From an uncultured Acidobacteriota bacterium (lineage in GTDB: Bacteria; Acidobacteriota; Thermoanaerobaculia; UBA5066; DATFVB01): 64,000 nt of DNA. Shown piece by piece: positions 1-64,000 of the stretch; positions within the stretch are counted from its first letter, which is position 1; the number at the start of each line of letters is the position of its first letter. The stretch lies in NCBI GenBank assembly GCA_963714035.1, contig OY970224.1, positions 1,375,688 to 1,439,687 of the forward strand, in the 5' to 3' direction. A program made the position numbers and the translations under genes. Under the pieces are notes generated by a model. That model searched no databases. It saw only the letters and a list, made by a program, of their open reading frames with translations, and was not told where the DNA came from.

Positions 1-231
1 ATACGGGTCGCGGAACATCCGGAGCTGCAGGAACGCGTACTCGATCGTTTTCCACATCCGGGTCGGGATCCGGTCGAAGCGGTTCTCCGGTTTCCCGGCG
101 GTCAGGGCCTGGAACCGCCGCGACGCGGAGTAGGCGAAGACCAGGATCGCCGCAAGGACGAGGAACCCGAAGATCGCCGTTTCCGGAACGCCCATCCACG
201 TCCCGGCCGTCGGAGCGTCGAGGCTTTTCAT
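1..231 (-). CDS. Partial CDS (N-terminal 76 aa; gene continues beyond window start): membrane-anchored Fe-S oxidoreductase of HdrD/GlpC-like type (N-terminal NarI-like segment)
   Basis: ATG at 229-231 (rc). Translation MKSLDAPTAGTWMGVPETAIFGFLVLAAILVFAYSASRRFQALTAGKPENRFDRIPTRMWKTIEYAFLQLRMFRDPY has a TM helix followed by the ...LRMFRDP... motif recalled from N-termini of HdrD-like membrane Fe-S proteins. Family assignment is from memory. Confidence 0.4.
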   Translation of the reverse strand, partial: MKSLDAPTAGTWMGVPETAIFGFLVLAAILVFAYSASRRFQALTAGKPENRFDRIPTRMWKTIEYAFLQLRMFRDPY

Positions 232-317
232 GCGCGGCAATTTGACCACATCTCCGGGGGGCTCGCCGCCCGCGCCGGAGAAACCTTCCTTCCGCCGCGA
301 CGTACCTGCGAGACGAA

Positions 318-1247
318 GTGTCTGCTTCCGCCGCCGCCCGTTCGACCGCTCCGGCCCGCGACGTCGCCGGGATCTCGATCGACTGGCTGTTCGAGAGCCC
401 GACGATCCGGCTGACCCGGTGGTGCTGCCTCGTCCGCGAGCGGGGAGTCACTGCCGAGCGGCAGCAGTTCTGGCACGTGATGGGTTTTCCGCACGCGGGG
501 ACGTACGTCGTTCACAGCGAGGGCGACTCCGCCCTGATCGACGTGAACTCGGTCGCGTTCTTCAACCCGCTCGGCGTCTACCGGACCAGCCATCCGCAGG
601 GATTCGGCGATCGCGGCGCCGGTCTCGTCGTGCGGCCCGACGTCGTCGTCGACGCGCTCGCGGAAGCCGGTTTCGAGGCGCCGTCCGAAGAAGGAAAATT
701 TCCGTTCCTGCGCGGCGCGAGCTCCGCGTGCGCCTGCTGGCTCCTTCACCGGATCTCTTTCCGCGCGGCCGCGGGCGATCCGGTGGACCCGATCGAGATC
801 GAGGAACGCAGCCTCGCGGTCGTCGCCGAGACCGTGGCCGCCGCCGTTCCGTCGAACCGCGGGCCGCGGCGGGAACACCGGTCCGCCGCTCGCCGCCGCC
901 GCGAGTCGGTCGACGCCGCGAGGGGCTACCTGGCGCTCCGGTTCCGGGATCCCGTCCGGCTCTCCGACGTCGCGGCCGCGGCCGGCCTCTCCCCCTTCCA
1001 CACCTGCCGCGCTTTCCGAAAGGAAACCGGCGTCTCGGTGAACCGCTTCCTCCACCGTCTCCGGCTTCGGACGGCGCTCGACGTCCTGCCCGGCTACCGC
1101 GGCGACATCACGCGGCTCGCCCTGGACCTCGGGTATTCGAGCCACAGCCACTTCACGTACGCGTTCCGCCGGGAATTCGGAGCGCCGCCGTCCGCGGCCT
1201 GGGACCGATCCGCGCGCCCCGCCGCGCCCGCAGGATCCGGAAACTGA
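318..1247 (+). CDS. AraC family transcriptional regulator
   Basis: C-terminal dual HTH typical of AraC/XylS (LSDVAAAAGLSPFHTCRAFRKETGVSVNRFLHRLRLRTALDVL...LALDLGYSSHSHFTYAFRREFGAPP). GTG start at 318; divergent from the partial gene at 1-231. Confidence 0.8.
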   Translation: MSASAAARSTAPARDVAGISIDWLFESPTIRLTRWCCLVRERGVTAERQQFWHVMGFPHAGTYVVHSEGDSALIDVNSVAFFNPLGVYRTSHPQGFGDRGAGLVVRPDVVVDALAEAGFEAPSEEGKFPFLRGASSACACWLLHRISFRAAAGDPVDPIEIEERSLAVVAETVAAAVPSNRGPRREHRSAARRRRESVDAARGYLALRFRDPVRLSDVAAAAGLSPFHTCRAFRKETGVSVNRFLHRLRLRTALDVLPGYRGDITRLALDLGYSSHSHFTYAFRREFGAPPSAAWDRSARPAAPAGSGN

Positions 1248-1319
1248 CGCCTCGAAGCTTCCGGCTCGCGCGGGCAATCGCGTGATAGCCGCGGCCGGCG
1301 GGGTGCCGTAAAACAGCGG

Positions 1320-1895
1320 GTGAACGATCTGAAAGGAGATTCGATGCACCGGTGCGCCCCCCTCCGGCTTTCTCTCCTCGTCGCCGCCGCGCTCGCCGCT
1401 GCCCGCCCGGGCGGCGCGAGCCCCGCTCCCCCGCCGCCGCCATGCTCCGGTCCGGAGTGGAAGCAGCTCGATTTCTGGGTCGGCGAATGGCACGCGTCGT
1501 GGCCGGCTTCGCCGGACGGCCCGGCGGGCACGGGGACGAACCGGATCGAGAAGGTCCTCGACGGGTGCGTCGTGTCGGAGAACTTCGCGGCCGAAGGCGC
1601 CGCCCCTCTCGTGGGGAAGAGCTGGTCGACGTTCGACTCCCGAACGAAGGAGTGGCGCCAGACGTGGGTCGACAATCAGGCCGGGTACTTCGACTTCCTC
1701 GGCGACGTGTCGAGTCCGGACGAGAAGATCTTCGCCATGCACGCGACGGGAAAGGACGGCAGGTCTGTGGCGCTCCGGATGGTCTTCAAGAACATCGCGG
1801 CGGACACCTTCGACTGGAGCTGGGAGCGATCGAACGACGGCGGGAAGAGCTGGATGGTGCAATGGCCCATCCATTACTCGCGAAAAAAGTCGTGA
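1320..1895 (+). CDS. Secreted protein of unknown function (DUF1579-like), paralog 1
   Basis: Signal peptide (LRLSLLVAAALAAARPGGASPAPPPPP), conserved core QLDFWVGEW...CVVSENF...WRQTWVDNQ. Strongly similar to the next ORF. Confidence 0.7.
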   Translation: MNDLKGDSMHRCAPLRLSLLVAAALAAARPGGASPAPPPPPCSGPEWKQLDFWVGEWHASWPASPDGPAGTGTNRIEKVLDGCVVSENFAAEGAAPLVGKSWSTFDSRTKEWRQTWVDNQAGYFDFLGDVSSPDEKIFAMHATGKDGRSVALRMVFKNIAADTFDWSWERSNDGGKSWMVQWPIHYSRKKS

Positions 1896-2413
1896 TCCGC
1901 GGGGGCGCGGTCGTGCCGCTGCTCCTCGCCGCCGCGTTCGCGCCGCGGCCGGCCGGCGCCGACGCCCGATGCGCGGCACGGCCGGAGACGTCGCAGTTCG
2001 ACTTCTGGCTCGGCGAGTGGAACGTCGGCCCGACCACCGGCCAGCCCGACGACGGGACGCGCGCCTTCAGCCGCGAAGAGAAGATCATCGGCGGCTGCGT
2101 CCTCCTCGAGAACTACGAGGAGCCGGGAGGCTACAGCGGGAAGAGCCTCAATTTCTTCGACCCCGTCCGGGAGAAATGGCGGCAGATGTGGGTCGACAGC
2201 GGCGGGAACACGAGCGAGTTCGAAGGCTCGTTCACCGGCGGCGCGATGCGATTCGAAGGCGAGTCCCACACGGCATCGGGCAAGCGCGTCTTCCGCCGGC
2301 TGACCTTCACGCCGCTGTCTCCCGACTCCGTCCGGCAGCGATCCGAGGCTTCGCCCGACGGGAAGACGTGGAAGGTCAACTACGACTACACGTACACGAG
2401 ACGGAAGCGTTAG
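1862..2413 (+). CDS. Secreted protein of unknown function (DUF1579-like), paralog 2
   Basis: SQFDFWLGEWNV...CVLLENY...WRQMWVDSGGN parallels paralog 1 motif for motif. ATG 1862 overlaps paralog 1 by 34 nt. Alternative GTG start at 1892 (GTGA overlap with paralog 1 stop) gives a cleaner signal peptide. Confidence 0.65.
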   Translation: MAHPLLAKKVVIRGGAVVPLLLAAAFAPRPAGADARCAARPETSQFDFWLGEWNVGPTTGQPDDGTRAFSREEKIIGGCVLLENYEEPGGYSGKSLNFFDPVREKWRQMWVDSGGNTSEFEGSFTGGAMRFEGESHTASGKRVFRRLTFTPLSPDSVRQRSEASPDGKTWKVNYDYTYTRRKR

Positions 2414-2534
2414 CCCGGGGCCGGTTTCCGAGTCGCGATCCCGCTCTCCGGGAGCCGTGTGGCTCGTCGGCCAGGCCGGCGGTCGCGGCCGGCGCGACCC
2501 GAGGCGGCGCGCCCGATGGTGATGTAATCGCCGC

Positions 2535-3473
2535 ATGCGATTCGCAATTTTCGGCACCGGTGGCGTCGGCGGGTACTTCGGCGGGCGGCTCGCGGAGGCG
2601 GGAGAGGACGTCACGTTCGTCGCCCGCGGCGCCCACCTCGACGCGATCCGGACAAACGGCCTGACCGTCGAGAGCGTCGCCGGCGATTTTCGTGTATTAC
2701 CGGCGAAGGCGACGGACGATCCCGCGTCCATCGGGCCCGTCGACGCGGTGATCGTGTGCGTCAAGGCGTGGCAGGTGAAAGAAGCCGCCGCCGCGATGCG
2801 CCCGATCGTCGGCCCGGAAACGATCGTCGTTCCGCTCGAGAACGGCGTCGAGGCGCCCGATGAGCTCGCCGGGGTGCTCGGTCCGGGTCCCGTCCTCGGA
2901 GGACTGTGCAAGATCGTCGCGTACATCGGAGCTCCCGGGATCGTGCGGCACACGGGAGTCGCGCCGTCGCTCGCGTTCGGCGAACTGGTCGGAGCCGAGA
3001 GCGATCGCGTGCGCCGGCTCCGGGAGGTCATGCGCCGCGCGAAGGGAATGGCCGTCGAGGAACCGGCCGACATCCGGGTGGCGCTCTGGCAGAAATTCAT
3101 CTTCATCTCCGCGATGAGCGGCGTCGGCGCCGTGACGCGGGCGCCCGCCGGAGCGATCCGCTCGATTCCGGAGGCGCGGGGGCTGCTCGAGGCGGCGATG
3201 CGGGAGACCCAGGCGGTCGGGATCGGGCAGGGGGTGCGCATCCCCCCGCACACCGCCGACCGGACGCTCGACTTCTTCGACACGCTGCCGGAGGGCTCGA
3301 CGGCGTCGATGCAGCGGGACGTGATGGACGGGCGCCCCTCCGAGCTCGAGTACCAGACCGGCACGATCGTCCGTCTCGGGCGCGCGGCCGGTGTGCCGAC
3401 TCCGGTCAACGATTTCCTGTACGCAGCCCTCCTGCCGCAGGAGCGCGCGGCCAGGAGCCGGCGCGGACTCTAG
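2535..3473 (+). CDS. panE: 2-dehydropantoate 2-reductase (ketopantoate reductase)
   Basis: N-terminal Rossmann motif MRFAIFGTGGVGGYFGGRLA and the overall ApbA/PanE family pattern (…VCVKAWQ…, C-terminal domain). Confidence 0.85.
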   Translation: MRFAIFGTGGVGGYFGGRLAEAGEDVTFVARGAHLDAIRTNGLTVESVAGDFRVLPAKATDDPASIGPVDAVIVCVKAWQVKEAAAAMRPIVGPETIVVPLENGVEAPDELAGVLGPGPVLGGLCKIVAYIGAPGIVRHTGVAPSLAFGELVGAESDRVRRLREVMRRAKGMAVEEPADIRVALWQKFIFISAMSGVGAVTRAPAGAIRSIPEARGLLEAAMRETQAVGIGQGVRIPPHTADRTLDFFDTLPEGSTASMQRDVMDGRPSELEYQTGTIVRLGRAAGVPTPVNDFLYAALLPQERAARSRRGL

Positions 3474-3765
3474 CAGGCCGCTGAAAAACCGCACGGGTCG
3501 CGTTCGGAGCGCCGCCTCCCTCCGGCCGCGCCTCGGAGTGTCGTCACTCGCCCACCACCCCCGTCATCGCGAGCCGCGGCAAGCGGCGCGGCGATCTGCA
3601 AGGCTCGGGCCTGGGGATTGCTTCGCTTCCGCCGCCGCTCTTCGAGCTATGGCGGACAAGCCGCTCGCAATGACAGAGAAATGACCCTTGCAATGACGCA
3701 GAAAAGACGCTCGCCTCCTCGGACGAGACCATCTCGCCTCCGGAGAAGGAAGGCGCGGGCCTCCG

Positions 3766-6465
3766 CTACTTCTGGAGCTCCGAGGCCCAGTTGGTGGCCA
3801 GCGTGATCGACGAGCCCCGCAGCCCGCTGTCCGTCGGAACGACGAAAAGGAATCGGCTCCCGTCGGGGGAAACGTCGTACTGCCACTCGTCCGTCTGCGC
3901 GAGGGCCGGAAGCCGGAAGAGAGGCTTGACCGCTCCGACCTCGAACGACGGCGAGGAGGAGACCTCCGCCTCCATCATCCTGTTCGTCTCGTCGAGGTAG
4001 TAGATCGCGCGTCCGTCGCGCCGCCAGCGCGGCTCATATCCGCCACTGGAAGAGACCTGCCATTTTCCGCCGGCCTCCGGGAAGGACGCGACGTAGATCC
4101 TCGACAGGCCGGACTCGTAGGAGTTGTAGGCGAGCCACCGGCCGTCCGGCGAGAACCGGGCCACGGGATCCTTGATGCCCTCGTAGGGAAGCTGATACGG
4201 CGCGCCCCCGGGCGCCGTCGGCGCGACCCAGAGCTCGGTCCGGTTCACGGCGCCGCCGCCGGGAAACCGGCCGTACACGACGAATCGGCCGTCGCGCGTC
4301 CAATCCGTCGGAAATGCCTCGAGCGAAGCCACCACCTGGCGTTCCGGCTCCCGGCCGGAGATCGCCTTCCGGTAGAGGTCCCCGTCGTGGGTCCGATTCG
4401 ACGAGTAGAGAATTTCCGCGCCGTCGCCTGACCATACCGGAAAGCCGTTGGAGGTCGGGCCGAAGGTGAAAGCCGCAGGCGGCGCTCCCGGCACGGCGCC
4501 GAAAAGAACGATCTGAAAGGAGAGATCGAGCGGGTTCTGGAGCCCCACGGCGATCCTCTTGCCGTCCGGCGAAAGAGAAGGCTCCGAATAGATCGCCGGT
4601 TTTCCGAAGGTCTCGAGCCTTTGACCCGACCGGTCGAGCCAGGCGAGCTGCGTCGATCCCCCGCTGTCCCCTGCGAAATACGCGAGCAGGCCGTTACGCG
4701 ACACGGAGAACGCTCCGGCATAGCGCCCCCAGTCCCTCTGGACCGGGTTTGCGAGCGTCACGGGGTCGCCCCGGATCCGTCGCGTCGAGAGATCGAAGGG
4801 GGTCGCCTGGAGCGCGCTCCCCCGCATGGACAAGAGAAATCCCGGAGCGTATTCCGCCTGGGAGCTTGCGGTCAGCAGGAATTCGGCCGACATGTCGCCG
4901 AGCGTGCCGGCGAAGATGCCGTCCGACGGACCACGTCCGTGCAATCCCGAGGACCCCGCGAGGTAGATGAAGTGGCGGCCGTCCGGGAGGAATTCGGGAA
5001 ATCGGTGGGTCGCCTGGTGTTTGCTCGGATCGAGCTTCGTGGCCGGCGAGACCGCTCCGCCGGCCGCCGGAACGCGCGACAGGGGCCCGAAGACGTCCGA
5101 AGAGAAGAGGATGACGCCGTCCGCGCTCCACGTGCCTCCCCGGCCGTTGGGAGCGTCGGCGAGGATCTGCGGCGCCCCGCCTGCGAGCGCGATCTTCTGG
5201 AGCTTCCCGGAAGCGAAGAACCCCAGCCATTTCGAATCGGGAGACCAGAACGGATAGGAGGCCTGCTCGACGCCCGCCAGCGGATGCGCTTCGAGAGAAT
5301 CGAGCGAACGGACCCAGATCTGGAACTTGCCGTCGAGCGAGGCGACGAACACGATCGACTTTCCGTCCGGCGAGATCGCCGGCGGCCCGCTCGGGTCGTT
5401 GAAGAGCAGAAACTGAGCGTCCTGCGGCGCATTGAGAGACGCGCGAAGGACGGGGCTCGGCGCGCTCCCGGACCGGAATCGGAGGAGAAGAAGGAGCAAG
5501 GCGGCTGCCGCGGAGACCGCGAACCCGGCCCACGCGACCCGTTCCCGGCTCTTCCGGCGCGACACGACCGTCGCCGGAGCGCCCGCCTGCGACCCGGCCT
5601 CGGCGATCCACTGGAGCTCGCTCTTGACGTCGTGGGCGCTCTGCCAGCGGTCGTCCGGGTCCTTGGCGAGACAGGTCTTGACGACGCGATCCAGCGCCGG
5701 GGGCGTCATTGCCGCGATCGAGGAGATCGGAGGCGGGTCGCTCGCGAGAATTGCCGCGATCGTGCTCGCCCGGCTGTTTCCCGCAAACGCCTTCTTCCCG
5801 GTCGCCATTTCGTAAACGACGCAGCCGAGAGCAAAGATGTCGGCCCGGTGATCGGCTTCCTTGCCTTCGAGCTGCTCGGGTGACATGTACTGGAAGGTCC
5901 CCATGACGGTGCCCTTTTCCGTCAGCGGCTGATGGGCTTCCGTCGGAAGAGAAGTGAAGCCTTCTTCGCGCGCCGGCGCGAGGCTCTTGGCGAGGCCGAA
6001 GTCGAGGAGCTTCACGCCGGATCGGGTCAGCATGACGTTTCCGGGCTTCAAGTCCCGGTGGACGATCCCGCGCTTGTGCGCCTTCTCGAGCGCGTCCGCA
6101 ATCTCGACGCCGTTCTTCAGGACCTGGTCGAGCGGAAGGGCTCCCTTTTCGAGACGATCAGCCAGCGTCTGCCCCTCGAGGAGCTCCATGACGAGGTATT
6201 CGACGCCGTCCTGACTGCCGACGTCGTAGAGCGCGCAGATGTGCGGATGGGAGAGCTGCGAGATCGCCTTCGCCTCGCGTTCGAATCGCTGCCGGAGCTC
6301 GACGTTCTCCGACAGATGCGACGGGAGCACCTTGACCGCGACCTCCCGATCGAGCCGCGTGTCCTTCGCCTTGTAGACCTCTCCCATGCCTCCCGCGCCG
6401 ACGGCAGAGAGAATCTCGTAGGGGCCGAGCCGTGTTCCGGAAGCGAGGGGCATGTGTGCGCGCAA
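3766..6465 (-). CDS. Serine/threonine protein kinase with TM segment and C-terminal TolB-like (PD40/WD40) beta-propeller
   Basis: Hanks kinase motifs (GAGGMGEVYKA, VAVK, HRDLKPGNVML, DFGLAK, GTFQYMSPEQ), a hydrophobic TM stretch (AWAGFAVSAAAALLLLLL), then repeated WSPDG/SPDG propeller blades. Confidence 0.85.
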   Translation of the reverse strand: MRAHMPLASGTRLGPYEILSAVGAGGMGEVYKAKDTRLDREVAVKVLPSHLSENVELRQRFEREAKAISQLSHPHICALYDVGSQDGVEYLVMELLEGQTLADRLEKGALPLDQVLKNGVEIADALEKAHKRGIVHRDLKPGNVMLTRSGVKLLDFGLAKSLAPAREEGFTSLPTEAHQPLTEKGTVMGTFQYMSPEQLEGKEADHRADIFALGCVVYEMATGKKAFAGNSRASTIAAILASDPPPISSIAAMTPPALDRVVKTCLAKDPDDRWQSAHDVKSELQWIAEAGSQAGAPATVVSRRKSRERVAWAGFAVSAAAALLLLLLRFRSGSAPSPVLRASLNAPQDAQFLLFNDPSGPPAISPDGKSIVFVASLDGKFQIWVRSLDSLEAHPLAGVEQASYPFWSPDSKWLGFFASGKLQKIALAGGAPQILADAPNGRGGTWSADGVILFSSDVFGPLSRVPAAGGAVSPATKLDPSKHQATHRFPEFLPDGRHFIYLAGSSGLHGRGPSDGIFAGTLGDMSAEFLLTASSQAEYAPGFLLSMRGSALQATPFDLSTRRIRGDPVTLANPVQRDWGRYAGAFSVSRNGLLAYFAGDSGGSTQLAWLDRSGQRLETFGKPAIYSEPSLSPDGKRIAVGLQNPLDLSFQIVLFGAVPGAPPAAFTFGPTSNGFPVWSGDGAEILYSSNRTHDGDLYRKAISGREPERQVVASLEAFPTDWTRDGRFVVYGRFPGGGAVNRTELWVAPTAPGGAPYQLPYEGIKDPVARFSPDGRWLAYNSYESGLSRIYVASFPEAGGKWQVSSSGGYEPRWRRDGRAIYYLDETNRMMEAEVSSSPSFEVGAVKPLFRLPALAQTDEWQYDVSPDGSRFLFVVPTDSGLRGSSITLATNWASELQK

Positions 6466-6607
6466 TGATAGTGCAAGGTGCGCGGCACGACCTGTCGGTC
6501 AACGCGAGAGGCGACGAGACGCGGCGAGATCCATGAACGCCTCCGTCATGGCGAGGCCGCAGGCCGCCGCTATCACCAGAGTTCCGGGACTCCGGAGATC
6601 GCCCGCG

Positions 6608-8590
6608 TCAGAAGCCGAGCGTGCCGTTGACCCGCGCCATCTCCAGCTGCTGTTTCAGGAAGTCGCGCGGATAGGAGATCCGGATGTCTCGGATCTTCCC
6701 GCTCGCGTCCCGCACGGGAGCCAGATCCGAATAGATCCCCGTGGAGTAAGGGGCGATATCCAGGGTCTTGTACCGGGCGACGACCTCGTCGCGCAGCGCC
6801 GGGTCGAAATGGATCCCGTATTTCTGCACGAGGTTCTTGATGCCGTCATAGTCCCCTTCGGCCTTGATCCGCATGATCTCGGCAAGGAGCTTCCCGACGC
6901 CTTCGTGCGCCCTGTCGTAGTCCTTCACGACGATGTAGCTCTTTCCGTTCGTCCGCGTGCGCTCGAAGGCGCCGTCCTCGATCAGGTAGTTGACGATCAA
7001 GAGTCGGTTGCGATCGTGGTCTTCCTCGGCGTCGCTCCCGGTCGGATAGTGGTTCAGGGTCGTGAGACCCTGGCGAGCGAGGCGCCGATACATTTCCTCG
7101 GCGACGGCGCGAACGTTCTCGACGCCGACCTCCGCGAGCTTCGGGTCGAAAGCGTCCCAGTAGGCGACGAGGTCCGCCCGCGCCTCCTCGAGTGTCGAGA
7201 AGTACTCCTTCAGGTACGTCTCCGGCGGGTTCGGCACCGCGACCTTGCCCGAGCCGTGGCCGACGATCTCGTGAAGCGCCGTCTGGAGGTCGCCCGCGGT
7301 TTTCCCGTATTTCTCGAAGGCTTCCTTCTCCGACGGATCCGGCCAGAACTCGACGGCGCCTTTCGACCCCGACACGGCGGTGAACGCGTCGACCGAGGAC
7401 GAGAGAAAGATGCTCTTCGTGCCGTACTGCTCTCGAACGTCGGCCTCGTTCGGAAGGTTGTCGCCGACCGTCGTCACCCGGAAATCGCCGGTCGCGTGTA
7501 TGGTCTCGACCGCCCTTCCTTCCGGCGGCCTGATGTCGAGCTTCTTGTACTTTTCGAGCCACGGAGCTTTCTTCTCGAAATAGACGGCGTTCTCGGCGAG
7601 CTTCTTCATCAAGGGATCGAGCTTCGCGTCCGTCGTCGCGACGAGCATCTGCGAGGAACCCTTCATGCCGCGGGCGTCGCGATAGACCTCGATGAACCCC
7701 GACGCGAAATCGACCGGGGGATTGTTGCGAATCCACAGGACGTTGTAGTCGTGCCAGTCGCGCAGGTCGCCGGTCTGGTAGAAGCGCACGAGCGCGCGGA
7801 TCACGCGCGCCTGCGCAGGATCGGCGGCCGCCGCGGCTTTCTCGAGCGACCGATTCGCCGCGGCGAGCTCCCGGGCGTATCGGCCCGGCGGGACCTTCCC
7901 GTCCGGCGTTCCGGCCCGATAGACCTCCTCGACGAGCTTCCCGCCGATCTTCGTGAGGCGGGAATCGAGCGGATATCTCTCCCGAAAACCGGCCAGATCT
8001 CTTGTCGTGACGCCGCTGTAGTAGTTGTTCGCGGAGGCCGTGAGGATGTCCTCGCCGGCGGGAGGATTCTTGACCGTGATCGACGGCTGGTACGCGGGAT
8101 CGAAGAGCGGCCGCCGCAACCGCCGGAGAAGAGCCGCGAGCGACGCCCGGGTGCCGAGACGAGCCCCTTTCCGGCGCGCGGTCTCGGCGGCCTGCTCGAA
8201 CGGCTCGGCCGCGATCGCCGGAACGAACTTCCTGTTCGTCGTCTCGTTGTGGTTGCCGCCGTTGGCGAAGAAAAGCTTCGCGTAGGAAACGATGGACTCG
8301 CGGCTCTCTTCGGGCAGCCGCGAGGGGTCCTGAACCATCGCGCCGAGGAGGCGCTTCTCGTCGAGGCCGCATTCCGACATCTGGTCGTAGAAGATCGGGT
8401 CGAGCTGCGCCGCCGCCTGCGCGAGGCGAAAGGCGACGATCTTGTCTCGCAGAGAGAGCTGCGGAAAGCTCGGCGACTCGATTTGGATGAACGCGCGGTC
8501 GCCGATGCGCTCGACCTGCGGTCCCGGGGACGCCGCCGAGGCCGGCGCGGCGGCCAGAAGAATCGCTCCGGCAAGCGACATCGTTCTCAT
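6608..8590 (-). CDS. Secreted dipeptidyl-peptidase III-like metallopeptidase (M49 family)
   Basis: Signal peptide MRTMSLAGAILLAAAPASAA; M49 zinc motifs HEIVGH (HExxGH) and EEARAD (EExRAE/D). Confidence 0.8.
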   Translation of the reverse strand: MRTMSLAGAILLAAAPASAASPGPQVERIGDRAFIQIESPSFPQLSLRDKIVAFRLAQAAAQLDPIFYDQMSECGLDEKRLLGAMVQDPSRLPEESRESIVSYAKLFFANGGNHNETTNRKFVPAIAAEPFEQAAETARRKGARLGTRASLAALLRRLRRPLFDPAYQPSITVKNPPAGEDILTASANNYYSGVTTRDLAGFRERYPLDSRLTKIGGKLVEEVYRAGTPDGKVPPGRYARELAAANRSLEKAAAAADPAQARVIRALVRFYQTGDLRDWHDYNVLWIRNNPPVDFASGFIEVYRDARGMKGSSQMLVATTDAKLDPLMKKLAENAVYFEKKAPWLEKYKKLDIRPPEGRAVETIHATGDFRVTTVGDNLPNEADVREQYGTKSIFLSSSVDAFTAVSGSKGAVEFWPDPSEKEAFEKYGKTAGDLQTALHEIVGHGSGKVAVPNPPETYLKEYFSTLEEARADLVAYWDAFDPKLAEVGVENVRAVAEEMYRRLARQGLTTLNHYPTGSDAEEDHDRNRLLIVNYLIEDGAFERTRTNGKSYIVVKDYDRAHEGVGKLLAEIMRIKAEGDYDGIKNLVQKYGIHFDPALRDEVVARYKTLDIAPYSTGIYSDLAPVRDASGKIRDIRISYPRDFLKQQLEMARVNGTLGF

Positions 8591-8649
8591 CTGTTTCTCC
8601 CCGGCAGGGCCGGACGGGGCTCCGCCGATCCCGATGCTACCCTTTCGCC

Positions 8650-10488
8650 ATGCCGCGCGCCCTTCGAGCCGCTGCCGCCGGGACGGCGATCCTCTGCTCG
8701 CTTTCGCACCTCGCCGGCGGCGCCGGTTGGGAGGCCCGCTATCGCCTGGCGAGGCGCGGGCTCATCGCGTTCGCGGAGCGGGCGCCGGATCGGCTGCTGC
8801 TGACGAGCAACGAGTCGGGCGCCTTCCAGCTCGAAACGCGCGATCTCGCTCGGAAGACGAGGCACGTTCTCACGCACGGCAGCGCGGGTCGAACGGCAGG
8901 GGCGATCTCTCCGAACGGCAAATTCGTGTATTACGTCGAAGACACGGGCGGAAGCGAGGTCGGATCCTGGGTGCGTGTCCCCTTCGAAGGCGGCTCTCCG
9001 GAAAAGGTGGCGCCCGGAATCGCCGGATCGAGCACCGGCATCGCCTTCGACCGCTCCGGGCGGTTCGTCGTCGTCGGAACCTCCGGCGCCGACGGTTTCC
9101 GGTTCGACCGCGTCGAGTCGATCGGCAGCGCGACGACGCTCTACCGATCGAAGAACGAGGCGTATGGCCCCGCGCTTTCGGCGGACGGGAAGTACCTTTC
9201 CCTCGTCGAGACCGAACGGAAGAACGACCGGCACTACGCGACGCTCGTCCTCGACGCGAAGACCGGAGAACGCATGGCCGAGCTCTGGGACGGCGAGGGA
9301 AACAGCGTCACCGCGGGTCGCTGGTCGCCGGTCCCGGGCGACCAGCGGCTCCTCGTCCAGTCCGATGTTTCCGGATTCGTGCGCCCCGGCGTCTTCGACG
9401 CGGCGAGCGGTAAGCGGTCGGAACTCGTCGTGTCGCTTGCCGGCGAAGTCACCGCGGAAGACTGGTCGCCGGAGGCGGGAGCGGTCCTGCTGAAGCAGCA
9501 CATCGGAGGCCGAGACCGGATCTACCGCTTCGCCCTGTCGTCGCGGTCCATCCAGCCGATCCCTCTCGGAGAGGGATCCGTCGGCGACTGCGGCTTCCAG
9601 CCGGGCGGAACGGTCCGGGCGATGTTCCAGAGCGCGGCCGCCACACCCCGGCTCGTCGAGATCGATCCCGCCACGGGGCGCGCCGAAACGATTCTGGCCA
9701 GCGAGAATGCACCACCGGGAACGCCGATGAAGCCGGTCGACTTCCCGGGCGCGGGCGCAGAGCGCGTCCCGGCGCTCCTCGGCGTCCCGAAGACGCCGAA
9801 CGGATCCGCGGTCGTCTGGCTGCACGGCGGCCCGCACTCGGAAACGACCGATTCGTTCTCGCCCGCGGTCCAGGCGTATCTCGACGAGGGGTTCGTCGTC
9901 CTCGCGCCGAACTACCACGGCTCGTCCGGCCTCGGGCGCGCCTGGGCGAATTCGGTCGTCGGCGACCCGATGACGCGCGAGCTCGCGGATCTGGCGGCCG
10001 CCCGGCAATACCTCCTGGAGGCGCATCTCGCGCGCAGCGGCGCAATCTTCCCCGTGGGCTGGTCCTACGGCGGCTACCTGACGCTCTGCGCTCTCGCGTT
10101 CCAGCCGGATCTCTGGGCCGGTGGAATCGCCGGAGCGCCGATCGCCGATTTCGCGATGCAGTACGACGATGCCCGGGCGGCCCTGCGCGGCTGGACGGTC
10201 ATGCTCTTCGGGGGAACGCCGGCCGAGAAGCCCGCGCTCTATCGGGATCGGTCGCCGCTCGCGCGCGCGGAAGCGATTCGCGCGCCGCTCCTGATCTTCG
10301 CCGGGAAGAACGACCGGCGCGCTCCACCGCGGCAGATCGAGGCGTTCGTCCGGAGGCTCTCGGCGGCGAAGAAGGACGTTTCGGTGCGCTGGTTCGAAGC
10401 CGGCCACGGGTCGCTCGCCGCCGACGAACAGATCGGGGAGATGCGCGAAGCGCTCGCGTTTCTGCGGCGGGTCGTCAGCTCCCGGTGA
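8650..10488 (+). CDS. S9 family serine peptidase (prolyl oligopeptidase/acylaminoacyl-peptidase-like) with N-terminal beta-propeller
   Basis: N-terminal propeller repeats ([21 protein letters not shown]); C-terminal alpha/beta hydrolase with nucleophile motif GWSYGG and WLHGGPH. Confidence 0.85.
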
Positions 10489-10969
10489 CGGTGAGCGTGG
10501 CGACGGACTTCAACGCCTCCCGGGTCGCCGAGAGCGTCAGACTGCGTTTCCCGTCCGGGCTGCGGAGAAGCAGCGTGTGCCCGTCGTCCGTCTTCATGTC
10601 CATCGCGGTCGTCCAGCCGGCGAGCTTCCCCTGGTAGAACTTCGCGACGTCGTCGGGCCAGTCGGAGGTTTCGATCGTCGCGGCGGTCGGGCCGTTGCGC
10701 GTGTCGACGGAGACCGCGACGTGGGCGCCCGGGTACATCGGGATGTCCTTCGGGAACCCGGCGGGGAAGCTCCCGGACGGGGCGGCGGGCATGGCCGCCG
10801 CGGTCGCGGTCCCGTCCACCGAGCGGATCGTCACGGTCTTTGCCGAGCGGTCGATCTCGACGTCCGTTCCGCCGGCGGATCCGGCTGCCGCCACCGTCTC
10901 GTTCTTCCGGCAGGCCGGCAGGGCCGCCGTGAGCAGAACACCGAGGATGACGCAGATTCGCTGGAGCAT
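10475..10969 (-). CDS. Hypothetical lipoprotein
   Basis: Signal peptide ending ...LTAALPAC (lipobox-like). No recognisable domain. Convergent with the S9 peptidase; 14-nt overlap of the 3' ends. Confidence 0.45.
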
Positions 10970-11028
10970 CGACCCTCTCCCCTCGCCGAGTTAAGCGGCT
11001 CCGCCGCTCGAACCCGGCGCCGGCTCTT

Positions 11029-12000
11029 TTATTCCGACTTGATCGCCTTCACGGCCTTCGTGAACTCCGGCACGAAGGGGAACAGGTCCGCGACGACCCC
11101 GTACGTCGCGACCTTGAAGATCGGAGCGTCCGCGTCCTTGTTGATCGCGACGATCACCTTCGACGTGCCCATTCCCGCGAGATGCTGGATCGCACCCGAG
11201 ATGCCGACGGCGACGTACAGCGTCGGAGAAACGACCTTTCCGGTCTGCCCCACCTGGTACTGATGGTCGATCCATCCGGCGTCGACGACGGCGCGCGAGG
11301 CGCCGAGCGCCGCTCCCCTGCCCATCGCCTCGACGAGGTCGCGAACGATCGGCCAGTTCTCCGGCCCCTTGATCCCGCGGCCGCCGGACACGATGACGTC
11401 CGCCTCGGTCACGTCGAGCTCCTTGCCGCCCGACGTCGTGATGCCGGTCACCTTCGCGCGGATCTCGAGAGCGCCGAGATCGAGCGCCTCGATCGCGGGA
11501 TCGGAGGCGGTTTCGTTGCGCTCCGCCGGAAAGACGTTCGGACGCGTCGTCGCGATGCGAAGCCCCGACGCCGCCTCGACGGTCGCGCGGGCCTTGCCGG
11601 AGTAGACGGGCCGGACACCGACGAGCTTTTCCCCTTCGACCTTCAATTCCATGACGTCGGCGAGCACCCCGGCGTCGTTCTTCGCGGCGAAGCGGGGGGC
11701 CACGTCCTTGCCCATCGCGGTCGCGGCGATCAGCACCGCATCCGGCGATTCCTTCTCGCGCGCGGCCTGGAGCGCGCCGACGTAGCCGCGGTTCGAATAG
11801 AGCGCGAGATCCTCGCGGTCGGCGACGTAGACCTTCCCCGCGCCGTACTTCCCGAGATCCCTCGCCGCGTCCGTGATCCCCTTCCCGGCGATGACCGCCG
11901 CGACCGGACCTCCCGCCAGCCTCGCGGCGAGCGAGAGCGCTTCGAGGGATGCCTTCCGGATCTTTCCGTCGCGCTGCTCGATGAAGACGAGGAATCGCAT
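11029..12000 (-). CDS. etfA: Electron transfer flavoprotein alpha subunit
   Basis: [14 protein letters not shown]... and C-terminal FAD-binding region (...[10 protein letters not shown]..., [12 protein letters not shown]). Start ATG 11998-12000 overlaps the etfB stop (ATGA). Confidence 0.9.
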
Positions 12001-12791
12001 CAGAGCACCTTCGCTTCTTCGCGGAGCAGCCGCGCGAGCTCGCGCGCCGCTCCGGCGGGGTCGGAGGCCGCGCCCTCGGCCGAGGACTTCGGATCGCCTC
12101 CCGGAACGAAATGGCACGGCTTCGGCGGCGGAGGCAGCTCGAGCCGCGAGAGCGTCGTCTTCGGGGCGTGAGCCTCCGCGGCGCGTTCCTGGATCGGCTT
12201 CTTCTTCGCCGCCATGATTCCCTTGAGCGAGGCGTAGCGCGGCTCGTTCAGGCCCTTCTGGGCCGTGATCACGCAGGGCAGCGGGGACTCGACGTGCTCG
12301 TGCGCGCCTTCGATCTCGCGCTCGCAGGCGACCTTGCCGTCTCCCGCTTCGAACTTGACGACGTTAGCGACGTGCGGAACGCCGAGGAGCTCGGCGACCA
12401 TCGGCCCGACGAGAGACTCATCGAACCCGACGCCCTTCTGCCCGAACCACACGACGTCGCGGGGAACGTCCTTCACGGCCGCGGCGATGTTCTTGGCGAC
12501 CGCGAGCGCGTCCAGCGCATCGCCCTTCGAATCGATCCAGATGCCGTCGTCGGCGCCGCGGGCGAGGCATTCCCGGATGCCGGTCTTCGCGCGCTCCGGC
12601 CCGAGCGCAAGGACGGTCACCGTTCCCGCGCCCTTCGATTCCTTCGTCTTGATCGCCTCCTCGAGCGCGAACTCGTCGTAGGGCGAGACGATCCATTTCA
12701 CGTCGGACTCGTCGATCGACTTCCCGTCGGCGGCGACCTTGATCTTCGTCTCGGTGTCGGGAACGTAGGCGATGCAGACGATCGAATTCAT
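12000..12791 (-). CDS. etfB: Electron transfer flavoprotein beta subunit
   Basis: MNSIVCIAYVPDTETKIKV... with the EtfB signature (VSPYDEFALEEA). ATG at 12789-12791 (rc). Confidence 0.9.
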   Translation of the reverse strand: MNSIVCIAYVPDTETKIKVAADGKSIDESDVKWIVSPYDEFALEEAIKTKESKGAGTVTVLALGPERAKTGIRECLARGADDGIWIDSKGDALDALAVAKNIAAAVKDVPRDVVWFGQKGVGFDESLVGPMVAELLGVPHVANVVKFEAGDGKVACEREIEGAHEHVESPLPCVITAQKGLNEPRYASLKGIMAAKKKPIQERAAEAHAPKTTLSRLELPPPPKPCHFVPGGDPKSSAEGAASDPAGAARELARLLREEAKVL

Positions 12792-12842
12792 CGGCCCCTG
12801 TCTTCTCTCCGCGCCCGGTTCGTGGCGGTTTCCGCGACGCTT

Positions 12843-12858
12843 GTGAAAGATTTCACCA
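12843..12858. promoter_or_regulatory. CRP/FNR-family-like palindromic site TGTGA-N6-TCAC ~50-65 bp upstream of etfB
   Basis: ttGTGAAAGATTTCACc at 12841-12858 in the etfBA upstream region. Confidence 0.3.
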
Positions 12859-13147
12859 CGAGCGCGGGAAGATATCACGGGAGATCAGAAGCAGCGGATG
12901 CGAACGGAGCGGCGATGTGACGGGTTCACGCCGGCCGGAGGAGATCCACCGCGCACACAGTCGTGCGAACCACGACCGGGGTTCCTCGCTCGATCCGGCG
13001 CCGGCACCAACGCGCCGGCGAGCTCGCTCGGGACTGGCTCGCACACTGGCGTGTGCGGCGATCGCCGCGCCATGCACCTCCGGTGCATGGGCCGCTTCGC
13101 GGCCCGTCTTTCGCGCGCACGCGAAAAACACGCTCGAATCAGTCCTT

Positions 13148-13167
13148 CGCGCGCACATCCGTGCGCG
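13148..13167 (-). terminator. Possible fabF terminator hairpin (gcgcgcac-atcc-gtgcgcgc), with a T-run ~20 nt further downstream on the minus strand
   Basis: Perfect 8-bp stem with 4-nt loop immediately 3' of the fabF stop (13175). U-run (gtgttttt, rc of 13121-13128) is not adjacent, so weak. Confidence 0.25.
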
Positions 13168-13174
13168 CTGCGGA

Positions 13175-14425
<1,251 letters not shown>

Positions 14426-14428
14426 GGG

Positions 14429-14674
14429 TCAGCTTTTCTGCGCGTGCTTTTCGATGTAGTCGTAAGCGTCCTTGACCTTCTGGATCTTCTCGGCGTCCTC
14501 ATCCGGAATCTGGATGTTGAACTCCTCCTCGAAGGCCATGACCAACTCCACCGTGTCGAGCGAATCGGCGCCGAGATCGTCGACGAAGGAGGCTTCGGGC
14601 GTCACTTGCGCGGCATCGACCCCCAGCTGCTCGACGATCTTGCTCTTCACGCGCTCCTGAATGCTGTCCGCCAT
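14429..14674 (-). CDS. acpP: Acyl carrier protein
   Basis: [19 protein letters not shown]...[20 protein letters not shown] (phosphopantetheine Ser in DSLD). RBS GGAGGAG upstream of ATG 14672-14674. Confidence 0.9.
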
Positions 14675-14765
14675 CACTCCTCCTCGATCCAAATCTCTCG
14701 TTTTTAGCGCCTCGCGCCCAAGCCCGCGTATTCTACACGAGGGCATTCTTCCCGCAACCGGGCTT

Positions 14766-16574
14766 CTAGAGGGCCGGTCCCTCCGCCCCGAGCAGCTCGC
14801 GGCGAATCAGGGCGATCGGGATCGCTCCTTCCTTCAGGAACGCGTCGTGGAACTTCCCGAGATCGAAGGAAGCCCCTTCCCGGGCCTTCATCTGGTCGCG
14901 AAGCCGGACGATCATGAGCTTGCCGAGCTGGTAGCGGAGGTAACCGGGGTCCTGCGTCCCCCGCAGTGCCTCGACCATGGCGTTGTGGGGCGTCATGAAG
15001 GCGTTCTTCTGAAAGAACGCCGCCGCCTCGTCGACCGTCATCCCTTCGGTGTGAAGGGCGATTCCCGCCAGATAGCGGCACGCCCGCTGGAGCGCCGCCT
15101 GGATCTGCGCCAGCCGGTAGCTCGGATCGTCCCCGTGGAGCCCCTGGTCCAGCATCATCTCCTCGCAGTAGAGGGCCCACCCCTCGGCGTTGGCGCCCGA
15201 CGCGAAGAGCGACCGCACCCGGTCGGGATTCAGGCGGTTGTTCAGGAACTGCGCGTAGTGCCCGGGATACACCTCGTGGGCGGAAAAATTCGAGATCGAG
15301 GGAGCCGAGAAGAACTCGAGGAGCTGTTCGGCCTGTTCCGGCTTCCAGGACGGCTCGGGAAGCGTGACGTTGAAATAGGCCTCGGTCGCCTTCTCGAACG
15401 GGCCGGGCGTGTCCATCGACGCGAACGACGTCGCGCGCGCGAAGGGCGGCGTCTCCTGCACGATCGGCCGGACCTCGGAGGGCAGCGTCGCGAGCCGGTG
15501 CGAAACGACGAACGCGCGAAGATCCTCGAGCCCGGCCTTCACCGCCGGGATCACCTGGCTCGCCTCGGGATGCCGGCGCGCGAGGGCCTGATAGACCTCG
15601 GCGGGCGGCTTGCCCGGATCGATCTTCGCGGCCGTCTCCCGGAACTCGGCGAGCAGCCGGGCGAGCTCCTTCTTTCCGATGTCCTCGAGCGTCGAGATCG
15701 GCGTGTCGACCATGTCGTCGTCGGCGAGCATGCGCTGGTAGGCCGACGCACCGATCGCGAAATGCCCGTTCGCCCTCGTCAGGAGGTCGTCGTTCAGCCA
15801 CTTTCCGTAGGCTTCGATCGCCTCGATGACGCGCGCGTTCGCGTCGGCGAACGACTTCTTCGCCGGCCCCTCCGGGACGGCCGCGAAAGCCGCCGGCAGG
15901 TCGTTCCGGAAGAAGGAGAGCGTTCCCGGCATCTGCCGGAGCGCGATCTCGACCGAGACTTTCGGAGTCTCTCCGGGCGTCAGCATCGCGCGGGCGGCGG
16001 CGAGATTGGCGAGCGAGGCCCGCTCCCGCGCGGCCGCGATGCGCATTCGCTCGGCGAGCGGCGCGAAGTCGCGCTGGATCAGGCCGTAGATCGCGGCGGT
16101 CGGCAGATAGGAACCCGGATTGACGCGGGCCGTCTTCCATTCCGTCTCGCGGAGGACCTGGCCGTCGATGAACGCCAGCAGCCATTCCCGGTCCGACGCC
16201 TCGTGCGGGGAGAGGCCGCGCGGGTCGATCGACGAGAACCTTTTCTTCCAGGCGAGGGCCTGCGCGAGACGGCGGCGTCCGCCTTCCGCGGACCGGTCCG
16301 TGACGAGCTCGTCGAAGCGGTGCTCCCCTTCCTCCGTGGCGAGCTCGGGATGGAGCCGGAAGTTCTCCTCGACGAAACGGTCCACCTCGGTCTTGAAGGC
16401 TCCATCCCCGGAGCCGGCCGCGGCCATCGTGGAAGTTGCGGCCGGCGAGGCCGCGAGGGCGGCCGGCGACGCCGCGAGGGCGGCCGGCGACGCCGCGAGG
16501 GCGGCCGGTGAGGCCGCGAGGAATGCTGTCGCCACCGCCGCGAGAACGACGATCGGAAGCCGGAAGTCACGCAT
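14766..16574 (-). CDS. Secreted DUF885 family protein (possible metallopeptidase-like), inserted between fabG and acpP
   Basis: Start [15 protein letters not shown] with RBS GAGGAGG. Signal region contains the (ASPAALA)n repeat. Body matches the DUF885 pattern from memory (…[11 protein letters not shown]…, [10 protein letters not shown]). The upstream part of the listed 907-aa ORF overlaps fabG and is not coding. Confidence 0.7.
16446..16524. repeat. 21-bp tandem repeat (~3.7 copies) encoding (ASPAALA)n in the DUF885 signal peptide
   Basis: cg(a/c)(g/c)gccgcgagggcggccgg repeated head to tail, 16446-16524. Confidence 0.8.
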
Positions 16575-16585
16575 CGAGAGCCTCC

Positions 16586-17326
16586 TCACATGTACAGGCC
16601 GCCGGAGACGTTCAACACGTGCCCGGTGACGTATCCCGCCTCGTCGGAGGCCAGGTAAACGGCCGCCCCCGCGACATCCTCTCCCGAGCCGAGGCGCTGG
16701 AGCGGGATCTGGGAAGCAAGCGATTCCTTCGCGGCATCCGTCATCTTGTCCGTCATCGCCGAGGTGATGAAGCCGGGTGCGATCGCGTTGACGGTGACCT
16801 GCCGCGAGCCGACCTCCCGCGCGAGCGACTTCGTGAGACCGACGAGCGCCGCCTTCGCCGCGGCGTAGTTCGCCTGGCCCGCATTGCCCATCAGGGCCAC
16901 CACCGAGGTGATGTTGATGATCCGCCCCGAGCGCTGCCGGATCATCATCTTGATCGCGGCCTGCGAAAGCAGGAACGCGCCGGTCAGGTTCGTCGCGATC
17001 ACGCGATCCCACGACTCCTTCGTCATCCGCAGGATCAGGTTGTCTTCGGTGATGCCGGCATTGTTGACGAGGACGTCGAGGCGCCCCTCGCCGTCGGCGA
17101 TTCCCTTGATCGCGGCGGCGACCGAGGCCGGGTCCGCCACATCGAGGGAAACCGCGCGGGCCTTGCCGCCCGCCGCCTCGATCGATCCGACCAGCGTCGA
17201 GAGCTTGTCGGCGCTCCGCGCCGCGCAGAGGACGGTCGCGCCTTCCGATGCGAACCGGCGGGCGATCGCTTCGCCGATCCCCTGGGAAGCGCCCGTCACG
17301 AGCGCGATCTTTCCGTCCAATCGCAT
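16586..17326 (-). CDS. fabG: 3-oxoacyl-[ACP] reductase
   Basis: SDR motifs TGASQGIG, NNAG, YAAAKAA. ATG 17324-17326 with GGAGG RBS. Confidence 0.9.
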   Translation of the reverse strand: MRLDGKIALVTGASQGIGEAIARRFASEGATVLCAARSADKLSTLVGSIEAAGGKARAVSLDVADPASVAAAIKGIADGEGRLDVLVNNAGITEDNLILRMTKESWDRVIATNLTGAFLLSQAAIKMMIRQRSGRIINITSVVALMGNAGQANYAAAKAALVGLTKSLAREVGSRQVTVNAIAPGFITSAMTDKMTDAAKESLASQIPLQRLGSGEDVAGAAVYLASDEAGYVTGHVLNVSGGLYM

Positions 17327-17406
17327 CGGTTCCTCCCCGCTTTTCGAACGACTTTCTACCACGGCGGCGGCGCGAACCCGCGGGGACGCCGCGATAAGAT
17401 CCGGCC

Positions 17407-18855
17407 ATGGCCGAAGTTCCGAGTCTCTCCAGCTTCGTCGGCGGCGTTTTCCGCCCTCCGGCGCAGGCCGGCTTCGTCGACGACGTCAACCCTTCCGACG
17501 CCTCCGACGTGATCGCGCGCGTGCCGGCGGGCGATCCGTCCGACGTGGATGCCGCCGTCGAGTGGGCGGCGGGCGCGCTCCCCGCCTGGCGCGGCCGGAC
17601 CGGGCCGCAGCGGGCCGAAGCGCTCTGGGCCTGGAGCGACGCGATCGCGGCCCGGCGCGAAGAGATCGCGCAGATGATGGCGCGCGAGGTCGGAAAGCCG
17701 ATCAGCGAGGCGCGCGGAGAGGCGGCGAGATGCGTCGCGATCCTCCGGTACTACGCGGGCGAATCGGTGCGCGAGATCGGCGAGGTCATTCCCGCGCAGG
17801 CCGCCGGCGCGCTGCAGTTCACGCTTCGGGAGCCTCTCGGCGTCGTCGCGCTCATCACTCCGTGGAATTTCCCGACCGCGATCCCGCTCTGGAAAACCGC
17901 TCCGGCGCTCGCTTTCGGGAACGTCGTCGTGCTGAAGCCCGCCGAAGCCGCGTCCCGCTGCGCCGTGCTGCTCGCGGAAACTGCCGCGGCGGCGGGAATT
18001 CCTCCCGGCGTCTTCAACGTGGTCCTCGGCTCCGGCGGGAAGATCGGTCCCCCGCTCGTCGGGCACGAGCGCGTCCGGGCGGTGAGCTTCACGGGCTCCG
18101 GCAACGTCGGCGCGCAGATCGCGGCCGCGGCGTCGCGGCGGAACATCCGCTACCAGACCGAAATGGGGGGGAAGAACGTCGTGATCGTCGCGCCCGACGC
18201 GGATCTCGATCTCGCCGCGACGCTCACCGTCGCCGGCGCGATGCGCTACGCGGGGCAGAAGTGCACGGCGACGAGCCGCGCCGTCGTCGACCGCCGGGTG
18301 CGCGACGCCTTCCTCGCGAAGGTCCGGGACCAGGTCGACGCTCTCGTGCTCGGCCCGGTGACGGACCCGGGGGCCGCCGTAGGCCCGCTCATCAGCCGCG
18401 AATCACAGGAGTCAATCGGTCGCGCGCTCGCCGGCGCGGCGCCGGAAAGCGTTCACGGCGGGAGACTCCCCGCCGGAGAGGCATGGTCCCGAGGGTTCTT
18501 CTGCTCGCCGGCCGTCGTTCAGAACGCCGATCCCGACTCTCCGATCGCCCGGGACGAGCTCTTCGGTCCCGTCCTCGCGACGTTCGAAGCCTCCGATCTC
18601 GACGAGGCAATCGCGCTCGCCAACCGGACCGAGTACGGGCTCTCGGCTTCCCTGTTCACGCGCGACATCAAATCGGCGCTCGCGTTCATCCCGAAGATCG
18701 AGGTCGGCCTCGTCCGGATCAACGGCGACACGACCGGGGTCGATCCGCATGCGCCGTTCGGCGGGATGAAGGGCTCGAGCTCCGGGAGCCGCGAGCAGGG
18801 CCCGGCCGCGCGCGATTTCTACACCGAGATCAAGACGGTCCAGATCAATCCGTGA
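17407..18855 (+). CDS. NAD(P)-dependent aldehyde dehydrogenase; by context 2-oxoglutarate semialdehyde dehydrogenase
   Basis: ALDH family motifs (ITPWNFP, catalytic GQKCTA, ELGGK-like EMGGKN, FTGSGNVG). Context assignment only. Confidence 0.8.
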   Translation: MAEVPSLSSFVGGVFRPPAQAGFVDDVNPSDASDVIARVPAGDPSDVDAAVEWAAGALPAWRGRTGPQRAEALWAWSDAIAARREEIAQMMAREVGKPISEARGEAARCVAILRYYAGESVREIGEVIPAQAAGALQFTLREPLGVVALITPWNFPTAIPLWKTAPALAFGNVVVLKPAEAASRCAVLLAETAAAAGIPPGVFNVVLGSGGKIGPPLVGHERVRAVSFTGSGNVGAQIAAAASRRNIRYQTEMGGKNVVIVAPDADLDLAATLTVAGAMRYAGQKCTATSRAVVDRRVRDAFLAKVRDQVDALVLGPVTDPGAAVGPLISRESQESIGRALAGAAPESVHGGRLPAGEAWSRGFFCSPAVVQNADPDSPIARDELFGPVLATFEASDLDEAIALANRTEYGLSASLFTRDIKSALAFIPKIEVGLVRINGDTTGVDPHAPFGGMKGSSSGSREQGPAARDFYTEIKTVQINP

Positions 18856-19083
18856 TGTTGCTGTCGAGAGTGCTCATCGGCAGCTCACCGTCGAGAGCCT
18901 TCGTCGGCGTTGGAAAATTCGAAATCCGAAACGCCAGACTCGAACCAATCGCGAAAACCGAATGACCGAAATCGCAAAGCGGGACCCCGTTTCGAGCTTC
19001 GATATTTGGATTTGTTTCGGATTTCGAAATTCGGACTTCGAATTTTGGATGCCTCGAGCGCCGCGGTCGGGCGAACGCCACCG
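18856..19083. promoter_or_regulatory. Unusual low-GC intergenic region with multiple TTCGAA-centred palindromes and long imperfect inverted repeats upstream of the hydroxyproline epimerase gene
   Basis: aaattcgaaatccgaaac ... gtttcggatttcgaaattcggacttcgaatt; reverse-complementary arms ~18 nt long. GC content far below the ~70% window average. Confidence 0.35.
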
Positions 19084-20031
19084 ATGAAGCTTCCCGAGAA
19101 GATCCGCGTAATCGACTCCCACACCGAGGGCGAGCCGACCCGCGTCGTCGTCGAGGGATGGCCGCCGCCCGCGGGCGCGACGATGGAAGAGCGACGCCGG
19201 GACATGAAGGCGAACTTCGATCCCCTTCGACGCGCCGTCCTGTGCGAACCGCGCGGGCACGAGGCGGTCGTCGGGGCGCTGCTCACGCCGCCCGTGCACG
19301 ACGGATCGCTCGCCGGCGTCGTCTTCTTCGACAACGCCGCTTATCTCGGGATGTGCGGCCACGGAACGATGGGGGTCGTCCGGACGCTCGAATACCTGGG
19401 GCGCCTCGCGCCGGGCCCCGTCGCGCTCGACACGCCCGCTGGCACGGTTTGTGCCGAGCTCGCCGTGGACGGCTCCGTCACGATCGAGAACGTCCCGGCG
19501 TTCCTGCACGCCCGGGACGTCTCGGTCGAGGTGCCGGGCGTGGGCCGCGTGACCGGCGACGTCGCGTACGGCGGAAACTGGTTCTTCATCACGCCCTGGG
19601 AGCCTCCGCTCGTGGCTTCCGACATCGACGAGCTCACGCGGGTCACGCGCGCGATCTCGGAGGCGCTCCGGCGGGACGGGGCGACCGGCGCCGGCGGCGC
19701 GGAAATCGATCACATCGTGCTGTTCGGCGAGAGCGACCGTCCCGACGCCGACCGCAAGAATTTCGTGCTTTGCCCGGGAAACGCGTACGACCGCTCGCCG
19801 TGCGGCACCGGAACGTCGGCGACGATGGCGATGCTGCACGGGCGCGGACGCCTCGCCCTCGGCCAGGTCTGGCGGCAGGAAAGCATCATCGGCAGCCTTT
19901 TCCAGGGCTGGCTCTCCGCGCGGGGCGATGCCCTCGTGCCGCACGTGCGAGGGACGGCGTTCGTGACGGGAGAGGCCACCCTGCGCTTCGATCCGCGAGA
20001 CCCGTTCCGGCTGGGGATTCCGCCGGCATGA
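19084..20031 (+). CDS. 4-hydroxyproline 2-epimerase (proline racemase family)
   Basis: IRVIDSHTEGEPTRVV N-terminus. Both catalytic Cys contexts present (LGMCGHGT and SPCGTGTSA), i.e. Cys/Cys = epimerase/racemase type. Strongly resembles Pseudomonas HypE/LhpA as recalled. Confidence 0.85.
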   Translation: MKLPEKIRVIDSHTEGEPTRVVVEGWPPPAGATMEERRRDMKANFDPLRRAVLCEPRGHEAVVGALLTPPVHDGSLAGVVFFDNAAYLGMCGHGTMGVVRTLEYLGRLAPGPVALDTPAGTVCAELAVDGSVTIENVPAFLHARDVSVEVPGVGRVTGDVAYGGNWFFITPWEPPLVASDIDELTRVTRAISEALRRDGATGAGGAEIDHIVLFGESDRPDADRKNFVLCPGNAYDRSPCGTGTSATMAMLHGRGRLALGQVWRQESIIGSLFQGWLSARGDALVPHVRGTAFVTGEATLRFDPRDPFRLGIPPA

Positions 20032-20167
20032 TCCGGCCGCGTTTCGAAGCCCGAAACCGTTTCGGAGCTCGGGAGGCCGGCGTTTCGTGTATTGTTTCGA
20101 GGCCGGTGTTGCGGATCCCGACCTCCCGGCGGGGGGCGCGTCCGTGTCGACTCCGGGATCGCCGGGC

Positions 20168-21286
20168 ATGACCCCGGACTCCTTCGACGCGATCGTCGTC
20201 GGCGCCGGGATCGTCGGGGCCGCCTGCGCCGAGGCTTTGTCGGCCGACGGAATGCGCGTCGCGGTCCTCGACGCGGCGTTCCCCGGCGGCGGCACGACGG
20301 CCGCGGGAATGGGCCATCTCGTCGCGATGGACGACTCCGAGCCCCAGCTCGCGTTGACGGGCTGGTCGAATCGGCTCTGGAAGGAGCGGGCAAGCTCCCT
20401 GCCCGCGGCCTGCGAGATGGATCCCTGCGGAACGCTCTGGGTCGCCGAAGACGGCCCGCAGATGGCCGAAGTCGAACGGAAGCGCGAGCGCTACGAGTCC
20501 CACGGCATCGCCGCGGAGGCTCTCGGACCGGCGGAGCTCGCGCGCGCCGAGCCGAACCTCCGCCCGGGCCTCGCGGGCGCGCTCCGGGTCCCGGGAGACG
20601 CGGTCCTGTATCCCCCGGGGGCCGCACGCGCGCTGCTCCAGTCGGCGCGAGCGCGCGGAGCGATCGTGCGGGCGGGGACGGAGGTGCGCGCGATCGGACC
20701 CGGCGAGGTCGAAACGGCGGCCGGAAACGTTCGCGCGCCGGTCGTCGTCAATGCGGCCGGTCCGCGCGCCGCCGAGCTCACGCCCGGGCTTCCCATCGTC
20801 CCGAGGAAGGGCCATCTGGTCATCACCGACCGCTACCCCGGTTTCTGCCGCCACGAGATCGTCGAGCTCGGATACCTCGCGAGCGCGCACAGGATGACCG
20901 CGGAATCCGTCGCCTTCAACGTCCAGCCGCGGGCGACCGGCCAGATCCTCATCGGCTCGTCCCGCGAGCTCGTCGGCTGGGACGCGGCCGTCAACCCGCG
21001 GGTCCTTTCGAAAATGCTCTCGCGCGCCCTCGATTTCCTTCCTTCTCTTCGCGCGCTCTCGGCGATCCGTACCTGGACCGGCTTCCGCCCGGCCACTCCC
21101 GACAGGCTTCCGATCATCGGCCGATGGCGGGGCGTGGACGGCCTCTGGATCGCGGCGGGACACGAGGGCCTCGGAATCACGACGTCGCTCGGCACGGGCC
21201 GGCTGATCGCGGACCTCGTCGCGGGGCGGCGGCCGCCGATCGACCCGGCGCCGTTCGATCCGAACCGCTCCGCCGCGGCCGCATGA
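20168..21286 (+). CDS. FAD-dependent oxidoreductase, beta subunit of a D-hydroxyproline dehydrogenase-like (opine-oxidase/HcnC-type) complex
   Basis: Dinucleotide fold DAIVVGAGIVGAACA at the chosen ATG 20168. ORF table starts at 20087, which would add 27 poorly conserved residues. DAO-family body. Confidence 0.75.
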   Translation: MTPDSFDAIVVGAGIVGAACAEALSADGMRVAVLDAAFPGGGTTAAGMGHLVAMDDSEPQLALTGWSNRLWKERASSLPAACEMDPCGTLWVAEDGPQMAEVERKRERYESHGIAAEALGPAELARAEPNLRPGLAGALRVPGDAVLYPPGAARALLQSARARGAIVRAGTEVRAIGPGEVETAAGNVRAPVVVNAAGPRAAELTPGLPIVPRKGHLVITDRYPGFCRHEIVELGYLASAHRMTAESVAFNVQPRATGQILIGSSRELVGWDAAVNPRVLSKMLSRALDFLPSLRALSAIRTWTGFRPATPDRLPIIGRWRGVDGLWIAAGHEGLGITTSLGTGRLIADLVAGRRPPIDPAPFDPNRSAAAA

Positions 21287-21537
21287 ACGAGTTTCCCCGC
21301 GTCCCGATCGTCGTCGACGATCGCCCCATCTCGGCGGAGGCGGGAACGACCGTCGCCGCCGCGCTCGTCAACGCGGGCGTCTCGGCTTTTCGCGGCTCGG
21401 TCACCGGCGCCCCGCGCGGGCCGCTCTGCGGAATGGGGATCTGCCACGAATGCCGCGTCACGATCGACGGCATCGCGCAGCGCCGCTCGTGCATGATCGA
21501 AGTGGCCGCGGGAATGCGGATCGAGACCCGTGGCTGA
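21283..21537 (+). CDS. 2Fe-2S ferredoxin-like small (gamma) subunit of the three-component oxidase
   Basis: 84 aa with Cys cluster CGMGICHECRV...C. ATGA overlap with the upstream gene. Confidence 0.75.
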   Translation: MNEFPRVPIVVDDRPISAEAGTTVAAALVNAGVSAFRGSVTGAPRGPLCGMGICHECRVTIDGIAQRRSCMIEVAAGMRIETRG

Positions 21538-22810
21538 ATCGCTCGCCGCGGACGTCGCGGTCGTGGGGGGTGGCCCGGCGGGAATCGCCGCCGCCGCCGT
21601 CGCGGCCGAGGCGGGAAAGCGGGTGCTGCTCCTCGAGGAGAACCCTCGCCCGGGCGGGCAGATCTGGCGGCATCGGGCAGGCGCGATCCCCCCGAAGGCT
21701 CGGCGCTGGATCGACCGTCTGGCCCGTTCGGGAGCGGTCCGCGTACCCGGCGCGGCCGTGCACGCGATCTCGGGAGCGTTCACGCTCTCCGCCGAAAGCG
21801 CCGGCGCGGCGATCACCGTCTCCGCGAAGACGCTCGTCGTCGCGACGGGCGCGCGCGAGCGATTTCTCCCGTTTCCGGGCTGGACCCTCCCGAACGTGAT
21901 CGGGATCGGCGGAGCGCAGGCGCTGCTGAAATCGGGCGTCTCTTTCTCCCAACGCCGCATCGTGATCGCCGGATCGGGTCCCCTCATCCTTCCCGTCGCG
22001 GCGTCGCTCGCGCGCGCCGGAGCCCGAATCGCCCTCGCCGCGGAGCAGGCGCCGGGCGGCGCCGTGATTCGCTTCGGCCTCGGGCTGTGGCGAGCTCCGG
22101 GACTGCTCGCCGACGCCGCGGGTTACCGCCGCGCCTTTCTCCGCACGCCCTACCGGTTCGGAACATGGGTGCTCGAAGCGCGCGGACGCGACCGGGTCGA
22201 GGAGGTCGTCGTCACCGACGGCAACGTGACGTGGACCGAGCGCTGCGATGTCCTCTGCACGGGATTCGGGCTCGTTCCGGCGACCGAGCTCGCCCGCCTC
22301 GCCGGATGCCGGATCGACGGCGACGCCGTCGCGGTCGACGAGCGGCAGGGCACATCCGTCGAGGGCGTTTTCTGCGTCGGCGAGGCATGCGGCGTCGGCG
22401 GCGTGGAGAAGGCGCTCGCCGAAGGCCAGGTCGCCGGGTGCGCCGCCGCCGGCCGGTCGCCGCGGCGCGGACCGGTAGCCGCCGCGCGCCGCGGTCGCCG
22501 CCACGCCGCCGCGCTCGATCGGGCGTTCCGGCTCCGGGAGGAGCTCCGTTCCCTTCCCCGGCCCGACACGATCGTCTGTCGCTGCGAAGACGTCCTGACC
22601 GCCGCACTCACCGCCGCCGGCTCCGCGCGGGAGGCGAAGCTCGCGGTCCGGGCGGGAATGGGCCCCTGCCAGGGGCGCGTCTGCGGCCCCGCGCTCCAAT
22701 ACCTTTTCGGCTGGGAATCGGATACCGTCCGCGTGCCGATCTCCCCCGTTTCGATCGGGACGCTCGCGGCGATCGACGCCGAAGCGCCTCCGCGCAAGGA
22801 GGGCGAATGA
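21530..22810 (+). CDS. FAD/NAD(P)-binding pyridine-nucleotide-disulfide-type oxidoreductase, alpha subunit (HcnB/OoxA/LhpF-like)
   Basis: VAVVGGGPAGIAAA and a second Rossmann stretch IVIAGSGPLILPVAASL; C-terminal Cys-rich segment (IVCRCEDV, GPCQGRVCGP). GTG start 21530 overlaps the gamma-subunit stop by 8 nt. Confidence 0.8.
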   Translation: MAESLAADVAVVGGGPAGIAAAAVAAEAGKRVLLLEENPRPGGQIWRHRAGAIPPKARRWIDRLARSGAVRVPGAAVHAISGAFTLSAESAGAAITVSAKTLVVATGARERFLPFPGWTLPNVIGIGGAQALLKSGVSFSQRRIVIAGSGPLILPVAASLARAGARIALAAEQAPGGAVIRFGLGLWRAPGLLADAAGYRRAFLRTPYRFGTWVLEARGRDRVEEVVVTDGNVTWTERCDVLCTGFGLVPATELARLAGCRIDGDAVAVDERQGTSVEGVFCVGEACGVGGVEKALAEGQVAGCAAAGRSPRRGPVAAARRGRRHAAALDRAFRLREELRSLPRPDTIVCRCEDVLTAALTAAGSAREAKLAVRAGMGPCQGRVCGPALQYLFGWESDTVRVPISPVSIGTLAAIDAEAPPRKEGE

Positions 22811-23709
22811 ACCGGACCGACTGGAAAGGGGTCTTCCCCGCGATCACGACGCCGTTCCGCGAAGGGCTCGCCGTCGATTTCGATTTCCTGCGCGAGCACG
22901 TCCGCTGGCTCCTCGAAAAGGGATGTTCGGGAATCGTTCCGCTGGGATCGCTCGGGGAATCCGCGACGCTCACGCTCGACGAGAAGCTCGCGATCCTGCA
23001 GACCTGCCGCGAAGCGGCCGGCGGCCGGGCGCCGGTGATCGCGGGAGTCGCCGGCCTTTCTACGGCCGAATGCGTCGCCCTCGCCCGGGGCGCGGAGGAG
23101 ACGGGGTGCGATGGCCTGATGGTCCTCCCCGCCTACGTGTATCGCGGGGACACCCGCGAGAGCGAGGCGCACGCCGCCGCCGTCCTCGACGCGACGGCCC
23201 TCCCCTGCATGCTCTACAACAACCCGATCGCCTACGGGACGGACTTCCTGCCGGCTCAGATCGCGACGCTCGCGCGCCGGCACCCGAACCTCCACGCCGT
23301 CAAGGAATCGGCCGGCGACGTCCGGCGCGTGACGGGGATCCGCGAGATCGCCGACGACCGCCTCGCGATCTTCGTCGGCATCGACGACATGATCGTCGAG
23401 GGGATCGCGGCTGGCGCCGTCGGCTGGATCGCCGGCCTCGTCAACGCGTTCCCGGCGGAGTCCGTCCTTCTCTTCGATCTCGCGATGCGCGGCGATCACG
23501 AGGAGGCGAGGCGACTCTACGAATGGTTCCTTCCGCTCCTGCGGCTCGACACGGTCCCGAAGTTCGTCCAGCTCATCAAGCTCGTGCAGCAGGAGGTCGG
23601 GCGCGGCAGCGAGCGCGTCCGCCCGCCGCGCCTGCCGCTCACGGGCGAGGAGCGCGAGGCGGCGTTCGACGTGATCCGGGGCGCGGTGCGCGCCCGCGTG
23701 ACGCTCTAA
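22807..23709 (+). CDS. Dihydrodipicolinate synthase family protein; by context delta1-pyrroline-4-hydroxy-2-carboxylate deaminase
   Basis: DHDPS/NAL family fold (GVFPAITTPF, ...VKESAGD... with Schiff-base Lys). ATGA overlap with the upstream gene. Confidence 0.85.
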   Translation: MNRTDWKGVFPAITTPFREGLAVDFDFLREHVRWLLEKGCSGIVPLGSLGESATLTLDEKLAILQTCREAAGGRAPVIAGVAGLSTAECVALARGAEETGCDGLMVLPAYVYRGDTRESEAHAAAVLDATALPCMLYNNPIAYGTDFLPAQIATLARRHPNLHAVKESAGDVRRVTGIREIADDRLAIFVGIDDMIVEGIAAGAVGWIAGLVNAFPAESVLLFDLAMRGDHEEARRLYEWFLPLLRLDTVPKFVQLIKLVQQEVGRGSERVRPPRLPLTGEEREAAFDVIRGAVRARVTL

Positions 23710-23745
23710 ACGGGCCCGCGGCGAGACGCCGCTCGCTGGCGCCGC

Positions 23746-25161
23746 TCAGCGCCCGCGAATCGTCTTTTCGACGTCGTTCGTTTCCCGAGGCGCTGCACAG
23801 GAAAGGCAGTCCATTCCGGAGGCGATCACGAGGACGTCGTCCTCGATCCGGACGCCGATGTTCCACCACTTCGGATCGACGTCCTTGGCGTGCTCCGGGA
23901 TGTAGATCCCCGGCTCGACCGTGAACGCCATCCCGGGTTCGAGCCGCGCCTGCGCGAGCGAGTAGCGCTCGAGACGGGGAGCATCGGGATTGGAGATCGC
24001 GTAGCTCCCGACGTCGTGGACGTCCATCCCGAGCCAGTGCGACGAGCCGTGCGGATAGAAAGCCGTGTACGCGCGCGTCTTCATGATTTCAGCCCGGTCG
24101 CCGTGGAGGATCCCGAGCCGCAGGAGCCCGTCCACGACGACGTCGACGGTCGCGTCGTGGACCTCGTGGAACGCGGCACCCGGACGGACCTTCGCGAAGC
24201 CCGCTTTCTGCGCCGCGAGCACGAGGTCGTAGATGGCCCGCTGTTCCGGTGAGAACCTCCCGGAAACCGGATAGCTCCGCGTGACGTCGGCCGCGTACAT
24301 GCCGTACTCGCAGGCGGAGTCGTTGACGATCGTCTCCCCGGCGCTCATTCGCCGGTCGTCGCGTTCGTAGTGCAGGATCACCGAGTTCGGACCCGATCCC
24401 ACGATCGAGGGATATGCCATCCGCAGCGCGCCGCCTGCCGTGCAGACCGATTCGAGCGCCGCGCGCACCTCGTACTCGTACTTCCCCGGACGGACGGCCT
24501 TCATCGCCGCGATGTGGCCTTCCGCGGAGAGCTCGGCGGCGCGGCGAAGGAGAGATTGCTCGGTCGCGTCCTTGACGAGCCGCAGGCGATGGACGAGCGG
24601 ACCGGCTTCCGCCGAAGGGCGGAGCTCCGCCGACTGGGCGTCGGCCGTCTCCCATGCGTCGTGGAGCTTTCCGCGGAACGCCGAGTCGCCGCCGTCGCTC
24701 CAGAGCAGCATCCGCGCGCCGCGCCAGAGACCCGGGATCTCCTTCCAGAAGTCCGCGGCGGCGTACGACGCGTCCGCGCGGAAGTCCGATTTCGCGCCCT
24801 CCAGTCCGGTGCGCCACCCGGTCCACTGCTCGGAAGCGAAGTCGCGGGGCCGCACGAACAGGAGGTACCGCGGTCCTTCGGCCGCGCCCGGCCGAAGGAC
24901 GAGGATCGCATCGGGCTCCGAGAGCCCGGTGAGGTACCAGAAGTCGGAGCTCTGGCGGTACAGGATGCCGACCTCCGACGCGACGTCGGGCGCCGCGCGG
25001 AAGACCGCGATCGACCCCGCCGGCATCGCCGCGAGGAACGCGGCGCGATGCGCCGCGAAGAACTCCGGGCCGGGCGCCGGAGCGGGCGAAGCCGCAGGGG
25101 CGCTCGCCGAAAACAGGAGGGCCGCCATCGCGGCCACGGAAGCAAAGCGGATCGTTCGCAT
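23746..25161 (-). CDS. Secreted Xaa-Pro aminopeptidase (M24B family)
   Basis: Signal peptide MRTIRFASVAAMAALLFSASAPAASPA; M24 metal ligands/motifs (YPSIVGSGPNSVILHY, HGSSHWLGMDVHDVG, EPGIYIPE). Strong GGAGG RBS. Its start lies 10 nt downstream of the fabD stop. Confidence 0.85.
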   Translation of the reverse strand: MRTIRFASVAAMAALLFSASAPAASPAPAPGPEFFAAHRAAFLAAMPAGSIAVFRAAPDVASEVGILYRQSSDFWYLTGLSEPDAILVLRPGAAEGPRYLLFVRPRDFASEQWTGWRTGLEGAKSDFRADASYAAADFWKEIPGLWRGARMLLWSDGGDSAFRGKLHDAWETADAQSAELRPSAEAGPLVHRLRLVKDATEQSLLRRAAELSAEGHIAAMKAVRPGKYEYEVRAALESVCTAGGALRMAYPSIVGSGPNSVILHYERDDRRMSAGETIVNDSACEYGMYAADVTRSYPVSGRFSPEQRAIYDLVLAAQKAGFAKVRPGAAFHEVHDATVDVVVDGLLRLGILHGDRAEIMKTRAYTAFYPHGSSHWLGMDVHDVGSYAISNPDAPRLERYSLAQARLEPGMAFTVEPGIYIPEHAKDVDPKWWNIGVRIEDDVLVIASGMDCLSCAAPRETNDVEKTIRGR

Positions 25162-25171
25162 TTTTCCTCCT

Positions 25172-26101
25172 TCAGGCGGAGATCTGGTCCGCTCTGCCGA
25201 TCGATGCGACGGGGAATTCCTTCCGGATGCGCCGGACGAGCCCCGAGAGGACCGCCCCGGGTCCCATTTCCAGGCCTTCGGTGACGCCCATGGCGGCGAG
25301 CCGCTCGACGGATTCGACCCAGCGGACCGGAGAGGCCACCTGCCGGGCGAGGGCGGCGCGCAATTCGACGGAATTCCTCGCCTCGCGCGCGTCGACGTTC
25401 GTCACGACGGGAATCCGGGGATCGGCGATCGCGAGTCCCTGCAGCACCGGCAGGAGCCGGTCCGCCGCCGGCTGCATGAGCGCGCAGTGGAAGGGCGCGG
25501 AGACGGGGAGAGGAACGGCCTTCTTCGCGCCGCGCTCGCGGCAGAGCTCCGAGGCCCGCGCGACGGCCTCCGCGTGCCCGGCGATGACCGTTTGCTCCGG
25601 CGAGTTGTAGTTGGCGGGCCCGACGATCTTCCCGGTCTCGACCGCCGCGTCCTCGCACGCGGAACCGACCGCCTCGGCCGCGAGCCCGAGGATCGCCGCC
25701 ATCGCGCCGATTCCTTCCGGCACCGCTTCCTGCATGAACCGGCCGCGCTCGTGGACGGTCCGGACGGCGTCGGAAAAAGACAGGGCTCCCGCCGCGACTC
25801 CCGCGGAATATTCGCCGAGCGAATGCCCGGCCGCCGCGGCCGCTCCGGCGAGCCTTTCCGGACGGCGCGCTTCGAGCACGCGCAGGACCGCGATCGAGTG
25901 CGTCAGGATCGCCGGCTGCGTGTTCGCGGTGCGCCGGAGGTCCTTCTCCGGTCCGTCGAAGCAGATCCGCGAGATCGCGAACCCGAGGGCGGCGTCGGCT
26001 TCGTCGAAGACGGCTTTCGCCTCGGGGAAGGCGTCGCAGAGGTCCTTTCCCATTCCGACGGACTGCGATCCCTGGCCGGGGAAAAGGAGCGCGAGCGGCA
26101 T
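25172..26101 (-). CDS. fabD: Malonyl-CoA:ACP transacylase
   Basis: LLFPGQGSQSVGMG, GHSLGEYSA active-site Ser motif. Confidence 0.9.
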   Translation of the reverse strand: MPLALLFPGQGSQSVGMGKDLCDAFPEAKAVFDEADAALGFAISRICFDGPEKDLRRTANTQPAILTHSIAVLRVLEARRPERLAGAAAAAGHSLGEYSAGVAAGALSFSDAVRTVHERGRFMQEAVPEGIGAMAAILGLAAEAVGSACEDAAVETGKIVGPANYNSPEQTVIAGHAEAVARASELCRERGAKKAVPLPVSAPFHCALMQPAADRLLPVLQGLAIADPRIPVVTNVDAREARNSVELRAALARQVASPVRWVESVERLAAMGVTEGLEMGPGAVLSGLVRRIRKEFPVASIGRADQISA

Positions 26102-26105
26102 GGGG

Positions 26106-27089
26106 CTACCAGCGCATCAGGGCCGCGCCCCACGTGAGGCCGGCGCCGAACGCGGTCATCAGCACGAGGTCGCCGCTCTTGACGCGCCCGCCGCGCGCGC
26201 ATTCGTCGAGCGCGATCGGGATCGACGCCGCCGACGTGTTTCCGTAGCGCTCGATGTTCTTGTAGACCTTGTTGGTGTCGATCTTGAGCTGCTTGCCGAC
26301 GGCGTCGATGATCCGCTCGTTCGCCTGGTGCGGGATGAAGAGCTGGATGTCGTCGTGCGTGAACCCCTGCTCCTCGAGGACCTCTTCGGAGACCTCGGCC
26401 ATCGCGCGCACCGCGACTTTGAAGGTTTCGTTCCCCTTCATCTTGATGAACGGGAGCCGCTCGTCGATCGAGGCCGGATCGTTCGCGGGGCGCGACGAGC
26501 CTCCGCCCGGCATGCAGATGAAGTCGCCGTAGTTGCCGTTGGACTTCATCGAGGAGCCGAGGATCCCGTGGTCGCCGCGCGTCGCCTGGAGGACCGCCGC
26601 GCCCGCCCCGTCGCCGAAGAGCACGCAGGTCGAGCGGTCGGTCCAGTCGACGTATCGGGAAAGGATCTCGCCGCCGACGAGGAGCACGTTGCCGGCCTTG
26701 CCCGACTGGATGAGGCCGTCGGCGAGGTGGAGGCCGTAGAGGAATCCGGTGCAGGCGGCGGAGAGATCCGAAGCCGCCGCCCTGACCGCGCCGATGTTGT
26801 TCTGGACGAGACATGCCGTCGACGGAAAGAGCATGTCGGAGGAGACGGTTCCGACGAGCACCATGTCGAGGTCCGCGGCAGCGACGCCGGCCGCGTCGAG
26901 CGCCCGCTGGGCCGCGCGCGTGGCGAGCTCGGAGAACTTCTCGCCCGGCGCGACGATGTGCCGCTCCTTGATCCCGGTCCGGGTCGTGATCCACTCGTCG
27001 GACGTCTCGACGATCTTCTCGAGGTCGGCGTTGGTGAGCAGGCGCTCGGGCACGCAGGAGCCCGTTCCGACGATCCTGGCTCTCAGCAT
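26106..27089 (-). CDS. fabH: 3-oxoacyl-[ACP] synthase III
   Basis: RIVGTGSCVPE..., active-site Cys in AACTGF; C-terminal HQAN and GNTSAASIPIAL. Confidence 0.9.
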   Translation of the reverse strand: MLRARIVGTGSCVPERLLTNADLEKIVETSDEWITTRTGIKERHIVAPGEKFSELATRAAQRALDAAGVAAADLDMVLVGTVSSDMLFPSTACLVQNNIGAVRAAASDLSAACTGFLYGLHLADGLIQSGKAGNVLLVGGEILSRYVDWTDRSTCVLFGDGAGAAVLQATRGDHGILGSSMKSNGNYGDFICMPGGGSSRPANDPASIDERLPFIKMKGNETFKVAVRAMAEVSEEVLEEQGFTHDDIQLFIPHQANERIIDAVGKQLKIDTNKVYKNIERYGNTSAASIPIALDECARGGRVKSGDLVLMTAFGAGLTWGAALMRW

Positions 27090-27280
27090 CTCGGTCGATT
27101 ATGACAGGGTTGGCCGTAGCGGCAATTCCCGAAAATCGCGCCCCGCCTGCCGTGAATGTCGGTTCAGATCGGCGGTGAGGCACGAGCCCCCGACTCGGAG
27201 CCTTGTCGTCCCGGCGGGCGCTGGAGCGGTCGAGCCCGATGCGCGCGAAGCGAGCCGCCGCTCTACGTCTTCCCGCTCTC

Positions 27281-27420
27281 GGTGGGGCGCCGGAGCGGTC
27301 GAGCCGGGAAGGCGAGCCGCGGAGGTCACCGCGCGATTAGTCTCCGCGAGTAACCGAGCGGAGGAGGATCGCGCGGTGGGAGGCCGAGCGGTTCCAGCGG
27401 AGCGTGCCGCTCGGCCGACG
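27281..27420. repeat. Structured REP-like repeat, family A, copy 1 (tandem with copy 2; period 260 bp)
   Basis: 140-nt core ~98% identical to 27541-27680. Contains nested perfect helices caccgcgcgat/atcgcgcggtg (27328-27338 / 27368-27378) and ctccgc/gcggag (27342-27347 / 27358-27363). Confidence 0.85.
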
Positions 27421-27540
27421 GGCGCAAGTGGAGCCGGGCCACGAATCGGTTCGGAACAACCTGAAAGCGCGGTGAGGCGCGAGCCCGGCGGGATGCGGTT
27501 GTCCTGGCCACGCGTTTCCAACTCGGCGGTTTGTCGTCCC

Positions 27541-27680
27541 GTTGGGGCGCCGGAGCGGCCGAGCCGGGAAGGCGAGCCGCGGAGGTCACCGCGCGATTAG
27601 TCTCCGCGAGTAACCGAGCGGAGGAGGATCGCGCGGTGGGAGGCCGAGCGGTTCCAGCGGAGCGTGCCGCTCGGCCGACG
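27541..27680. repeat. Structured REP-like repeat, family A, copy 2; ends 1 nt before the plsX stop codon (27682-27684)
   Basis: Same core as copy 1; located immediately 3' of minus-strand plsX. Confidence 0.85.
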
Positions 27681-27681
27681 G

Positions 27682-28701
27682 TTATTGGACGTGGGCGGAC
27701 TGTTCGCGCGAATGCAGATCCGCGATCGACTCCTGGATCCGCTCGGACATGCGCTTGCGCGAGAACTCGGCGGCGAGCCGGATCGCGTTCTTGATCGCCT
27801 TGGCGGAGGATCGGCCGTGGCCGATGATGCAGCACTTCTTGACCCCCAGGAGCGGCGCGCCGCCATACTCGGAGTAGTCGATGCGCGCCTTGAACGCGCG
27901 GAACGCGGACTTCGACAGGAGGAAGCCGATCGAGGCCTTCGCCGACTTCGTGATCTCCTCGCGGAGCGACTTCTGGATCATCTCCGCCAGCGACTCCGAG
28001 GCCTTCAGCAGGACGTTTCCGGTGAAGCCGTCCGTGACGATCACGTCGCACCGGCCGTTGAACACGTCGTTTCCCTCGACGTTCCCGATGAAGTTGAGGC
28101 CCGTCTCCTTGAGGACCTTGAAGGCCTCTTTCGTCTTGTCGGTCCCTTTCGTGTCCTCCTCACCGATCGACATCAGGCCGATGCGGGGGGCTTCCATGCC
28201 GAAGAGGAGCTGGGCGTAGAGATGGCCCATCACGGCGAATTCCCGGAAGTTGTTGTTCTTGCACTCCGGGTTGGCGCCGACGTCGAGGAGCAGGCAGAAG
28301 CCGGAAACGGTCGGGATGATCGCGGCGAGCGCCGGGCGGTCCACCCCTTCGATGGTCCCGATGACCATCTTGGCCGAAACCATCGCGGCCCCCGTGTGCC
28401 CCGCCGAGACGAGGCCGTCCGCCTTGCCTTCCCGCACGAGCCCGGCCGCCACACGGATCGACGAAAACCGCTTCTTCCGCACCGCCGCGACGGCCGCCTC
28501 GTCCATGCCGACGACCTCGGGAGCTTCGACGATCTCGATCGGGACGCCGCCGGTGTCCTTCCCTTGGAGGAGCGGGGCGATCCGGGCGCGCTGGCCGACC
28601 AGGATCGTCGAGACGCCGAATTCGCGGGCGGCCGCAATCGCCCCGTCGACGTTGACGTCGGGAGCGTGGTCCCCGCCCATGGCATCGACCGCGATCTTCA
28701 T
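27682..28701 (-). CDS. plsX: Phosphate acyltransferase
   Basis: MKIAVDAMGGDHAP...; family-typical GTDKTKE..., GNVLLK motifs. Confidence 0.9.
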   Translation of the reverse strand: MKIAVDAMGGDHAPDVNVDGAIAAAREFGVSTILVGQRARIAPLLQGKDTGGVPIEIVEAPEVVGMDEAAVAAVRKKRFSSIRVAAGLVREGKADGLVSAGHTGAAMVSAKMVIGTIEGVDRPALAAIIPTVSGFCLLLDVGANPECKNNNFREFAVMGHLYAQLLFGMEAPRIGLMSIGEEDTKGTDKTKEAFKVLKETGLNFIGNVEGNDVFNGRCDVIVTDGFTGNVLLKASESLAEMIQKSLREEITKSAKASIGFLLSKSAFRAFKARIDYSEYGGAPLLGVKKCCIIGHGRSSAKAIKNAIRLAAEFSRKRMSERIQESIADLHSREQSAHVQ

Positions 28702-28717
28702 CGGAAGGAAGACGCCG

Positions 28718-28900
28718 TCAGACGTTCTTGATGTCGATGACTTCCTTCCCCTTGTAGTGGCCGCAGTGCGGGCACACCCGATGGGGAAGCTTCGCCTCGT
28801 GGCAGTTCGGACACTCGGACTTCGCCGGAGCGACCAGGAAGTCGTGGGCGCGGCGCTTGTCGCGGCGGGCCTTGCTGTGGCGGTGTTTGGGATTCGGCAT
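28718..28900 (-). CDS. rpmF: 50S ribosomal protein L32
   Basis: [19 protein letters not shown]... with CPNCHE...CPHCGHYKG zinc ribbon. Confidence 0.9.
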
Positions 28901-28902
28901 CG

Positions 28903-29469
28903 TCAGACCTCTTGTTTCAGACTCTTCAGCACTTCCAGCCGCGGATCGACCGGGCGGGTTTCACAGGAGCATTCGGAGACGTTCCGGTCCCGCCCGCACT
29001 GCGGGCAGAGCCCCCGGCAGTCGTCGCGGCAGAGCGGCTTCATCGGAAGGGCCATCAGGACCTGCTCGCGCGCGATCTCGTCGAAAGGCAGCACCGGCTC
29101 GTCGAAGAACACGACGTCGATCTCGGCCGGGTCCACCTCCCGCTCTTCGCCTTCCCCGTCGGCGGACCGCCCCTTCTCGGGTTTTCCGCCCGGCGCCGCG
29201 GGGCGCTTGCGGAGGCGGAGGTGCAGCGGCACCGCCTCGGAGAACGCGTACGGGGCGACGCAGCGGGAGCAGTCGAGCTCGCCCGACCAGGTCAGCTCCC
29301 CGTCGAGCAGGTAGTTCTCGTCCACGGACGTGATCGTGCCGCTCATCCGGATGGGAGAGAGGGAAACGAGGGGATCCCCGCCGAGCTCGGCGCCGGAAAG
29401 CGTCGTCTCGCCGGAGAACTCCAGGGGCTTTTCTCGCGCCCCTTCCAGGTGAATACGCGGCTCGGCCAT
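28903..29469 (-). CDS. yceD: YceD/DUF177 family protein (large ribosomal RNA subunit accumulation protein)
   Basis: Position immediately upstream of rpmF-plsX; C-terminal CxxC...CPQCG...C pattern typical of DUF177. Confidence 0.8.
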
Positions 29470-29570
29470 CGGAACTCGTAAAGATAGGAAAATACGGGGA
29501 TTCTGTCAAATCGGCGGCGCGAACGGACCGGCGCGCCGAATCCCGGCGGCTCCGGAACGTCGCCCGTACA

Positions 29571-30713
29571 ATGCACGACGTGAAAGTGGGAATCGACGGG
29601 CGCGCCCTGCTCTCGGAGCACACGGGGATCGCCGTCTATACCGCCTCGATCGCCCGCGGGCTCGCCGCGCTGCCGAACGTGGACGTCAGGGTCTTCGCGC
29701 CCCGCCGGATCGACTCCGCCGCCGGCCTGCCCGCGTCGATTCTGAGCCGTTCCCACGGTCATCGCTTCGGAACCCTCTGGGTGCAGAGCCGTCTCCCGCG
29801 GGATCTCGCGGCCGAGCGATGCGACGTTCTCCTCTCGGCGGTGACCATCGCGCCGGCGCGGCTCGATCTCCCGTACGTCCCGGTCGTCCACGATCTCACT
29901 CCTCTCACCCACCCGGAGTGGCACCGCCGAAAGACCGTCGCCGCGTTCCTGCCCTGGATCGAACGAACGCTCGAACGGTCGGCGCGGGTGATCGCGGTCT
30001 CCCGCGCGACGGCCGACGACCTGGCGCGGCGGTTTCCCGACGTGGCCTCCCGCACCGTCGTGATCGAGCACGGCGTTGACCCGCGCTTCTCCCCCGAGCC
30101 GGCGGAGCCCGGCGAAGCGGAGGCGGTACGCGCCCGCTTCACGCGGGGGCGCCGTTACATCCTCCATCTGGGGACCCTCGAGCCCCGCAAGAACGCCGCG
30201 ACGCTCGTCGCCGCCTGCGAGCGGCTCTGGAGCGAGGACGCGCGACGCCCCGATCTTCTGCTCGCGGGAAGCGCCGGATGGAAGTCGGGCGCCCTCCTCT
30301 CGCGAATCGCGCGCTCTCCTTTCTCCGGACGGATCCACCGGGCGGGCTACGTCGACGCCGATTCGGTCCCGGCGATCCTCCGGTCGGCCGACGTCTTCTG
30401 CTATCCGTCGCTCGAAGAGGGATTCGGGCTCCCCGTGCTCGAGGCGATGGCGTCGGGAACGGCGGCCGTGATCTCCGATGCCGCCGCGCTCCGGGAAGTC
30501 GCGCAGGACGCGGCGCTCGCCGTCGCCCCGCAGGACGCCGCCGGGCTCGCCGAAACTCTCGCGCGCCTGCTCGACGACGGCGACCTGCGCCAGGTGCACG
30601 TCGCGCGCGGCCTGCGGCGAGCGGCGGCGTTCGGCTGGCCCGCCGCGGCGGAACGCACCGAGCGGACTCTTCGGGAGGCGGCCGAGAGCGGGCACGGCCG
30701 CTCCGGGCGATGA
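29571..30713 (+). CDS. Glycosyltransferase family 1 (GT4-like)
   Basis: C-terminal GT-B donor-binding signature (CYPSLEEGFGLPVLEAMASGTAAVISD). Confidence 0.8.
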   Translation: MHDVKVGIDGRALLSEHTGIAVYTASIARGLAALPNVDVRVFAPRRIDSAAGLPASILSRSHGHRFGTLWVQSRLPRDLAAERCDVLLSAVTIAPARLDLPYVPVVHDLTPLTHPEWHRRKTVAAFLPWIERTLERSARVIAVSRATADDLARRFPDVASRTVVIEHGVDPRFSPEPAEPGEAEAVRARFTRGRRYILHLGTLEPRKNAATLVAACERLWSEDARRPDLLLAGSAGWKSGALLSRIARSPFSGRIHRAGYVDADSVPAILRSADVFCYPSLEEGFGLPVLEAMASGTAAVISDAAALREVAQDAALAVAPQDAAGLAETLARLLDDGDLRQVHVARGLRRAAAFGWPAAAERTERTLREAAESGHGRSGR

Positions 30714-31819
30714 GGGGGAGAGGCGGGCGCCCGCCCGTGATCGGCATCGACGCGCGCAAGGCTCGCGACTTCGGGATCGGCACGTACACGCGCGAGCTGA
30801 TCGGCGCGCTCGCGGCCCTCCCCGAGGCCGAGACCGCCCGATTCCTCCTCTTCGTCCGCCCGGGAGACGAGCCGCTCTTCGCGACCCTCCCGTCGAATTT
30901 CTCCTTCGCGGCGGAGCCCGCGGCGGGCTACTCGGCCGGCGAGCTCTTCGGGTTCGGCGCGCGAATCCGGCGGCGGCGGCCGGATCTCTTCCACGCCCTC
31001 CACTACGTGCTGCCGCTCGCCCCCGGCACTCCCTGTGTCGTCACCGTCCACGACACGATCCATCTCGACTTTCCGGCGGACGGCGCCTCGGTTCTGCGCT
31101 ATCCGTACGCGCGCGTGATGCTCCGCCGGGCGCTCCGCACGGCCGCCGCCGTGGTCTCCGCGACGGATGCGGTCCGGGAGGAGCTGCGCTCCCTGTGCCC
31201 GGCGGCCGCGGCAAAGCTCGAGACGATTCCGCACGGCGTCCCCGGGGGATTCGGGACGGGAGTTCGCGAAGACGTGGTCCGGCGCGTGCGAGATCGATAC
31301 GGGCTTCCCGCGCGCTACGCGCTGTATCTCGGAGGGGCGAAGCCCCACAAGAACCTGCCCCGCGTCCTCGAAGCGTTCCGCGCTTCGAGGGCCCCGGAGC
31401 TGGAGCTCGTCCTCGCCGGACCGATGCCGGGCTCGGAGCCGGCGGCCGCCGGGCGCGTCCGGCGGATCGGCGTCGTCGAGGAAACCGAGCTTCCGGCTCT
31501 CTACGGAGCCGCGGAGCTCCTGCTCTACCCGACGCTCGCGGAGGGATTCTGCTTTCCCCTGCTCGAGGCGATGGCCTCGGGCGTGCCGGCGATCGTCTCC
31601 GACATCCCCGTCTGCCGCGAGGTCGCGGCCGGCGCCGCCCGGCTCGTCGATCCCCGGGATCCGGCGTCGATCGCGCGCGCGATCGAGGAGGTCGCCGGGA
31701 GCCCGGCGATCCGCGCGGAGCTCGGCGAGAAAGGGCGAATCCGCGCCCGCGCGTTCTCGTGGCAGCGGGCCGCCGAATCGACGTGGAACGTCTATCGCCG
31801 CGTCCTGGAGGACCGGTGA
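30710..31819 (+). CDS. Glycosyltransferase family 1 (GT4-like)
   Basis: LYPTLAEGFCFPLLEAMASGVPAIVSD. ATGA overlap with the previous GT. Confidence 0.8.
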   Translation: MRGRGGRPPVIGIDARKARDFGIGTYTRELIGALAALPEAETARFLLFVRPGDEPLFATLPSNFSFAAEPAAGYSAGELFGFGARIRRRRPDLFHALHYVLPLAPGTPCVVTVHDTIHLDFPADGASVLRYPYARVMLRRALRTAAAVVSATDAVREELRSLCPAAAAKLETIPHGVPGGFGTGVREDVVRRVRDRYGLPARYALYLGGAKPHKNLPRVLEAFRASRAPELELVLAGPMPGSEPAAAGRVRRIGVVEETELPALYGAAELLLYPTLAEGFCFPLLEAMASGVPAIVSDIPVCREVAAGAARLVDPRDPASIARAIEEVAGSPAIRAELGEKGRIRARAFSWQRAAESTWNVYRRVLEDR

Positions 31820-32090
31820 GGTCGAGCGCCGCCGACGCGAGCCGCGAGCGGCCAGCAGCGCGGGCCCGGTCGCGGAAAATGTGGGCGCCAAGGGCGCATT
31901 TTCATTTGCGCCTCGCGCCCTCTCCCGAGCGAAGCAGGGGACCTGCGACCCGGAGCAGATCCCTCGTCGCTTCCGCCTTCGCTCTTCGAGCGACGGCGGA
32001 CAAGTCGCTCCTCGGGATGACATCCTCCGGAGGTCCGCGACCGGAGAGAGCGCAGCGGTCGAGCGCCTCCGGCGCGAGCCGCGAGCACCG

Positions 32091-33173
32091 ATGAGCCGCA
32101 CCGCCGTCGTTCACGACTGGCTGACGGGAATGCGCGGGGGCGAATCCGTCCTCGAGGAGATCCTCGATCTCGTGCCGGACCCGACCGTCTTCACGCTGTT
32201 CCATTTTCCGGGGACCGTCTCGCCGAAGATCGAAGGTTTCCCGATCAGGACTTCGTTCCTGCAGCGGCTCGCGACGCCTCGCGGCTACCGGAACCTGCTC
32301 CCCTTCTTCCCCGCGGCGGTCGAGTCCTTCGACCTCTCGGGATTCGACCTCGTCGTCTCGTCCTCGCACTGCGTGGCGAAAGGGGCGATCGCCCGCGGCG
32401 GCGCCCGGCACCTCTGCTACTGCCACACCCCGGTGCGCTACGCCTACGGGCAGTTCGATGCGTACTTTCCGCGCGTCTCGACGCGCGCCTACGGGCTGAA
32501 GAAGCTCCTCGTCGGACGTCTGCGGCGCTGGGATCGGCGCACCGCCTCCCGTCCCGATCGCGTGCTCGCGAACTCGAGCGCGGTCGCGGCGCGCGTGCGC
32601 GAGGCGTGGAACCGCGAGGCGGCGGTCGCCTTTCCCCCCGTGGACGTCGAGTTCTTCACTCCGGACGGCGGCCCTTCCGGCGACTTCGCCCTCTGCGTCG
32701 GCGCGCTCGTCCCCTACAAGAAGTTCGACGTCGCGATCGCGTGGTCGCGCCGAACGGGCCGGCCGCTCCGGATCGTCGGGAGCGGGCCGGACGAGAAACG
32801 CCTCCGCGCAACGGCGCCGGCCTCCGTTTCCTTCGAGAGCGGACTTTCGCGGGAAACCCTGAGGGAGAGATATCGGCGATGCGCGTTCTTCCTCCAGCCG
32901 GGCGAAGAAGACTTCGGGATCGCGTCGGTCGAGGCCCAGGCCTGCGGACGGCCGGTCGTCGCGCTCGGCCGAGGCGGAGCGCTCGACGTCCTGGCCGCCT
33001 CCGGCCTCGGCGCGACGTTCGCGGAGCCGGAGCCGGGACACGTCGGGCAGGCGATTGACTCCCTTGCCGGCGTGGGCTTTAATGCCCGAGACGCGGCCGC
33101 GAACGCGCGGCGGTTCTCCCGGGAACGGTTTCGGGCGGATTTTCACCGGGAAGTGCAGAACCTGACGAAATGA
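32091..33173 (+). CDS. Glycosyltransferase family 1 (GT4-like)
   Basis: FLQPGEEDFGIASVEAQACGRPVVA GT-B C-domain motif. Confidence 0.8.
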   Translation: MSRTAVVHDWLTGMRGGESVLEEILDLVPDPTVFTLFHFPGTVSPKIEGFPIRTSFLQRLATPRGYRNLLPFFPAAVESFDLSGFDLVVSSSHCVAKGAIARGGARHLCYCHTPVRYAYGQFDAYFPRVSTRAYGLKKLLVGRLRRWDRRTASRPDRVLANSSAVAARVREAWNREAAVAFPPVDVEFFTPDGGPSGDFALCVGALVPYKKFDVAIAWSRRTGRPLRIVGSGPDEKRLRATAPASVSFESGLSRETLRERYRRCAFFLQPGEEDFGIASVEAQACGRPVVALGRGGALDVLAASGLGATFAEPEPGHVGQAIDSLAGVGFNARDAAANARRFSRERFRADFHREVQNLTK

Positions 33174-34570
33174 TCAATCAGTACGTGCGGCGACAGGCCT
33201 CGGTCCTGATCGCGGCGGACGTCGCCGCGACGCTTCTCGCGCTCGCCGCGGCGTGGTTCATCCGGTTCCGGTTCGGCGTCATCCCCGTCACGAAGGGCGT
33301 TCCCGGAGCGGCGCCGTACTGGAGGCTCGCTCCGATCCTCGCGCTCCTCTGGCCGGTCGTGTATTCGTTCCACGGCCTGTATCGGCCCCGCCGCGGCCGC
33401 TCGCGCTCGGAGGAAGCGTTCGTCATCTTCACGGCGACGGCGCTCGCCGTCGTCCTGCTCGCCGGAATCGCGACGTTCTACCGCTCCTTCTCCTATTCGC
33501 GGCTCGTTCTCGTCATCTTCTTCGGCTGCGACGTGCCTCTCGTCGTCGCCGCCCGTCTGCTCGTGCGGTCGCGATGGGAGGCGAAATGGAGGAGCGGGAT
33601 CGGCGTGAAGCGCGCGGTGGTCGTCGGCGCGGGCCGCCTCGGCCGATCGGTCGTCGACCGGCTCGTGGACCACCCGGAGGCGGGAATGCTCGCTTGCGCA
33701 ATGCTCGACGACGATCCGGCGACGCACGGCGGCGCCTATCGCGGGATTCCGATCGCCGGCCCGACGACCGACTCCGCATCGTGGCTCGCCAGCGGCCGGG
33801 CGGAGACGGTGTTCCTCGCCCTTCCGCTCGAAGCGCATCGCCGGACGCTCGAGATCGTCGCGGCCGCGGCGCGCGCGGGCGGAGAAGTCCGCGTCGTTCC
33901 CGATCTCCTGCAGCACATCACGTTCCGGGCGGGGCTCGAAGACTGGGACGGCCTGCCCGTCGTGCACCTGACCGAAACCCCCGTCTCCGGATGGTCGGGC
34001 CTCGTCAAGCGCGCCCTCGATCTCGCCCTCTCGTTTGCGGGCCTGCTCGCGCTGCTTCCTTTCCTGCCCCTGATCGCGCTCGTCATCAAGCTGACGGACG
34101 GCGGCCCGGTCTTCTATTCCCAGGAGCGGATGGGCCTCGACGGCCGGCCATTCCGGATGTGGAAGTTCCGGACGATGCGCGTGGACGCCGAGAACGAGAC
34201 CGGCGCCGTGTGGGCAAAGCCGGAAGACCCCCGGCGGACGCCGATCGGCCGGTTTCTGCGGAGCTCGTCGTTCGACGAGCTCCCGCAGCTCTACAACGTC
34301 CTGCGCGGCGAGATGTCGCTCGTCGGCCCGCGGCCCGAGCGTCCGGAGTTCGTCGCCGAGTTCAAGGAGCGATTCCCGCAGTACATGCTGCGCCACCGGG
34401 TCCGTTCCGGCATGACGGGATGGGCGCAGGTGCACGGATGGCGGGGAAACACGAGCCTCGCCAAGAGGATCGAATACGACCTGTTCTACATCGAGAACTG
34501 GACGCTCGCCTTGGACGTGCGAATCCTGTGGATGACGCTCGTCAAAGACTTGAGGGCTAATGCCCACTGA
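33170..34570 (+). CDS. Undecaprenyl-phosphate sugar phosphotransferase (bacterial sugar transferase family; EPS priming enzyme)
   Basis: N-terminal TM helices; C-terminal conserved block KRALDLALS..., KLTDGGPVFYSQERMG..., KFRTMR, DELPQLYNVLRGEMSLVGPRPE. ATGA overlap with the upstream GT. Confidence 0.85.
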   Translation: MINQYVRRQASVLIAADVAATLLALAAAWFIRFRFGVIPVTKGVPGAAPYWRLAPILALLWPVVYSFHGLYRPRRGRSRSEEAFVIFTATALAVVLLAGIATFYRSFSYSRLVLVIFFGCDVPLVVAARLLVRSRWEAKWRSGIGVKRAVVVGAGRLGRSVVDRLVDHPEAGMLACAMLDDDPATHGGAYRGIPIAGPTTDSASWLASGRAETVFLALPLEAHRRTLEIVAAAARAGGEVRVVPDLLQHITFRAGLEDWDGLPVVHLTETPVSGWSGLVKRALDLALSFAGLLALLPFLPLIALVIKLTDGGPVFYSQERMGLDGRPFRMWKFRTMRVDAENETGAVWAKPEDPRRTPIGRFLRSSSFDELPQLYNVLRGEMSLVGPRPERPEFVAEFKERFPQYMLRHRVRSGMTGWAQVHGWRGNTSLAKRIEYDLFYIENWTLALDVRILWMTLVKDLRANAH

Positions 34571-34968
34571 TCGATCGGGGGCGCGGCGATGCATCGAGCC
34601 GGACGGGCGCGTGCCGCCCACGAGACCCTGCGACATACGCCCCGGTATGCCTCGGGATCTCGCGGCCGACCCGCATCCCGTCGGGCTCGCGCCTCGCCGC
34701 GCCTTCGGCAGCTTGCAGGCCGGTACGCGTTAGCAGCCTGACCGGGAACCGGGCGAACTCGCCGGACCTTCTCTCGATGGTGACGAAGCCGTCGCCGATA
34801 CAACGGGGAAGGCCAGCGAAGGCCAAATTTTCCGTCTCATCGCGATGCTCCCGGATTCAGCAGCCGGGTGAGGTCGCGCAAATGAATCGGCCGCCAATCG
34901 CGGGTAGAAGCCAGTCTCGGATTCGAAGTGCCGACAGACCCGTACCACGGCGCGTATCGCCGTCCCCG

Positions 34969-37086
34969 CTAAAAAAACGGTACGCCGTCCATGGGGGGGG
35001 CCGGAACTCCCATCAGCCTGAGCACCGACGGGTCCACGTCCATGATCGACGGAATTCGTGTATTGTTGAGCTTCACCGTCGAGAAGAAGATCCCGCGCAC
35101 GAGCTGCGGGTCGACCGAGCAGTGGTCGCCGCTCCAGACGTCCGTGTTGTCCTCGAAGAGGTTCTCGGTCGGCACGCCGAGCGACGACTGCCACGAAACG
35201 CGGAATCCCGCCGTGTTCAGCACGAAGAGATCGGGGATCAGGTTCGGGTCGAACTTCTTGTACGCCTCTTCCCGCCGGAGCACGCGGGAGACGGCCTTCT
35301 CCCCGTTCTTCGCGTCGGTCAGCGTGAGGAGGCGGGCGATCAGCTCCGAGCGGACCTTCTCGTACTCCGCCCCCGGCGCGACGATCCCTTCCTTCTCGCG
35401 TCCCGCGACGTTGATGTAGATCTCCCCGAGCCCCATCGCGTAGGCCTTCGATTTCGACCAGTCGACGCTGTCCCAGAACGTGCCGTGCGAGAAGAGCTCG
35501 TCGAGGTTCTTGCGCTGCGCCTCCCCCTTCAGGGCGAGATAGCCGTTCTGCACGAGCCACGTGTCGTAGTTGACGGAGCGCCGCCACGTCGCGAACCCGT
35601 GGTCGGAGAGGACGATCAGGACGTCGGAGGGCGAGAGCTTCGCGCGCGCCTGTCCGACGATCGCGTCCATCGTGTCGTAGGCCTTCTCGACCGCGTCGCC
35701 GTAGATCTTCGCGAGCGCCGCGTTGTAGGCGGGGTGCAGCGGGTCGCGGAATCTCCAGAAGACGTGGCTCACCCGGTCCGGGAACTCGAAGTACTGGACC
35801 GCGCAGTCGACCGACCTGTCGGCGAGCAGCGTGTCGAGGATCTTCCGTTCCGCCGTGACCGTGGCGTCCACGTCCTGCAGGAAAGTCGGCTCGTCGATCG
35901 TTCCCGACTGGATCGACCAGGTGTCGATCGCCCACCCCATCGTCTTGAACAGCCCGACCTGCCCGGCGAGGTCCTTCGCGAACGACGCCGGCGTCGAAAG
36001 CTCGAATCCGGGCGGCAGGCGGCGCGGATCGAAGTTCACCGGCGAGAGATAGAGCCCGATCTCCGGCGCCACCGAAACGAGCTTGAACTTCGCCATGCCG
36101 TGGACGGCGACGAGCGGATTGGCGGGAAAAGCGAGAGCCACCCAGTCGCTCCACTCGCCGACCGCCAGATGGGTCCGCGAACCGGAGGTCTCGATCGTCA
36201 GCCCCTTCTTGTCCCCGTCGACGACGAGCGTCATCTTCGCGTCGAGCCACCCTTCGGGGTTGCCGAAGTACTTCGCCGGCGGCCCGGTGATCTTCGTCGC
36301 GACCGAGCCCTCGTTGGAATCGAGCCGCACGAGCTCGATCGAGAAATCGTTGCCGCCTTTCGGCGCGAAGAACGGGTCGGACGTGTAGAAAGACGGCCGC
36401 CCGATCCGCCCCGAGAGATCCGGGACGCCGAGGCCGGAGACGAGCTCCCCGTCGAACTGGTCGGGCGGGAACGTCACAGGCATGCGGATGACGACGGCCT
36501 TCTTCCCGGCCGCGCCGAGCGCCTGCCAGAGCGTCGTGCCCTGGCGGTTGTTGATGGCCGTCGGCTGCTTCTCCGGAAGGTCGCGGCGCACGATCGCGAA
36601 GACGAAACCCGCCGCGGCGAGCCCGGCCGTCAGGAAGAGCGCGCGCGCCCAGCGCCGCGCGAAGAGCTGGGGAAGGAGCCCGACGAGCGCCAGCACCGCG
36701 GCGCCGAACAGGAACGGATTCGCCGCCCCGAACAGGAACTTCTTTTCCCCCTCTTCGGCGATCGCGAACGTCGGCGTCAGCGTCTTCGGGTCGCGCTTCA
36801 GGAAATCGAAGATCCGGGTGCTGCCCGGATCGAGCCCGGTGGAGAAGGAAGCCCACGACACGGGGGTCTGGGCGGGCACCGGCGGAAGCAGCGGGGTGAA
36901 TCCGCCCTGCTTCTCGACGGCCGCGAGGTTCGGCAGGCGGCCGGCGGCGATCTGTCGCTCGACGATTCCGGCGTCCACGCCGTCGAAGCCGAGGATGACC
37001 ACGCGGCGCTTCGCCGCGTCGCCGCGCGCCGCGGCGACCGCGAGCGCGCACACGAGTCCCAGAGCGCCGATCCGGAGTCGTTTCAC
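34969..37086 (-). CDS. Alkaline-phosphatase superfamily protein (type I phosphodiesterase/nucleotide pyrophosphatase-like), ~705 aa
   Basis: GTG start 37086 (VKRLRIGALGLVCALAVAAARG signal/anchor), then VVILGFDGVD...TPVSWASFSTG, an internal hydrophobic segment, and IVLSDHGF near the C-terminal third. Upstream extension of the listed 1100-aa ORF is antisense to the methyltransferase gene. Confidence 0.7.
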   Translation of the reverse strand: MKRLRIGALGLVCALAVAAARGDAAKRRVVILGFDGVDAGIVERQIAAGRLPNLAAVEKQGGFTPLLPPVPAQTPVSWASFSTGLDPGSTRIFDFLKRDPKTLTPTFAIAEEGEKKFLFGAANPFLFGAAVLALVGLLPQLFARRWARALFLTAGLAAAGFVFAIVRRDLPEKQPTAINNRQGTTLWQALGAAGKKAVVIRMPVTFPPDQFDGELVSGLGVPDLSGRIGRPSFYTSDPFFAPKGGNDFSIELVRLDSNEGSVATKITGPPAKYFGNPEGWLDAKMTLVVDGDKKGLTIETSGSRTHLAVGEWSDWVALAFPANPLVAVHGMAKFKLVSVAPEIGLYLSPVNFDPRRLPPGFELSTPASFAKDLAGQVGLFKTMGWAIDTWSIQSGTIDEPTFLQDVDATVTAERKILDTLLADRSVDCAVQYFEFPDRVSHVFWRFRDPLHPAYNAALAKIYGDAVEKAYDTMDAIVGQARAKLSPSDVLIVLSDHGFATWRRSVNYDTWLVQNGYLALKGEAQRKNLDELFSHGTFWDSVDWSKSKAYAMGLGEIYINVAGREKEGIVAPGAEYEKVRSELIARLLTLTDAKNGEKAVSRVLRREEAYKKFDPNLIPDLFVLNTAGFRVSWQSSLGVPTENLFEDNTDVWSGDHCSVDPQLVRGIFFSTVKLNNTRIPSIMDVDPSVLRLMGVPAPPMDGVPFF

Positions 37087-37245
37087 GACGCGGCGATCGT
37101 AGCAAATCCCTCCCGCCCGCGCCTTCCGGGTCCCCGCATCCGACCTTCGACTCGCCACTCGTCCCTCGCAACTCACAACCCGCAACCCACAACCCGCCCC
37201 TCGCAACTCGCAACTCTCAACTGGCGGAGCGATAGACTTTCGGCC

Positions 37246-38421
37246 ATGGACGCCTTCGACGATCTCTCCGACCGCATCCGGGCCTCGCTCGAGCCCGACG
37301 TTCGGCGGCACTTCTCGCCCGAATTCATCATCTGCAGCGAATACTTCGACCGCTTCACCACCGAGACGGCCGGCCGCGCGCTGGAGCGCCTCGACCTCCT
37401 CCGGGAGTTCCGCGAGCCGTCGACGCCGCGCGAGGCGATCGCGCGCCGCGGCTACGCCGAACGGGCGGAGACGGCCCTTCGCTGGATGCTCGAGAAGCTG
37501 ACCGACGAGGGGTTCTTCGCCGCTCGCGAGGGAGGGCGCTTCGTCGCGCGCGTTCCGCTTCCTCCGGCGGCGAGCGGCGCGAAAGAAAAAGCGCTCGCGG
37601 TCTCCCCCGGATGCGCGCCCGGCTTCACGGTCGTCGAAGTCCTCTCCGAGAGCATCGAGGACTTTTTCGCCGGGCGAAAGAGCGGCGAGGAGATCCTGTT
37701 CGCTCCGTCGCGGCTCTCCCTCTGGTTCGAGTACTTCAACAACGACAACCTCCTGTACGCCGTGAACAACCGGCTCGGCGCGGAAGCGGCGGCGCGGGCC
37801 CTCCCGAGCACGCGCCCCGCGACGATCCTCGAGCTCGGGGGCGGAGCCGGTTCCGCGGCGCAGGCTCTCCTCGAGCGTCTCGCCGCCGACGGGCGCCTGG
37901 CCCACGTCGGGAAGTATCTCTTCACGGAGCCGGTCCCCACCTTCCTGCGGCGGGGCGAAAGGTCGCTGAAGGCCCGTTTCCCCGAGGTTCCTCTCGAGTG
38001 CCGGAAGCTCGACATGAACGATTCCCTCGTCGAACAGGGGATCGCGCCCGGATCGGCCGACCTGGTTTACGCCGTCAACACGATCCACGTCGCGCGCGAC
38101 CTCTCCCGGACCCTCGCCGGCATCCGCGAGGTCGTCGTACCCGGGGGCGCCGTCGTGTTCTCCGAGTGCGTCCGGCCGCGGGCCGGGCAGCCGATCTACG
38201 TCGAGTTCATCTTCAACTTCCTCGAGAACTTCGTCAACGTCGTGACCGATCCCGGGATCCGCCCCACCCACGGGTTCCTGACGCCGGCGAACTGGCGGGC
38301 GGCGTTGAGCTCCACCGGATTCGAACGCGTCGAGATCCTCCCCGACGTCGACGCGCTCGCGCGCGACTACCCCTCGTTCTTCGTCGGGGCGATCACGGCG
38401 CGGCGTCCGATCGCCGGCTGA
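37246..38421 (+). CDS. Class I SAM-dependent methyltransferase
   Basis: ILELGGGAGSAAQALLERL (motif I), ...VYAVNTIHV..., VVPGGAVVFSE. ATG at 37246; the rest of the listed 1214-aa ORF upstream is non-coding/antisense. Confidence 0.7.
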   Translation: MDAFDDLSDRIRASLEPDVRRHFSPEFIICSEYFDRFTTETAGRALERLDLLREFREPSTPREAIARRGYAERAETALRWMLEKLTDEGFFAAREGGRFVARVPLPPAASGAKEKALAVSPGCAPGFTVVEVLSESIEDFFAGRKSGEEILFAPSRLSLWFEYFNNDNLLYAVNNRLGAEAAARALPSTRPATILELGGGAGSAAQALLERLAADGRLAHVGKYLFTEPVPTFLRRGERSLKARFPEVPLECRKLDMNDSLVEQGIAPGSADLVYAVNTIHVARDLSRTLAGIREVVVPGGAVVFSECVRPRAGQPIYVEFIFNFLENFVNVVTDPGIRPTHGFLTPANWRAALSSTGFERVEILPDVDALARDYPSFFVGAITARRPIAG

Positions 38422-38427
38422 CCCGCG

Positions 38428-39435
38428 TCAGCGGGGGGGGCCGGGCGCGGCGAGACCGCGGGAGGCGCGGCGCGGCGGCCGCGGCGCGGCGGCTCCCGGA
38501 GATTCCTTCCGGCTCGGATCGTCCCAGAACGGATAGAAGCAGTACCACTGCGTCGGATACCGCCGGACGTAGTCCTCGAGGATCGTCACGAATCGCCCGA
38601 CGTTCGCCCGAAGGTCCGCTTCGTGCTCTCCGCCCCGCGAGATCGGCAGGGCGTCCTCGATGACGATCCGGTACCGGGTTCCCTCGCGGAGGATGAACGA
38701 CGGGAACATCGGAGCGCCGGAAACCATGGCGGCCACGAACGGCCCCCGGGGGAAGTAGGCCGGCCGTCCGAAGAAGTCGACGGCGATCCCGGTGTTGTTG
38801 AAGTCGCGGTCGCACTGGATGCCGAGGATCCCGCCCCGGGCGAGCGCCCGCATGACGGCGACGCCGGAAAAATGAGAATCGCCGACCGGGATCTCTCCGA
38901 CCCCCCAGTGCCGGTGCATCTCGCTCCGGAAGCGCTCGACGATCGGGAACCGGTCGGGCTTCAGGACGACCTGGATCGGGTGATCGAGGCCGCCGAGCAG
39001 CATTCCTCCGAGATACCAGTTGCCCAGATGGGCGGTCGCGAGGAGCACGCCCTTCCCCTGTCGCTCCGCCGCGACGATCTTGTCGTACCCGTCGATTTCC
39101 GCGATCAACCCCTGCGCTTGCGCGAACGGACGCTGCGCGAAGTAGAAGAAATCGATCCAGTGGTACGAATGCTGATCGATCATTTCCCGGGCGGCGGCCT
39201 GGACGCCCGGCGAGTCGGCCGGCTCGCCGAGAATCCGGGAGAAGTTTCCCCGGATCGCCGCGAGGTACTTCGGGCGAAGGGCGAAGAAGCGCCCGACCGT
39301 CTGCCGCGCGATCGTCCCGAGAGCGGCCCGGGAAAGGACCCGGGTCAATGCCCGGAAGAGCGGGAACCAGAGCGCGAAGGACGCGGAATACACCGCGTTC
39401 AGGAGCCGGTTCCGGGTCGCCATCTTGTTCTGCAC
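38428..39435 (-). CDS. Lipid A biosynthesis (LpxL/HtrB/MsbB-like) acyltransferase family protein
   Basis: HLGNWYLGG (HX4D-like acyltransferase region) and overall family pattern (…IQCDRDF…, FFGRPAYFP). Confidence 0.7.
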   Translation of the reverse strand: MQNKMATRNRLLNAVYSASFALWFPLFRALTRVLSRAALGTIARQTVGRFFALRPKYLAAIRGNFSRILGEPADSPGVQAAAREMIDQHSYHWIDFFYFAQRPFAQAQGLIAEIDGYDKIVAAERQGKGVLLATAHLGNWYLGGMLLGGLDHPIQVVLKPDRFPIVERFRSEMHRHWGVGEIPVGDSHFSGVAVMRALARGGILGIQCDRDFNNTGIAVDFFGRPAYFPRGPFVAAMVSGAPMFPSFILREGTRYRIVIEDALPISRGGEHEADLRANVGRFVTILEDYVRRYPTQWYCFYPFWDDPSRKESPGAAAPRPPRRASRGLAAPGPPR

Positions 39436-39437
39436 GG

Positions 39438-40688
39438 CTATTCCACCCGCGACAGCACGCGCGGCCCGCCCTCCGTCACCAGCACGTCGTCCTCGATGCG
39501 GACGCCGATGCCCCGGTAGGCGTCCGGCGCCGCGACCTCGTCCCGGAAGTAGAGCCCGGGCTCGACCGTGAGGACCATTCCGGGCTCGAGCGCGCGCGGC
39601 GCGCCGTCCACGCGCGTGGCGCCCGGATCGTGCACGTCGAGGCCCAGCCAGTGGCTCGTCCGGTGCAGCGTGTAGGGCTTGTGACGCCCCTCCTCGAGCG
39701 CCCCTTTGGCCGGCCCGCCGAGGACTCCGATCGCGACGAGCCCCTCCGCGAGGACGCGCTGCGCGGCGTCATGGACGTCGTCGAACGTCGCGCCCGGGAC
39801 GCACCGCTCGATCGCCGCCGCCTGCGCCTCGCCGACGATGTCGAGGACCGCCCGCGGCGGGCCGGTCGGAGGGCCGGAGGCGAAGTGCGTGCGGGTCACG
39901 TCGGCGCAATAGCCTTCGAGCTCGGCGCCCGCGTCGACGAGCACCAGATCGCCGGGCGCGATCCTCGCGTCGTTGCGGACGTAGTGCAGGGTCGTCGCGT
40001 TTCGTCCGGAGCCGACGATCGAAGGATAGGCCGGTCCGTCCGCCCCGCGACGGCGGAATTCGTACTCGACCGCCGCCTCGACCTCCCATTCCCCGGCCCC
40101 GGGACGCACCGCTTCGGCGGCCCGCGCGTGCGCGGCGGCGGTGATCGCGGCGGCGCTCTCGAGCGCGCGGATCTCGCTCTCCTCCTTCCGGAGGCGCATC
40201 TCCGCGAGGACCGCCGAGGGATCGACGACCTCCGGATTCGGCCCGCGCTTCCTCCGATCCGGCAGCCTCGCCCACCAGGCGTCCAGCCGGAGATCGCGGC
40301 CCACCGGCATCGCGATCCGTTCCGCGCCCGCGAGCGTGTCGGAGAGGAAATCGTCGAGGCGATCGAGGGGCCACGCCGTCGCGCCGTACGCCTTCGCTCC
40401 TTCGACTCCCGCCCGGTCTCCTTCCCACGCCTCGCGCTCGGGGTCGCGCGGCAGGACGAACAGGTGGAATCGCGAACCCTCGAAAACCGCGACGGCGTCG
40501 GGCTCCGGGAAACCGGTCAGGTAGCGGAAATCGGAGTCCTGCCGGAACCGGTGCGTCGTGTCGCGCGATCGATAGGAGATGCGCGCGGCGGGAACGACGG
40601 CGGGCGTCCCCGCGAGGCGTTCGGCGAATCGTGCGCGGCGCGCCGCGTGGTCGTGAATCGTCGGTGCCACGAGCCGGCCATCATACAA
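39438..40688 (-). CDS. pepP: Xaa-Pro aminopeptidase (M24B, cytoplasmic PepP-like)
   Basis: YPSIVGSGRNATTLHY, DAGAELEGYCADVTR, HRTSHWLGLDVHDPG, EPGLYF, IRIEDDVLV. Confidence 0.85.
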   Translation of the reverse strand: MYDGRLVAPTIHDHAARRARFAERLAGTPAVVPAARISYRSRDTTHRFRQDSDFRYLTGFPEPDAVAVFEGSRFHLFVLPRDPEREAWEGDRAGVEGAKAYGATAWPLDRLDDFLSDTLAGAERIAMPVGRDLRLDAWWARLPDRRKRGPNPEVVDPSAVLAEMRLRKEESEIRALESAAAITAAAHARAAEAVRPGAGEWEVEAAVEYEFRRRGADGPAYPSIVGSGRNATTLHYVRNDARIAPGDLVLVDAGAELEGYCADVTRTHFASGPPTGPPRAVLDIVGEAQAAAIERCVPGATFDDVHDAAQRVLAEGLVAIGVLGGPAKGALEEGRHKPYTLHRTSHWLGLDVHDPGATRVDGAPRALEPGMVLTVEPGLYFRDEVAAPDAYRGIGVRIEDDVLVTEGGPRVLSRVE

Positions 40689-40695
40689 TCCGCGC

Positions 40696-41910
40696 GTGCG
40701 TCTCGATCAGCGGGTCGCCCGCGAGCATGCGCTCTCGCGGCGGAAAGCGCGCGACTACGTCGAAACGGGGCGCGTCGACGTGGACGGCGCCGTCTGCCGG
40801 GAGCCCGGACAGGCCGTCGGCGACGGCTCGCGGGTCGTGCTGGACGTGAACCGGCCCGCGGTGGGCAACGTCCGGACGAAACTCCTCGTCCTCCTCGAGG
40901 ATCCTTCGCTCATCGTCGTGGAGAAGCCCGCGGGCCTCCTCACCCTCGCCACCGACGCGCGCGAGAAGGACACCCTCCTCTCGCGCGTCAACGCTTACCT
41001 GCAGCACCGCTACCGCCGCCGGCCGTACGTCGGCGTCGTCCACCGGCTCGACAAGGAGACCTCCGGGGCGATCGTGTTCGCCCGCTCCCGCGAGATGCTC
41101 CGCGCGCTCCAGGAGCTCTTTCGCCGGCACGACATCGAGCGGGAGTACGTCGCGATCGTGGAAGGATCGCCCGGCCCGGATTCCGGGACGATCGGCCTCG
41201 ACCTCGTCCGCGATGCGGGCGACCGCCGGCGGGGAACGGCGCGGCGCGGGGAAGAGGGACGGCGCGCCGTCACGCACTGGCGCGTCCTGCGCCGGATGCC
41301 TTCGACGACGCTCGTCGCGCTCCGGCTCGAGACCGGACGGACGCACCAGATCCGCGTGCACCTCGCCGCCGTCGGCCACCCGGTCGTCGGGGATTCCGTG
41401 TACCGACCGCGGCATTTCGAGGGACCTCCCCTCGACGCCCCCCGGCAGATGCTTCACGCGCGCACGCTGGGGTTCCGACACCCCGACACGGGAGAACGCG
41501 TGCTCGCCTCGAGCGAGATCCCGGCGGACTTCCGCGAACGGCTCGAGGCGCTCGCCCGGGCGACGCCGCCGGCGATGCAAGGCGGTCGGGGGCGCAACCG
41601 AGCGGGGACCGGCCGCAAGCCGGCCGCGTCGACCGAACGGACCGAGCGGCGTCGCGGCCCGGTGCGCCCGCCGCGCGCTTCCATGGCACAATCGGAGACG
41701 GAGGTAGCTCATGCCGGAATCGACCACCGTGGCGGCTCCCGAAAACGCTCGCCGGGCCAGAAAACGCACGGCGCCCCGCAAAAAGGCGGCGCCTCGAAAG
41801 AAAACCGCTTCCCGCCGAAAAAGCGCGTCCGGCCTCCCGGCGCTCCTGGATCGACTGTCCGCCCAGGCCTCCCGGGCCGGGGCGGCGATCGCCGCCGGCG
41901 CCGCCGGTAG
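40696..41910 (+). CDS. RluA-family 23S rRNA pseudouridine synthase (RluD-like with N-terminal S4 domain). 3' end uncertain: the last ~100 codons are low-complexity and overlap the next gene
   Basis: S4 domain (RLDQRVA...), catalytic motif HRLDKETSGAIVFA, ...YVAIV..., HQIRVHLA. No in-frame stop until 41910. Confidence 0.7.
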   Translation: MRLDQRVAREHALSRRKARDYVETGRVDVDGAVCREPGQAVGDGSRVVLDVNRPAVGNVRTKLLVLLEDPSLIVVEKPAGLLTLATDAREKDTLLSRVNAYLQHRYRRRPYVGVVHRLDKETSGAIVFARSREMLRALQELFRRHDIEREYVAIVEGSPGPDSGTIGLDLVRDAGDRRRGTARRGEEGRRAVTHWRVLRRMPSTTLVALRLETGRTHQIRVHLAAVGHPVVGDSVYRPRHFEGPPLDAPRQMLHARTLGFRHPDTGERVLASSEIPADFRERLEALARATPPAMQGGRGRNRAGTGRKPAASTERTERRRGPVRPPRASMAQSETEVAHAGIDHRGGSRKRSPGQKTHGAPQKGGASKENRFPPKKRVRPPGAPGSTVRPGLPGRGGDRRRRRR

Positions 41911-42091
41911 CCGGGACTCGGCCAAAGCGGCCCTCGTCCGGGCCCGGGGGGCTTCGCGCGGAGCGGTCCGGGCGTCGGTCCAGGAGTGGAAGAAGCTCGA
42001 CACCTCGCGGAGAGTGGAGTTCGTCGCGGCGCTCCTCGCGGCGCTCGCCGCGGCTTCGGGATCGGTCGCCGCCGCGCGGAAGAGAAAGTAG
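41711..42091 (+). CDS. Small basic Lys/Ala-rich protein (histone H1-like / AKP-repeat N-terminus)
   Basis: Strong RBS GGAGACGGAGG before ATG 41711. High third-position GC. N-terminal RKRTAPRKKAAPRKKTASRRK followed by an Ala-rich helical region. Confidence 0.5.
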   Translation: MPESTTVAAPENARRARKRTAPRKKAAPRKKTASRRKSASGLPALLDRLSAQASRAGAAIAAGAAGSRDSAKAALVRARGASRGAVRASVQEWKKLDTSRRVEFVAALLAALAAASGSVAAARKRK

Positions 42092-42228
42092 GACGCGCGC
42101 CGCGGCGCCGTCACGAGTCCGGCAGTCGAAAGTCCAAAGTCGGTTTCCGAACGGTGACCCGGGACTCTCGACTTTCGACTCGGAACTGAGCGACTCGCGA
42201 ACCACTCGTCACTCGTCCCTGAGGAACT

Positions 42229-42268
42229 CGCAACGGCTCGTGGCGTCCGCGCCCTAATGCGCGGACGC
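42229..42268. other. Perfect 17-bp inverted repeat (gctcgtggcgtccgcgc / gcgcggacgccacgagc) with 6-nt loop cctaat; the loop contains the TAG stop of the TlpA-like gene
   Basis: Direct reading of 42229-42268. Possible bidirectional terminator or protein-binding palindrome; no clean U-run. Confidence 0.4.
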
Positions 42269-42730
42269 CACGAGCTTCAGAAACTGTTCGGTCGTCCGGC
42301 GGCCGGCCGCGCTCGCGACCGGCTTTCCGTCCCTGCCGTACACGATGGTGTGCGGAAGCTCCCCCTCCCATTTCGGGTCCACGGCATCGATGAACCGCTG
42401 CGGGTCCTCGGATGACTCGATGAAGCAGCGGAACGGGTTCCCGATGCCGTCGAGCACGGCGGGAACGACCGAATCCTTGAACTTGAGCGAATCGGCGGAA
42501 ACGAGCAAGACGTCGAAGGAGCCCTTCCCTTCCCGCCACGCGCGAGCGAGCGAAGGCAGCTCTTCCCGGCAGGGTTCGCACCAGGTCGCCCAGAAGTTGA
42601 CGACGAGGGGCTTTCCGCGATGCGGGGCGACGACGTCGGAAAAGTAGCGTTCCGGGGTGACCGCGGCGATCGCGCGCCGGGGGGGCGCCGGAGCCGCCGC
42701 GGCCCCGGCGAGCAGGAGCGCGGCGATCAT
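42254..42730 (-). CDS. TlpA/ResA-like thiol:disulfide oxidoreductase (thioredoxin fold, CxxC)
   Basis: VVNFWATWCEPCREELP active site; N-terminal signal/anchor. Confidence 0.8.
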   Translation of the reverse strand: MIAALLLAGAAAAPAPPRRAIAAVTPERYFSDVVAPHRGKPLVVNFWATWCEPCREELPSLARAWREGKGSFDVLLVSADSLKFKDSVVPAVLDGIGNPFRCFIESSEDPQRFIDAVDPKWEGELPHTIVYGRDGKPVASAAGRRTTEQFLKLVASAH

Positions 42731-43314
42731 CCGCGCTTGATGCTGCAGCCGAAGGCCTTCGTCGCGGCGACCGGGACCGGACGGCCGGCCAGCAGCGCGT
42801 CGAGCGCGTTCCGAAGGTCGGGCGACCGCACCGCCGCCGGATCGTCCCGGTTCTCGTCGATCCGGCCGTGGTAACGAACCATGCCATCGCGACCGACGAC
42901 GAAGATCTCGGGAGTGTGCTCGGCGCCGTAGGCGTCCGCCGTTCGGCTCCCCTGGTCCTTCACGATCGGGAACGTGAATCCGTGTTCCTTCGCGTGCGAG
43001 GCGATCTCGGAAACCGGCTCGTTGACGTTGCTGTTCACGCCGATGAAGCGGACCCCCCTCGAGCCATATTCTTTCTCCAGCGCCTGCATCCGCTCGTCGT
43101 AGGCGTTCGACACGGGACAGCGCGTCGAGATGAACATCACGACGGTCGCGGCGTGCGCCTGCCGTTCGCCCGCGAGCGACATCGACCCGGAGCCGCTCGC
43201 CAGCGGAAGCGAGAATTCCGGCGCCCGGTCGCCGGGCTTGAGAGCCGCCGATCCGAGAACCGGAAGTCCGAAGATCAGGGCGGCGGCGAGGACGTTCGTG
43301 ACGGTTCGTTTCAT
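42727..43314 (-). CDS. Secreted thioredoxin-fold redoxin family protein (CxxS-type motif TRCPVS)
   Basis: Signal peptide MKRTVTNVLAAALIFGLPVLGSAA; redoxin pattern VVMFISTRCPVSNAY...IGVNSN...PIVKDQ...TPEIFVVGRDG. Start chosen at ATG 43314; ORF table begins 43374. Confidence 0.7.
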   Translation of the reverse strand: MKRTVTNVLAAALIFGLPVLGSAALKPGDRAPEFSLPLASGSGSMSLAGERQAHAATVVMFISTRCPVSNAYDERMQALEKEYGSRGVRFIGVNSNVNEPVSEIASHAKEHGFTFPIVKDQGSRTADAYGAEHTPEIFVVGRDGMVRYHGRIDENRDDPAAVRSPDLRNALDALLAGRPVPVAATKAFGCSIKRG

Positions 43315-43487
43315 GACTTCCTCCGAAATGCTAACAACGCCGCCGATGGGCGGGGAATTCCTTGGAGCGGCCACACATGAACGCAGCCGGAACGGAACCT
43401 AACGAGCCAACCCGCTCCGAGGATGTCGGCAATCGCCGTCTGGAGTGGATGCCGGCCGGCCGTTGGAAGCTGCCCGGGAATGGCCCC

Positions 43488-43612
43488 CGTCGAGCGCCGG
43501 AGCGGTCGAGCCGAGAAGGCGAGCCGCGAAGGTCAGATCGCGGAAAGTCTCGCCGAAGTAATCGAGGCGAGGAGGTCCGCGATCTGGGAGGCCGCAGCGT
43601 TCCAGTCGCGGT
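43488..43612. repeat. Structured REP-like repeat, family A, diverged copy 4 (compensatory changes in both helices), embedded in the 3' end of the deiodinase-like ORF
   Basis: Outer helix cagatcgcgga/tccgcgatctg and inner helix ctcgcc/ggcgag replace caccgcgcgat/atcgcgcggtg and ctccgc/gcggag of copies 1-3. Flanks (gagcggtcgagccgagaaggcgagccgcgaagg ... ggaggccgcagcgttccag) align with copy 3. Confidence 0.75.
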
Positions 43613-44270
43613 GCGACGCGCGCGATGCCGACGGAAACCGTCTGGCGAGCCAGGCCTCGAGCTCCTCGGGATGGAAGCCGAACGGCCCGGTTTTCCCCTT
43701 GTACGCGACGCGTCCGTTCTCGTCGACGACGTAAATCCGCTCGGGCCACCCGGCGTAGAGCGCGTCGGCCCGGTTGTCCATCGCGTCGACGGCGAGCGGA
43801 ATCCGAAAATGGAACCTTTTCGTGAAATCCGCCGCGATCGCGATCCGCTGCCCGAGCGTGTGCGGCTGCGGATAGCAGATCCCCTGGTCGTCGTTGGCCT
43901 TCATCTTCCACTCGTCGATGGGATGGGCCTCGCGGATGTAGACCGTCAGGAATTCGACGCGGCCGCGGTAGCGATCGTAGATGTCCTCGAGCCGCGCGAC
44001 CGAGCGGCGAAACGGCGGTCAGGTGAAGCTTCCGAACACGAGGACGAGCGGCCGCGCCCCGATCCGTTCGGCGAGACGCGTCGTGCCCGCCCCGGCGACG
44101 GCGTGCAGCACGACGTCGGGCGCCGGGCTTCCGACGCGCAGCGCCCCTTCGCGGCGGGTGTCGTACCGGAGCATGCCGATGATGTTGGACGGCCCGATCT
44201 TCGCCACGACGAAGGCGGCGAGGCCGACGACGACCGCGGCGACGAGCAGGAGCACGCGGCGAAGCGTCAT
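43533..44270 (-). CDS. Putative selenoprotein: iodothyronine deiodinase-like thioredoxin-fold protein with in-frame TGA (Sec) at 44019-44021
   Basis: ATG 44268-44270, N-terminal TM anchor (LLLVAAVVVGLAAFVVA), then ...RPLVLVFGSFT-TGA-PPFRRSV..., in the same frame continuing YIREAHPIDEWK...VVDENGRVAYKG. FGSxT(U/C)PPF and YI.EAHP.DGW-like motifs are the deiodinase signature as recalled. Listed ORFs 44019..44948 (3' part) and 43533..43904 are the two halves. The C-terminal ~25 codons derive from repeat A copy 4. Confidence 0.55.
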
Positions 44271-44400
44271 GGCGGGAAGTATTCTACTCTCCGTCCTTCC
44301 GTCGGGCGACCCTTCCGGATCTTCGTGGCAGCGGGCTTGCTGCGTTTTCCCCGGGGCGGAGCAGCGTCGCTCCGTCCGAATCCGCCAGAGGGGGTATTTC

Positions 44401-44985
44401 ATGGCGAACAGAATCGACGGAATGCGGGTCGCGATCCTCGCGACCGAGGGGTTCGAGCAGTCGGAGCTCCTCGAGCCGAAGAAGGCCCTCGAAACCGAGG
44501 GCGCGAGAGCGGAAGTCGTGTCGCCGAAAGACGGCGAGATCCGTGGCTGGGCAAAGGACGACTGGGGAAAGAAGGTGAACGTGGACGTCCTTCTCGAAGA
44601 GGCGGACCCTTCCTCGTACGACGCGCTCGTCCTGCCGGGCGGGGTCATGAACCCGGACCGGCTCCGCATGAACCCGCGCGCCGTCGCGTTCGTGAAGAGC
44701 TTCGTCGACGCCGGAAAGCCGATCGCGGCGATCTGCCACGGTCCCTGGACGCTGATCGAAGCCGGAGGCGTGCGCGGACGGCGGATGACGTCGTGGCCTT
44801 CGCTCCAGAGCGATCTGCGAAACGCGGGCGCCCGATGGACCGACGAGGAAGTGGTCGTCGACAACGGAGTCGTGACGAGCCGGAAGCCGGCCGACCTCCC
44901 GGCGTTCAACCGGAAGATGATCGAAGAGTTCGGAGAGAGACGACACACGCGCGCCGGCGCGGCGCCGGTCTCGACCCGGGCATAG
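44401..44985 (+). CDS. DJ-1/PfpI family protein (general stress protein 18-like)
   Basis: MRVAILATEGFEQSEL..., nucleophile elbow AAICHGPWTL, ...VVVDNGVVTSRKP. Confidence 0.85.
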   Translation: MANRIDGMRVAILATEGFEQSELLEPKKALETEGARAEVVSPKDGEIRGWAKDDWGKKVNVDVLLEEADPSSYDALVLPGGVMNPDRLRMNPRAVAFVKSFVDAGKPIAAICHGPWTLIEAGGVRGRRMTSWPSLQSDLRNAGARWTDEEVVVDNGVVTSRKPADLPAFNRKMIEEFGERRHTRAGAAPVSTRA

Positions 44986-45019
44986 GTCTTGCTCTTTCCA
45001 CGGTGGAGAGGGGGTTCCC

Positions 45020-45172
45020 ATGCTGCTGACCATCGCCATCATCCTGTTCATCGCCTGGGTCCTGGGGTTCTTCGCGTTTCACGTCACCGCCGGCTTCATC
45101 CATATCCTGATCGTGCTCGCGGTGATCTCGTTCGTCGTGCATCTCTTCACCGGCCGCCGATCCGTGGTCTGA
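45020..45172 (+). CDS. Small hydrophobic membrane protein (50 aa; lmo0937-like two-helix peptide)
   Basis: ATG 45020 after GAGAGGGGG; translation MLLTIAIILFIAWVLGFFAFHVTAGFIHILIVLAVISFVVHLFTGRRSVV. Below the ORF-track length cutoff. Confidence 0.45.
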   Translation: MLLTIAIILFIAWVLGFFAFHVTAGFIHILIVLAVISFVVHLFTGRRSVV

Positions 45173-45567
45173 ACGGGCGCCCGTGATCGCCACCGGGAGG
45201 CCGCTTCGGCGGCCTCCCTTTTTCACGTCGGCCTCGCGCTCGCCGCTCCGCGGCTGGAACGCTACGGCCTCCCGGATCGCGGACCTCCGGAGCAATGAAA
45301 CCGTCGCGGCTCGCCGAACGAGCGACTCGACCGCGCCACCGCCAGCCCCTTCGCCGACGCTCCCGCTCCCGCAACGCGGAGCTTTCGCCGATAAGCCCGA
45401 AATCCGCCGCACCGTTTGATCCACATCAGCGTATTCGCCTTGAACCGAGAGTGCGGGCATTCGAGCAGATCAGTCGAGACGCCTCAGCGCGGGCTCTTCG
45501 GTCTCGCCAACGATCACACTGACCTGAAGAAGCCAGCTATTTGGCTCGGGCCGAGCGGGCGGGACTT

Positions 45568-46560
45568 TCACAACAAAGACATCGAAGACCGGCTTTCGGT
45601 CTCGACCTGTTTCATCGTGCACTGCTTCGCCGCCTTGTCCGGCCGCCAGCGAAGGAGCTTCGTCCCGTGGCGGAACCGGCCGCCCGTGAACGCGTCGTAC
45701 CGCACCTCGACGACGAGCTTCGGCTTCAGGGGCTTCCAGTCCGCGCTCCGCTCCGTGCTCCACCGGCTCGGCCCCCCCGGGGCGCGGCCCGTGAACCCGG
45801 GAGCGGCAACGAGCTTCTCGAGAGCCTTCGTGAGGGCGCTCCGGTCCCCTTTCAGTCCCGAGGTGAACCCGACGTGATGGAGCTTTCCGTCGTCGCCGTA
45901 CAGCCCGAGAAGGAGCGAGCCGACCTCTTTTCCTTTCGAGGCGTACCGGAACCCTCCGACGACGCAGTCCGCGGTCCGCAGGCTCTTGATCTTCTGCATT
46001 CCGCTCCGCTCTCCCGACCGGTAGGCGACGTCGACCGCCTTCGCGACGACGCCGTCGAGGCCTCCGCCGACCATCCGGAACCATTCCTTCGCGCGCCCGG
46101 CGTCCCGCGTGGACGGCGAGAGAAAGATCCGATCCTTCCGCCGGAAATGCTTCTTCGCGAAGGCTTCGAGCTTCCTTCGCCGATCCTCGAGAGGACGGTC
46201 GACGAGAGCGCGGCCGTCCTCCCCGACGAGGAGATCGAACGCGATCAGGGCCGCGGGAGTCTCCTTCGCGAGCCGCCGGATCCGGCTTTCGGCCGGATGG
46301 ATGCGAAGGAGCAGATCGTCGAAGGACAGGCCGCCGCCGGCCGGGATCACGATCTCGCCGTCGAGGACGAATCTCGCGGCGCGAATCCCGAGGAGCGAAG
46401 CGGTCACCTCCGGAAAATACCGGCCGAGCGGCTGCCCGCTCTTCGACTGCAGATCGACTTTCTTCCCGTCGCGAAAAACGAGGCATCGGAAACCGTCCCA
46501 TTTCGGCTCGTACTGCCACTCTTCCCCCTCCGGGATGCGGTCGACCAGAAGGGCTTCCAT
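45568..46560 (-). CDS. ATP-dependent DNA ligase (stand-alone LigD-type ligase domain, NHEJ)
   Basis: Adenylation motif I KWDGFR, nucleotidyltransferase and OB-fold pattern (EGIVAK-like DGVVAK, ...WRPDKA). ATG 46558-46560; the rest of the listed 598-aa ORF upstream is out of frame with the real gene. Confidence 0.85.
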   Translation of the reverse strand: MEALLVDRIPEGEEWQYEPKWDGFRCLVFRDGKKVDLQSKSGQPLGRYFPEVTASLLGIRAARFVLDGEIVIPAGGGLSFDDLLLRIHPAESRIRRLAKETPAALIAFDLLVGEDGRALVDRPLEDRRRKLEAFAKKHFRRKDRIFLSPSTRDAGRAKEWFRMVGGGLDGVVAKAVDVAYRSGERSGMQKIKSLRTADCVVGGFRYASKGKEVGSLLLGLYGDDGKLHHVGFTSGLKGDRSALTKALEKLVAAPGFTGRAPGGPSRWSTERSADWKPLKPKLVVEVRYDAFTGGRFRHGTKLLRWRPDKAAKQCTMKQVETESRSSMSLL

Positions 46561-46589
46561 CGGCGGATACGGGGGGCGGATCGGAAGCG

Positions 46590-47525
46590 TCACAGGTATT
46601 CCTCCAGGCGGAATCGCCCTTTCTTCGCCAGGACCGGCGCCCACAGGTCGCCCGTCCGGCGCACGCGGGCGACCACGTTGTCGATGCGGAAGTCCTCGAT
46701 CGCGATCTCCTTCTCGACTTCCTTCCAGGTGACGGGCGTCGAAACGGCGGCCTTCGGAGAAGGGCGAACCGAATAGATCGACGCGAGCGTTCGTCCCCAC
46801 GCGTTCTGGTTGTAGTCGACGAGGACGCGGCGGGCCGGGCGTTTGGCGATCCGGTACTCGGCGGTCGCGAGCAACGGATGCCGCGACGCGATCTCCTGCG
46901 CGAAGCGCTTCGCGAAGCCCCAGACCTCCTTCTGGAGCGGGCCGCGGACGATCGGCACGTAGACGTGGATTCCCCGCGAACCGGTCGTCTTGGCGAAGGA
47001 GGTCATCCCGAGCGACGCCAGCGCCGCGGCGACCGCGAGGGCGGTCTCCCGCACCTGGGAGAAGGACCCCCCTTTCACGGGATCGAGGTCGAAGTGGACG
47101 AAATCCGGGCGATGCACGTCGTCGCAGCGCGCGTACCAGGGGTTGAGGTCGATGCAACCGAGATTGATCGTCCAGAGAAGCGCCGCGAGATCGTCGACGA
47201 CGGGAAAATCGATCACGTTTCCCGAGGCGTGCTCGATCGCGCACGTGCGGATCCACTCCGGCCGCGGGTCGGGAGCGCGCTTCATGAAGAAGAATTCGCC
47301 CCCGGCGCCGTGCGGGTATCTCTTCATCACCATCGCGCGGTCGGCCACGTGCGGCAGGAGCCACGGCGAAATCGCGGCGTAGTAGCGGAGGAGGTCTCCC
47401 TTGGTCACTCCGAGCGCGGGCCAGAAGACCTTCCGCAGGTTCGTCAGCCGGACGCGGCGGCGGCCCGCGGCGACTTCCGCATCGTCGCGGTCAAGCGGGA
47501 TCTCGGGAATGGCGTGACCCTTCAC
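46590..47525 (-). CDS. LigD-type primase-polymerase (NHEJ polymerase domain) as a separate gene
   Basis: VRLTNLRKVFWPALGVTKGDLLRYYAAISPWLLPHVADRAMVMKRYPHG... matches the LigD Pol domain pattern. GTG start 47525 tentative. Confidence 0.75.
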   Translation of the reverse strand: MKGHAIPEIPLDRDDAEVAAGRRRVRLTNLRKVFWPALGVTKGDLLRYYAAISPWLLPHVADRAMVMKRYPHGAGGEFFFMKRAPDPRPEWIRTCAIEHASGNVIDFPVVDDLAALLWTINLGCIDLNPWYARCDDVHRPDFVHFDLDPVKGGSFSQVRETALAVAAALASLGMTSFAKTTGSRGIHVYVPIVRGPLQKEVWGFAKRFAQEIASRHPLLATAEYRIAKRPARRVLVDYNQNAWGRTLASIYSVRPSPKAAVSTPVTWKEVEKEIAIEDFRIDNVVARVRRTGDLWAPVLAKKGRFRLEEYL

Positions 47526-48157
47526 GGGCGGATTCCCCCCCGGGACCGGATCGGCGGCGGCAGCCGCGGCGGCCGCGGACCGTGCCGCGCGCCGGCGGCG
47601 AGCCCCACGTAGGCGAGCTCGCGCCGCTCGCGCACCCTCCGCAGAAGCAACCCCCCGCGGCTCATGTCGCCCCGCCCGGCGAATTCCGCGGGGAAGCGCA
47701 GGCGATCGCCGAGCGCGGCGCCCAGGACATCGACGTACTTCGCGGTCGCGATACTTCCGAGCAGGACGACCTCGTCTCCCGCGGCGAGAGCGCCGGCCAG
47801 CCGGCGCGCGTCCCGCTCGAGCGGCCTCCGATACCGCGGCTCCCCGAGATCGATCGGAACGGCGGCGAACCGGACGAGGTCGCGGCGGGTCACCGATGTG
47901 TCGGGGGAAACGAGCCCCCGGTCGGGCGTGATCACGAGGGCCCCGGCGGCGCCGGGCGGCGCCGAAGCGAACTCCCGGGCGTAGGAGATCTTGCCCCGGA
48001 AATAGAGGCCGCTCAGGAACGAGAAGACCTCTCCGACCGGGGCGCCCTCCTCCCGCAGTCGCCGGGCCAGCGGAAAATCGGCCTTTTCCGGCAGGAGCAG
48101 GCGCGCCCGCTCCCCCGCGCACGACGCGGGAGACAGGACGAAGATCCGGTGCGGCAT
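47522..48157 (-). CDS. Hypothetical protein (211 aa), 4-nt overlap with and directly upstream of the LigD-Pol gene
   Basis: ATG 48155-48157. MPHRIFVLSPASCAGE...VVLLGSIATAKYVDVL...; no family recognised by eye. Not a Ku homolog as far as I can judge. Confidence 0.45.
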   Translation of the reverse strand: MPHRIFVLSPASCAGERARLLLPEKADFPLARRLREEGAPVGEVFSFLSGLYFRGKISYAREFASAPPGAAGALVITPDRGLVSPDTSVTRRDLVRFAAVPIDLGEPRYRRPLERDARRLAGALAAGDEVVLLGSIATAKYVDVLGAALGDRLRFPAEFAGRGDMSRGGLLLRRVRERRELAYVGLAAGARHGPRPPRLPPPIRSRGGIRP

Positions 48158-48283
48158 CGCCCCCGATTGTGCATGAGGCGGGCCATCGCGGGAAACGGGG
48201 CCGCCCCGGAACTTTCGGGCGCCGAATCCGTAGATCCTGTTCGAGCGGCGGGTTCGCCGCGGCACCCGTATAAAGGACGGAAC

Positions 48284-49501
48284 ATGAAGAAGCGATGGAT
48301 CGGAACGGGAATCGCGGCGGTCGTTCTGCTCGGCGGCCTCGTCGCCGCGCGGAGCCGCGGAAAGAACGCCGCGCCGAAGGAAGATTCGAGCCCCTTCCGG
48401 CTCGGCAAGGCCGAGGCCGACGACCTCCAGGTGAGCGTCCGCGAGGTCGGCGTCGTCGATCCCGAGACGAAGGTCGACGTGAAGTCGGCCGTTTCCGGGA
48501 AGGTGGTCGCCCTCAAGGTGCGGGAAGGCGCGGTCGTCCGGGTCGGCGACGTCCTCGCCGAGGTCGAGCCGGACGTCACGCAGGCGCAGTCGCTCTCCGA
48601 CGTCCAGGCGGGCGTACGGGAGTCCCGGCTGCGGCTCGAGGACGCCGAGCGGGAGTACGCCAGCCAGAAGGCGCTCTTCGACAACGGTCTCGTCGGGAGC
48701 GACGCCATGAAGGCGGTGACGAACAAGCGCGAGATCTCCGCCCAGGAGCTCCGGGCCGCCCAGACGCGCTACCAGATCGTCGAGGACCACGGGATCCCGA
48801 TCTCGGGCGATTCGACCACCCAGAAAGCGCGCGTGACGAGCCCGATGAACGGCGTCGTGATCACGAAGGGCGTCGAGCTCGGCGAGACCGTCACCTCGGG
48901 CGTCTCGTCGTTCAACGAAGGAACCGTGCTCTTCACCGTCGCGGACCTCAAGTCGCTCCTGATCCGCGTCAACCTGAACGAGGTCGACATCGCGAAGGTC
49001 CGGGTCGGCGAGCCCGTGCGGATCACGCTCGACGCGTATCCCCAGAAGGTCTTCTCCGGCAGGGTGCGCTTCGTCGCTCCGGCGGCCAAGCTCGTCGACA
49101 AGATCAAGGTCTTCGCGATCGAAGTCGCGCTCGACGAGCTCTCCGACGCCTACCGGACCGGAATGAGCGCGAACGTCGAGATCCTCGGCGAGCGGCGTCC
49201 CCACGCGATCTCCATCCCGCTCGAAGCGCTCCAGCGCCGCGACGGGAAGCCCGTCGCCTACCGGCTGAAGGAGAATCTGCCCGACAAGACGATCGCGGCC
49301 GCGAAGGAAGGGCTCTCCGGGCGCAACAAGTACACGTGGCTGTCGGAGCACTGGAAGGACTACTTCGAGCCGGTGCCCGTCGTCGCGGGTGTGGCGACCC
49401 TGGAACGCGTCGAGGTGCTCTCGGGGCTCTCCGCGGGAAGCCGCGTCAGCCTCGAGGATCCCACGCGCAAGAAGGTCGAAAAGGACGATGAAAACAACTG
49501 A
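48284..49501 (+). CDS. HlyD/MacA-family periplasmic adaptor subunit
   Basis: N-terminal anchor, coiled-coil region, and beta-barrel/lipoyl motifs (...VRVGDVLAEVEP..., TSPMNGVV...). Confidence 0.85.
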   Translation: MKKRWIGTGIAAVVLLGGLVAARSRGKNAAPKEDSSPFRLGKAEADDLQVSVREVGVVDPETKVDVKSAVSGKVVALKVREGAVVRVGDVLAEVEPDVTQAQSLSDVQAGVRESRLRLEDAEREYASQKALFDNGLVGSDAMKAVTNKREISAQELRAAQTRYQIVEDHGIPISGDSTTQKARVTSPMNGVVITKGVELGETVTSGVSSFNEGTVLFTVADLKSLLIRVNLNEVDIAKVRVGEPVRITLDAYPQKVFSGRVRFVAPAAKLVDKIKVFAIEVALDELSDAYRTGMSANVEILGERRPHAISIPLEALQRRDGKPVAYRLKENLPDKTIAAAKEGLSGRNKYTWLSEHWKDYFEPVPVVAGVATLERVEVLSGLSAGSRVSLEDPTRKKVEKDDENN

Positions 49502-50189
49502 GGCCGCCCGGATCATCGACGTCGAAGCGTTGACGAAGGTCTACGGCGCCAACGGGACCGCCGTCCACGCCCTCCGCGGGATCGACATGTCGGTCGCCGC
49601 CGGCGAATTCGTCGCGCTGATCGGCCCTTCCGGGTCGGGAAAGTCGACGCTGATGGCGATCCTCGGCTGCCTCGATTCGCCGACGGCCGGAAGCTACCGG
49701 TTCGACGGCGAAAGGGTCGACGGGCTCTCGGGGTCCGCGCTCGCGAGGATCCGCAACGAGAAGATCGGGTTCGTCTTCCAGAATTACAACCTCCTTCCGA
49801 AAGCGTCGGTGGCCCGCAACGTCGAGCTCCCGATGCTCTACGCGGGAGTCGGCCGGCGCGAACGCCGCGAGCGCGCGATGGAGCTCCTGGAGCGCGTCGG
49901 AATCGCCGAGAAGGCGCGCCAGCTTCCCGCGGCGCTCTCCGGAGGCCAGCGCCAGCGGGTCGCGATCGCCCGCGCGCTCGCCAATCGTCCGAAGATGCTC
50001 CTCGCCGACGAGCCGACGGGCGCGCTCGACTCGAAGACGGGACACGAGGTGCTCGCCCTGTTCCAGGACCTGCACGCTTCCGGGAACACGGTCCTCCTCG
50101 TCACGCACGACCCCACGATCGCGGCGCTCGCGCAGAGGCGGGTCGAGATCCACGACGGTCTCGTTCGGCCCGAAGCCGCGGCGGCGTGA
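49488..50189 (+). CDS. ABC transporter ATP-binding protein (MacB/LolD-like)
   Basis: Walker A GPSGSGKST, Q-loop, signature LSGGQRQRVAIARAL, Walker B LLADEPTGALD, H-loop THD. Confidence 0.9.
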   Translation: MKTTEAARIIDVEALTKVYGANGTAVHALRGIDMSVAAGEFVALIGPSGSGKSTLMAILGCLDSPTAGSYRFDGERVDGLSGSALARIRNEKIGFVFQNYNLLPKASVARNVELPMLYAGVGRRERRERAMELLERVGIAEKARQLPAALSGGQRQRVAIARALANRPKMLLADEPTGALDSKTGHEVLALFQDLHASGNTVLLVTHDPTIAALAQRRVEIHDGLVRPEAAAA

Positions 50190-50222
50190 AGCCGCGATGA
50201 CCCGCGGACCCGGATTCCTCCG

Positions 50223-51479
50223 ATGAGCGCCGGCCAGGGAGCCTTCCGCGAGCGGGTCCGCTCCGCCTGGACGGAGATGCGCGAAAACCCGGGCCGGTCG
50301 ACGCTCCAGGCGCTCGGCGTGATGCTCGGCGTCGCCTCGGTTCTCGGCGGATTCTCGATCGCCGACAGCCAGCGCCGCCGCTCCGAGGAGCTCTTCGTGA
50401 AGATCGGCGGGCTCGACAAGCTGAACGTCCAGCCGGCGGCCGCCGTCAAGGACGGCACCACGCCGTCGGCCCTCCAGACGGCGAACCTCGGCCTGCGCGG
50501 CGCCGACGCGGAATCGGGCGAATCGCTCGACCGCGCCGGCATCGCGGGCGTGAGCCAGCAGAAGACGGCGCGCGTTCGCGTGCGTTCCCCCTATGGGGAC
50601 CAGGAGCGCCAGATCACCGGGATCGGCGGAGACTACTTCGCGATCAACGGCTACTCGATCGAGGCCGGAAGGTCGTTCTCGGCGCGGGACCTCGAAAGCG
50701 GCGCGCCGGTCGCGATCCTCGGCAAGGAAGCGGCGAGCGTGTTCTTCCCGACGGGCGAGGTCGTCGGCCGGCAGATCCGCGTCGGCGACACGCCCGTGAC
50801 CGTGATCGGGCTGCTCCAGGAGAAGGTCTTTCGCTTCCGGAACGGGCAGGGGAACATTTTCGCGTGGCGCAACCGGTTGATCGCGCTTCCCGCGAGCCTC
50901 GTCGCCCGCCGGATGCAGGGCGACTCGTACCAGCGCCTCGACCGCGTGACGTTCCGGCTGCCCGAGGTCCGGTCGATGTCCGCTTTTTCGAAGCAGCTCG
51001 ACGTCCTCCTGACCGCCAACCACCGGCTCCAGCGGGATTTCCGGCTCGACGACGTCGCCGCCCGGATGCGGAAGATGGAGAGCCAGGGAGACATCTACAA
51101 CATGATCTTCATGCTCTCCGGCGTGCTCGCCCTCCTCGGCGGAGGGATGGTCAACGTCAACATCCAGATGGCGACGCTCAAGGAGCGCGTGCGCGAAGTG
51201 GGCGTGAAGATGGCGATCGGAGCGGGAGGGCGCGAGATCTTCAAGGAGTTCATGACCGAGGCGCTCCTGCTGACGGGCGCCGGCGGCGTCGTCGGACTGG
51301 CGATCGGCGTCGGCTTCTCGAAGGTGATCACGGCTGCAATCGGCATTCCGCTCCACATGGAGGCCGCGAGCTTCGCCTGGGCCTACGTCCTCGCGGCGGT
51401 CTTCGGGTTCGTCTTCGCCCTCTATCCCGCGTTCAAGGCGAGCCGGCTCTCGCCGATGGAGGCGCTGCGCTATGAGTGA
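50223..51479 (+). CDS. ABC transporter permease, FtsX/MacB-type (periplasmic domain + 4 TM)
   Basis: N-terminal TM, large periplasmic domain, C-terminal FtsX helices (...GIPLHMEAASFAWAYVLAAVFGFVFALYPAFKASRLSPMEALRYE). Confidence 0.85.
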   Translation: MSAGQGAFRERVRSAWTEMRENPGRSTLQALGVMLGVASVLGGFSIADSQRRRSEELFVKIGGLDKLNVQPAAAVKDGTTPSALQTANLGLRGADAESGESLDRAGIAGVSQQKTARVRVRSPYGDQERQITGIGGDYFAINGYSIEAGRSFSARDLESGAPVAILGKEAASVFFPTGEVVGRQIRVGDTPVTVIGLLQEKVFRFRNGQGNIFAWRNRLIALPASLVARRMQGDSYQRLDRVTFRLPEVRSMSAFSKQLDVLLTANHRLQRDFRLDDVAARMRKMESQGDIYNMIFMLSGVLALLGGGMVNVNIQMATLKERVREVGVKMAIGAGGREIFKEFMTEALLLTGAGGVVGLAIGVGFSKVITAAIGIPLHMEAASFAWAYVLAAVFGFVFALYPAFKASRLSPMEALRYE

Positions 51480-52797
51480 AGGCATCCTGGGGCTCAACGC
51501 CCCGGCAGCGCCGGCCGCCCCGGCCGGGCCGGCCGCCGCGGAAACGCCGCGCCGCCGCTTCACCTTTTCGGCGCGGGCGGGGCTCGTCTTCTCGGTCGTC
51601 CTCGGCGGCCTCGTGGAGCTCTGGGCGCACAAGCTCCGGTCGATCCTCACGCTCACGCTCCTGACCCTGGGGGTCTTCGCGCTCGTCGTGATGACGTCGG
51701 TGCTCGACGGCGTGCTCGACAAGATCGCGACCGGCTTCGCGGGGCTCGCATGGGACGGGACGGTCATGGTGGTCCCGAAGTCGCCCGAAACGACCGAGGA
51801 GCAGAAGCGATTCGCCATGAGCCCCGGCCTGCGGTTCGAAGACCTCCCGCGCGTCGCGGCGGCCGATCCGAGGGTCGTCGGGATCCTGCCGCGCGCCGAC
51901 AAGCGGTCGGCGACCCGCGTGCCGGGAGGAACGGAGCGGATCTACGTCACCGGCGTCACCCCGGACTATGCGGCGCTGATGAACCGCCCGATCGGGCTCG
52001 GGCGCGGCCTGACGCCCGACGACGAGCGGCGGCGGAGCACGGTCGCGGTCGTGGGCGCGACCCTCGCGTCGAAGCTCTTCGGCGGCTCGGACCCCGTCGG
52101 ACGCGACATGACCGTCGAGGGAGTCCCGTTCCGGATCGTCGGCGTCCAGGCGCCTGGCCAGATCTTCTCGGACGAGAACTACATGGACGCCAACGGAATC
52201 CACATCCCGCTCGCGACCTACATGGACCGGATCGATCCCGACCATCAGATCGCCCAGATCGCCGTGAAGCTCCGGAAGAAGAGCGACATGGGCGCGGTTT
52301 CCGCGATGATCCTGGGGAGGGTGCGGCAGGCCCACCACGGGATCGAAGACGCCGAGATCCGGGACCTCGACGCCGATCTCGCCCGCAGCTACCAGAATTT
52401 CCTCGAGCAGATGCGCGGGTGGCGAATCGTCCTGATGAGCCTCGCCGGAACGGTCCTCCTCGTGGGGGGCGTGGGCATCCTCTCGGTGATGCTCATCTCC
52501 TTCTCGGATCGCCGTTACGAAATCGGCCTCCGGAAGTCGATGGGGGCCTCGGATGCGGAGATCCTCGTCCAGTTCCTCCTGGAGGCCGTCGTCCTCGCTT
52601 CCCTCGGGGCGCTCGCCGGAACGGTCGGCGGCGCAATCCTCTGCCGCGCGCTCTCCGACAAGTTCCCCTACGGGCTGGTCGTCAATCCGGTCGGCCTTGC
52701 CGTCGCGTGGGGCGTCGCGCTGACGCTCGCGATCGGGTTCGGGATGTATCCGGCGGTGAAGGCTTCGCGACTCTCCCCCATGGAAGCCATGAGGTAG
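51472..52797 (+). CDS. Second, distinct ABC transporter permease, FtsX/MacB-type
   Basis: Same architecture; C-terminal ...MYPAVKASRLSPMEAMR. 8-nt overlap with the preceding permease gene. Confidence 0.85.
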   Translation: MSEGILGLNAPAAPAAPAGPAAAETPRRRFTFSARAGLVFSVVLGGLVELWAHKLRSILTLTLLTLGVFALVVMTSVLDGVLDKIATGFAGLAWDGTVMVVPKSPETTEEQKRFAMSPGLRFEDLPRVAAADPRVVGILPRADKRSATRVPGGTERIYVTGVTPDYAALMNRPIGLGRGLTPDDERRRSTVAVVGATLASKLFGGSDPVGRDMTVEGVPFRIVGVQAPGQIFSDENYMDANGIHIPLATYMDRIDPDHQIAQIAVKLRKKSDMGAVSAMILGRVRQAHHGIEDAEIRDLDADLARSYQNFLEQMRGWRIVLMSLAGTVLLVGGVGILSVMLISFSDRRYEIGLRKSMGASDAEILVQFLLEAVVLASLGALAGTVGGAILCRALSDKFPYGLVVNPVGLAVAWGVALTLAIGFGMYPAVKASRLSPMEAMR

Positions 52798-53142
52798 GAC
52801 GAGAGTCGCGCCGATACGCGCCGTTATACGGGTCCGTCGGGGCCGTGCCGGCGGCTCGACGTCCGCGCTCCCGGTACGCCTTCACCGCCGGCAGACCCCG
52901 CCGAACCCGTCTTCCAGCACGTCTCGTCGCGCCTTCGCGTTGACTCATCTGGCAGGCAGGACGAAAGATTCGTCTTCGGGCTTACCTCGCCGCGCTTCCG
53001 GTTTCCCCTAACCTGGATTCACCGCCGCCCGGGACCCCTTGGGCCCCTCTTCCAACCCGTTCTCGCCCGCCTCACCGATGCGGCCCCGCTGGCGCAATTC
53101 TTGCATTATTTCCATCGCGCTCGTTTTTTGAAAGGAGAGCCC

Positions 53143-53523
53143 ATGAAGAAGATCCTCGGGATTCTGGTGTCGGTGCTCGCCGCCGCCGCGATGGCGTCGG
53201 GAGCGGAACAGACGTGGCACGGCAAGATCAGCGACAGCATGTGCGGCGCGTCCCACAAGTCGGCGATCGAGCACTCGGGAAAGAAGCTCAGCGACCGCGA
53301 CTGCACCCAGGCGTGCATCAAGGACGGGGCGAAGTACGTCTTCGTCAGCGGCGGGAAGGTCTACGACATCTCGAATCAGGACGAACCCGCGCTGGCCGAG
53401 CACGCCGGCCACAGCGTGTCCCTCAAAGGGGAGATGACCGGCAACTCGATCAAGGTGTCGAGCATCTCGATGGGCAAGAGCGGGAAGACGATGTCCAAGG
53501 AGAAACCCGCCTCGACCTCGTAA
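53143..53523 (+). CDS. Small secreted Cys-containing protein of unknown function (126 aa)
   Basis: RBS AAAGGAGAG before ATG 53143; signal peptide MKKILGILVSVLAAAAMASGA; 4 Cys. Confidence 0.5.
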   Translation: MKKILGILVSVLAAAAMASGAEQTWHGKISDSMCGASHKSAIEHSGKKLSDRDCTQACIKDGAKYVFVSGGKVYDISNQDEPALAEHAGHSVSLKGEMTGNSIKVSSISMGKSGKTMSKEKPASTS

Positions 53524-53647
53524 GCCTGTTACAAGGCTGAAAAAGGGGACCGGTCGCGCGCGAGCGAGGCCGGTCCCTTTCGTTTTGCGGCATGACCCGC
53601 GCGCGCCGCTGCCCGGCGAACTTCTCGAGCCCCACCCGCCGTCAACG

Positions 53648-53786
53648 AATGGCTACGGTGGGGCGCCGCAGCGGTCGAGCCGAGAAGGCGAGCCGCGAAG
53701 GTCACCGCGCGATTAGTCTCCGCGAGTAACCGAGCGGAGGAGGATCGCGCGGTGGGAGGCCACGCGGTTCCAGCGAAGCGAGCCGC
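53648..53786. repeat. Structured REP-like repeat, family A, copy 3; ends ~12 nt before the rnc stop codon (53799-53801)
   Basis: gcgccgcagcggtcgagccgagaaggcgagccgcgaaggtcaccgcgcgattagtctccgcgagtaaccgagcggaggaggatcgcgcggtgggaggccacgcggttccagcgaagcgagccgcgcggccgacgg; same helices as copies 1-2. Confidence 0.85.
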
Positions 53787-53798
53787 GCGGCCGACGGT

Positions 53799-54533
53799 CT
53801 ATTGACGGGCGAGCCTTTCGAGCGTCGCCCTCGCCGCCTGCCTCTGCGCCTCCTTCTTCGACGTCCCTCTTCCCTGCGCGAAGGCGACACCGTTCCAGAG
53901 AACTTCGATCAGGAACGTCTTTTCATGGTCGGGGCCGATCTCCTCGAGGACCCGGTACTCCGGGAGCGGCAGCCCCAGCCGCTGGGCCGTTTCCTGCAGC
54001 GTCGTCTTGTAATCGTGGAACGAGAGATCGCCCAGGTCGATCCCCGAGATGTCGGGCTCGAACATGCGCGAGATGAAGGGAGCGACGGCGGGCAGGCTCC
54101 CGTCGAGATAGATCGACGCGATCACCGCTTCGAGCGCGTCGGCGAGGAGGGAGTCCTTGCTCGCGCCGCCGGACCTCGCTTCTCCCGAGCCGAGCCGCAG
54201 GAACACGCCGATCCCCAGCTCGCGCGCCTTCTGGGAAAGCGTCGCCGCCGAAACGAGGTGCGCCTTGATCTTCGAGAGAGAGCCCTCCTGGAGAGCCGGG
54301 AATCCCTTGAAGATCAGCTCGCCGATGACGAAGCCGAGCACGGCGTCGCCGAGGAATTCCAGGGTCTCGTTGTGCTGGACGCGCGGCATGCGGTTCTCGT
54401 TCGAATACGACTTGTGCGTGAGCGCCCGAACGAGGAGGGCCGGATCGCGGAACGTGTACCCGAGCTTCTTCTCGAGGACGCTCCACGGCGGCCGGAACGC
54501 AGTGCTCACGCCCGGATCCCCCGGGCGGACCAC
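53799..54533 (-). CDS. rnc: Ribonuclease III
   Basis: RNase III signature ETLEFLGDAVL and C-terminal dsRBD (EKTFLIEVLWNGVAFAQGRGTSKKEAQRQAARATLERL). True start may be the internal GTG (VSTAFRPP...). Confidence 0.85.
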   Translation of the reverse strand: MVRPGDPGVSTAFRPPWSVLEKKLGYTFRDPALLVRALTHKSYSNENRMPRVQHNETLEFLGDAVLGFVIGELIFKGFPALQEGSLSKIKAHLVSAATLSQKARELGIGVFLRLGSGEARSGGASKDSLLADALEAVIASIYLDGSLPAVAPFISRMFEPDISGIDLGDLSFHDYKTTLQETAQRLGLPLPEYRVLEEIGPDHEKTFLIEVLWNGVAFAQGRGTSKKEAQRQAARATLERLARQ

Positions 54534-54869
54534 GCCGCCGGGACCCGAGTCCGGACCGCACCGTTGCCGACAAGGCGATGCATGCCCTCGCCGCCGAGCC
54601 CGCAGGACCTCCGCCGCTCGGCGGTCTCCTTCCCCTCCGGATCGCCGGGCGCCGGACCTCTGGCGAGCGTGGCGAACGCGCGAGACCGCGCGGTCGGCGC
54701 CCTCGCCGGCGAGATCGCGAGCGAACGCGCGATCGATCGATTTTCCGCGCCCCGCCTTGAAACCGCGTGTCGAGACGCAACGGAAGGATATCCGTTCCGG
54801 ACCCGTGTAACGAAACGTCCCTCCGTTTCAGCGATTTGGCCCGGCGCGGATCCGCCGCCGGGCCGGCGG

Positions 54870-55643
54870 TCACTTCCGGGGGCGGTCGAACAGCGCGTCG
54901 AAATTCGACGTCGTCGCCGACTCGACGTCCCCGAACGGGACCTCCTTGAGCGCCGCGAGGCGGCGCGCGGTGTCGACCGCGAAAGCCGGCTCGCACCGTT
55001 TGCCCCGGTGCGGCTCCGGCGAGAGGAACGGGGCGTCGGTCTCGACGAGCATCGCGGCGAGCGGCAGACCGCGGGCGGCCGCCCGGATGTTCTCGGCCGC
55101 CTTGAACGTGATCATTCCCGAGAACGAGATCCGGTAGCCCAGATCGACGGCGCGAGCGCCGTAGGCGGCGTCCTCCGTGAACGAGTGGAAGACGCCGGGA
55201 TCGGCGCGACGCGGCTCCGCGGCGAGGATCTCGAGCATCTCGGCGCCGCTCTCGCGGTTGTGGAGGAGCACCGGCAGCTCCCGGACGCGCGCGAAAGCGA
55301 GCTGCGACCGAAGCGCCCGCCGCTGGACGTCGCGGGGCGAATGGTCGTAATGGAAATCGAGGCCGATCTCGCCGACGGCGACGGTCTTCGGCGAGCGGAG
55401 GAGCTCCTCGAAAATCCTGAGGTCGCGGTCTTCGTCGAAGTCCTTCGCCTCGTGCGGGTGGAGTCCCACCGCGGCGAAGACTCCGTCATGACCTTCCGCG
55501 ACCTCGACGGCGGCGCGAGAATCGGCCACCGTCGTTCCCGGGACGAGGATCTTTCCGACGCCGGCGTCCCGGGCGCGAGCGAGCACGTCGCGGCGCTCTC
55601 CCTCCGGCAGCATCTGCACGTGGCCGTGCGAGTCGCAGATCAT
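54870..55643 (-). CDS. tatD: TatD family metal-dependent hydrolase
   Basis: MICDSHGHVQ (H-x-H), ...GEIGLDFHYD..., HSF, ETDAPF. ATG 55641-55643; the rest of the listed 814-aa ORF is antisense/out of frame. Confidence 0.85.
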   Translation of the reverse strand: MICDSHGHVQMLPEGERRDVLARARDAGVGKILVPGTTVADSRAAVEVAEGHDGVFAAVGLHPHEAKDFDEDRDLRIFEELLRSPKTVAVGEIGLDFHYDHSPRDVQRRALRSQLAFARVRELPVLLHNRESGAEMLEILAAEPRRADPGVFHSFTEDAAYGARAVDLGYRISFSGMITFKAAENIRAAARGLPLAAMLVETDAPFLSPEPHRGKRCEPAFAVDTARRLAALKEVPFGDVESATTSNFDALFDRPRK

Positions 55644-57553
55644 TTCACCTTCGTTCCTGGCGGAACGTCCGTCTCGGGGATGAGCACGACCGGCTCCCCC
55701 GATTCGGGAAGCGAGGCGGCCAGGACCATGCCGTTGGATTCGAGGCCCATGAGCTTCGCCGGCTGGAGGTTCGCGACGACGACGATCGTCTTCCCGACGA
55801 GGCTCTCCGCCGTGTATCGCGTGGCGATCCCGGCGACGACCTGACGTCGCTCGCTTCCGAGATCGACTTCGAGCCGCATGAGCTTCTTCGATTTCGGAAC
55901 CGGCTCCGCGGCGACGATCTTCGCGGTGCGGAGCTCGATCCGCTGGAATTCCTCGATCGTGATCTTCGGGCCGGCGGGCGCCGGGACGGCGGTTTCGCTC
56001 ACGGGAACCTCGCTCGGAAAGAACGTCTTCGGATCCACGCGCGGAAAGAGGGGCTCGGTCGGGGAGAGCGGGCGGCCGGCCGGCAGCCCTCCCCAGGCGA
56101 GCGAGCCCGGGCCGTCGCCGGGGTCCGCGCCGAGCGCGGCGAGCGCCTTCGGCGCGGACCCGGGCAGGACCGGCGCGAGGGCGGCGGCGGCGATCCGTGT
56201 GCCCTCGGCGGAGGCGTAGAGCATCCGCGACAGGCGCTCGGTCTTCCCCTCTTCCTTCGCGACTTTCCACGGCTGGCGGGCCGCGACGTACCCGTCGACC
56301 TGCTTCAACATCCCGGCGACGGCCTCGAGCCCCCGCGAGAACTCGAAGCGTTCGAACGCATCGGCATAGGCCTCCGCGGCCGGGCCGGCGGCCGTCTTCA
56401 CCTCGTTGTCGTCGCAGGCGACCGGCGGCGTCGCTCCGTAGGAGTTGACGCAGAGACGCACGACGCGGGACACGGCGTTGCCGAGCCCGTTGGCGAGATC
56501 GGCGTTGTAGCGCTCCAGGAACGCCTCGTCGGAGAAGCTCGCGTCCGCGCCGAACACCATCTCCCGCAGCAGGAAGTAGCGTAGGGCGTCGGCCCCGAAC
56601 CGGGCGACGAGCGCATCGGGCCGGACGACGTTCCCCGTCGACTTCGACATCTTCTTCTCGTCGCGAAGCCACCAGCCGTGCGCCGCGACGCGGGTCGGCA
56701 GCGGGAGCCCCGCCGACAGGAGGAACGCCGGCCAGTAGACGGCGTGGAACCGGAGGATGTCCTTTCCGACCAGATGCGTGCGCTCCGCGTCCGGATGGTC
56801 CCAGTACCGGCGGTACAGCGTTTCGTCCTCGCCGCCGAAGCCGAGGGAGGTGATGTAGTTCGCGAGCGCGTCGAGCCAGACGTACACGACGTGTCCGGGC
56901 CGGCCCGGGAACGGAATCCCCCAGGCGAGATTCGTCCTCGAGACGGAGAGGTCCCGGAGTCCGGCCCCCACGAAAGACTCGACTTCCCGGAATCGCGACG
57001 GCGGGACGACGAAGTCGGGGTGATCGCGGTAGAACGCGAGGAGCGGCTCCTGGTACTTCGAGAGCCGGAAGAAGACGTTCTCCTCCGACTGCCAGGAGCA
57101 GGGCGTGCCGTGATCGGGGCAGAGGTTCCCGGGGAGCAGCTCCTTCTCGGTGTAGTAGGTCTCGCAGGCCGTGCAGTACCACCCCTCGTGGCGGGCCGTG
57201 TAGAGATCTCCCGCCGCTTCGATCCGACGGATGAGCGCGACGACGCCTCGCGCATGGCGGTCCTCCGTCGTCCGGATGAAGTCGTCGTGCGTGATCGCCA
57301 GCGTCTTCCACCAATCGTGGTAGCGGGCGACGACGCGGTCGGCGAGCGCCTTCGGCGCGATCCCCTGGGCGGCGGCGGCGCGCTCGATCTTCTGGCCGTG
57401 CTCGTCGGTTCCGGTGTGGAACCGCACGTCCTCCCCTCGGGCGCGCCGGAAGCGCGCGATCGTGTCGGCGACGATCGTCGAATAGAGGTGCCCGATGTGC
57501 GGGAGGTCGTTGACGTAGTAGATCGGGGTCGTGATGTAGAACGTCTTCGCCAT
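55640..57553 (-). CDS. metG: Methionine--tRNA ligase with C-terminal tRNA-binding (Trbp111/EMAP-like) domain
   Basis: HIGH motif (PIYYVNDLPHIGHLYS), KMSKS, zinc knuckle CTACETYYT...CPDHG; C-terminal ...LRTAKIVAAEPVPKSKKLMRLEVDLG.... ATGA overlap with radC. Confidence 0.9.
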   Translation of the reverse strand: MAKTFYITTPIYYVNDLPHIGHLYSTIVADTIARFRRARGEDVRFHTGTDEHGQKIERAAAAQGIAPKALADRVVARYHDWWKTLAITHDDFIRTTEDRHARGVVALIRRIEAAGDLYTARHEGWYCTACETYYTEKELLPGNLCPDHGTPCSWQSEENVFFRLSKYQEPLLAFYRDHPDFVVPPSRFREVESFVGAGLRDLSVSRTNLAWGIPFPGRPGHVVYVWLDALANYITSLGFGGEDETLYRRYWDHPDAERTHLVGKDILRFHAVYWPAFLLSAGLPLPTRVAAHGWWLRDEKKMSKSTGNVVRPDALVARFGADALRYFLLREMVFGADASFSDEAFLERYNADLANGLGNAVSRVVRLCVNSYGATPPVACDDNEVKTAAGPAAEAYADAFERFEFSRGLEAVAGMLKQVDGYVAARQPWKVAKEEGKTERLSRMLYASAEGTRIAAAALAPVLPGSAPKALAALGADPGDGPGSLAWGGLPAGRPLSPTEPLFPRVDPKTFFPSEVPVSETAVPAPAGPKITIEEFQRIELRTAKIVAAEPVPKSKKLMRLEVDLGSERRQVVAGIATRYTAESLVGKTIVVVANLQPAKLMGLESNGMVLAASLPESGEPVVLIPETDVPPGTKVK

Positions 57554-58230
57554 CAGAGAAGCCCCCGCTCCCGCAGGGAAGCGCAGCCCTCCCGCCCGAC
57601 GACGACGTGGTCGAGAAGACGGACGCCGACGAGGTCGGCGGAATGCTTCAGACGGCGCGTGAACTCGACGTCCTCCGCCGACGGCGCCGGGTCTCCCGAG
57701 GGATGGTTGTGGTACAGGATCATCGCGGCGGCGTCTTCGAGGAGCGCCTGCTTCAGGATCTCGCGCGGCTCGACGAGCGCGCGGTCGACCGTCCCGAGGT
57801 AGCATTCGCGGTCGCGCAGGAGCCGGTGCCGCGCGTCGAGGAGCAGCACTCCCGTCGATTCCTGCGTCCGCCGGCCGTAGAGCCGCTTGAGATACGCCTC
57901 GACGCGCGCGGGATCGGAGAATTTTTCCCGGACGAGCGTCTCGTTCCCCATGCGCGCGGCGAGCTCGATCGCCGCCGCGAGCGTCACCGCCTGGACCTTT
58001 CCGAGGCGGAGCTTCACGAGCTGTCCGGGAGAGAACGTCGAAAGCCGCTCGAGGCCGCCCGCTTCCTTCAGCACTGCCTGCGCGAGCGAGACGGCGCTTT
58101 CGCCGCGCCGTCCGCTCCGGATCAGGATCGCGAGCAGCTCGGCATGCGTCAACGCTTTCGGACCGAGCCGGTCGAGACGCTCGCGCGGACGCTCCTCTTC
58201 CGGAAGGTCCCTCAGCAGCGACGGGCTCAT
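57553..58230 (-). CDS. radC: RadC-like JAB domain protein (UPF0758)
   Basis: N-terminal HhH-like ELLAILIRSG, JAMM-like HNHPSGDPAPSAED. ATG 58228-58230. Confidence 0.8.
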   Translation of the reverse strand: MSPSLLRDLPEEERPRERLDRLGPKALTHAELLAILIRSGRRGESAVSLAQAVLKEAGGLERLSTFSPGQLVKLRLGKVQAVTLAAAIELAARMGNETLVREKFSDPARVEAYLKRLYGRRTQESTGVLLLDARHRLLRDRECYLGTVDRALVEPREILKQALLEDAAAMILYHNHPSGDPAPSAEDVEFTRRLKHSADLVGVRLLDHVVVGREGCASLRERGLL

Positions 58231-59356
58231 GCCGCCGCCTCTCCGGCGCCCCGGACGAGCTCCCGATAGAGGGCTTCGATCCGGTCGAGACGAACCGCCG
58301 AGGAAAATCCCGCCTCGACGCGGGCGCGCCCGCCGCGGGCGAGTCTCGCGGCCTCGGCGGAATCGGTCGCGACCCGGACGATGGCTTCGGCGGCCGCCGC
58401 GGGGTCCTTCACCGGCACGAGGATTCCCGACTCCCCGTCCACGACGAGCTCGGGGTTGCCTCCCGCCGCCGTCGCGATCACGGGCTTCCCGAGCGCCATC
58501 GCCTCGCGGATCGTGCCCGTGACGCCGAGGCCTTCGTAGGAGAGGTCGATCGCGAGATCGGCGGCCATCAGCACCTTCGGCATGTCGTAGCGGAACCCGA
58601 TCGGGAGCACGGCGTCGCCGACGCCGCGGGCGGCCGCATGACTCGCGACCTCGGCCTTCTGCTCCTCGTTCTTGCACGCGACGATCGCGGTGCGGAGGTT
58701 CGGGACCCGGGCGCGTGCGAGCGCGGTCGCCTCGACGAGATGCTTCCAGCCTTTCCACTCGCGCGCCCCGACCTGGACCACCAGGAATTCGTCCGGGCGC
58801 ACCCCCCATTCCTTCCGCACCTCGTTCCGGTCGAGCTTCCCGGGATCGAACACGTCGAGATCGACGCCCGCGTAGATCACCCGGACCTGATCGGGACGGA
58901 GCTTCCCCGACGCGACGATCACCTTCTTGATGTCCTCGCAGACGGTGACGACGGCGCCGAGGCGCACGTGGAACTTCGTCCGGTTGAAAACGTCGAGCGG
59001 AAACGAAACGCCCCGGTTGACGACGATCGCCGGGCGCCGCCCTCCGAGGAACGTCGCCTCGAGCGCGATCGAGTGGGCGATCCCCTTGTGCACGTGGACG
59101 ACGTCGACGGCGCGCTCCCGATACACCCGCGCGAGCCTCGCGGCGGACGCGAGGTCGAATTCGTTCCGCATCGGAAGCGCGACGAAATCGACTCCCGCCG
59201 CCGCGCAGCGCTCGCGGATCTGGCCGTCGCCGCGGGAGACGACCGCCACGCGGTGGCCGCGCCGATGCAGGTTCTCGGCGAGCTGGAACATCTGGACGAC
59301 CGAGCCCGTGTTGAAGTGGCCCTTCTCCAGGACCTGCAGGATCGAAAGCTTCGTCA
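58227..59356 (-). CDS. Glycosyltransferase family 1 (GT4-like)
   Basis: GTG start 59356 (VTKLSILQVLEKGHFNTGS...), C-terminal LSYEGLGVTGTIREAMALGKPVIATAAGGNPELV. Confidence 0.75.
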
Positions 59357-60445
59357 CGCGCGCCTTCCGAAGAACTCGCGCACCGACGCCGCGACGAAAT
59401 CGCGGTCGCCGTCGGTCAGCTCGTAGAAGATCGGCAGCGACAGGATCCGGCCGACGATCCGCTCCGTCTCCGGGAGCGGCGGCGGAGGAGGCTTCAGGCG
59501 CGCGAGCGTGGCCGGCTGGCGGTGGTTCGGCAGGGGGTAGTGAACGCCCGTCTCGATCCCGCGGTCCTTCAGGAACGCGGCGAGCGCGTCCCGCGCGTCG
59601 GTCTGGATCACGTAGAGATGGTAGACGGCCTCGCCCCCGGCGGGCTCCGGCGGCGTCTCGACGACGCCGGCGAGCGCTTCCGAATAGCCTCGCGCGAGCG
59701 CGCGGCGGCGGGCGGAGTACGCGGCGAGGCTCCGCAGCTGGATCCGGCCGACCGCCGCCTGGATCTCGTTGAAGCGCATGTTGTAGCCGACGATCTCGTG
59801 CGTGTACTTGTCGCTCCGGCCATGGTCGCGCAACCGACGCAGCGCCGCCGCGAGATCGTCGCGATCGGTCGTCACCATCCCTCCGTCGCCGAAGACGGTG
59901 AGGTTTTTCGAGGGGTAGAACGAGAACGCGCCGGCGTCGCCGAAGGAGCCGATCGTCTTCCCCCCCGACGTCGCGCCGTGCGACTGGCACGTGTCCTCGA
60001 TCCAGAAGAGGCCGTGCCGGTCCGCGATCCGGCGCATGGCGGCGACGTCCACGGGATGACCGTAGAGGTTGACCGGGATCATGCCGACGGTCCGGGACGT
60101 GATCTTCGACTCGAGGTCGGCCGGATCGACCGTGTAGGTCCGGTCGACGTCGACGAAGACGGGTGTGGCGCCCGCGTCGAAGACGGCTTCGACGGTCGGA
60201 AAGGCCGTGTGGGCCGGCACCAGGACCTCGTCGCCGGGGGCGACCCCGAGCGCCTGGAGGACGAGCTGGATCGCGGACGTCCCGTTGGCGACCGCGATCG
60301 CATGTCGCGTTCCGATCGAGGAGGCGAATTCCTCCTCGAAAGCCCGCGTCTCCGGTCCGAGGATGAAACGTCCGGAGTCGATCACGGCGAGGACCGCCTG
60401 CTTCATCTCCTCCGTGACGTGGGCTCGGGAGAGCGGAATTTTCAC
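59354..60445 (-). CDS. DegT/DnrJ/EryC1/StrS family PLP-dependent sugar aminotransferase
   Basis: N-terminus aligns with ArnB-type enzymes (IPLSRAHVTEEMKQAVLAVIDSGRFILGPE); PLP-Lys region FSFYPSKNLT. GTG start 60445 with GGGGGAA RBS. Confidence 0.8.
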   Translation of the reverse strand: MKIPLSRAHVTEEMKQAVLAVIDSGRFILGPETRAFEEEFASSIGTRHAIAVANGTSAIQLVLQALGVAPGDEVLVPAHTAFPTVEAVFDAGATPVFVDVDRTYTVDPADLESKITSRTVGMIPVNLYGHPVDVAAMRRIADRHGLFWIEDTCQSHGATSGGKTIGSFGDAGAFSFYPSKNLTVFGDGGMVTTDRDDLAAALRRLRDHGRSDKYTHEIVGYNMRFNEIQAAVGRIQLRSLAAYSARRRALARGYSEALAGVVETPPEPAGGEAVYHLYVIQTDARDALAAFLKDRGIETGVHYPLPNHRQPATLARLKPPPPPLPETERIVGRILSLPIFYELTDGDRDFVAASVREFFGRRA

Positions 60446-61479
60446 GCGTTCCCCCGGGGGACGAGGACGATCTTCCCGAACTGCCGGCCGGACTCCAATT
60501 TCGCGTACGCGTCCGCCGCGTTCTCGAGGTCGTGAACGGAGTCGATCCGGACCTTCAGGCGCCCCGAAAAAACGGCGGCCGCGACCGCGCGGAATTCGCG
60601 GTCGTTCGCCATCGTCGAGCCGAGGATCGAGAGCTGTTTCCAGAAGATCAAGCGCAATTCTTCCCTGGGATTGGGGCCGGAAGTGGCGCCGCAGGTCACG
60701 ATCCGCCCCCCCCTGGCCGCCGATCGCAACGATATCATCCAGGTCGCGTCTCCGACGCAGTCGATCACCACGTCGCATCCTCGACGCCCCGTCGCCTCCG
60801 AAACCCGGCGCGCCACGTCGTCCCGCGAGCTCCACCCCTCCGACGCGCCGGCCTCGCGCGCGGCCGCGAGCTTCGCCTCTTCGGACGAGGTCACGAAGAC
60901 CTCGGCTCCGGACAGGCGGGCGATCTCGAGGGCCGCCCAGGCGACGGCGCCGCCGATCCCGTGGATCAGGACGGTCTCCCCCGGGCCCACCGCGGCCCGG
61001 CCGACGACCATCCGCCACGCCGTCTGGTGGACGAGGGGAAACGCGGCCGCCTCCTCGAACGACAGGCCTTCCGGGAAGGGGAAGACGTTGCGCGCGGGAA
61101 CCACGGCGAGCTCCGCGAAGGTCCCGGGCACGTGCTCGCCGAGGATCTTGTACTTCACGCAGAGGCTCTGCTCGCCTCCCCGGCAGTATTCGCAGACGCC
61201 GCAGAAGAGCCCCGGCTGGATGAGCACCCGGTCGCCCGCGGCGTACCCTTCGACCGCCGGGCCGACCCGGTCGATCACCCCCGCGCCGTCGGCGCCCGGG
61301 ATCTGCGGCAGCGGAACGCGGACGTTCTCGAGCCCGTTGCGCACGAAGAGATCGAGGTGGTTGAGGGCCGCGGCGCGGATCCGGATGCGGACGTCCCCCG
61401 GACCGGGCTCCGGGTCCGGCCGGTCGCCGTATCGGAGCACTTCCGGACCGCCGTGGCTCTCGAAATAGATCGCCTTCAT
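60442..61479 (-). CDS. Zinc-binding alcohol dehydrogenase family (MDR) NAD(P)H-dependent oxidoreductase
   Basis: MKAIYFESHGGPEVL..., GroES-like N-domain, Rossmann LIHGIGGAVAWAALEIARLSGAEV. Confidence 0.8.
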   Translation of the reverse strand: MKAIYFESHGGPEVLRYGDRPDPEPGPGDVRIRIRAAALNHLDLFVRNGLENVRVPLPQIPGADGAGVIDRVGPAVEGYAAGDRVLIQPGLFCGVCEYCRGGEQSLCVKYKILGEHVPGTFAELAVVPARNVFPFPEGLSFEEAAAFPLVHQTAWRMVVGRAAVGPGETVLIHGIGGAVAWAALEIARLSGAEVFVTSSEEAKLAAAREAGASEGWSSRDDVARRVSEATGRRGCDVVIDCVGDATWMISLRSAARGGRIVTCGATSGPNPREELRLIFWKQLSILGSTMANDREFRAVAAAVFSGRLKVRIDSVHDLENAADAYAKLESGRQFGKIVLVPRGNA

Positions 61480-61515
61480 CGTTCCTTCCTCATCGACGCC
61501 GCGCGGGGCGGCCGT

Positions 61516-63069
61516 TCACTGGAGATAGCCGAGAGACCTGAGCTTTTCGAGATACTCCTTCCCGGTTTCGGTCGGCCGCTCGGCGGCGGCGGCGCGCCGT
61601 TCGCCGTAGGACCCGACGGATCCCGCCTCGAGAGCTCCGGGCCGGAAGATCCCGGAGCGCGGCGAGCCGGCGAGGTCCCTCGCCGCGGGAATTCCGAGCC
61701 GCGCAAGAGCGGTCGCGGCGATGTCTTCGGGACGGACCGCCGATTCGGCCCGTTCGGCCGCGTGGTCGACGAGCGCCCAGCCGCCGGCGGAACCCGAACG
61801 GCCCGCGTCCGCGACGAGCCAGAGGGCCTCGCCGCCCGCCCGGGCGCGGGCGATCCGCTCGGCGACGAACTCGCGGGCCGCTCGCGAGAGCGGGCCGCCG
61901 TCGATGTCCGCGCCGGGGAGGTAGACGGTCGCGAGCCGCGGACGGACGAGGTCATCGGCCCGCCGGAATGCGGCGATCGCCGCCGCGTCGTCTCCCGCGC
62001 CGTCGCGGGCCCGGAGAGCGATCTCCCGATTTTCGACGATCGTCGCTCCGGGCATCGGCTCCGACGCCCACCAGTTGACCGCGACCGTGGGAATTCCGGC
62101 TCGCGCCGCCACCTCCCAGAACGTCCACGAGCGCCGCTCCGCGGCGGACACCGGGACGCGGGCGGCCGCGCCGGCCCACCGAACGGGCCCTCGAAAGATC
62201 CACCCCGTTCCCGCCGGCGGCGTGAGGGCTGCTCGGCCGAACAGCGAAATCCGCTCGAACGCCGCCACACCGTGGCGCGAGGGGGGAACGCCGGTCGCGA
62301 TCGTCGTCCAGATCTCGGGAGGGGGAGCGGCCGGGCGCCGCCACCGCACGAGCGGCGCGTCCGGGGCGAGCAGCGCGAGCGTTTCGGGAGGAACGCCGTC
62401 GAGCCCCACGACGACGAGAGCGCCGGGTCGCGGCGAGATCGTGAGGGCGGGGAACGCCGCCGAAGGCTCCCGGCGGGATGCCCAGAGAGAGGCGGCGGCG
62501 AGTGTGGCCGCCAGCGCCGCCGCCGCGCCGCGGCGCCACGAGAGCTTCTCCGGAAGCGGCACGTGGCGGCGGAGCGCGAGAGAGAGCGAGGTGGCGCGCG
62601 CGGCCCTCGCGAAGTAGAACGCCGCGACCGCCACGGCCACGAGGGCGATCGCGGGATGCGCCCCGGGAGAGGCCGGAAGGGATCGCACGCCGGCGGTGAA
62701 GAGTCCGAACACGAGCAGGGCGGCGCCGGCCGCCGCGACCAGGGCGGAACGCGCGGGACGGGCGGGCGCCCGCCGGAAGCGGCTCGCGACGAGCGCCGCC
62801 GCGCCGGCCGCGAGGGCGAGCGGCGCCTCGACGGCGAGGAGGACGGCGGCGGCGAGGAATGCGCCTCCCGCCGGCGCCACCGCGCCTCGGGCGGCGAGCG
62901 CGGCCGCCGACGCGACGGCGCAGCCGACCGCCCCGGCCGCCGCCGACGGAAGGATCGCGCCCGACGCCCTTGGAGCGTTGAAGATCGTCCTCTCGATCCC
63001 GGCGTCCAGATACCCCTGCGCGCGCAGGCGCGCGCGGACTTCGTCGAGCGGGGGCGGCGGGTCGCTCAC
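61516..63069 (-). CDS. Polytopic membrane protein with alkaline-phosphatase-superfamily (type I phosphodiesterase-like) domain
   Basis: GTG start 63069 (GTGA overlap with ispA stop). ~7 hydrophobic helices, then LVVVGLDGVPPETL...TIATGVPPSRHG resembling the 34969..37086 protein. Confidence 0.6.
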   Translation of the reverse strand: MSDPPPPLDEVRARLRAQGYLDAGIERTIFNAPRASGAILPSAAAGAVGCAVASAAALAARGAVAPAGGAFLAAAVLLAVEAPLALAAGAAALVASRFRRAPARPARSALVAAAGAALLVFGLFTAGVRSLPASPGAHPAIALVAVAVAAFYFARAARATSLSLALRRHVPLPEKLSWRRGAAAALAATLAAASLWASRREPSAAFPALTISPRPGALVVVGLDGVPPETLALLAPDAPLVRWRRPAAPPPEIWTTIATGVPPSRHGVAAFERISLFGRAALTPPAGTGWIFRGPVRWAGAAARVPVSAAERRSWTFWEVAARAGIPTVAVNWWASEPMPGATIVENREIALRARDGAGDDAAAIAAFRRADDLVRPRLATVYLPGADIDGGPLSRAAREFVAERIARARAGGEALWLVADAGRSGSAGGWALVDHAAERAESAVRPEDIAATALARLGIPAARDLAGSPRSGIFRPGALEAGSVGSYGERRAAAAERPTETGKEYLEKLRSLGYLQ

Positions 63070-63956
63070 GCCCGGCGGTCCCGAAGGAGATAGGCGAGAT
63101 CCGCCAGCGGACGCGCGCGGACGCCGAGGGGCTCGACCGCGCGCGCCGCCGCGTCGGTCAGCTCTCCGGCGATCGTCACGGCCGTGTCCCGCCCGAGAAT
63201 CTTCGCGAAGTTCGCGCGATGGCCCTCCCCGTGGGCCTTCTTTCCCGTCCGCGCCGCCGCGTCCGGCGTCTCGAGGAGATCGTCCACGATCTGGAAGGCG
63301 AGGCCGAGGTTCTTCGCATACCGCGTGAGCGCGGCGATTCCCTCTTCGGGCGCGCGCGAGGCGATCGCCCCGCCGCGGGCGGCGGCGACGAAGAGCTCGC
63401 CGGTCTTCAGAGCGTGGATCCGCTCGAGCTCCTCGAGCGTCGCCCGCGCGGGATCGGCGGCCAGGTCGGCGAATTGGCCGCGGCAGCATCCCGGCTCCCC
63501 CGCCGCTCTCGCCAGCTCGGCGACGAGCGTGGCGCGGATCGCGGGAGACAGGCCCTCGCTCCGCCCGAGGAGCTCGAACGCCCGATTGATCAGCGCGACG
63601 GCCGCGAGGACCGCGGTCGATTCGCCGAACTCGAGGTGGAGCGCGGGGCGGCCCCGGCGGAGTGTCGCGTCGTCCATCGAGGGAAGATCGTCGAACACGA
63701 GCGACGCGGCATGCACCGCCTCGAGGGCCGCGGCAAAATCGAGGAGCACGGCGGGGTCGCCCCGGAACAGAACCCCGGCCGCGAGACCGACGAGCGCGCG
63801 GATCCGCTTGCCCGGGGAAAGGAGGGCGGCGCGCATCGCGGCGGAGAGACGGGAATCGTCCGCCGGAACGACGGCGGCGAGCCGCTCCTCCAGACGCCGG
63901 ACGTGGAGCTCGGAAAAAGTCGCGAAGGAGCCGTCAGGTCCGGGGCGCGGCGTCAA
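63066..63956 (-). CDS. ispA: Polyprenyl diphosphate synthase (farnesyl/geranylgeranyl diphosphate synthase)
   Basis: First and second Asp-rich motifs (LVFDDLPSMDD, FQIVDDLLE). Start codon uncertain: TTG at 63954-63956 in the ORF track. Confidence 0.8.
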   Translation of the reverse strand: MTPRPGPDGSFATFSELHVRRLEERLAAVVPADDSRLSAAMRAALLSPGKRIRALVGLAAGVLFRGDPAVLLDFAAALEAVHAASLVFDDLPSMDDATLRRGRPALHLEFGESTAVLAAVALINRAFELLGRSEGLSPAIRATLVAELARAAGEPGCCRGQFADLAADPARATLEELERIHALKTGELFVAAARGGAIASRAPEEGIAALTRYAKNLGLAFQIVDDLLETPDAAARTGKKAHGEGHRANFAKILGRDTAVTIAGELTDAAARAVEPLGVRARPLADLAYLLRDRRA

Positions 63957-64000
63957 CTTCCAAAGCTGGCGACGGCTTCCGGTTCGTTCTCGTAGACGTC
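63953..64000 (-). CDS. Possible partial CDS (C-terminal 15 codons), perhaps xseB by synteny with ispA
   Basis: rc translates ...DVYENEPEAVASFGS* ending at 63953-63955. Too short to confirm. Confidence 0.2.
   Translation of the reverse strand, partial: DVYENEPEAVASFGS

Follow-up and report, generated by a model that had tools for sequence, protein, structure and literature searches.

A predicted deiodinase-family selenoprotein gene with a conserved in-frame TGA in an uncultured Acidobacteriota bacterium

A deiodinase-family gene spans an in-frame TGA

In a 64,000-nucleotide stretch of DNA from an uncultured soil bacterium of the Acidobacteriota (hereafter the window), the minus-strand region 44270-43533 very probably encodes one protein of 245 residues rather than two separate ORFs, with residue 84 predicted to be selenocysteine (Sec) specified by UGA. 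With the same high confidence, we assign the product to the iodothyronine-deiodinase family (Pfam PF00837) as a putative membrane-anchored oxidoreductase with a thioredoxin fold. On the comparative evidence below, the internal TGA is almost certainly read as Sec under the guidance of a small RNA hairpin located just 3' of it. The features of the locus are listed in Table 1.

A single minus-strand frame runs from the ATG at 44270 to the terminal stop TGA at 43535-43533, and its sole break is the TGA at 44021-44019. The first-pass annotation of this DNA had noticed two same-frame ORFs split only by that codon, and translation reproduces the read-through product it had written, ...RPLVLVFGSFT-(TGA)-PPFRRSVARLEDIYDRYRGRVEFLTVYIREAHPIDEWK.... 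Codon statistics are coding-like on both sides of this TGA, and among such TGAs in the window it is the only one that does not merely separate two adjacent genes.

Table 1 Features of the locus in the window.
Feature	Position	Strand	Evidence
Putative deiodinase-like selenoprotein gene, complete	43533..44270	minus	245 codons including predicted Sec84; translation, PF00837, Dio3/Dio2 matches
In-frame TGA, predicted selenocysteine codon, residue 84, motif FGSFT-U-PPFRR	44019..44021	minus	Ortholog conservation and Cys homologs
N-terminal hydrophobic segment, residues 6-23, VLLLVAAVVVGLAAFVVA, preceded by RR	44202..44255	minus	Predicted single membrane anchor
YIREAHPIDEW motif, residues 111-121, edge of loop-D	43908..43940	minus	81/81 identity at 7 residues and Dio3 alignment
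Cys132 (GIC-YPQP), candidate resolving cysteine in loop-D equivalent	43875..43877	minus	Invariant in Sec clade
Predicted bacterial SECIS hairpin, nt 14-31 (U of UGA = 1)	43991..44008	minus	Covariation and GGUC loop conservation
Redoxin/AhpC-TSA-family gene, CxxS (STRCPVS), signal-peptide-like N-terminus	42727..43314	minus	Pfam Redoxin E 6.2e-18
TlpA/ResA-like thioredoxin-fold gene, CxxC (WCEPC)	42254..42730	minus	Pfam AhpC-TSA, Thioredoxin
DJ-1/PfpI-family gene, divergently transcribed	44401..44985	plus	Pfam DJ-1_PfpI E 2e-55

Relationship to deiodinases and other thioredoxin-fold proteins

With Cys substituted for the TGA stop, the Pfam T4_deiodinase profile (PF00837) matches residues 45-211 across the TGA with an E value of 6.6e-35 (121 bits; cut-off 27), covering profile positions 74-236 of 237. 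The product also matches the structures of mouse Dio3 (4TR3, E 9.4e-26) and Dio2 (9H48, E 2.4e-22), and in both alignments the TGA falls at the Sec position, which was changed to Cys in the crystal constructs. These PDB sequence matches settle the predicted thioredoxin fold. Both the Pfam and the Dio alignments run across the TGA, bearing out the deiodinase signature FGSxT-U-PPF recognized at first reading, and the downstream YIxEAHPxDxW motif noted with it is conserved in homologs. The third element of that reading, an N-terminal membrane anchor, also stands as a prediction: the 18-residue hydrophobic stretch after RR has equivalents in full-length homologs and in the orthologs.

Animal Dio1-3 (solved catalytic domains: Dio3, 4TR3/4TR4; Dio2, 9H48) have an N-terminal membrane anchor, as is predicted for the window protein, and they share with that protein the active site G-S-x-T-U-P-P-F, the Y-I-x-E-A-H-P-x-D-x-W motif (Tyr197, Glu200, His202, and Trp207 in Dio3), and a loop-D insertion of similar length. 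The SECIS of the eukaryotic genes is located in the 3'UTR, whereas the predicted element here is of the bacterial type within the ORF. Alignment to 4TR3 further indicates that the thyronine-specific residues (the distal relay His and the carboxylate clamp) are not kept in the window clade. Dio3 His219, the distal proton-relay His, corresponds to an invariant Pro136; Dio3 Arg275, the carboxylate clamp (Lys241 in Dio2), corresponds to residue 194, where Pro, Thr, Met, Leu, or Val occurs; and the distal Cys239 of Dio3 corresponds to Ile157, a different Cys, at position 132, being invariant instead. Because His219 and Arg275 are not conserved, the substrate is probably not a thyronine; their loss argues against an iodothyronine substrate but not against family membership by homology. 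Thyroid hormones are also not expected to be substrates of bacterial deiodinase-like proteins (PMC1088965).

The NCBIfam model NF038285 ('deiodinase family protein') matches over profile positions 177-340 of 347 (E 1.7e-60) with 205.3 bits, below its full-length cut-off of 250, and the N-terminal ~175 positions of the profile have no counterpart in the window protein. Proteins of the NF038285 type (P0029, P0030, P0038, and P0040) carry Cys-G-P-F in place of the predicted Sec-P-P-F, and in Cys-form proteins bearing that name, for example P0040 (Gemmataceae), EF-hand Pfam domains precede the deiodinase domain. The residues covered by the deiodinase match also give weak Pfam hits to Redoxin (E 5e-6) and AhpC-TSA (E 2e-5), at or below the cut-offs. 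The peroxiredoxin, AhpC-TSA, and Redoxin peroxidases have a catalytic chalcogen and a candidate resolving Cys, as is predicted here, but the deiodinase-specific loop-D and the EAHP motif distinguish the window protein from them. Dio structures have themselves been described as peroxiredoxin-like (PMC11592359).

Conservation of the TGA and its alternation with cysteine

At least 515 related loci were found in a tblastn scan. The best 80 of these, from 80 species-level genomes of Acidobacteriota/Thermoanaerobaculia, Planctomycetota, and Polyangia, were taken as the comparison set, in which the matches span residues ~3-219. Codon 84 is TGA in every one of these 80 orthologous loci, with 52-67% protein identity on both sides of it, and the residues flanking the TGA are identical in all 81 sequences, the window gene included. 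Such conservation of the TGA is far beyond chance.

More distant homologs have Cys at the Sec position. FGSFT-C-PPF is found in P0002, P0003, P0005-P0013, and P0051, as against FGSFT-(TGA)-PPF in the window gene. An alignment with bacterial Cys homologs had been called for at first reading; it places Cys opposite the TGA, and in mouse Dio3 the residue opposite the TGA is Sec170, replaced by Cys for crystallization; this is exactly the Sec/Cys position originally proposed. In seven JGI protein calls (P0001, P0004, P0014, P0016, P0025, P0048, and P0050), Trp is written at this site under a code in which TGA is Trp. An independent Logan assembly covers the exact locus, and its gene call ends after 83 residues.

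A conserved, covarying hairpin downstream of the TGA

A family-wide hairpin of 6 bp with a GGUC tetraloop begins 10-11 nt past the TGA, and in its consensus structure nt 15-20 pair with nt 25-30 around the loop. The GGUC loop is kept in 79 of the 81 sequences, and standard pairs fill 86% of the pair cells, compared with 31-65% in a control with the pairing partners slid. Compensatory changes occur at pairs 15/30 (GC/CG/AU), 18/27 (CG/GC), and 19/26 (UA/GC). The covariation score of 0.145, against 0.050 in shuffles, was matched by none of 500 shuffles; it was obtained from related sequences in a coding region, and the Fisher p values of the three covarying pairs (1.7e-6, 1.3e-5, and 1.9e-4) are not corrected for phylogeny. 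The hairpin is absent from the Cys-form loci L082-L085, and the PPFRRSVER of the Sec forms has PPFRRNT... as its counterpart in Cys-form genes. The conservation of SVER therefore reflects a constraint on the RNA and not on the protein.

The window copy consists of five G-C/C-G pairs, a U.C mismatch, and a closing C-G pair beneath the GGUC loop at 44001-43998 (nt 21-24), with an extra G14-C31 pair. At -9.8 kcal/mol it is somewhat less stable than the family consensus, and it alone among the 81 has a U.C mismatch in place of pair 19/26 (U19.C26), which permits an alternative 8-nt loop starting 15 nt past the UGA. The hairpin gccgc-tcggtcgc-gcggc of the first-pass annotation is present at 44008-43991 and is the same helix as the family-wide one, although its start is 10 nt past the A of the TGA, not about 12 nt 3' of it. 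Its suggested role as a bacterial SECIS has gained in plausibility, the helix being part of a conserved, covarying, fdhF-like element. The distance from the UGA to the GGUC loop is 17 nt with a stem of 6-7 bp, within the published range of 16-37 nt for bacterial SECIS elements (PMC10778597), and the loop is small and contains G, as expected of bacterial SECIS elements (PMC1088965).

The apical GGUC tetraloop recurs in the SECIS of Escherichia coli fdhF (NC_000913.3), where it occupies nt 22-25 compared with nt 21-24 here, and both hairpins are located in the ORF immediately 3' of the UGA. The stem sequences are unrelated, and the upper stem of the window clade is a continuous G+C-rich helix of 6-7 bp without the bulged U of fdhF. 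This bulged U contributes to the binding of SelB in E. coli. We propose that the hairpin, 10-27 nt past the UGA, would recruit SelB together with GTP and Sec-tRNA(Sec) via its GGUC loop, and that the UGA in the ribosomal A site would be decoded as Sec instead of causing termination by RF2, as in E. coli fdhF; selenium would then be inserted at position 84.

The folding energy of the 81 nt around the TGA is no better than that of shuffled sequence (z = +1.05). In a genome of 69% G+C, single-sequence energy alone is therefore no evidence, and the comparative evidence was used. No Rfam family matches the hairpin in the whole window at the gathering score or in 43850-44150 at E<=10, the only matches returned being chance ones to miRNA models.

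Alternative readings of the internal TGA

The best-surviving alternative to Sec is a UGA recoded to another residue, either to Cys by a SelB/SECIS-dependent selC*-type tRNA(Cys) or to a different amino acid by an allo-tRNA suppressor. Mukai et al. considered selC* tRNA(Cys) as a possible opal suppressor and acidobacterial allo-tRNAs as potential nonsense suppressors (PMC5389517), and the delivered amino acid is not readable from sequence alone. We nevertheless regard such recoding as improbable. The selC* tRNAs were reported from anaerobic Firmicutes, Thermodesulfobacteria, Nitrospirae, and Proteobacteria and not from Acidobacteria (PMC5389517); a strict alternation of Sec and Cys at the catalytic redox residue together with an fdhF-type SECIS is the classical signature of a selenoprotein; and a gene in need of Cys would be expected to use TGC without the costly constraint of a hairpin, as the Cys clade does. 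For the preferred reading, Sec, we assume that the source organism has the Sec-decoding trait, and some Acidobacteria are Sec-decoding (PMC1794560). In the 64-kb window, no selA, selB, or selD was found among ~55 ORFs scanned with Pfam. ARAGORN detected no tRNA, hence no tRNA-Sec, in the window, and no tRNA-Sec in the flanks of 60 related loci (L001-L060), where only tRNA-Gly and tRNA-Cys were found.

It is very improbable that the TGA is a genuine stop, leaving an 83-residue membrane peptide with the C-terminal fragment expressed separately or not at all. Automatic gene calls do split the locus in this way, and many database entries are C-terminal fragments of 134-153 aa. Against this, the 38 codons after the TGA contain no ATG, GTG, or TTG, and the first ATG comes only after the YIREAHP motif, so that no plausible translation restart exists. 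The start sites chosen by gene callers also vary between homologs, both halves are needed for the thioredoxin fold as well as for the alignments to Pfam and PDB entries, and the residues adjoining the TGA are invariant.

An error in sequencing or assembly could have turned TGC or TGT into TGA, as could a recent nonsense mutation, in what would be a Cys-form gene or a pseudogene: close Cys-form homologs with FGSFTCPPF exist, and one base change converts that form to the TGA form. The first-pass annotation had named such a sequencing error, together with a lack of Sec machinery in the genome, as a ground for rejecting its own reading. The recurrence of the TGA in 80/80 independent assemblies of different species (the best 80 of at least 515 loci) effectively refutes this explanation. 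The 83-residue gene call in the independent Logan assembly of the same locus, the covarying hairpin that follows the TGA and is specific to TGA forms, and the coding-like codon statistics on either side also speak against it.

The chance that TGA serves as a sense codon (Trp or Gly) throughout the genome, as the W in several JGI protein calls would have it, is negligible: most ordinary stops in the window are TGA, which ends 32 of 48 long genes, this one included, so the code is standard, and the 64 kb contain no other coding-like in-frame TGA. The genome, at 69% G+C, is unlike the known TGA-reassigned lineages.

Invariant residues and proposed chemistry

Residues S81, T83, P85-R89, Y111, E114, A115, H116, D119, E120, and W121 are identical in 81/81 sequences, as are C132, Q135, P136, W175-R178, and the position of the predicted U84. 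The roles of their counterparts Ser167, Thr169, Sec170, Tyr197, Glu200, His202, and Trp207 have been described in Dio3 (PMC11592359). Located 48 residues past the predicted Sec, position 132 is Cys in all 81 Sec forms and V, I, or L in the closest Cys-form clade; in 77 of 80 sequences Cys132 is the sole Cys downstream of Sec.

These conserved residues suggest a possible reaction scheme. The U84 selenolate in the S-x-T-U motif, supported by a Y111/E114/H116/W121 network as in Dio2 and Dio3, would attack a substrate that is either oxidised or halogenated, giving an Se-OH or Se-X intermediate. The invariant Cys132 may resolve this intermediate to a selenenylsulfide, and an external thiol-disulfide reductant would then reduce the Se84/Cys132 bond. 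A more specific and, in our view, unlikely proposal is that the U-P-P-F clade acts as a selenium-dependent reductive dehalogenase of natural halogenated phenolics, with the selenolate abstracting the halogen and Cys132 resolving Se-X. Candidate substrates could then be iodo-, bromo-, or chlorophenols or halotyrosine-like compounds. If this proposal were true, the clade would represent the functional ancestor, among prokaryotes, of the deiodinases that act on thyroid hormones, and it would open a new route of organohalide turnover independent of corrinoids.

Neighbouring genes

In the window, the gene is indeed the first of three consecutive thioredoxin-fold genes, as had been observed at the outset, but the arrangement is not a conserved unit. 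In flanks of up to 6 kb around the best 80 of at least 515 related loci, tblastn found the CxxS redoxin neighbour at none and the TlpA-like neighbour at one. The closest syntenic relative, L001, lacks both genes, and a pseudouridine synthase gene follows directly. Flank-ORF clustering and tblastn of the window neighbours revealed no conserved partner gene around these best 80 loci, L001 being the only syntenic one. The NCBIfam TlpA and ResA matches of the third gene fall below the cut-off. On the other side, a 130-nt intergenic region (44271-44400) separates the putative selenoprotein gene from the DJ-1/PfpI gene, whose protein has an exact match on the 3.2-kb Logan contig ERR10755946_2662963. 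A promoter and terminator scan of 42000-44600 returned nothing informative.

Place in a known family and implications

In 2005, Zhang, Fomenko & Gladyshev described deiodinase-like Sec and Cys proteins of bacteria from the Sargasso Sea (PMC1088965). With their bacterial SECIS elements, these proteins are an established computational family (PMC1088965, PMC13188914), which is listed in the 2022 and 2026 reviews of prokaryotic selenoproteomes and is presumed to have a redox function (PMC1088965, PMC13188914); in the literature searched, no function, selenium incorporation, or activity has been established for any bacterial member. In view of the 2005 description, the window gene is genuine but unremarkable, one more case of a family already on record, and is not new. 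It shares with the 2005 family PF00837, the occurrence of Sec forms and Cys homologs, an in-ORF SECIS, and a small G-containing apical loop. By their descriptions, the two groups differ in several respects. The motif given by the reviews is UxxC, whereas the window clade has U-P-P-F like the animal enzymes. The window clade further has a predicted membrane anchor at the N-terminus and, 48 residues past Sec, an invariant Cys, and it is found in soil and sediment Acidobacteriota/Thermoanaerobaculia, Planctomycetota, and Polyangia, in contrast to the marine plankton of the 2005 family.

Hundreds of bacterial species from soil and sediment carry members of the U-P-P-F clade (at least 515 loci). 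Gene callers split the window gene into an 83-aa call and a C-terminal call, and homologs in databases are shortened or have Trp written at the Sec site. Because callers split, shorten, or write Trp in this way, hundreds of Acidobacteriota, Planctomycetota, and Polyangia genomes probably contain a mis-annotated selenoprotein. The clade offers experimental handles in its fdhF-like GGUC SECIS, which might work in E. coli, in the invariant pair of predicted Sec84 and Cys132, and in a natural Cys-form sister clade for comparison. The current understanding of selenoproteins is unchanged by this gene, which represents a solid confirmation and not a discovery.

An in-frame TGA interrupts a deiodinase-like gene

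A single minus-strand reading frame runs from the ATG at 44270 to the TGA stop at 43535-43533, interrupted solely by an in-frame TGA at codon 84 (44021-44019). Translation of this strand recovers the interrupted product proposed in the first-pass annotation, MTLRRVLLLVAAVVVGLAAFVVA...RPLVLVFGSFT*PPFRRSVARLEDIYDRYRGRVEFLTVYIREAHPIDEWK..., where the asterisk marks the TGA. With Cys placed at the stop, residues 45-211 match Pfam T4_deiodinase (PF00837; E 6.6e-35, 121 bits, gathering score 27), and the domain crosses the TGA. In a screen of the whole window, this was the only in-frame TGA with codon statistics typical of coding sequence both before and after it, once plain pairs of adjacent genes are set aside. 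TGA closes 32 of the 48 window ORFs of at least 150 aa, this gene among them; since it is the usual stop, the genetic code is standard.

Homologs in a search of 5.8 billion proteins were of three kinds: full-length proteins with Cys at the TGA site (FGSFTCPPF), full-length proteins with Trp there, from pipelines translating TGA as Trp, and numerous truncated gene calls of 134-153 residues whose varying starts all lie 3' of the site. A scan of GTDB representative genomes, each standing for one species, identified at least 515 related loci. The best 80 represent 80 species, which belong to Acidobacteriota (chiefly Thermoanaerobaculia), Planctomycetota, Polyangia, and a small number of further groups. 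They align over residues ~3-219 with 52-67% identity, and all 80 carry TGA at the predicted Sec position.

An independent Logan assembly holds the exact locus, where gene calling broke the gene into an N-terminal piece of 83 residues and a C-terminal piece. Public gene calls for the family are systematically wrong: split (83 aa plus C-terminal), truncated with inconsistent starts, or given Trp. Wrong calls include locus L081 (2-328 and 443-694) and protein homologs P0001, P0004, P0014, P0016, P0025, P0048, P0050, and P0017-P0036. One MAG, MFD02199.bin.2.111, contains two Sec-type copies (L006 and L017; contigs CAVUIX010000013.1 and CAVUIX010000014.1) with near-identical SECIS regions, either paralogs or a bin duplication.

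Coordinates of the features discussed in the window
Feature	Position	Strand	Remark
Deiodinase-like selenoprotein gene	43533-44270	-	predicted Sec84
SECIS hairpin	44008-43991	-	loop 44001-43998
Cys132 codon	43875-43877	-	GIC-YPQP
Redoxin/AhpC-TSA protein	42727-43314	-	CxxS; downstream of selenoprotein gene
TlpA/ResA-like protein	42254-42730	-	CxxC; downstream of selenoprotein gene
DJ-1/PfpI gene	44401-44985	+	divergent from selenoprotein gene
DUF5670 ORF	45020-45172		50 aa
LigD ATP-dependent ligase	45568-46593	-	
LigD primase-polymerase	46590-47525	-	
Catabolic-type gene run	17407-23709	+	
ORF without Pfam match	61516-63069	-	517 aa
ORF without Pfam match	10475-10969	-	164 aa
ORF without Pfam match	1862-2413	+	183 aa
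ORF without Pfam match	53128-53523	+	131 aa

A covarying hairpin follows the TGA

In the gap-free alignment of the 45 nt from the TGA onward (window plus 80 loci; U of UGA as nt 1), RNAalifold identifies a 6-bp helix of nt 15-20 with nt 25-30, capped by a tetraloop (nt 21-24) that reads GGUC in 79 of 81 sequences. The hairpin noted at first pass, drawn with a 5-bp stem and an 8-nt loop, is the window copy of this family SECIS. Compensatory changes are found at three pairs: 15/30 (GC 55, CG 9, AU 2, GU 2), 18/27 (CG 75, GC 3), and 19/26 (UA 62, UG 10, GC 5). Standard pairs fill 86.4% of pair cells, against 31-65% after sliding the 3' partners by 1-3 columns, and the covariation score is 0.145 versus 0.050 +/- 0.009 for column shuffles, with 0 of 500 shuffles as high. 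Fisher p values for these three pairs are 1.7e-6, 1.3e-5, and 1.9e-4, and ignore the relatedness of the sequences. Two compensatory switches alter the amino acids (Ser-Val-Glu to Ala-Val-Ala; Glu to Asp), which argues for constraint on the RNA and is hard to account for otherwise.

The window hairpin has the sole U.C mismatch at pair 19/26 among the 81 sequences, an extra G14-C31 pair, and a folding energy of -9.8 kcal/mol. Because single-sequence folding of 81 nt around the TGA is no better than shuffles (z = +1.05), the SECIS case rests on comparative evidence. The E. coli K-12 fdhF SECIS, read directly from NC_000913.3 (UGA at codon 140), has the same GGUC loop, at nt 22-25 rather than nt 21-24. 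The UGA-to-loop spacing of 17 nt in the window and family SECIS lies inside the published bacterial range of 16-37 nt (PMC10778597). In the four Cys-form genes retrieved as DNA (L082-L085), serving as control, the hairpin is absent at the SECIS position.

The hairpin (alignment columns 18-30) also fixes the peptide after PPFRR, which is S-V-E-R in Sec forms (UCG GUC GAG CGC), or A-V-A-R or S-V-D-R upon stem compensation, versus unrelated residues in Cys forms (N-T-G-D and similar; the peptides read PPFRRNT..., PPFRRRV... and the like). It thereby offers a clear example of RNA structure constraining protein sequence.

Judged from sequence, SelB/SECIS-directed Sec insertion at TGA 44019-44021 is very probably genuine. 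The sequence alone is also compatible with delivery by other tRNAs (PMC5389517): a tRNA(Cys) resembling tRNA-Sec could deliver Cys at the UGA, or the unusual acidobacterial allo-tRNAs could suppress it, both of which we consider unlikely. At the phylum level, Acidobacteria include Sec-decoding species (PMC1794560); the window itself contains no SelA, SelB, or SelD domains and no tRNA genes. An error or a true stop is rejected by the TGA being invariant at the 80 loci, and translational restart is ruled out by the lack of ATG, GTG, or TTG in the 38 codons 3' of the TGA, the earliest ATG falling past the YIREAHP motif.

The deiodinase active site is retained around the predicted Sec

Among solved structures, the mouse Dio3 catalytic domain (4TR3, E 9.4e-26) and Dio2 (9H48, E 2.4e-22) match the read-through protein, with the TGA falling on the Sec-to-Cys residue of both constructs. 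Together with PF00837 and the Cys homologs, these alignments across the TGA bear out the earlier assignment of a deiodinase signature with TGA at the Sec/Cys position. Identical in 81 of 81 sequences are F/L79-G-S81-x-T83-U84-P-P-F-R-R89, Y111, E114, A115, H116, D119, E120, W121, C132, Y133, Q135, P136, D162, and W175-P-E-R178, which include the Tyr, Glu, Ala, His, Asp, and Trp of the proposed YIxEAHPxDxW motif. The U-P-P-F is as in animal deiodinases, and the Ser/Thr/Sec/Tyr/Glu/His/Trp network around selenium (residue roles in PMC11592359) is kept in the clade by alignment with Dio3, as is the loop-D insertion (20 residues versus 17 in Dio3). In contrast, the distal relay His219 of Dio3 is replaced by an invariant Pro, the thyronine carboxylate clamp Arg275 by Pro or Thr, and the distal Cys239 by Ile in the selenoprotein. 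We infer a substrate other than iodothyronines.

Cys132 lies 48 residues past Sec, and in 77 of the 80 loci no other Cys follows Sec; its place is taken by Val, Ile, or Leu in the nearest Cys-form clade (P0002-P0013). Cys132 is a candidate resolving Cys because its loop-D equivalent borders the active site, and a Sec84-Cys132 selenenylsulfide may form as a step of a peroxiredoxin-like cycle. Residues 6-23 form an unbroken hydrophobic stretch directly after RR, kept in homologs and consistent with a single membrane anchor; an N-terminal anchor was proposed at first pass.

Genomic context

The three consecutive thioredoxin-fold genes are present as first described, CxxS then CxxC after the selenoprotein gene, but the implied functional unit is not conserved: in tblastn searches of flanks up to 6 kb at the best 80 of at least 515 loci, the redoxin neighbor occurs at 0 and the TlpA-like neighbor at 1, and clustering of flank ORFs revealed no conserved partner gene. 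Only L001 is clearly syntenic among the 80 (neighbors 63-83% identical), with a pseudouridine synthase gene directly after the selenoprotein gene. Compared with L001, the window carries additional genes to either side of the selenoprotein gene (42254-43314 and 44401-46593), namely the two thioredoxin-fold genes downstream, and the DJ-1/PfpI gene, the DUF5670 ORF, and the ATP-dependent DNA ligase upstream; the LigD primase-polymerase gene and the downstream genes are common to both. Two acidobacterial Cys-form genes, at L082 and L083, have two or three CMD/AhpD-like genes on their flanks and a class-V aminotransferase (cysteine-desulfurase-like) gene in the vicinity (L082 4622-5827; L083 4795-5963 and 6727-7302), a redox context unlike that of the Sec forms.

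The remaining window holds ordinary chromosomal genes for fatty-acid synthesis, ETF, MetRS, RNase III, LigD, a MacB-type ABC transporter, and glycosyltransferases. The NHEJ enzyme LigD (45568-47525, minus strand) is split into two overlapping genes. One plus-strand run resembles a hydroxyproline/proline-derivative catabolic cluster (aldehyde dehydrogenase, proline-racemase-family, FAD (DAO) oxidoreductase, small 2Fe-2S, pyridine-nucleotide-disulfide oxidoreductase, and DHDPS-family genes). Pfam gives no match at E<=1e-5 for four ORFs whose codon statistics are good.

Discussion

The locus belongs to an already known, computationally defined selenoprotein family, and apart from the three-gene unit the first-pass selenoprotein reading was correct as a whole. 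Bacterial deiodinase-like proteins were described in 2005 from the Sargasso Sea metagenome, where Sec forms with bacterial SECIS elements (4 sequences) stood beside Cys homologs (6 sequences) and a redox function was presumed (PMC1088965). The family is included in prokaryotic selenoproteome reviews of 2022 and 2026 (PMC9312934, PMC13188914), whose tables give the motif as UxxC versus U-P-P-F in this clade, a difference that may be either real or notational. The NCBIfam deiodinase model NF038285 matches the catalytic half only and scores 205 bits, below its cut-off of 250; Cys-form proteins named after it carry EF-hand Pfam domains on the N-terminal side of the deiodinase domain. Literature searches turned up no experiments on bacterial members of the family. 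Collectively, the analysis mends an annotation error that recurs systematically in the genomes of many soil bacteria and provides a tractable clade for assigning function to bacterial deiodinase homologs.
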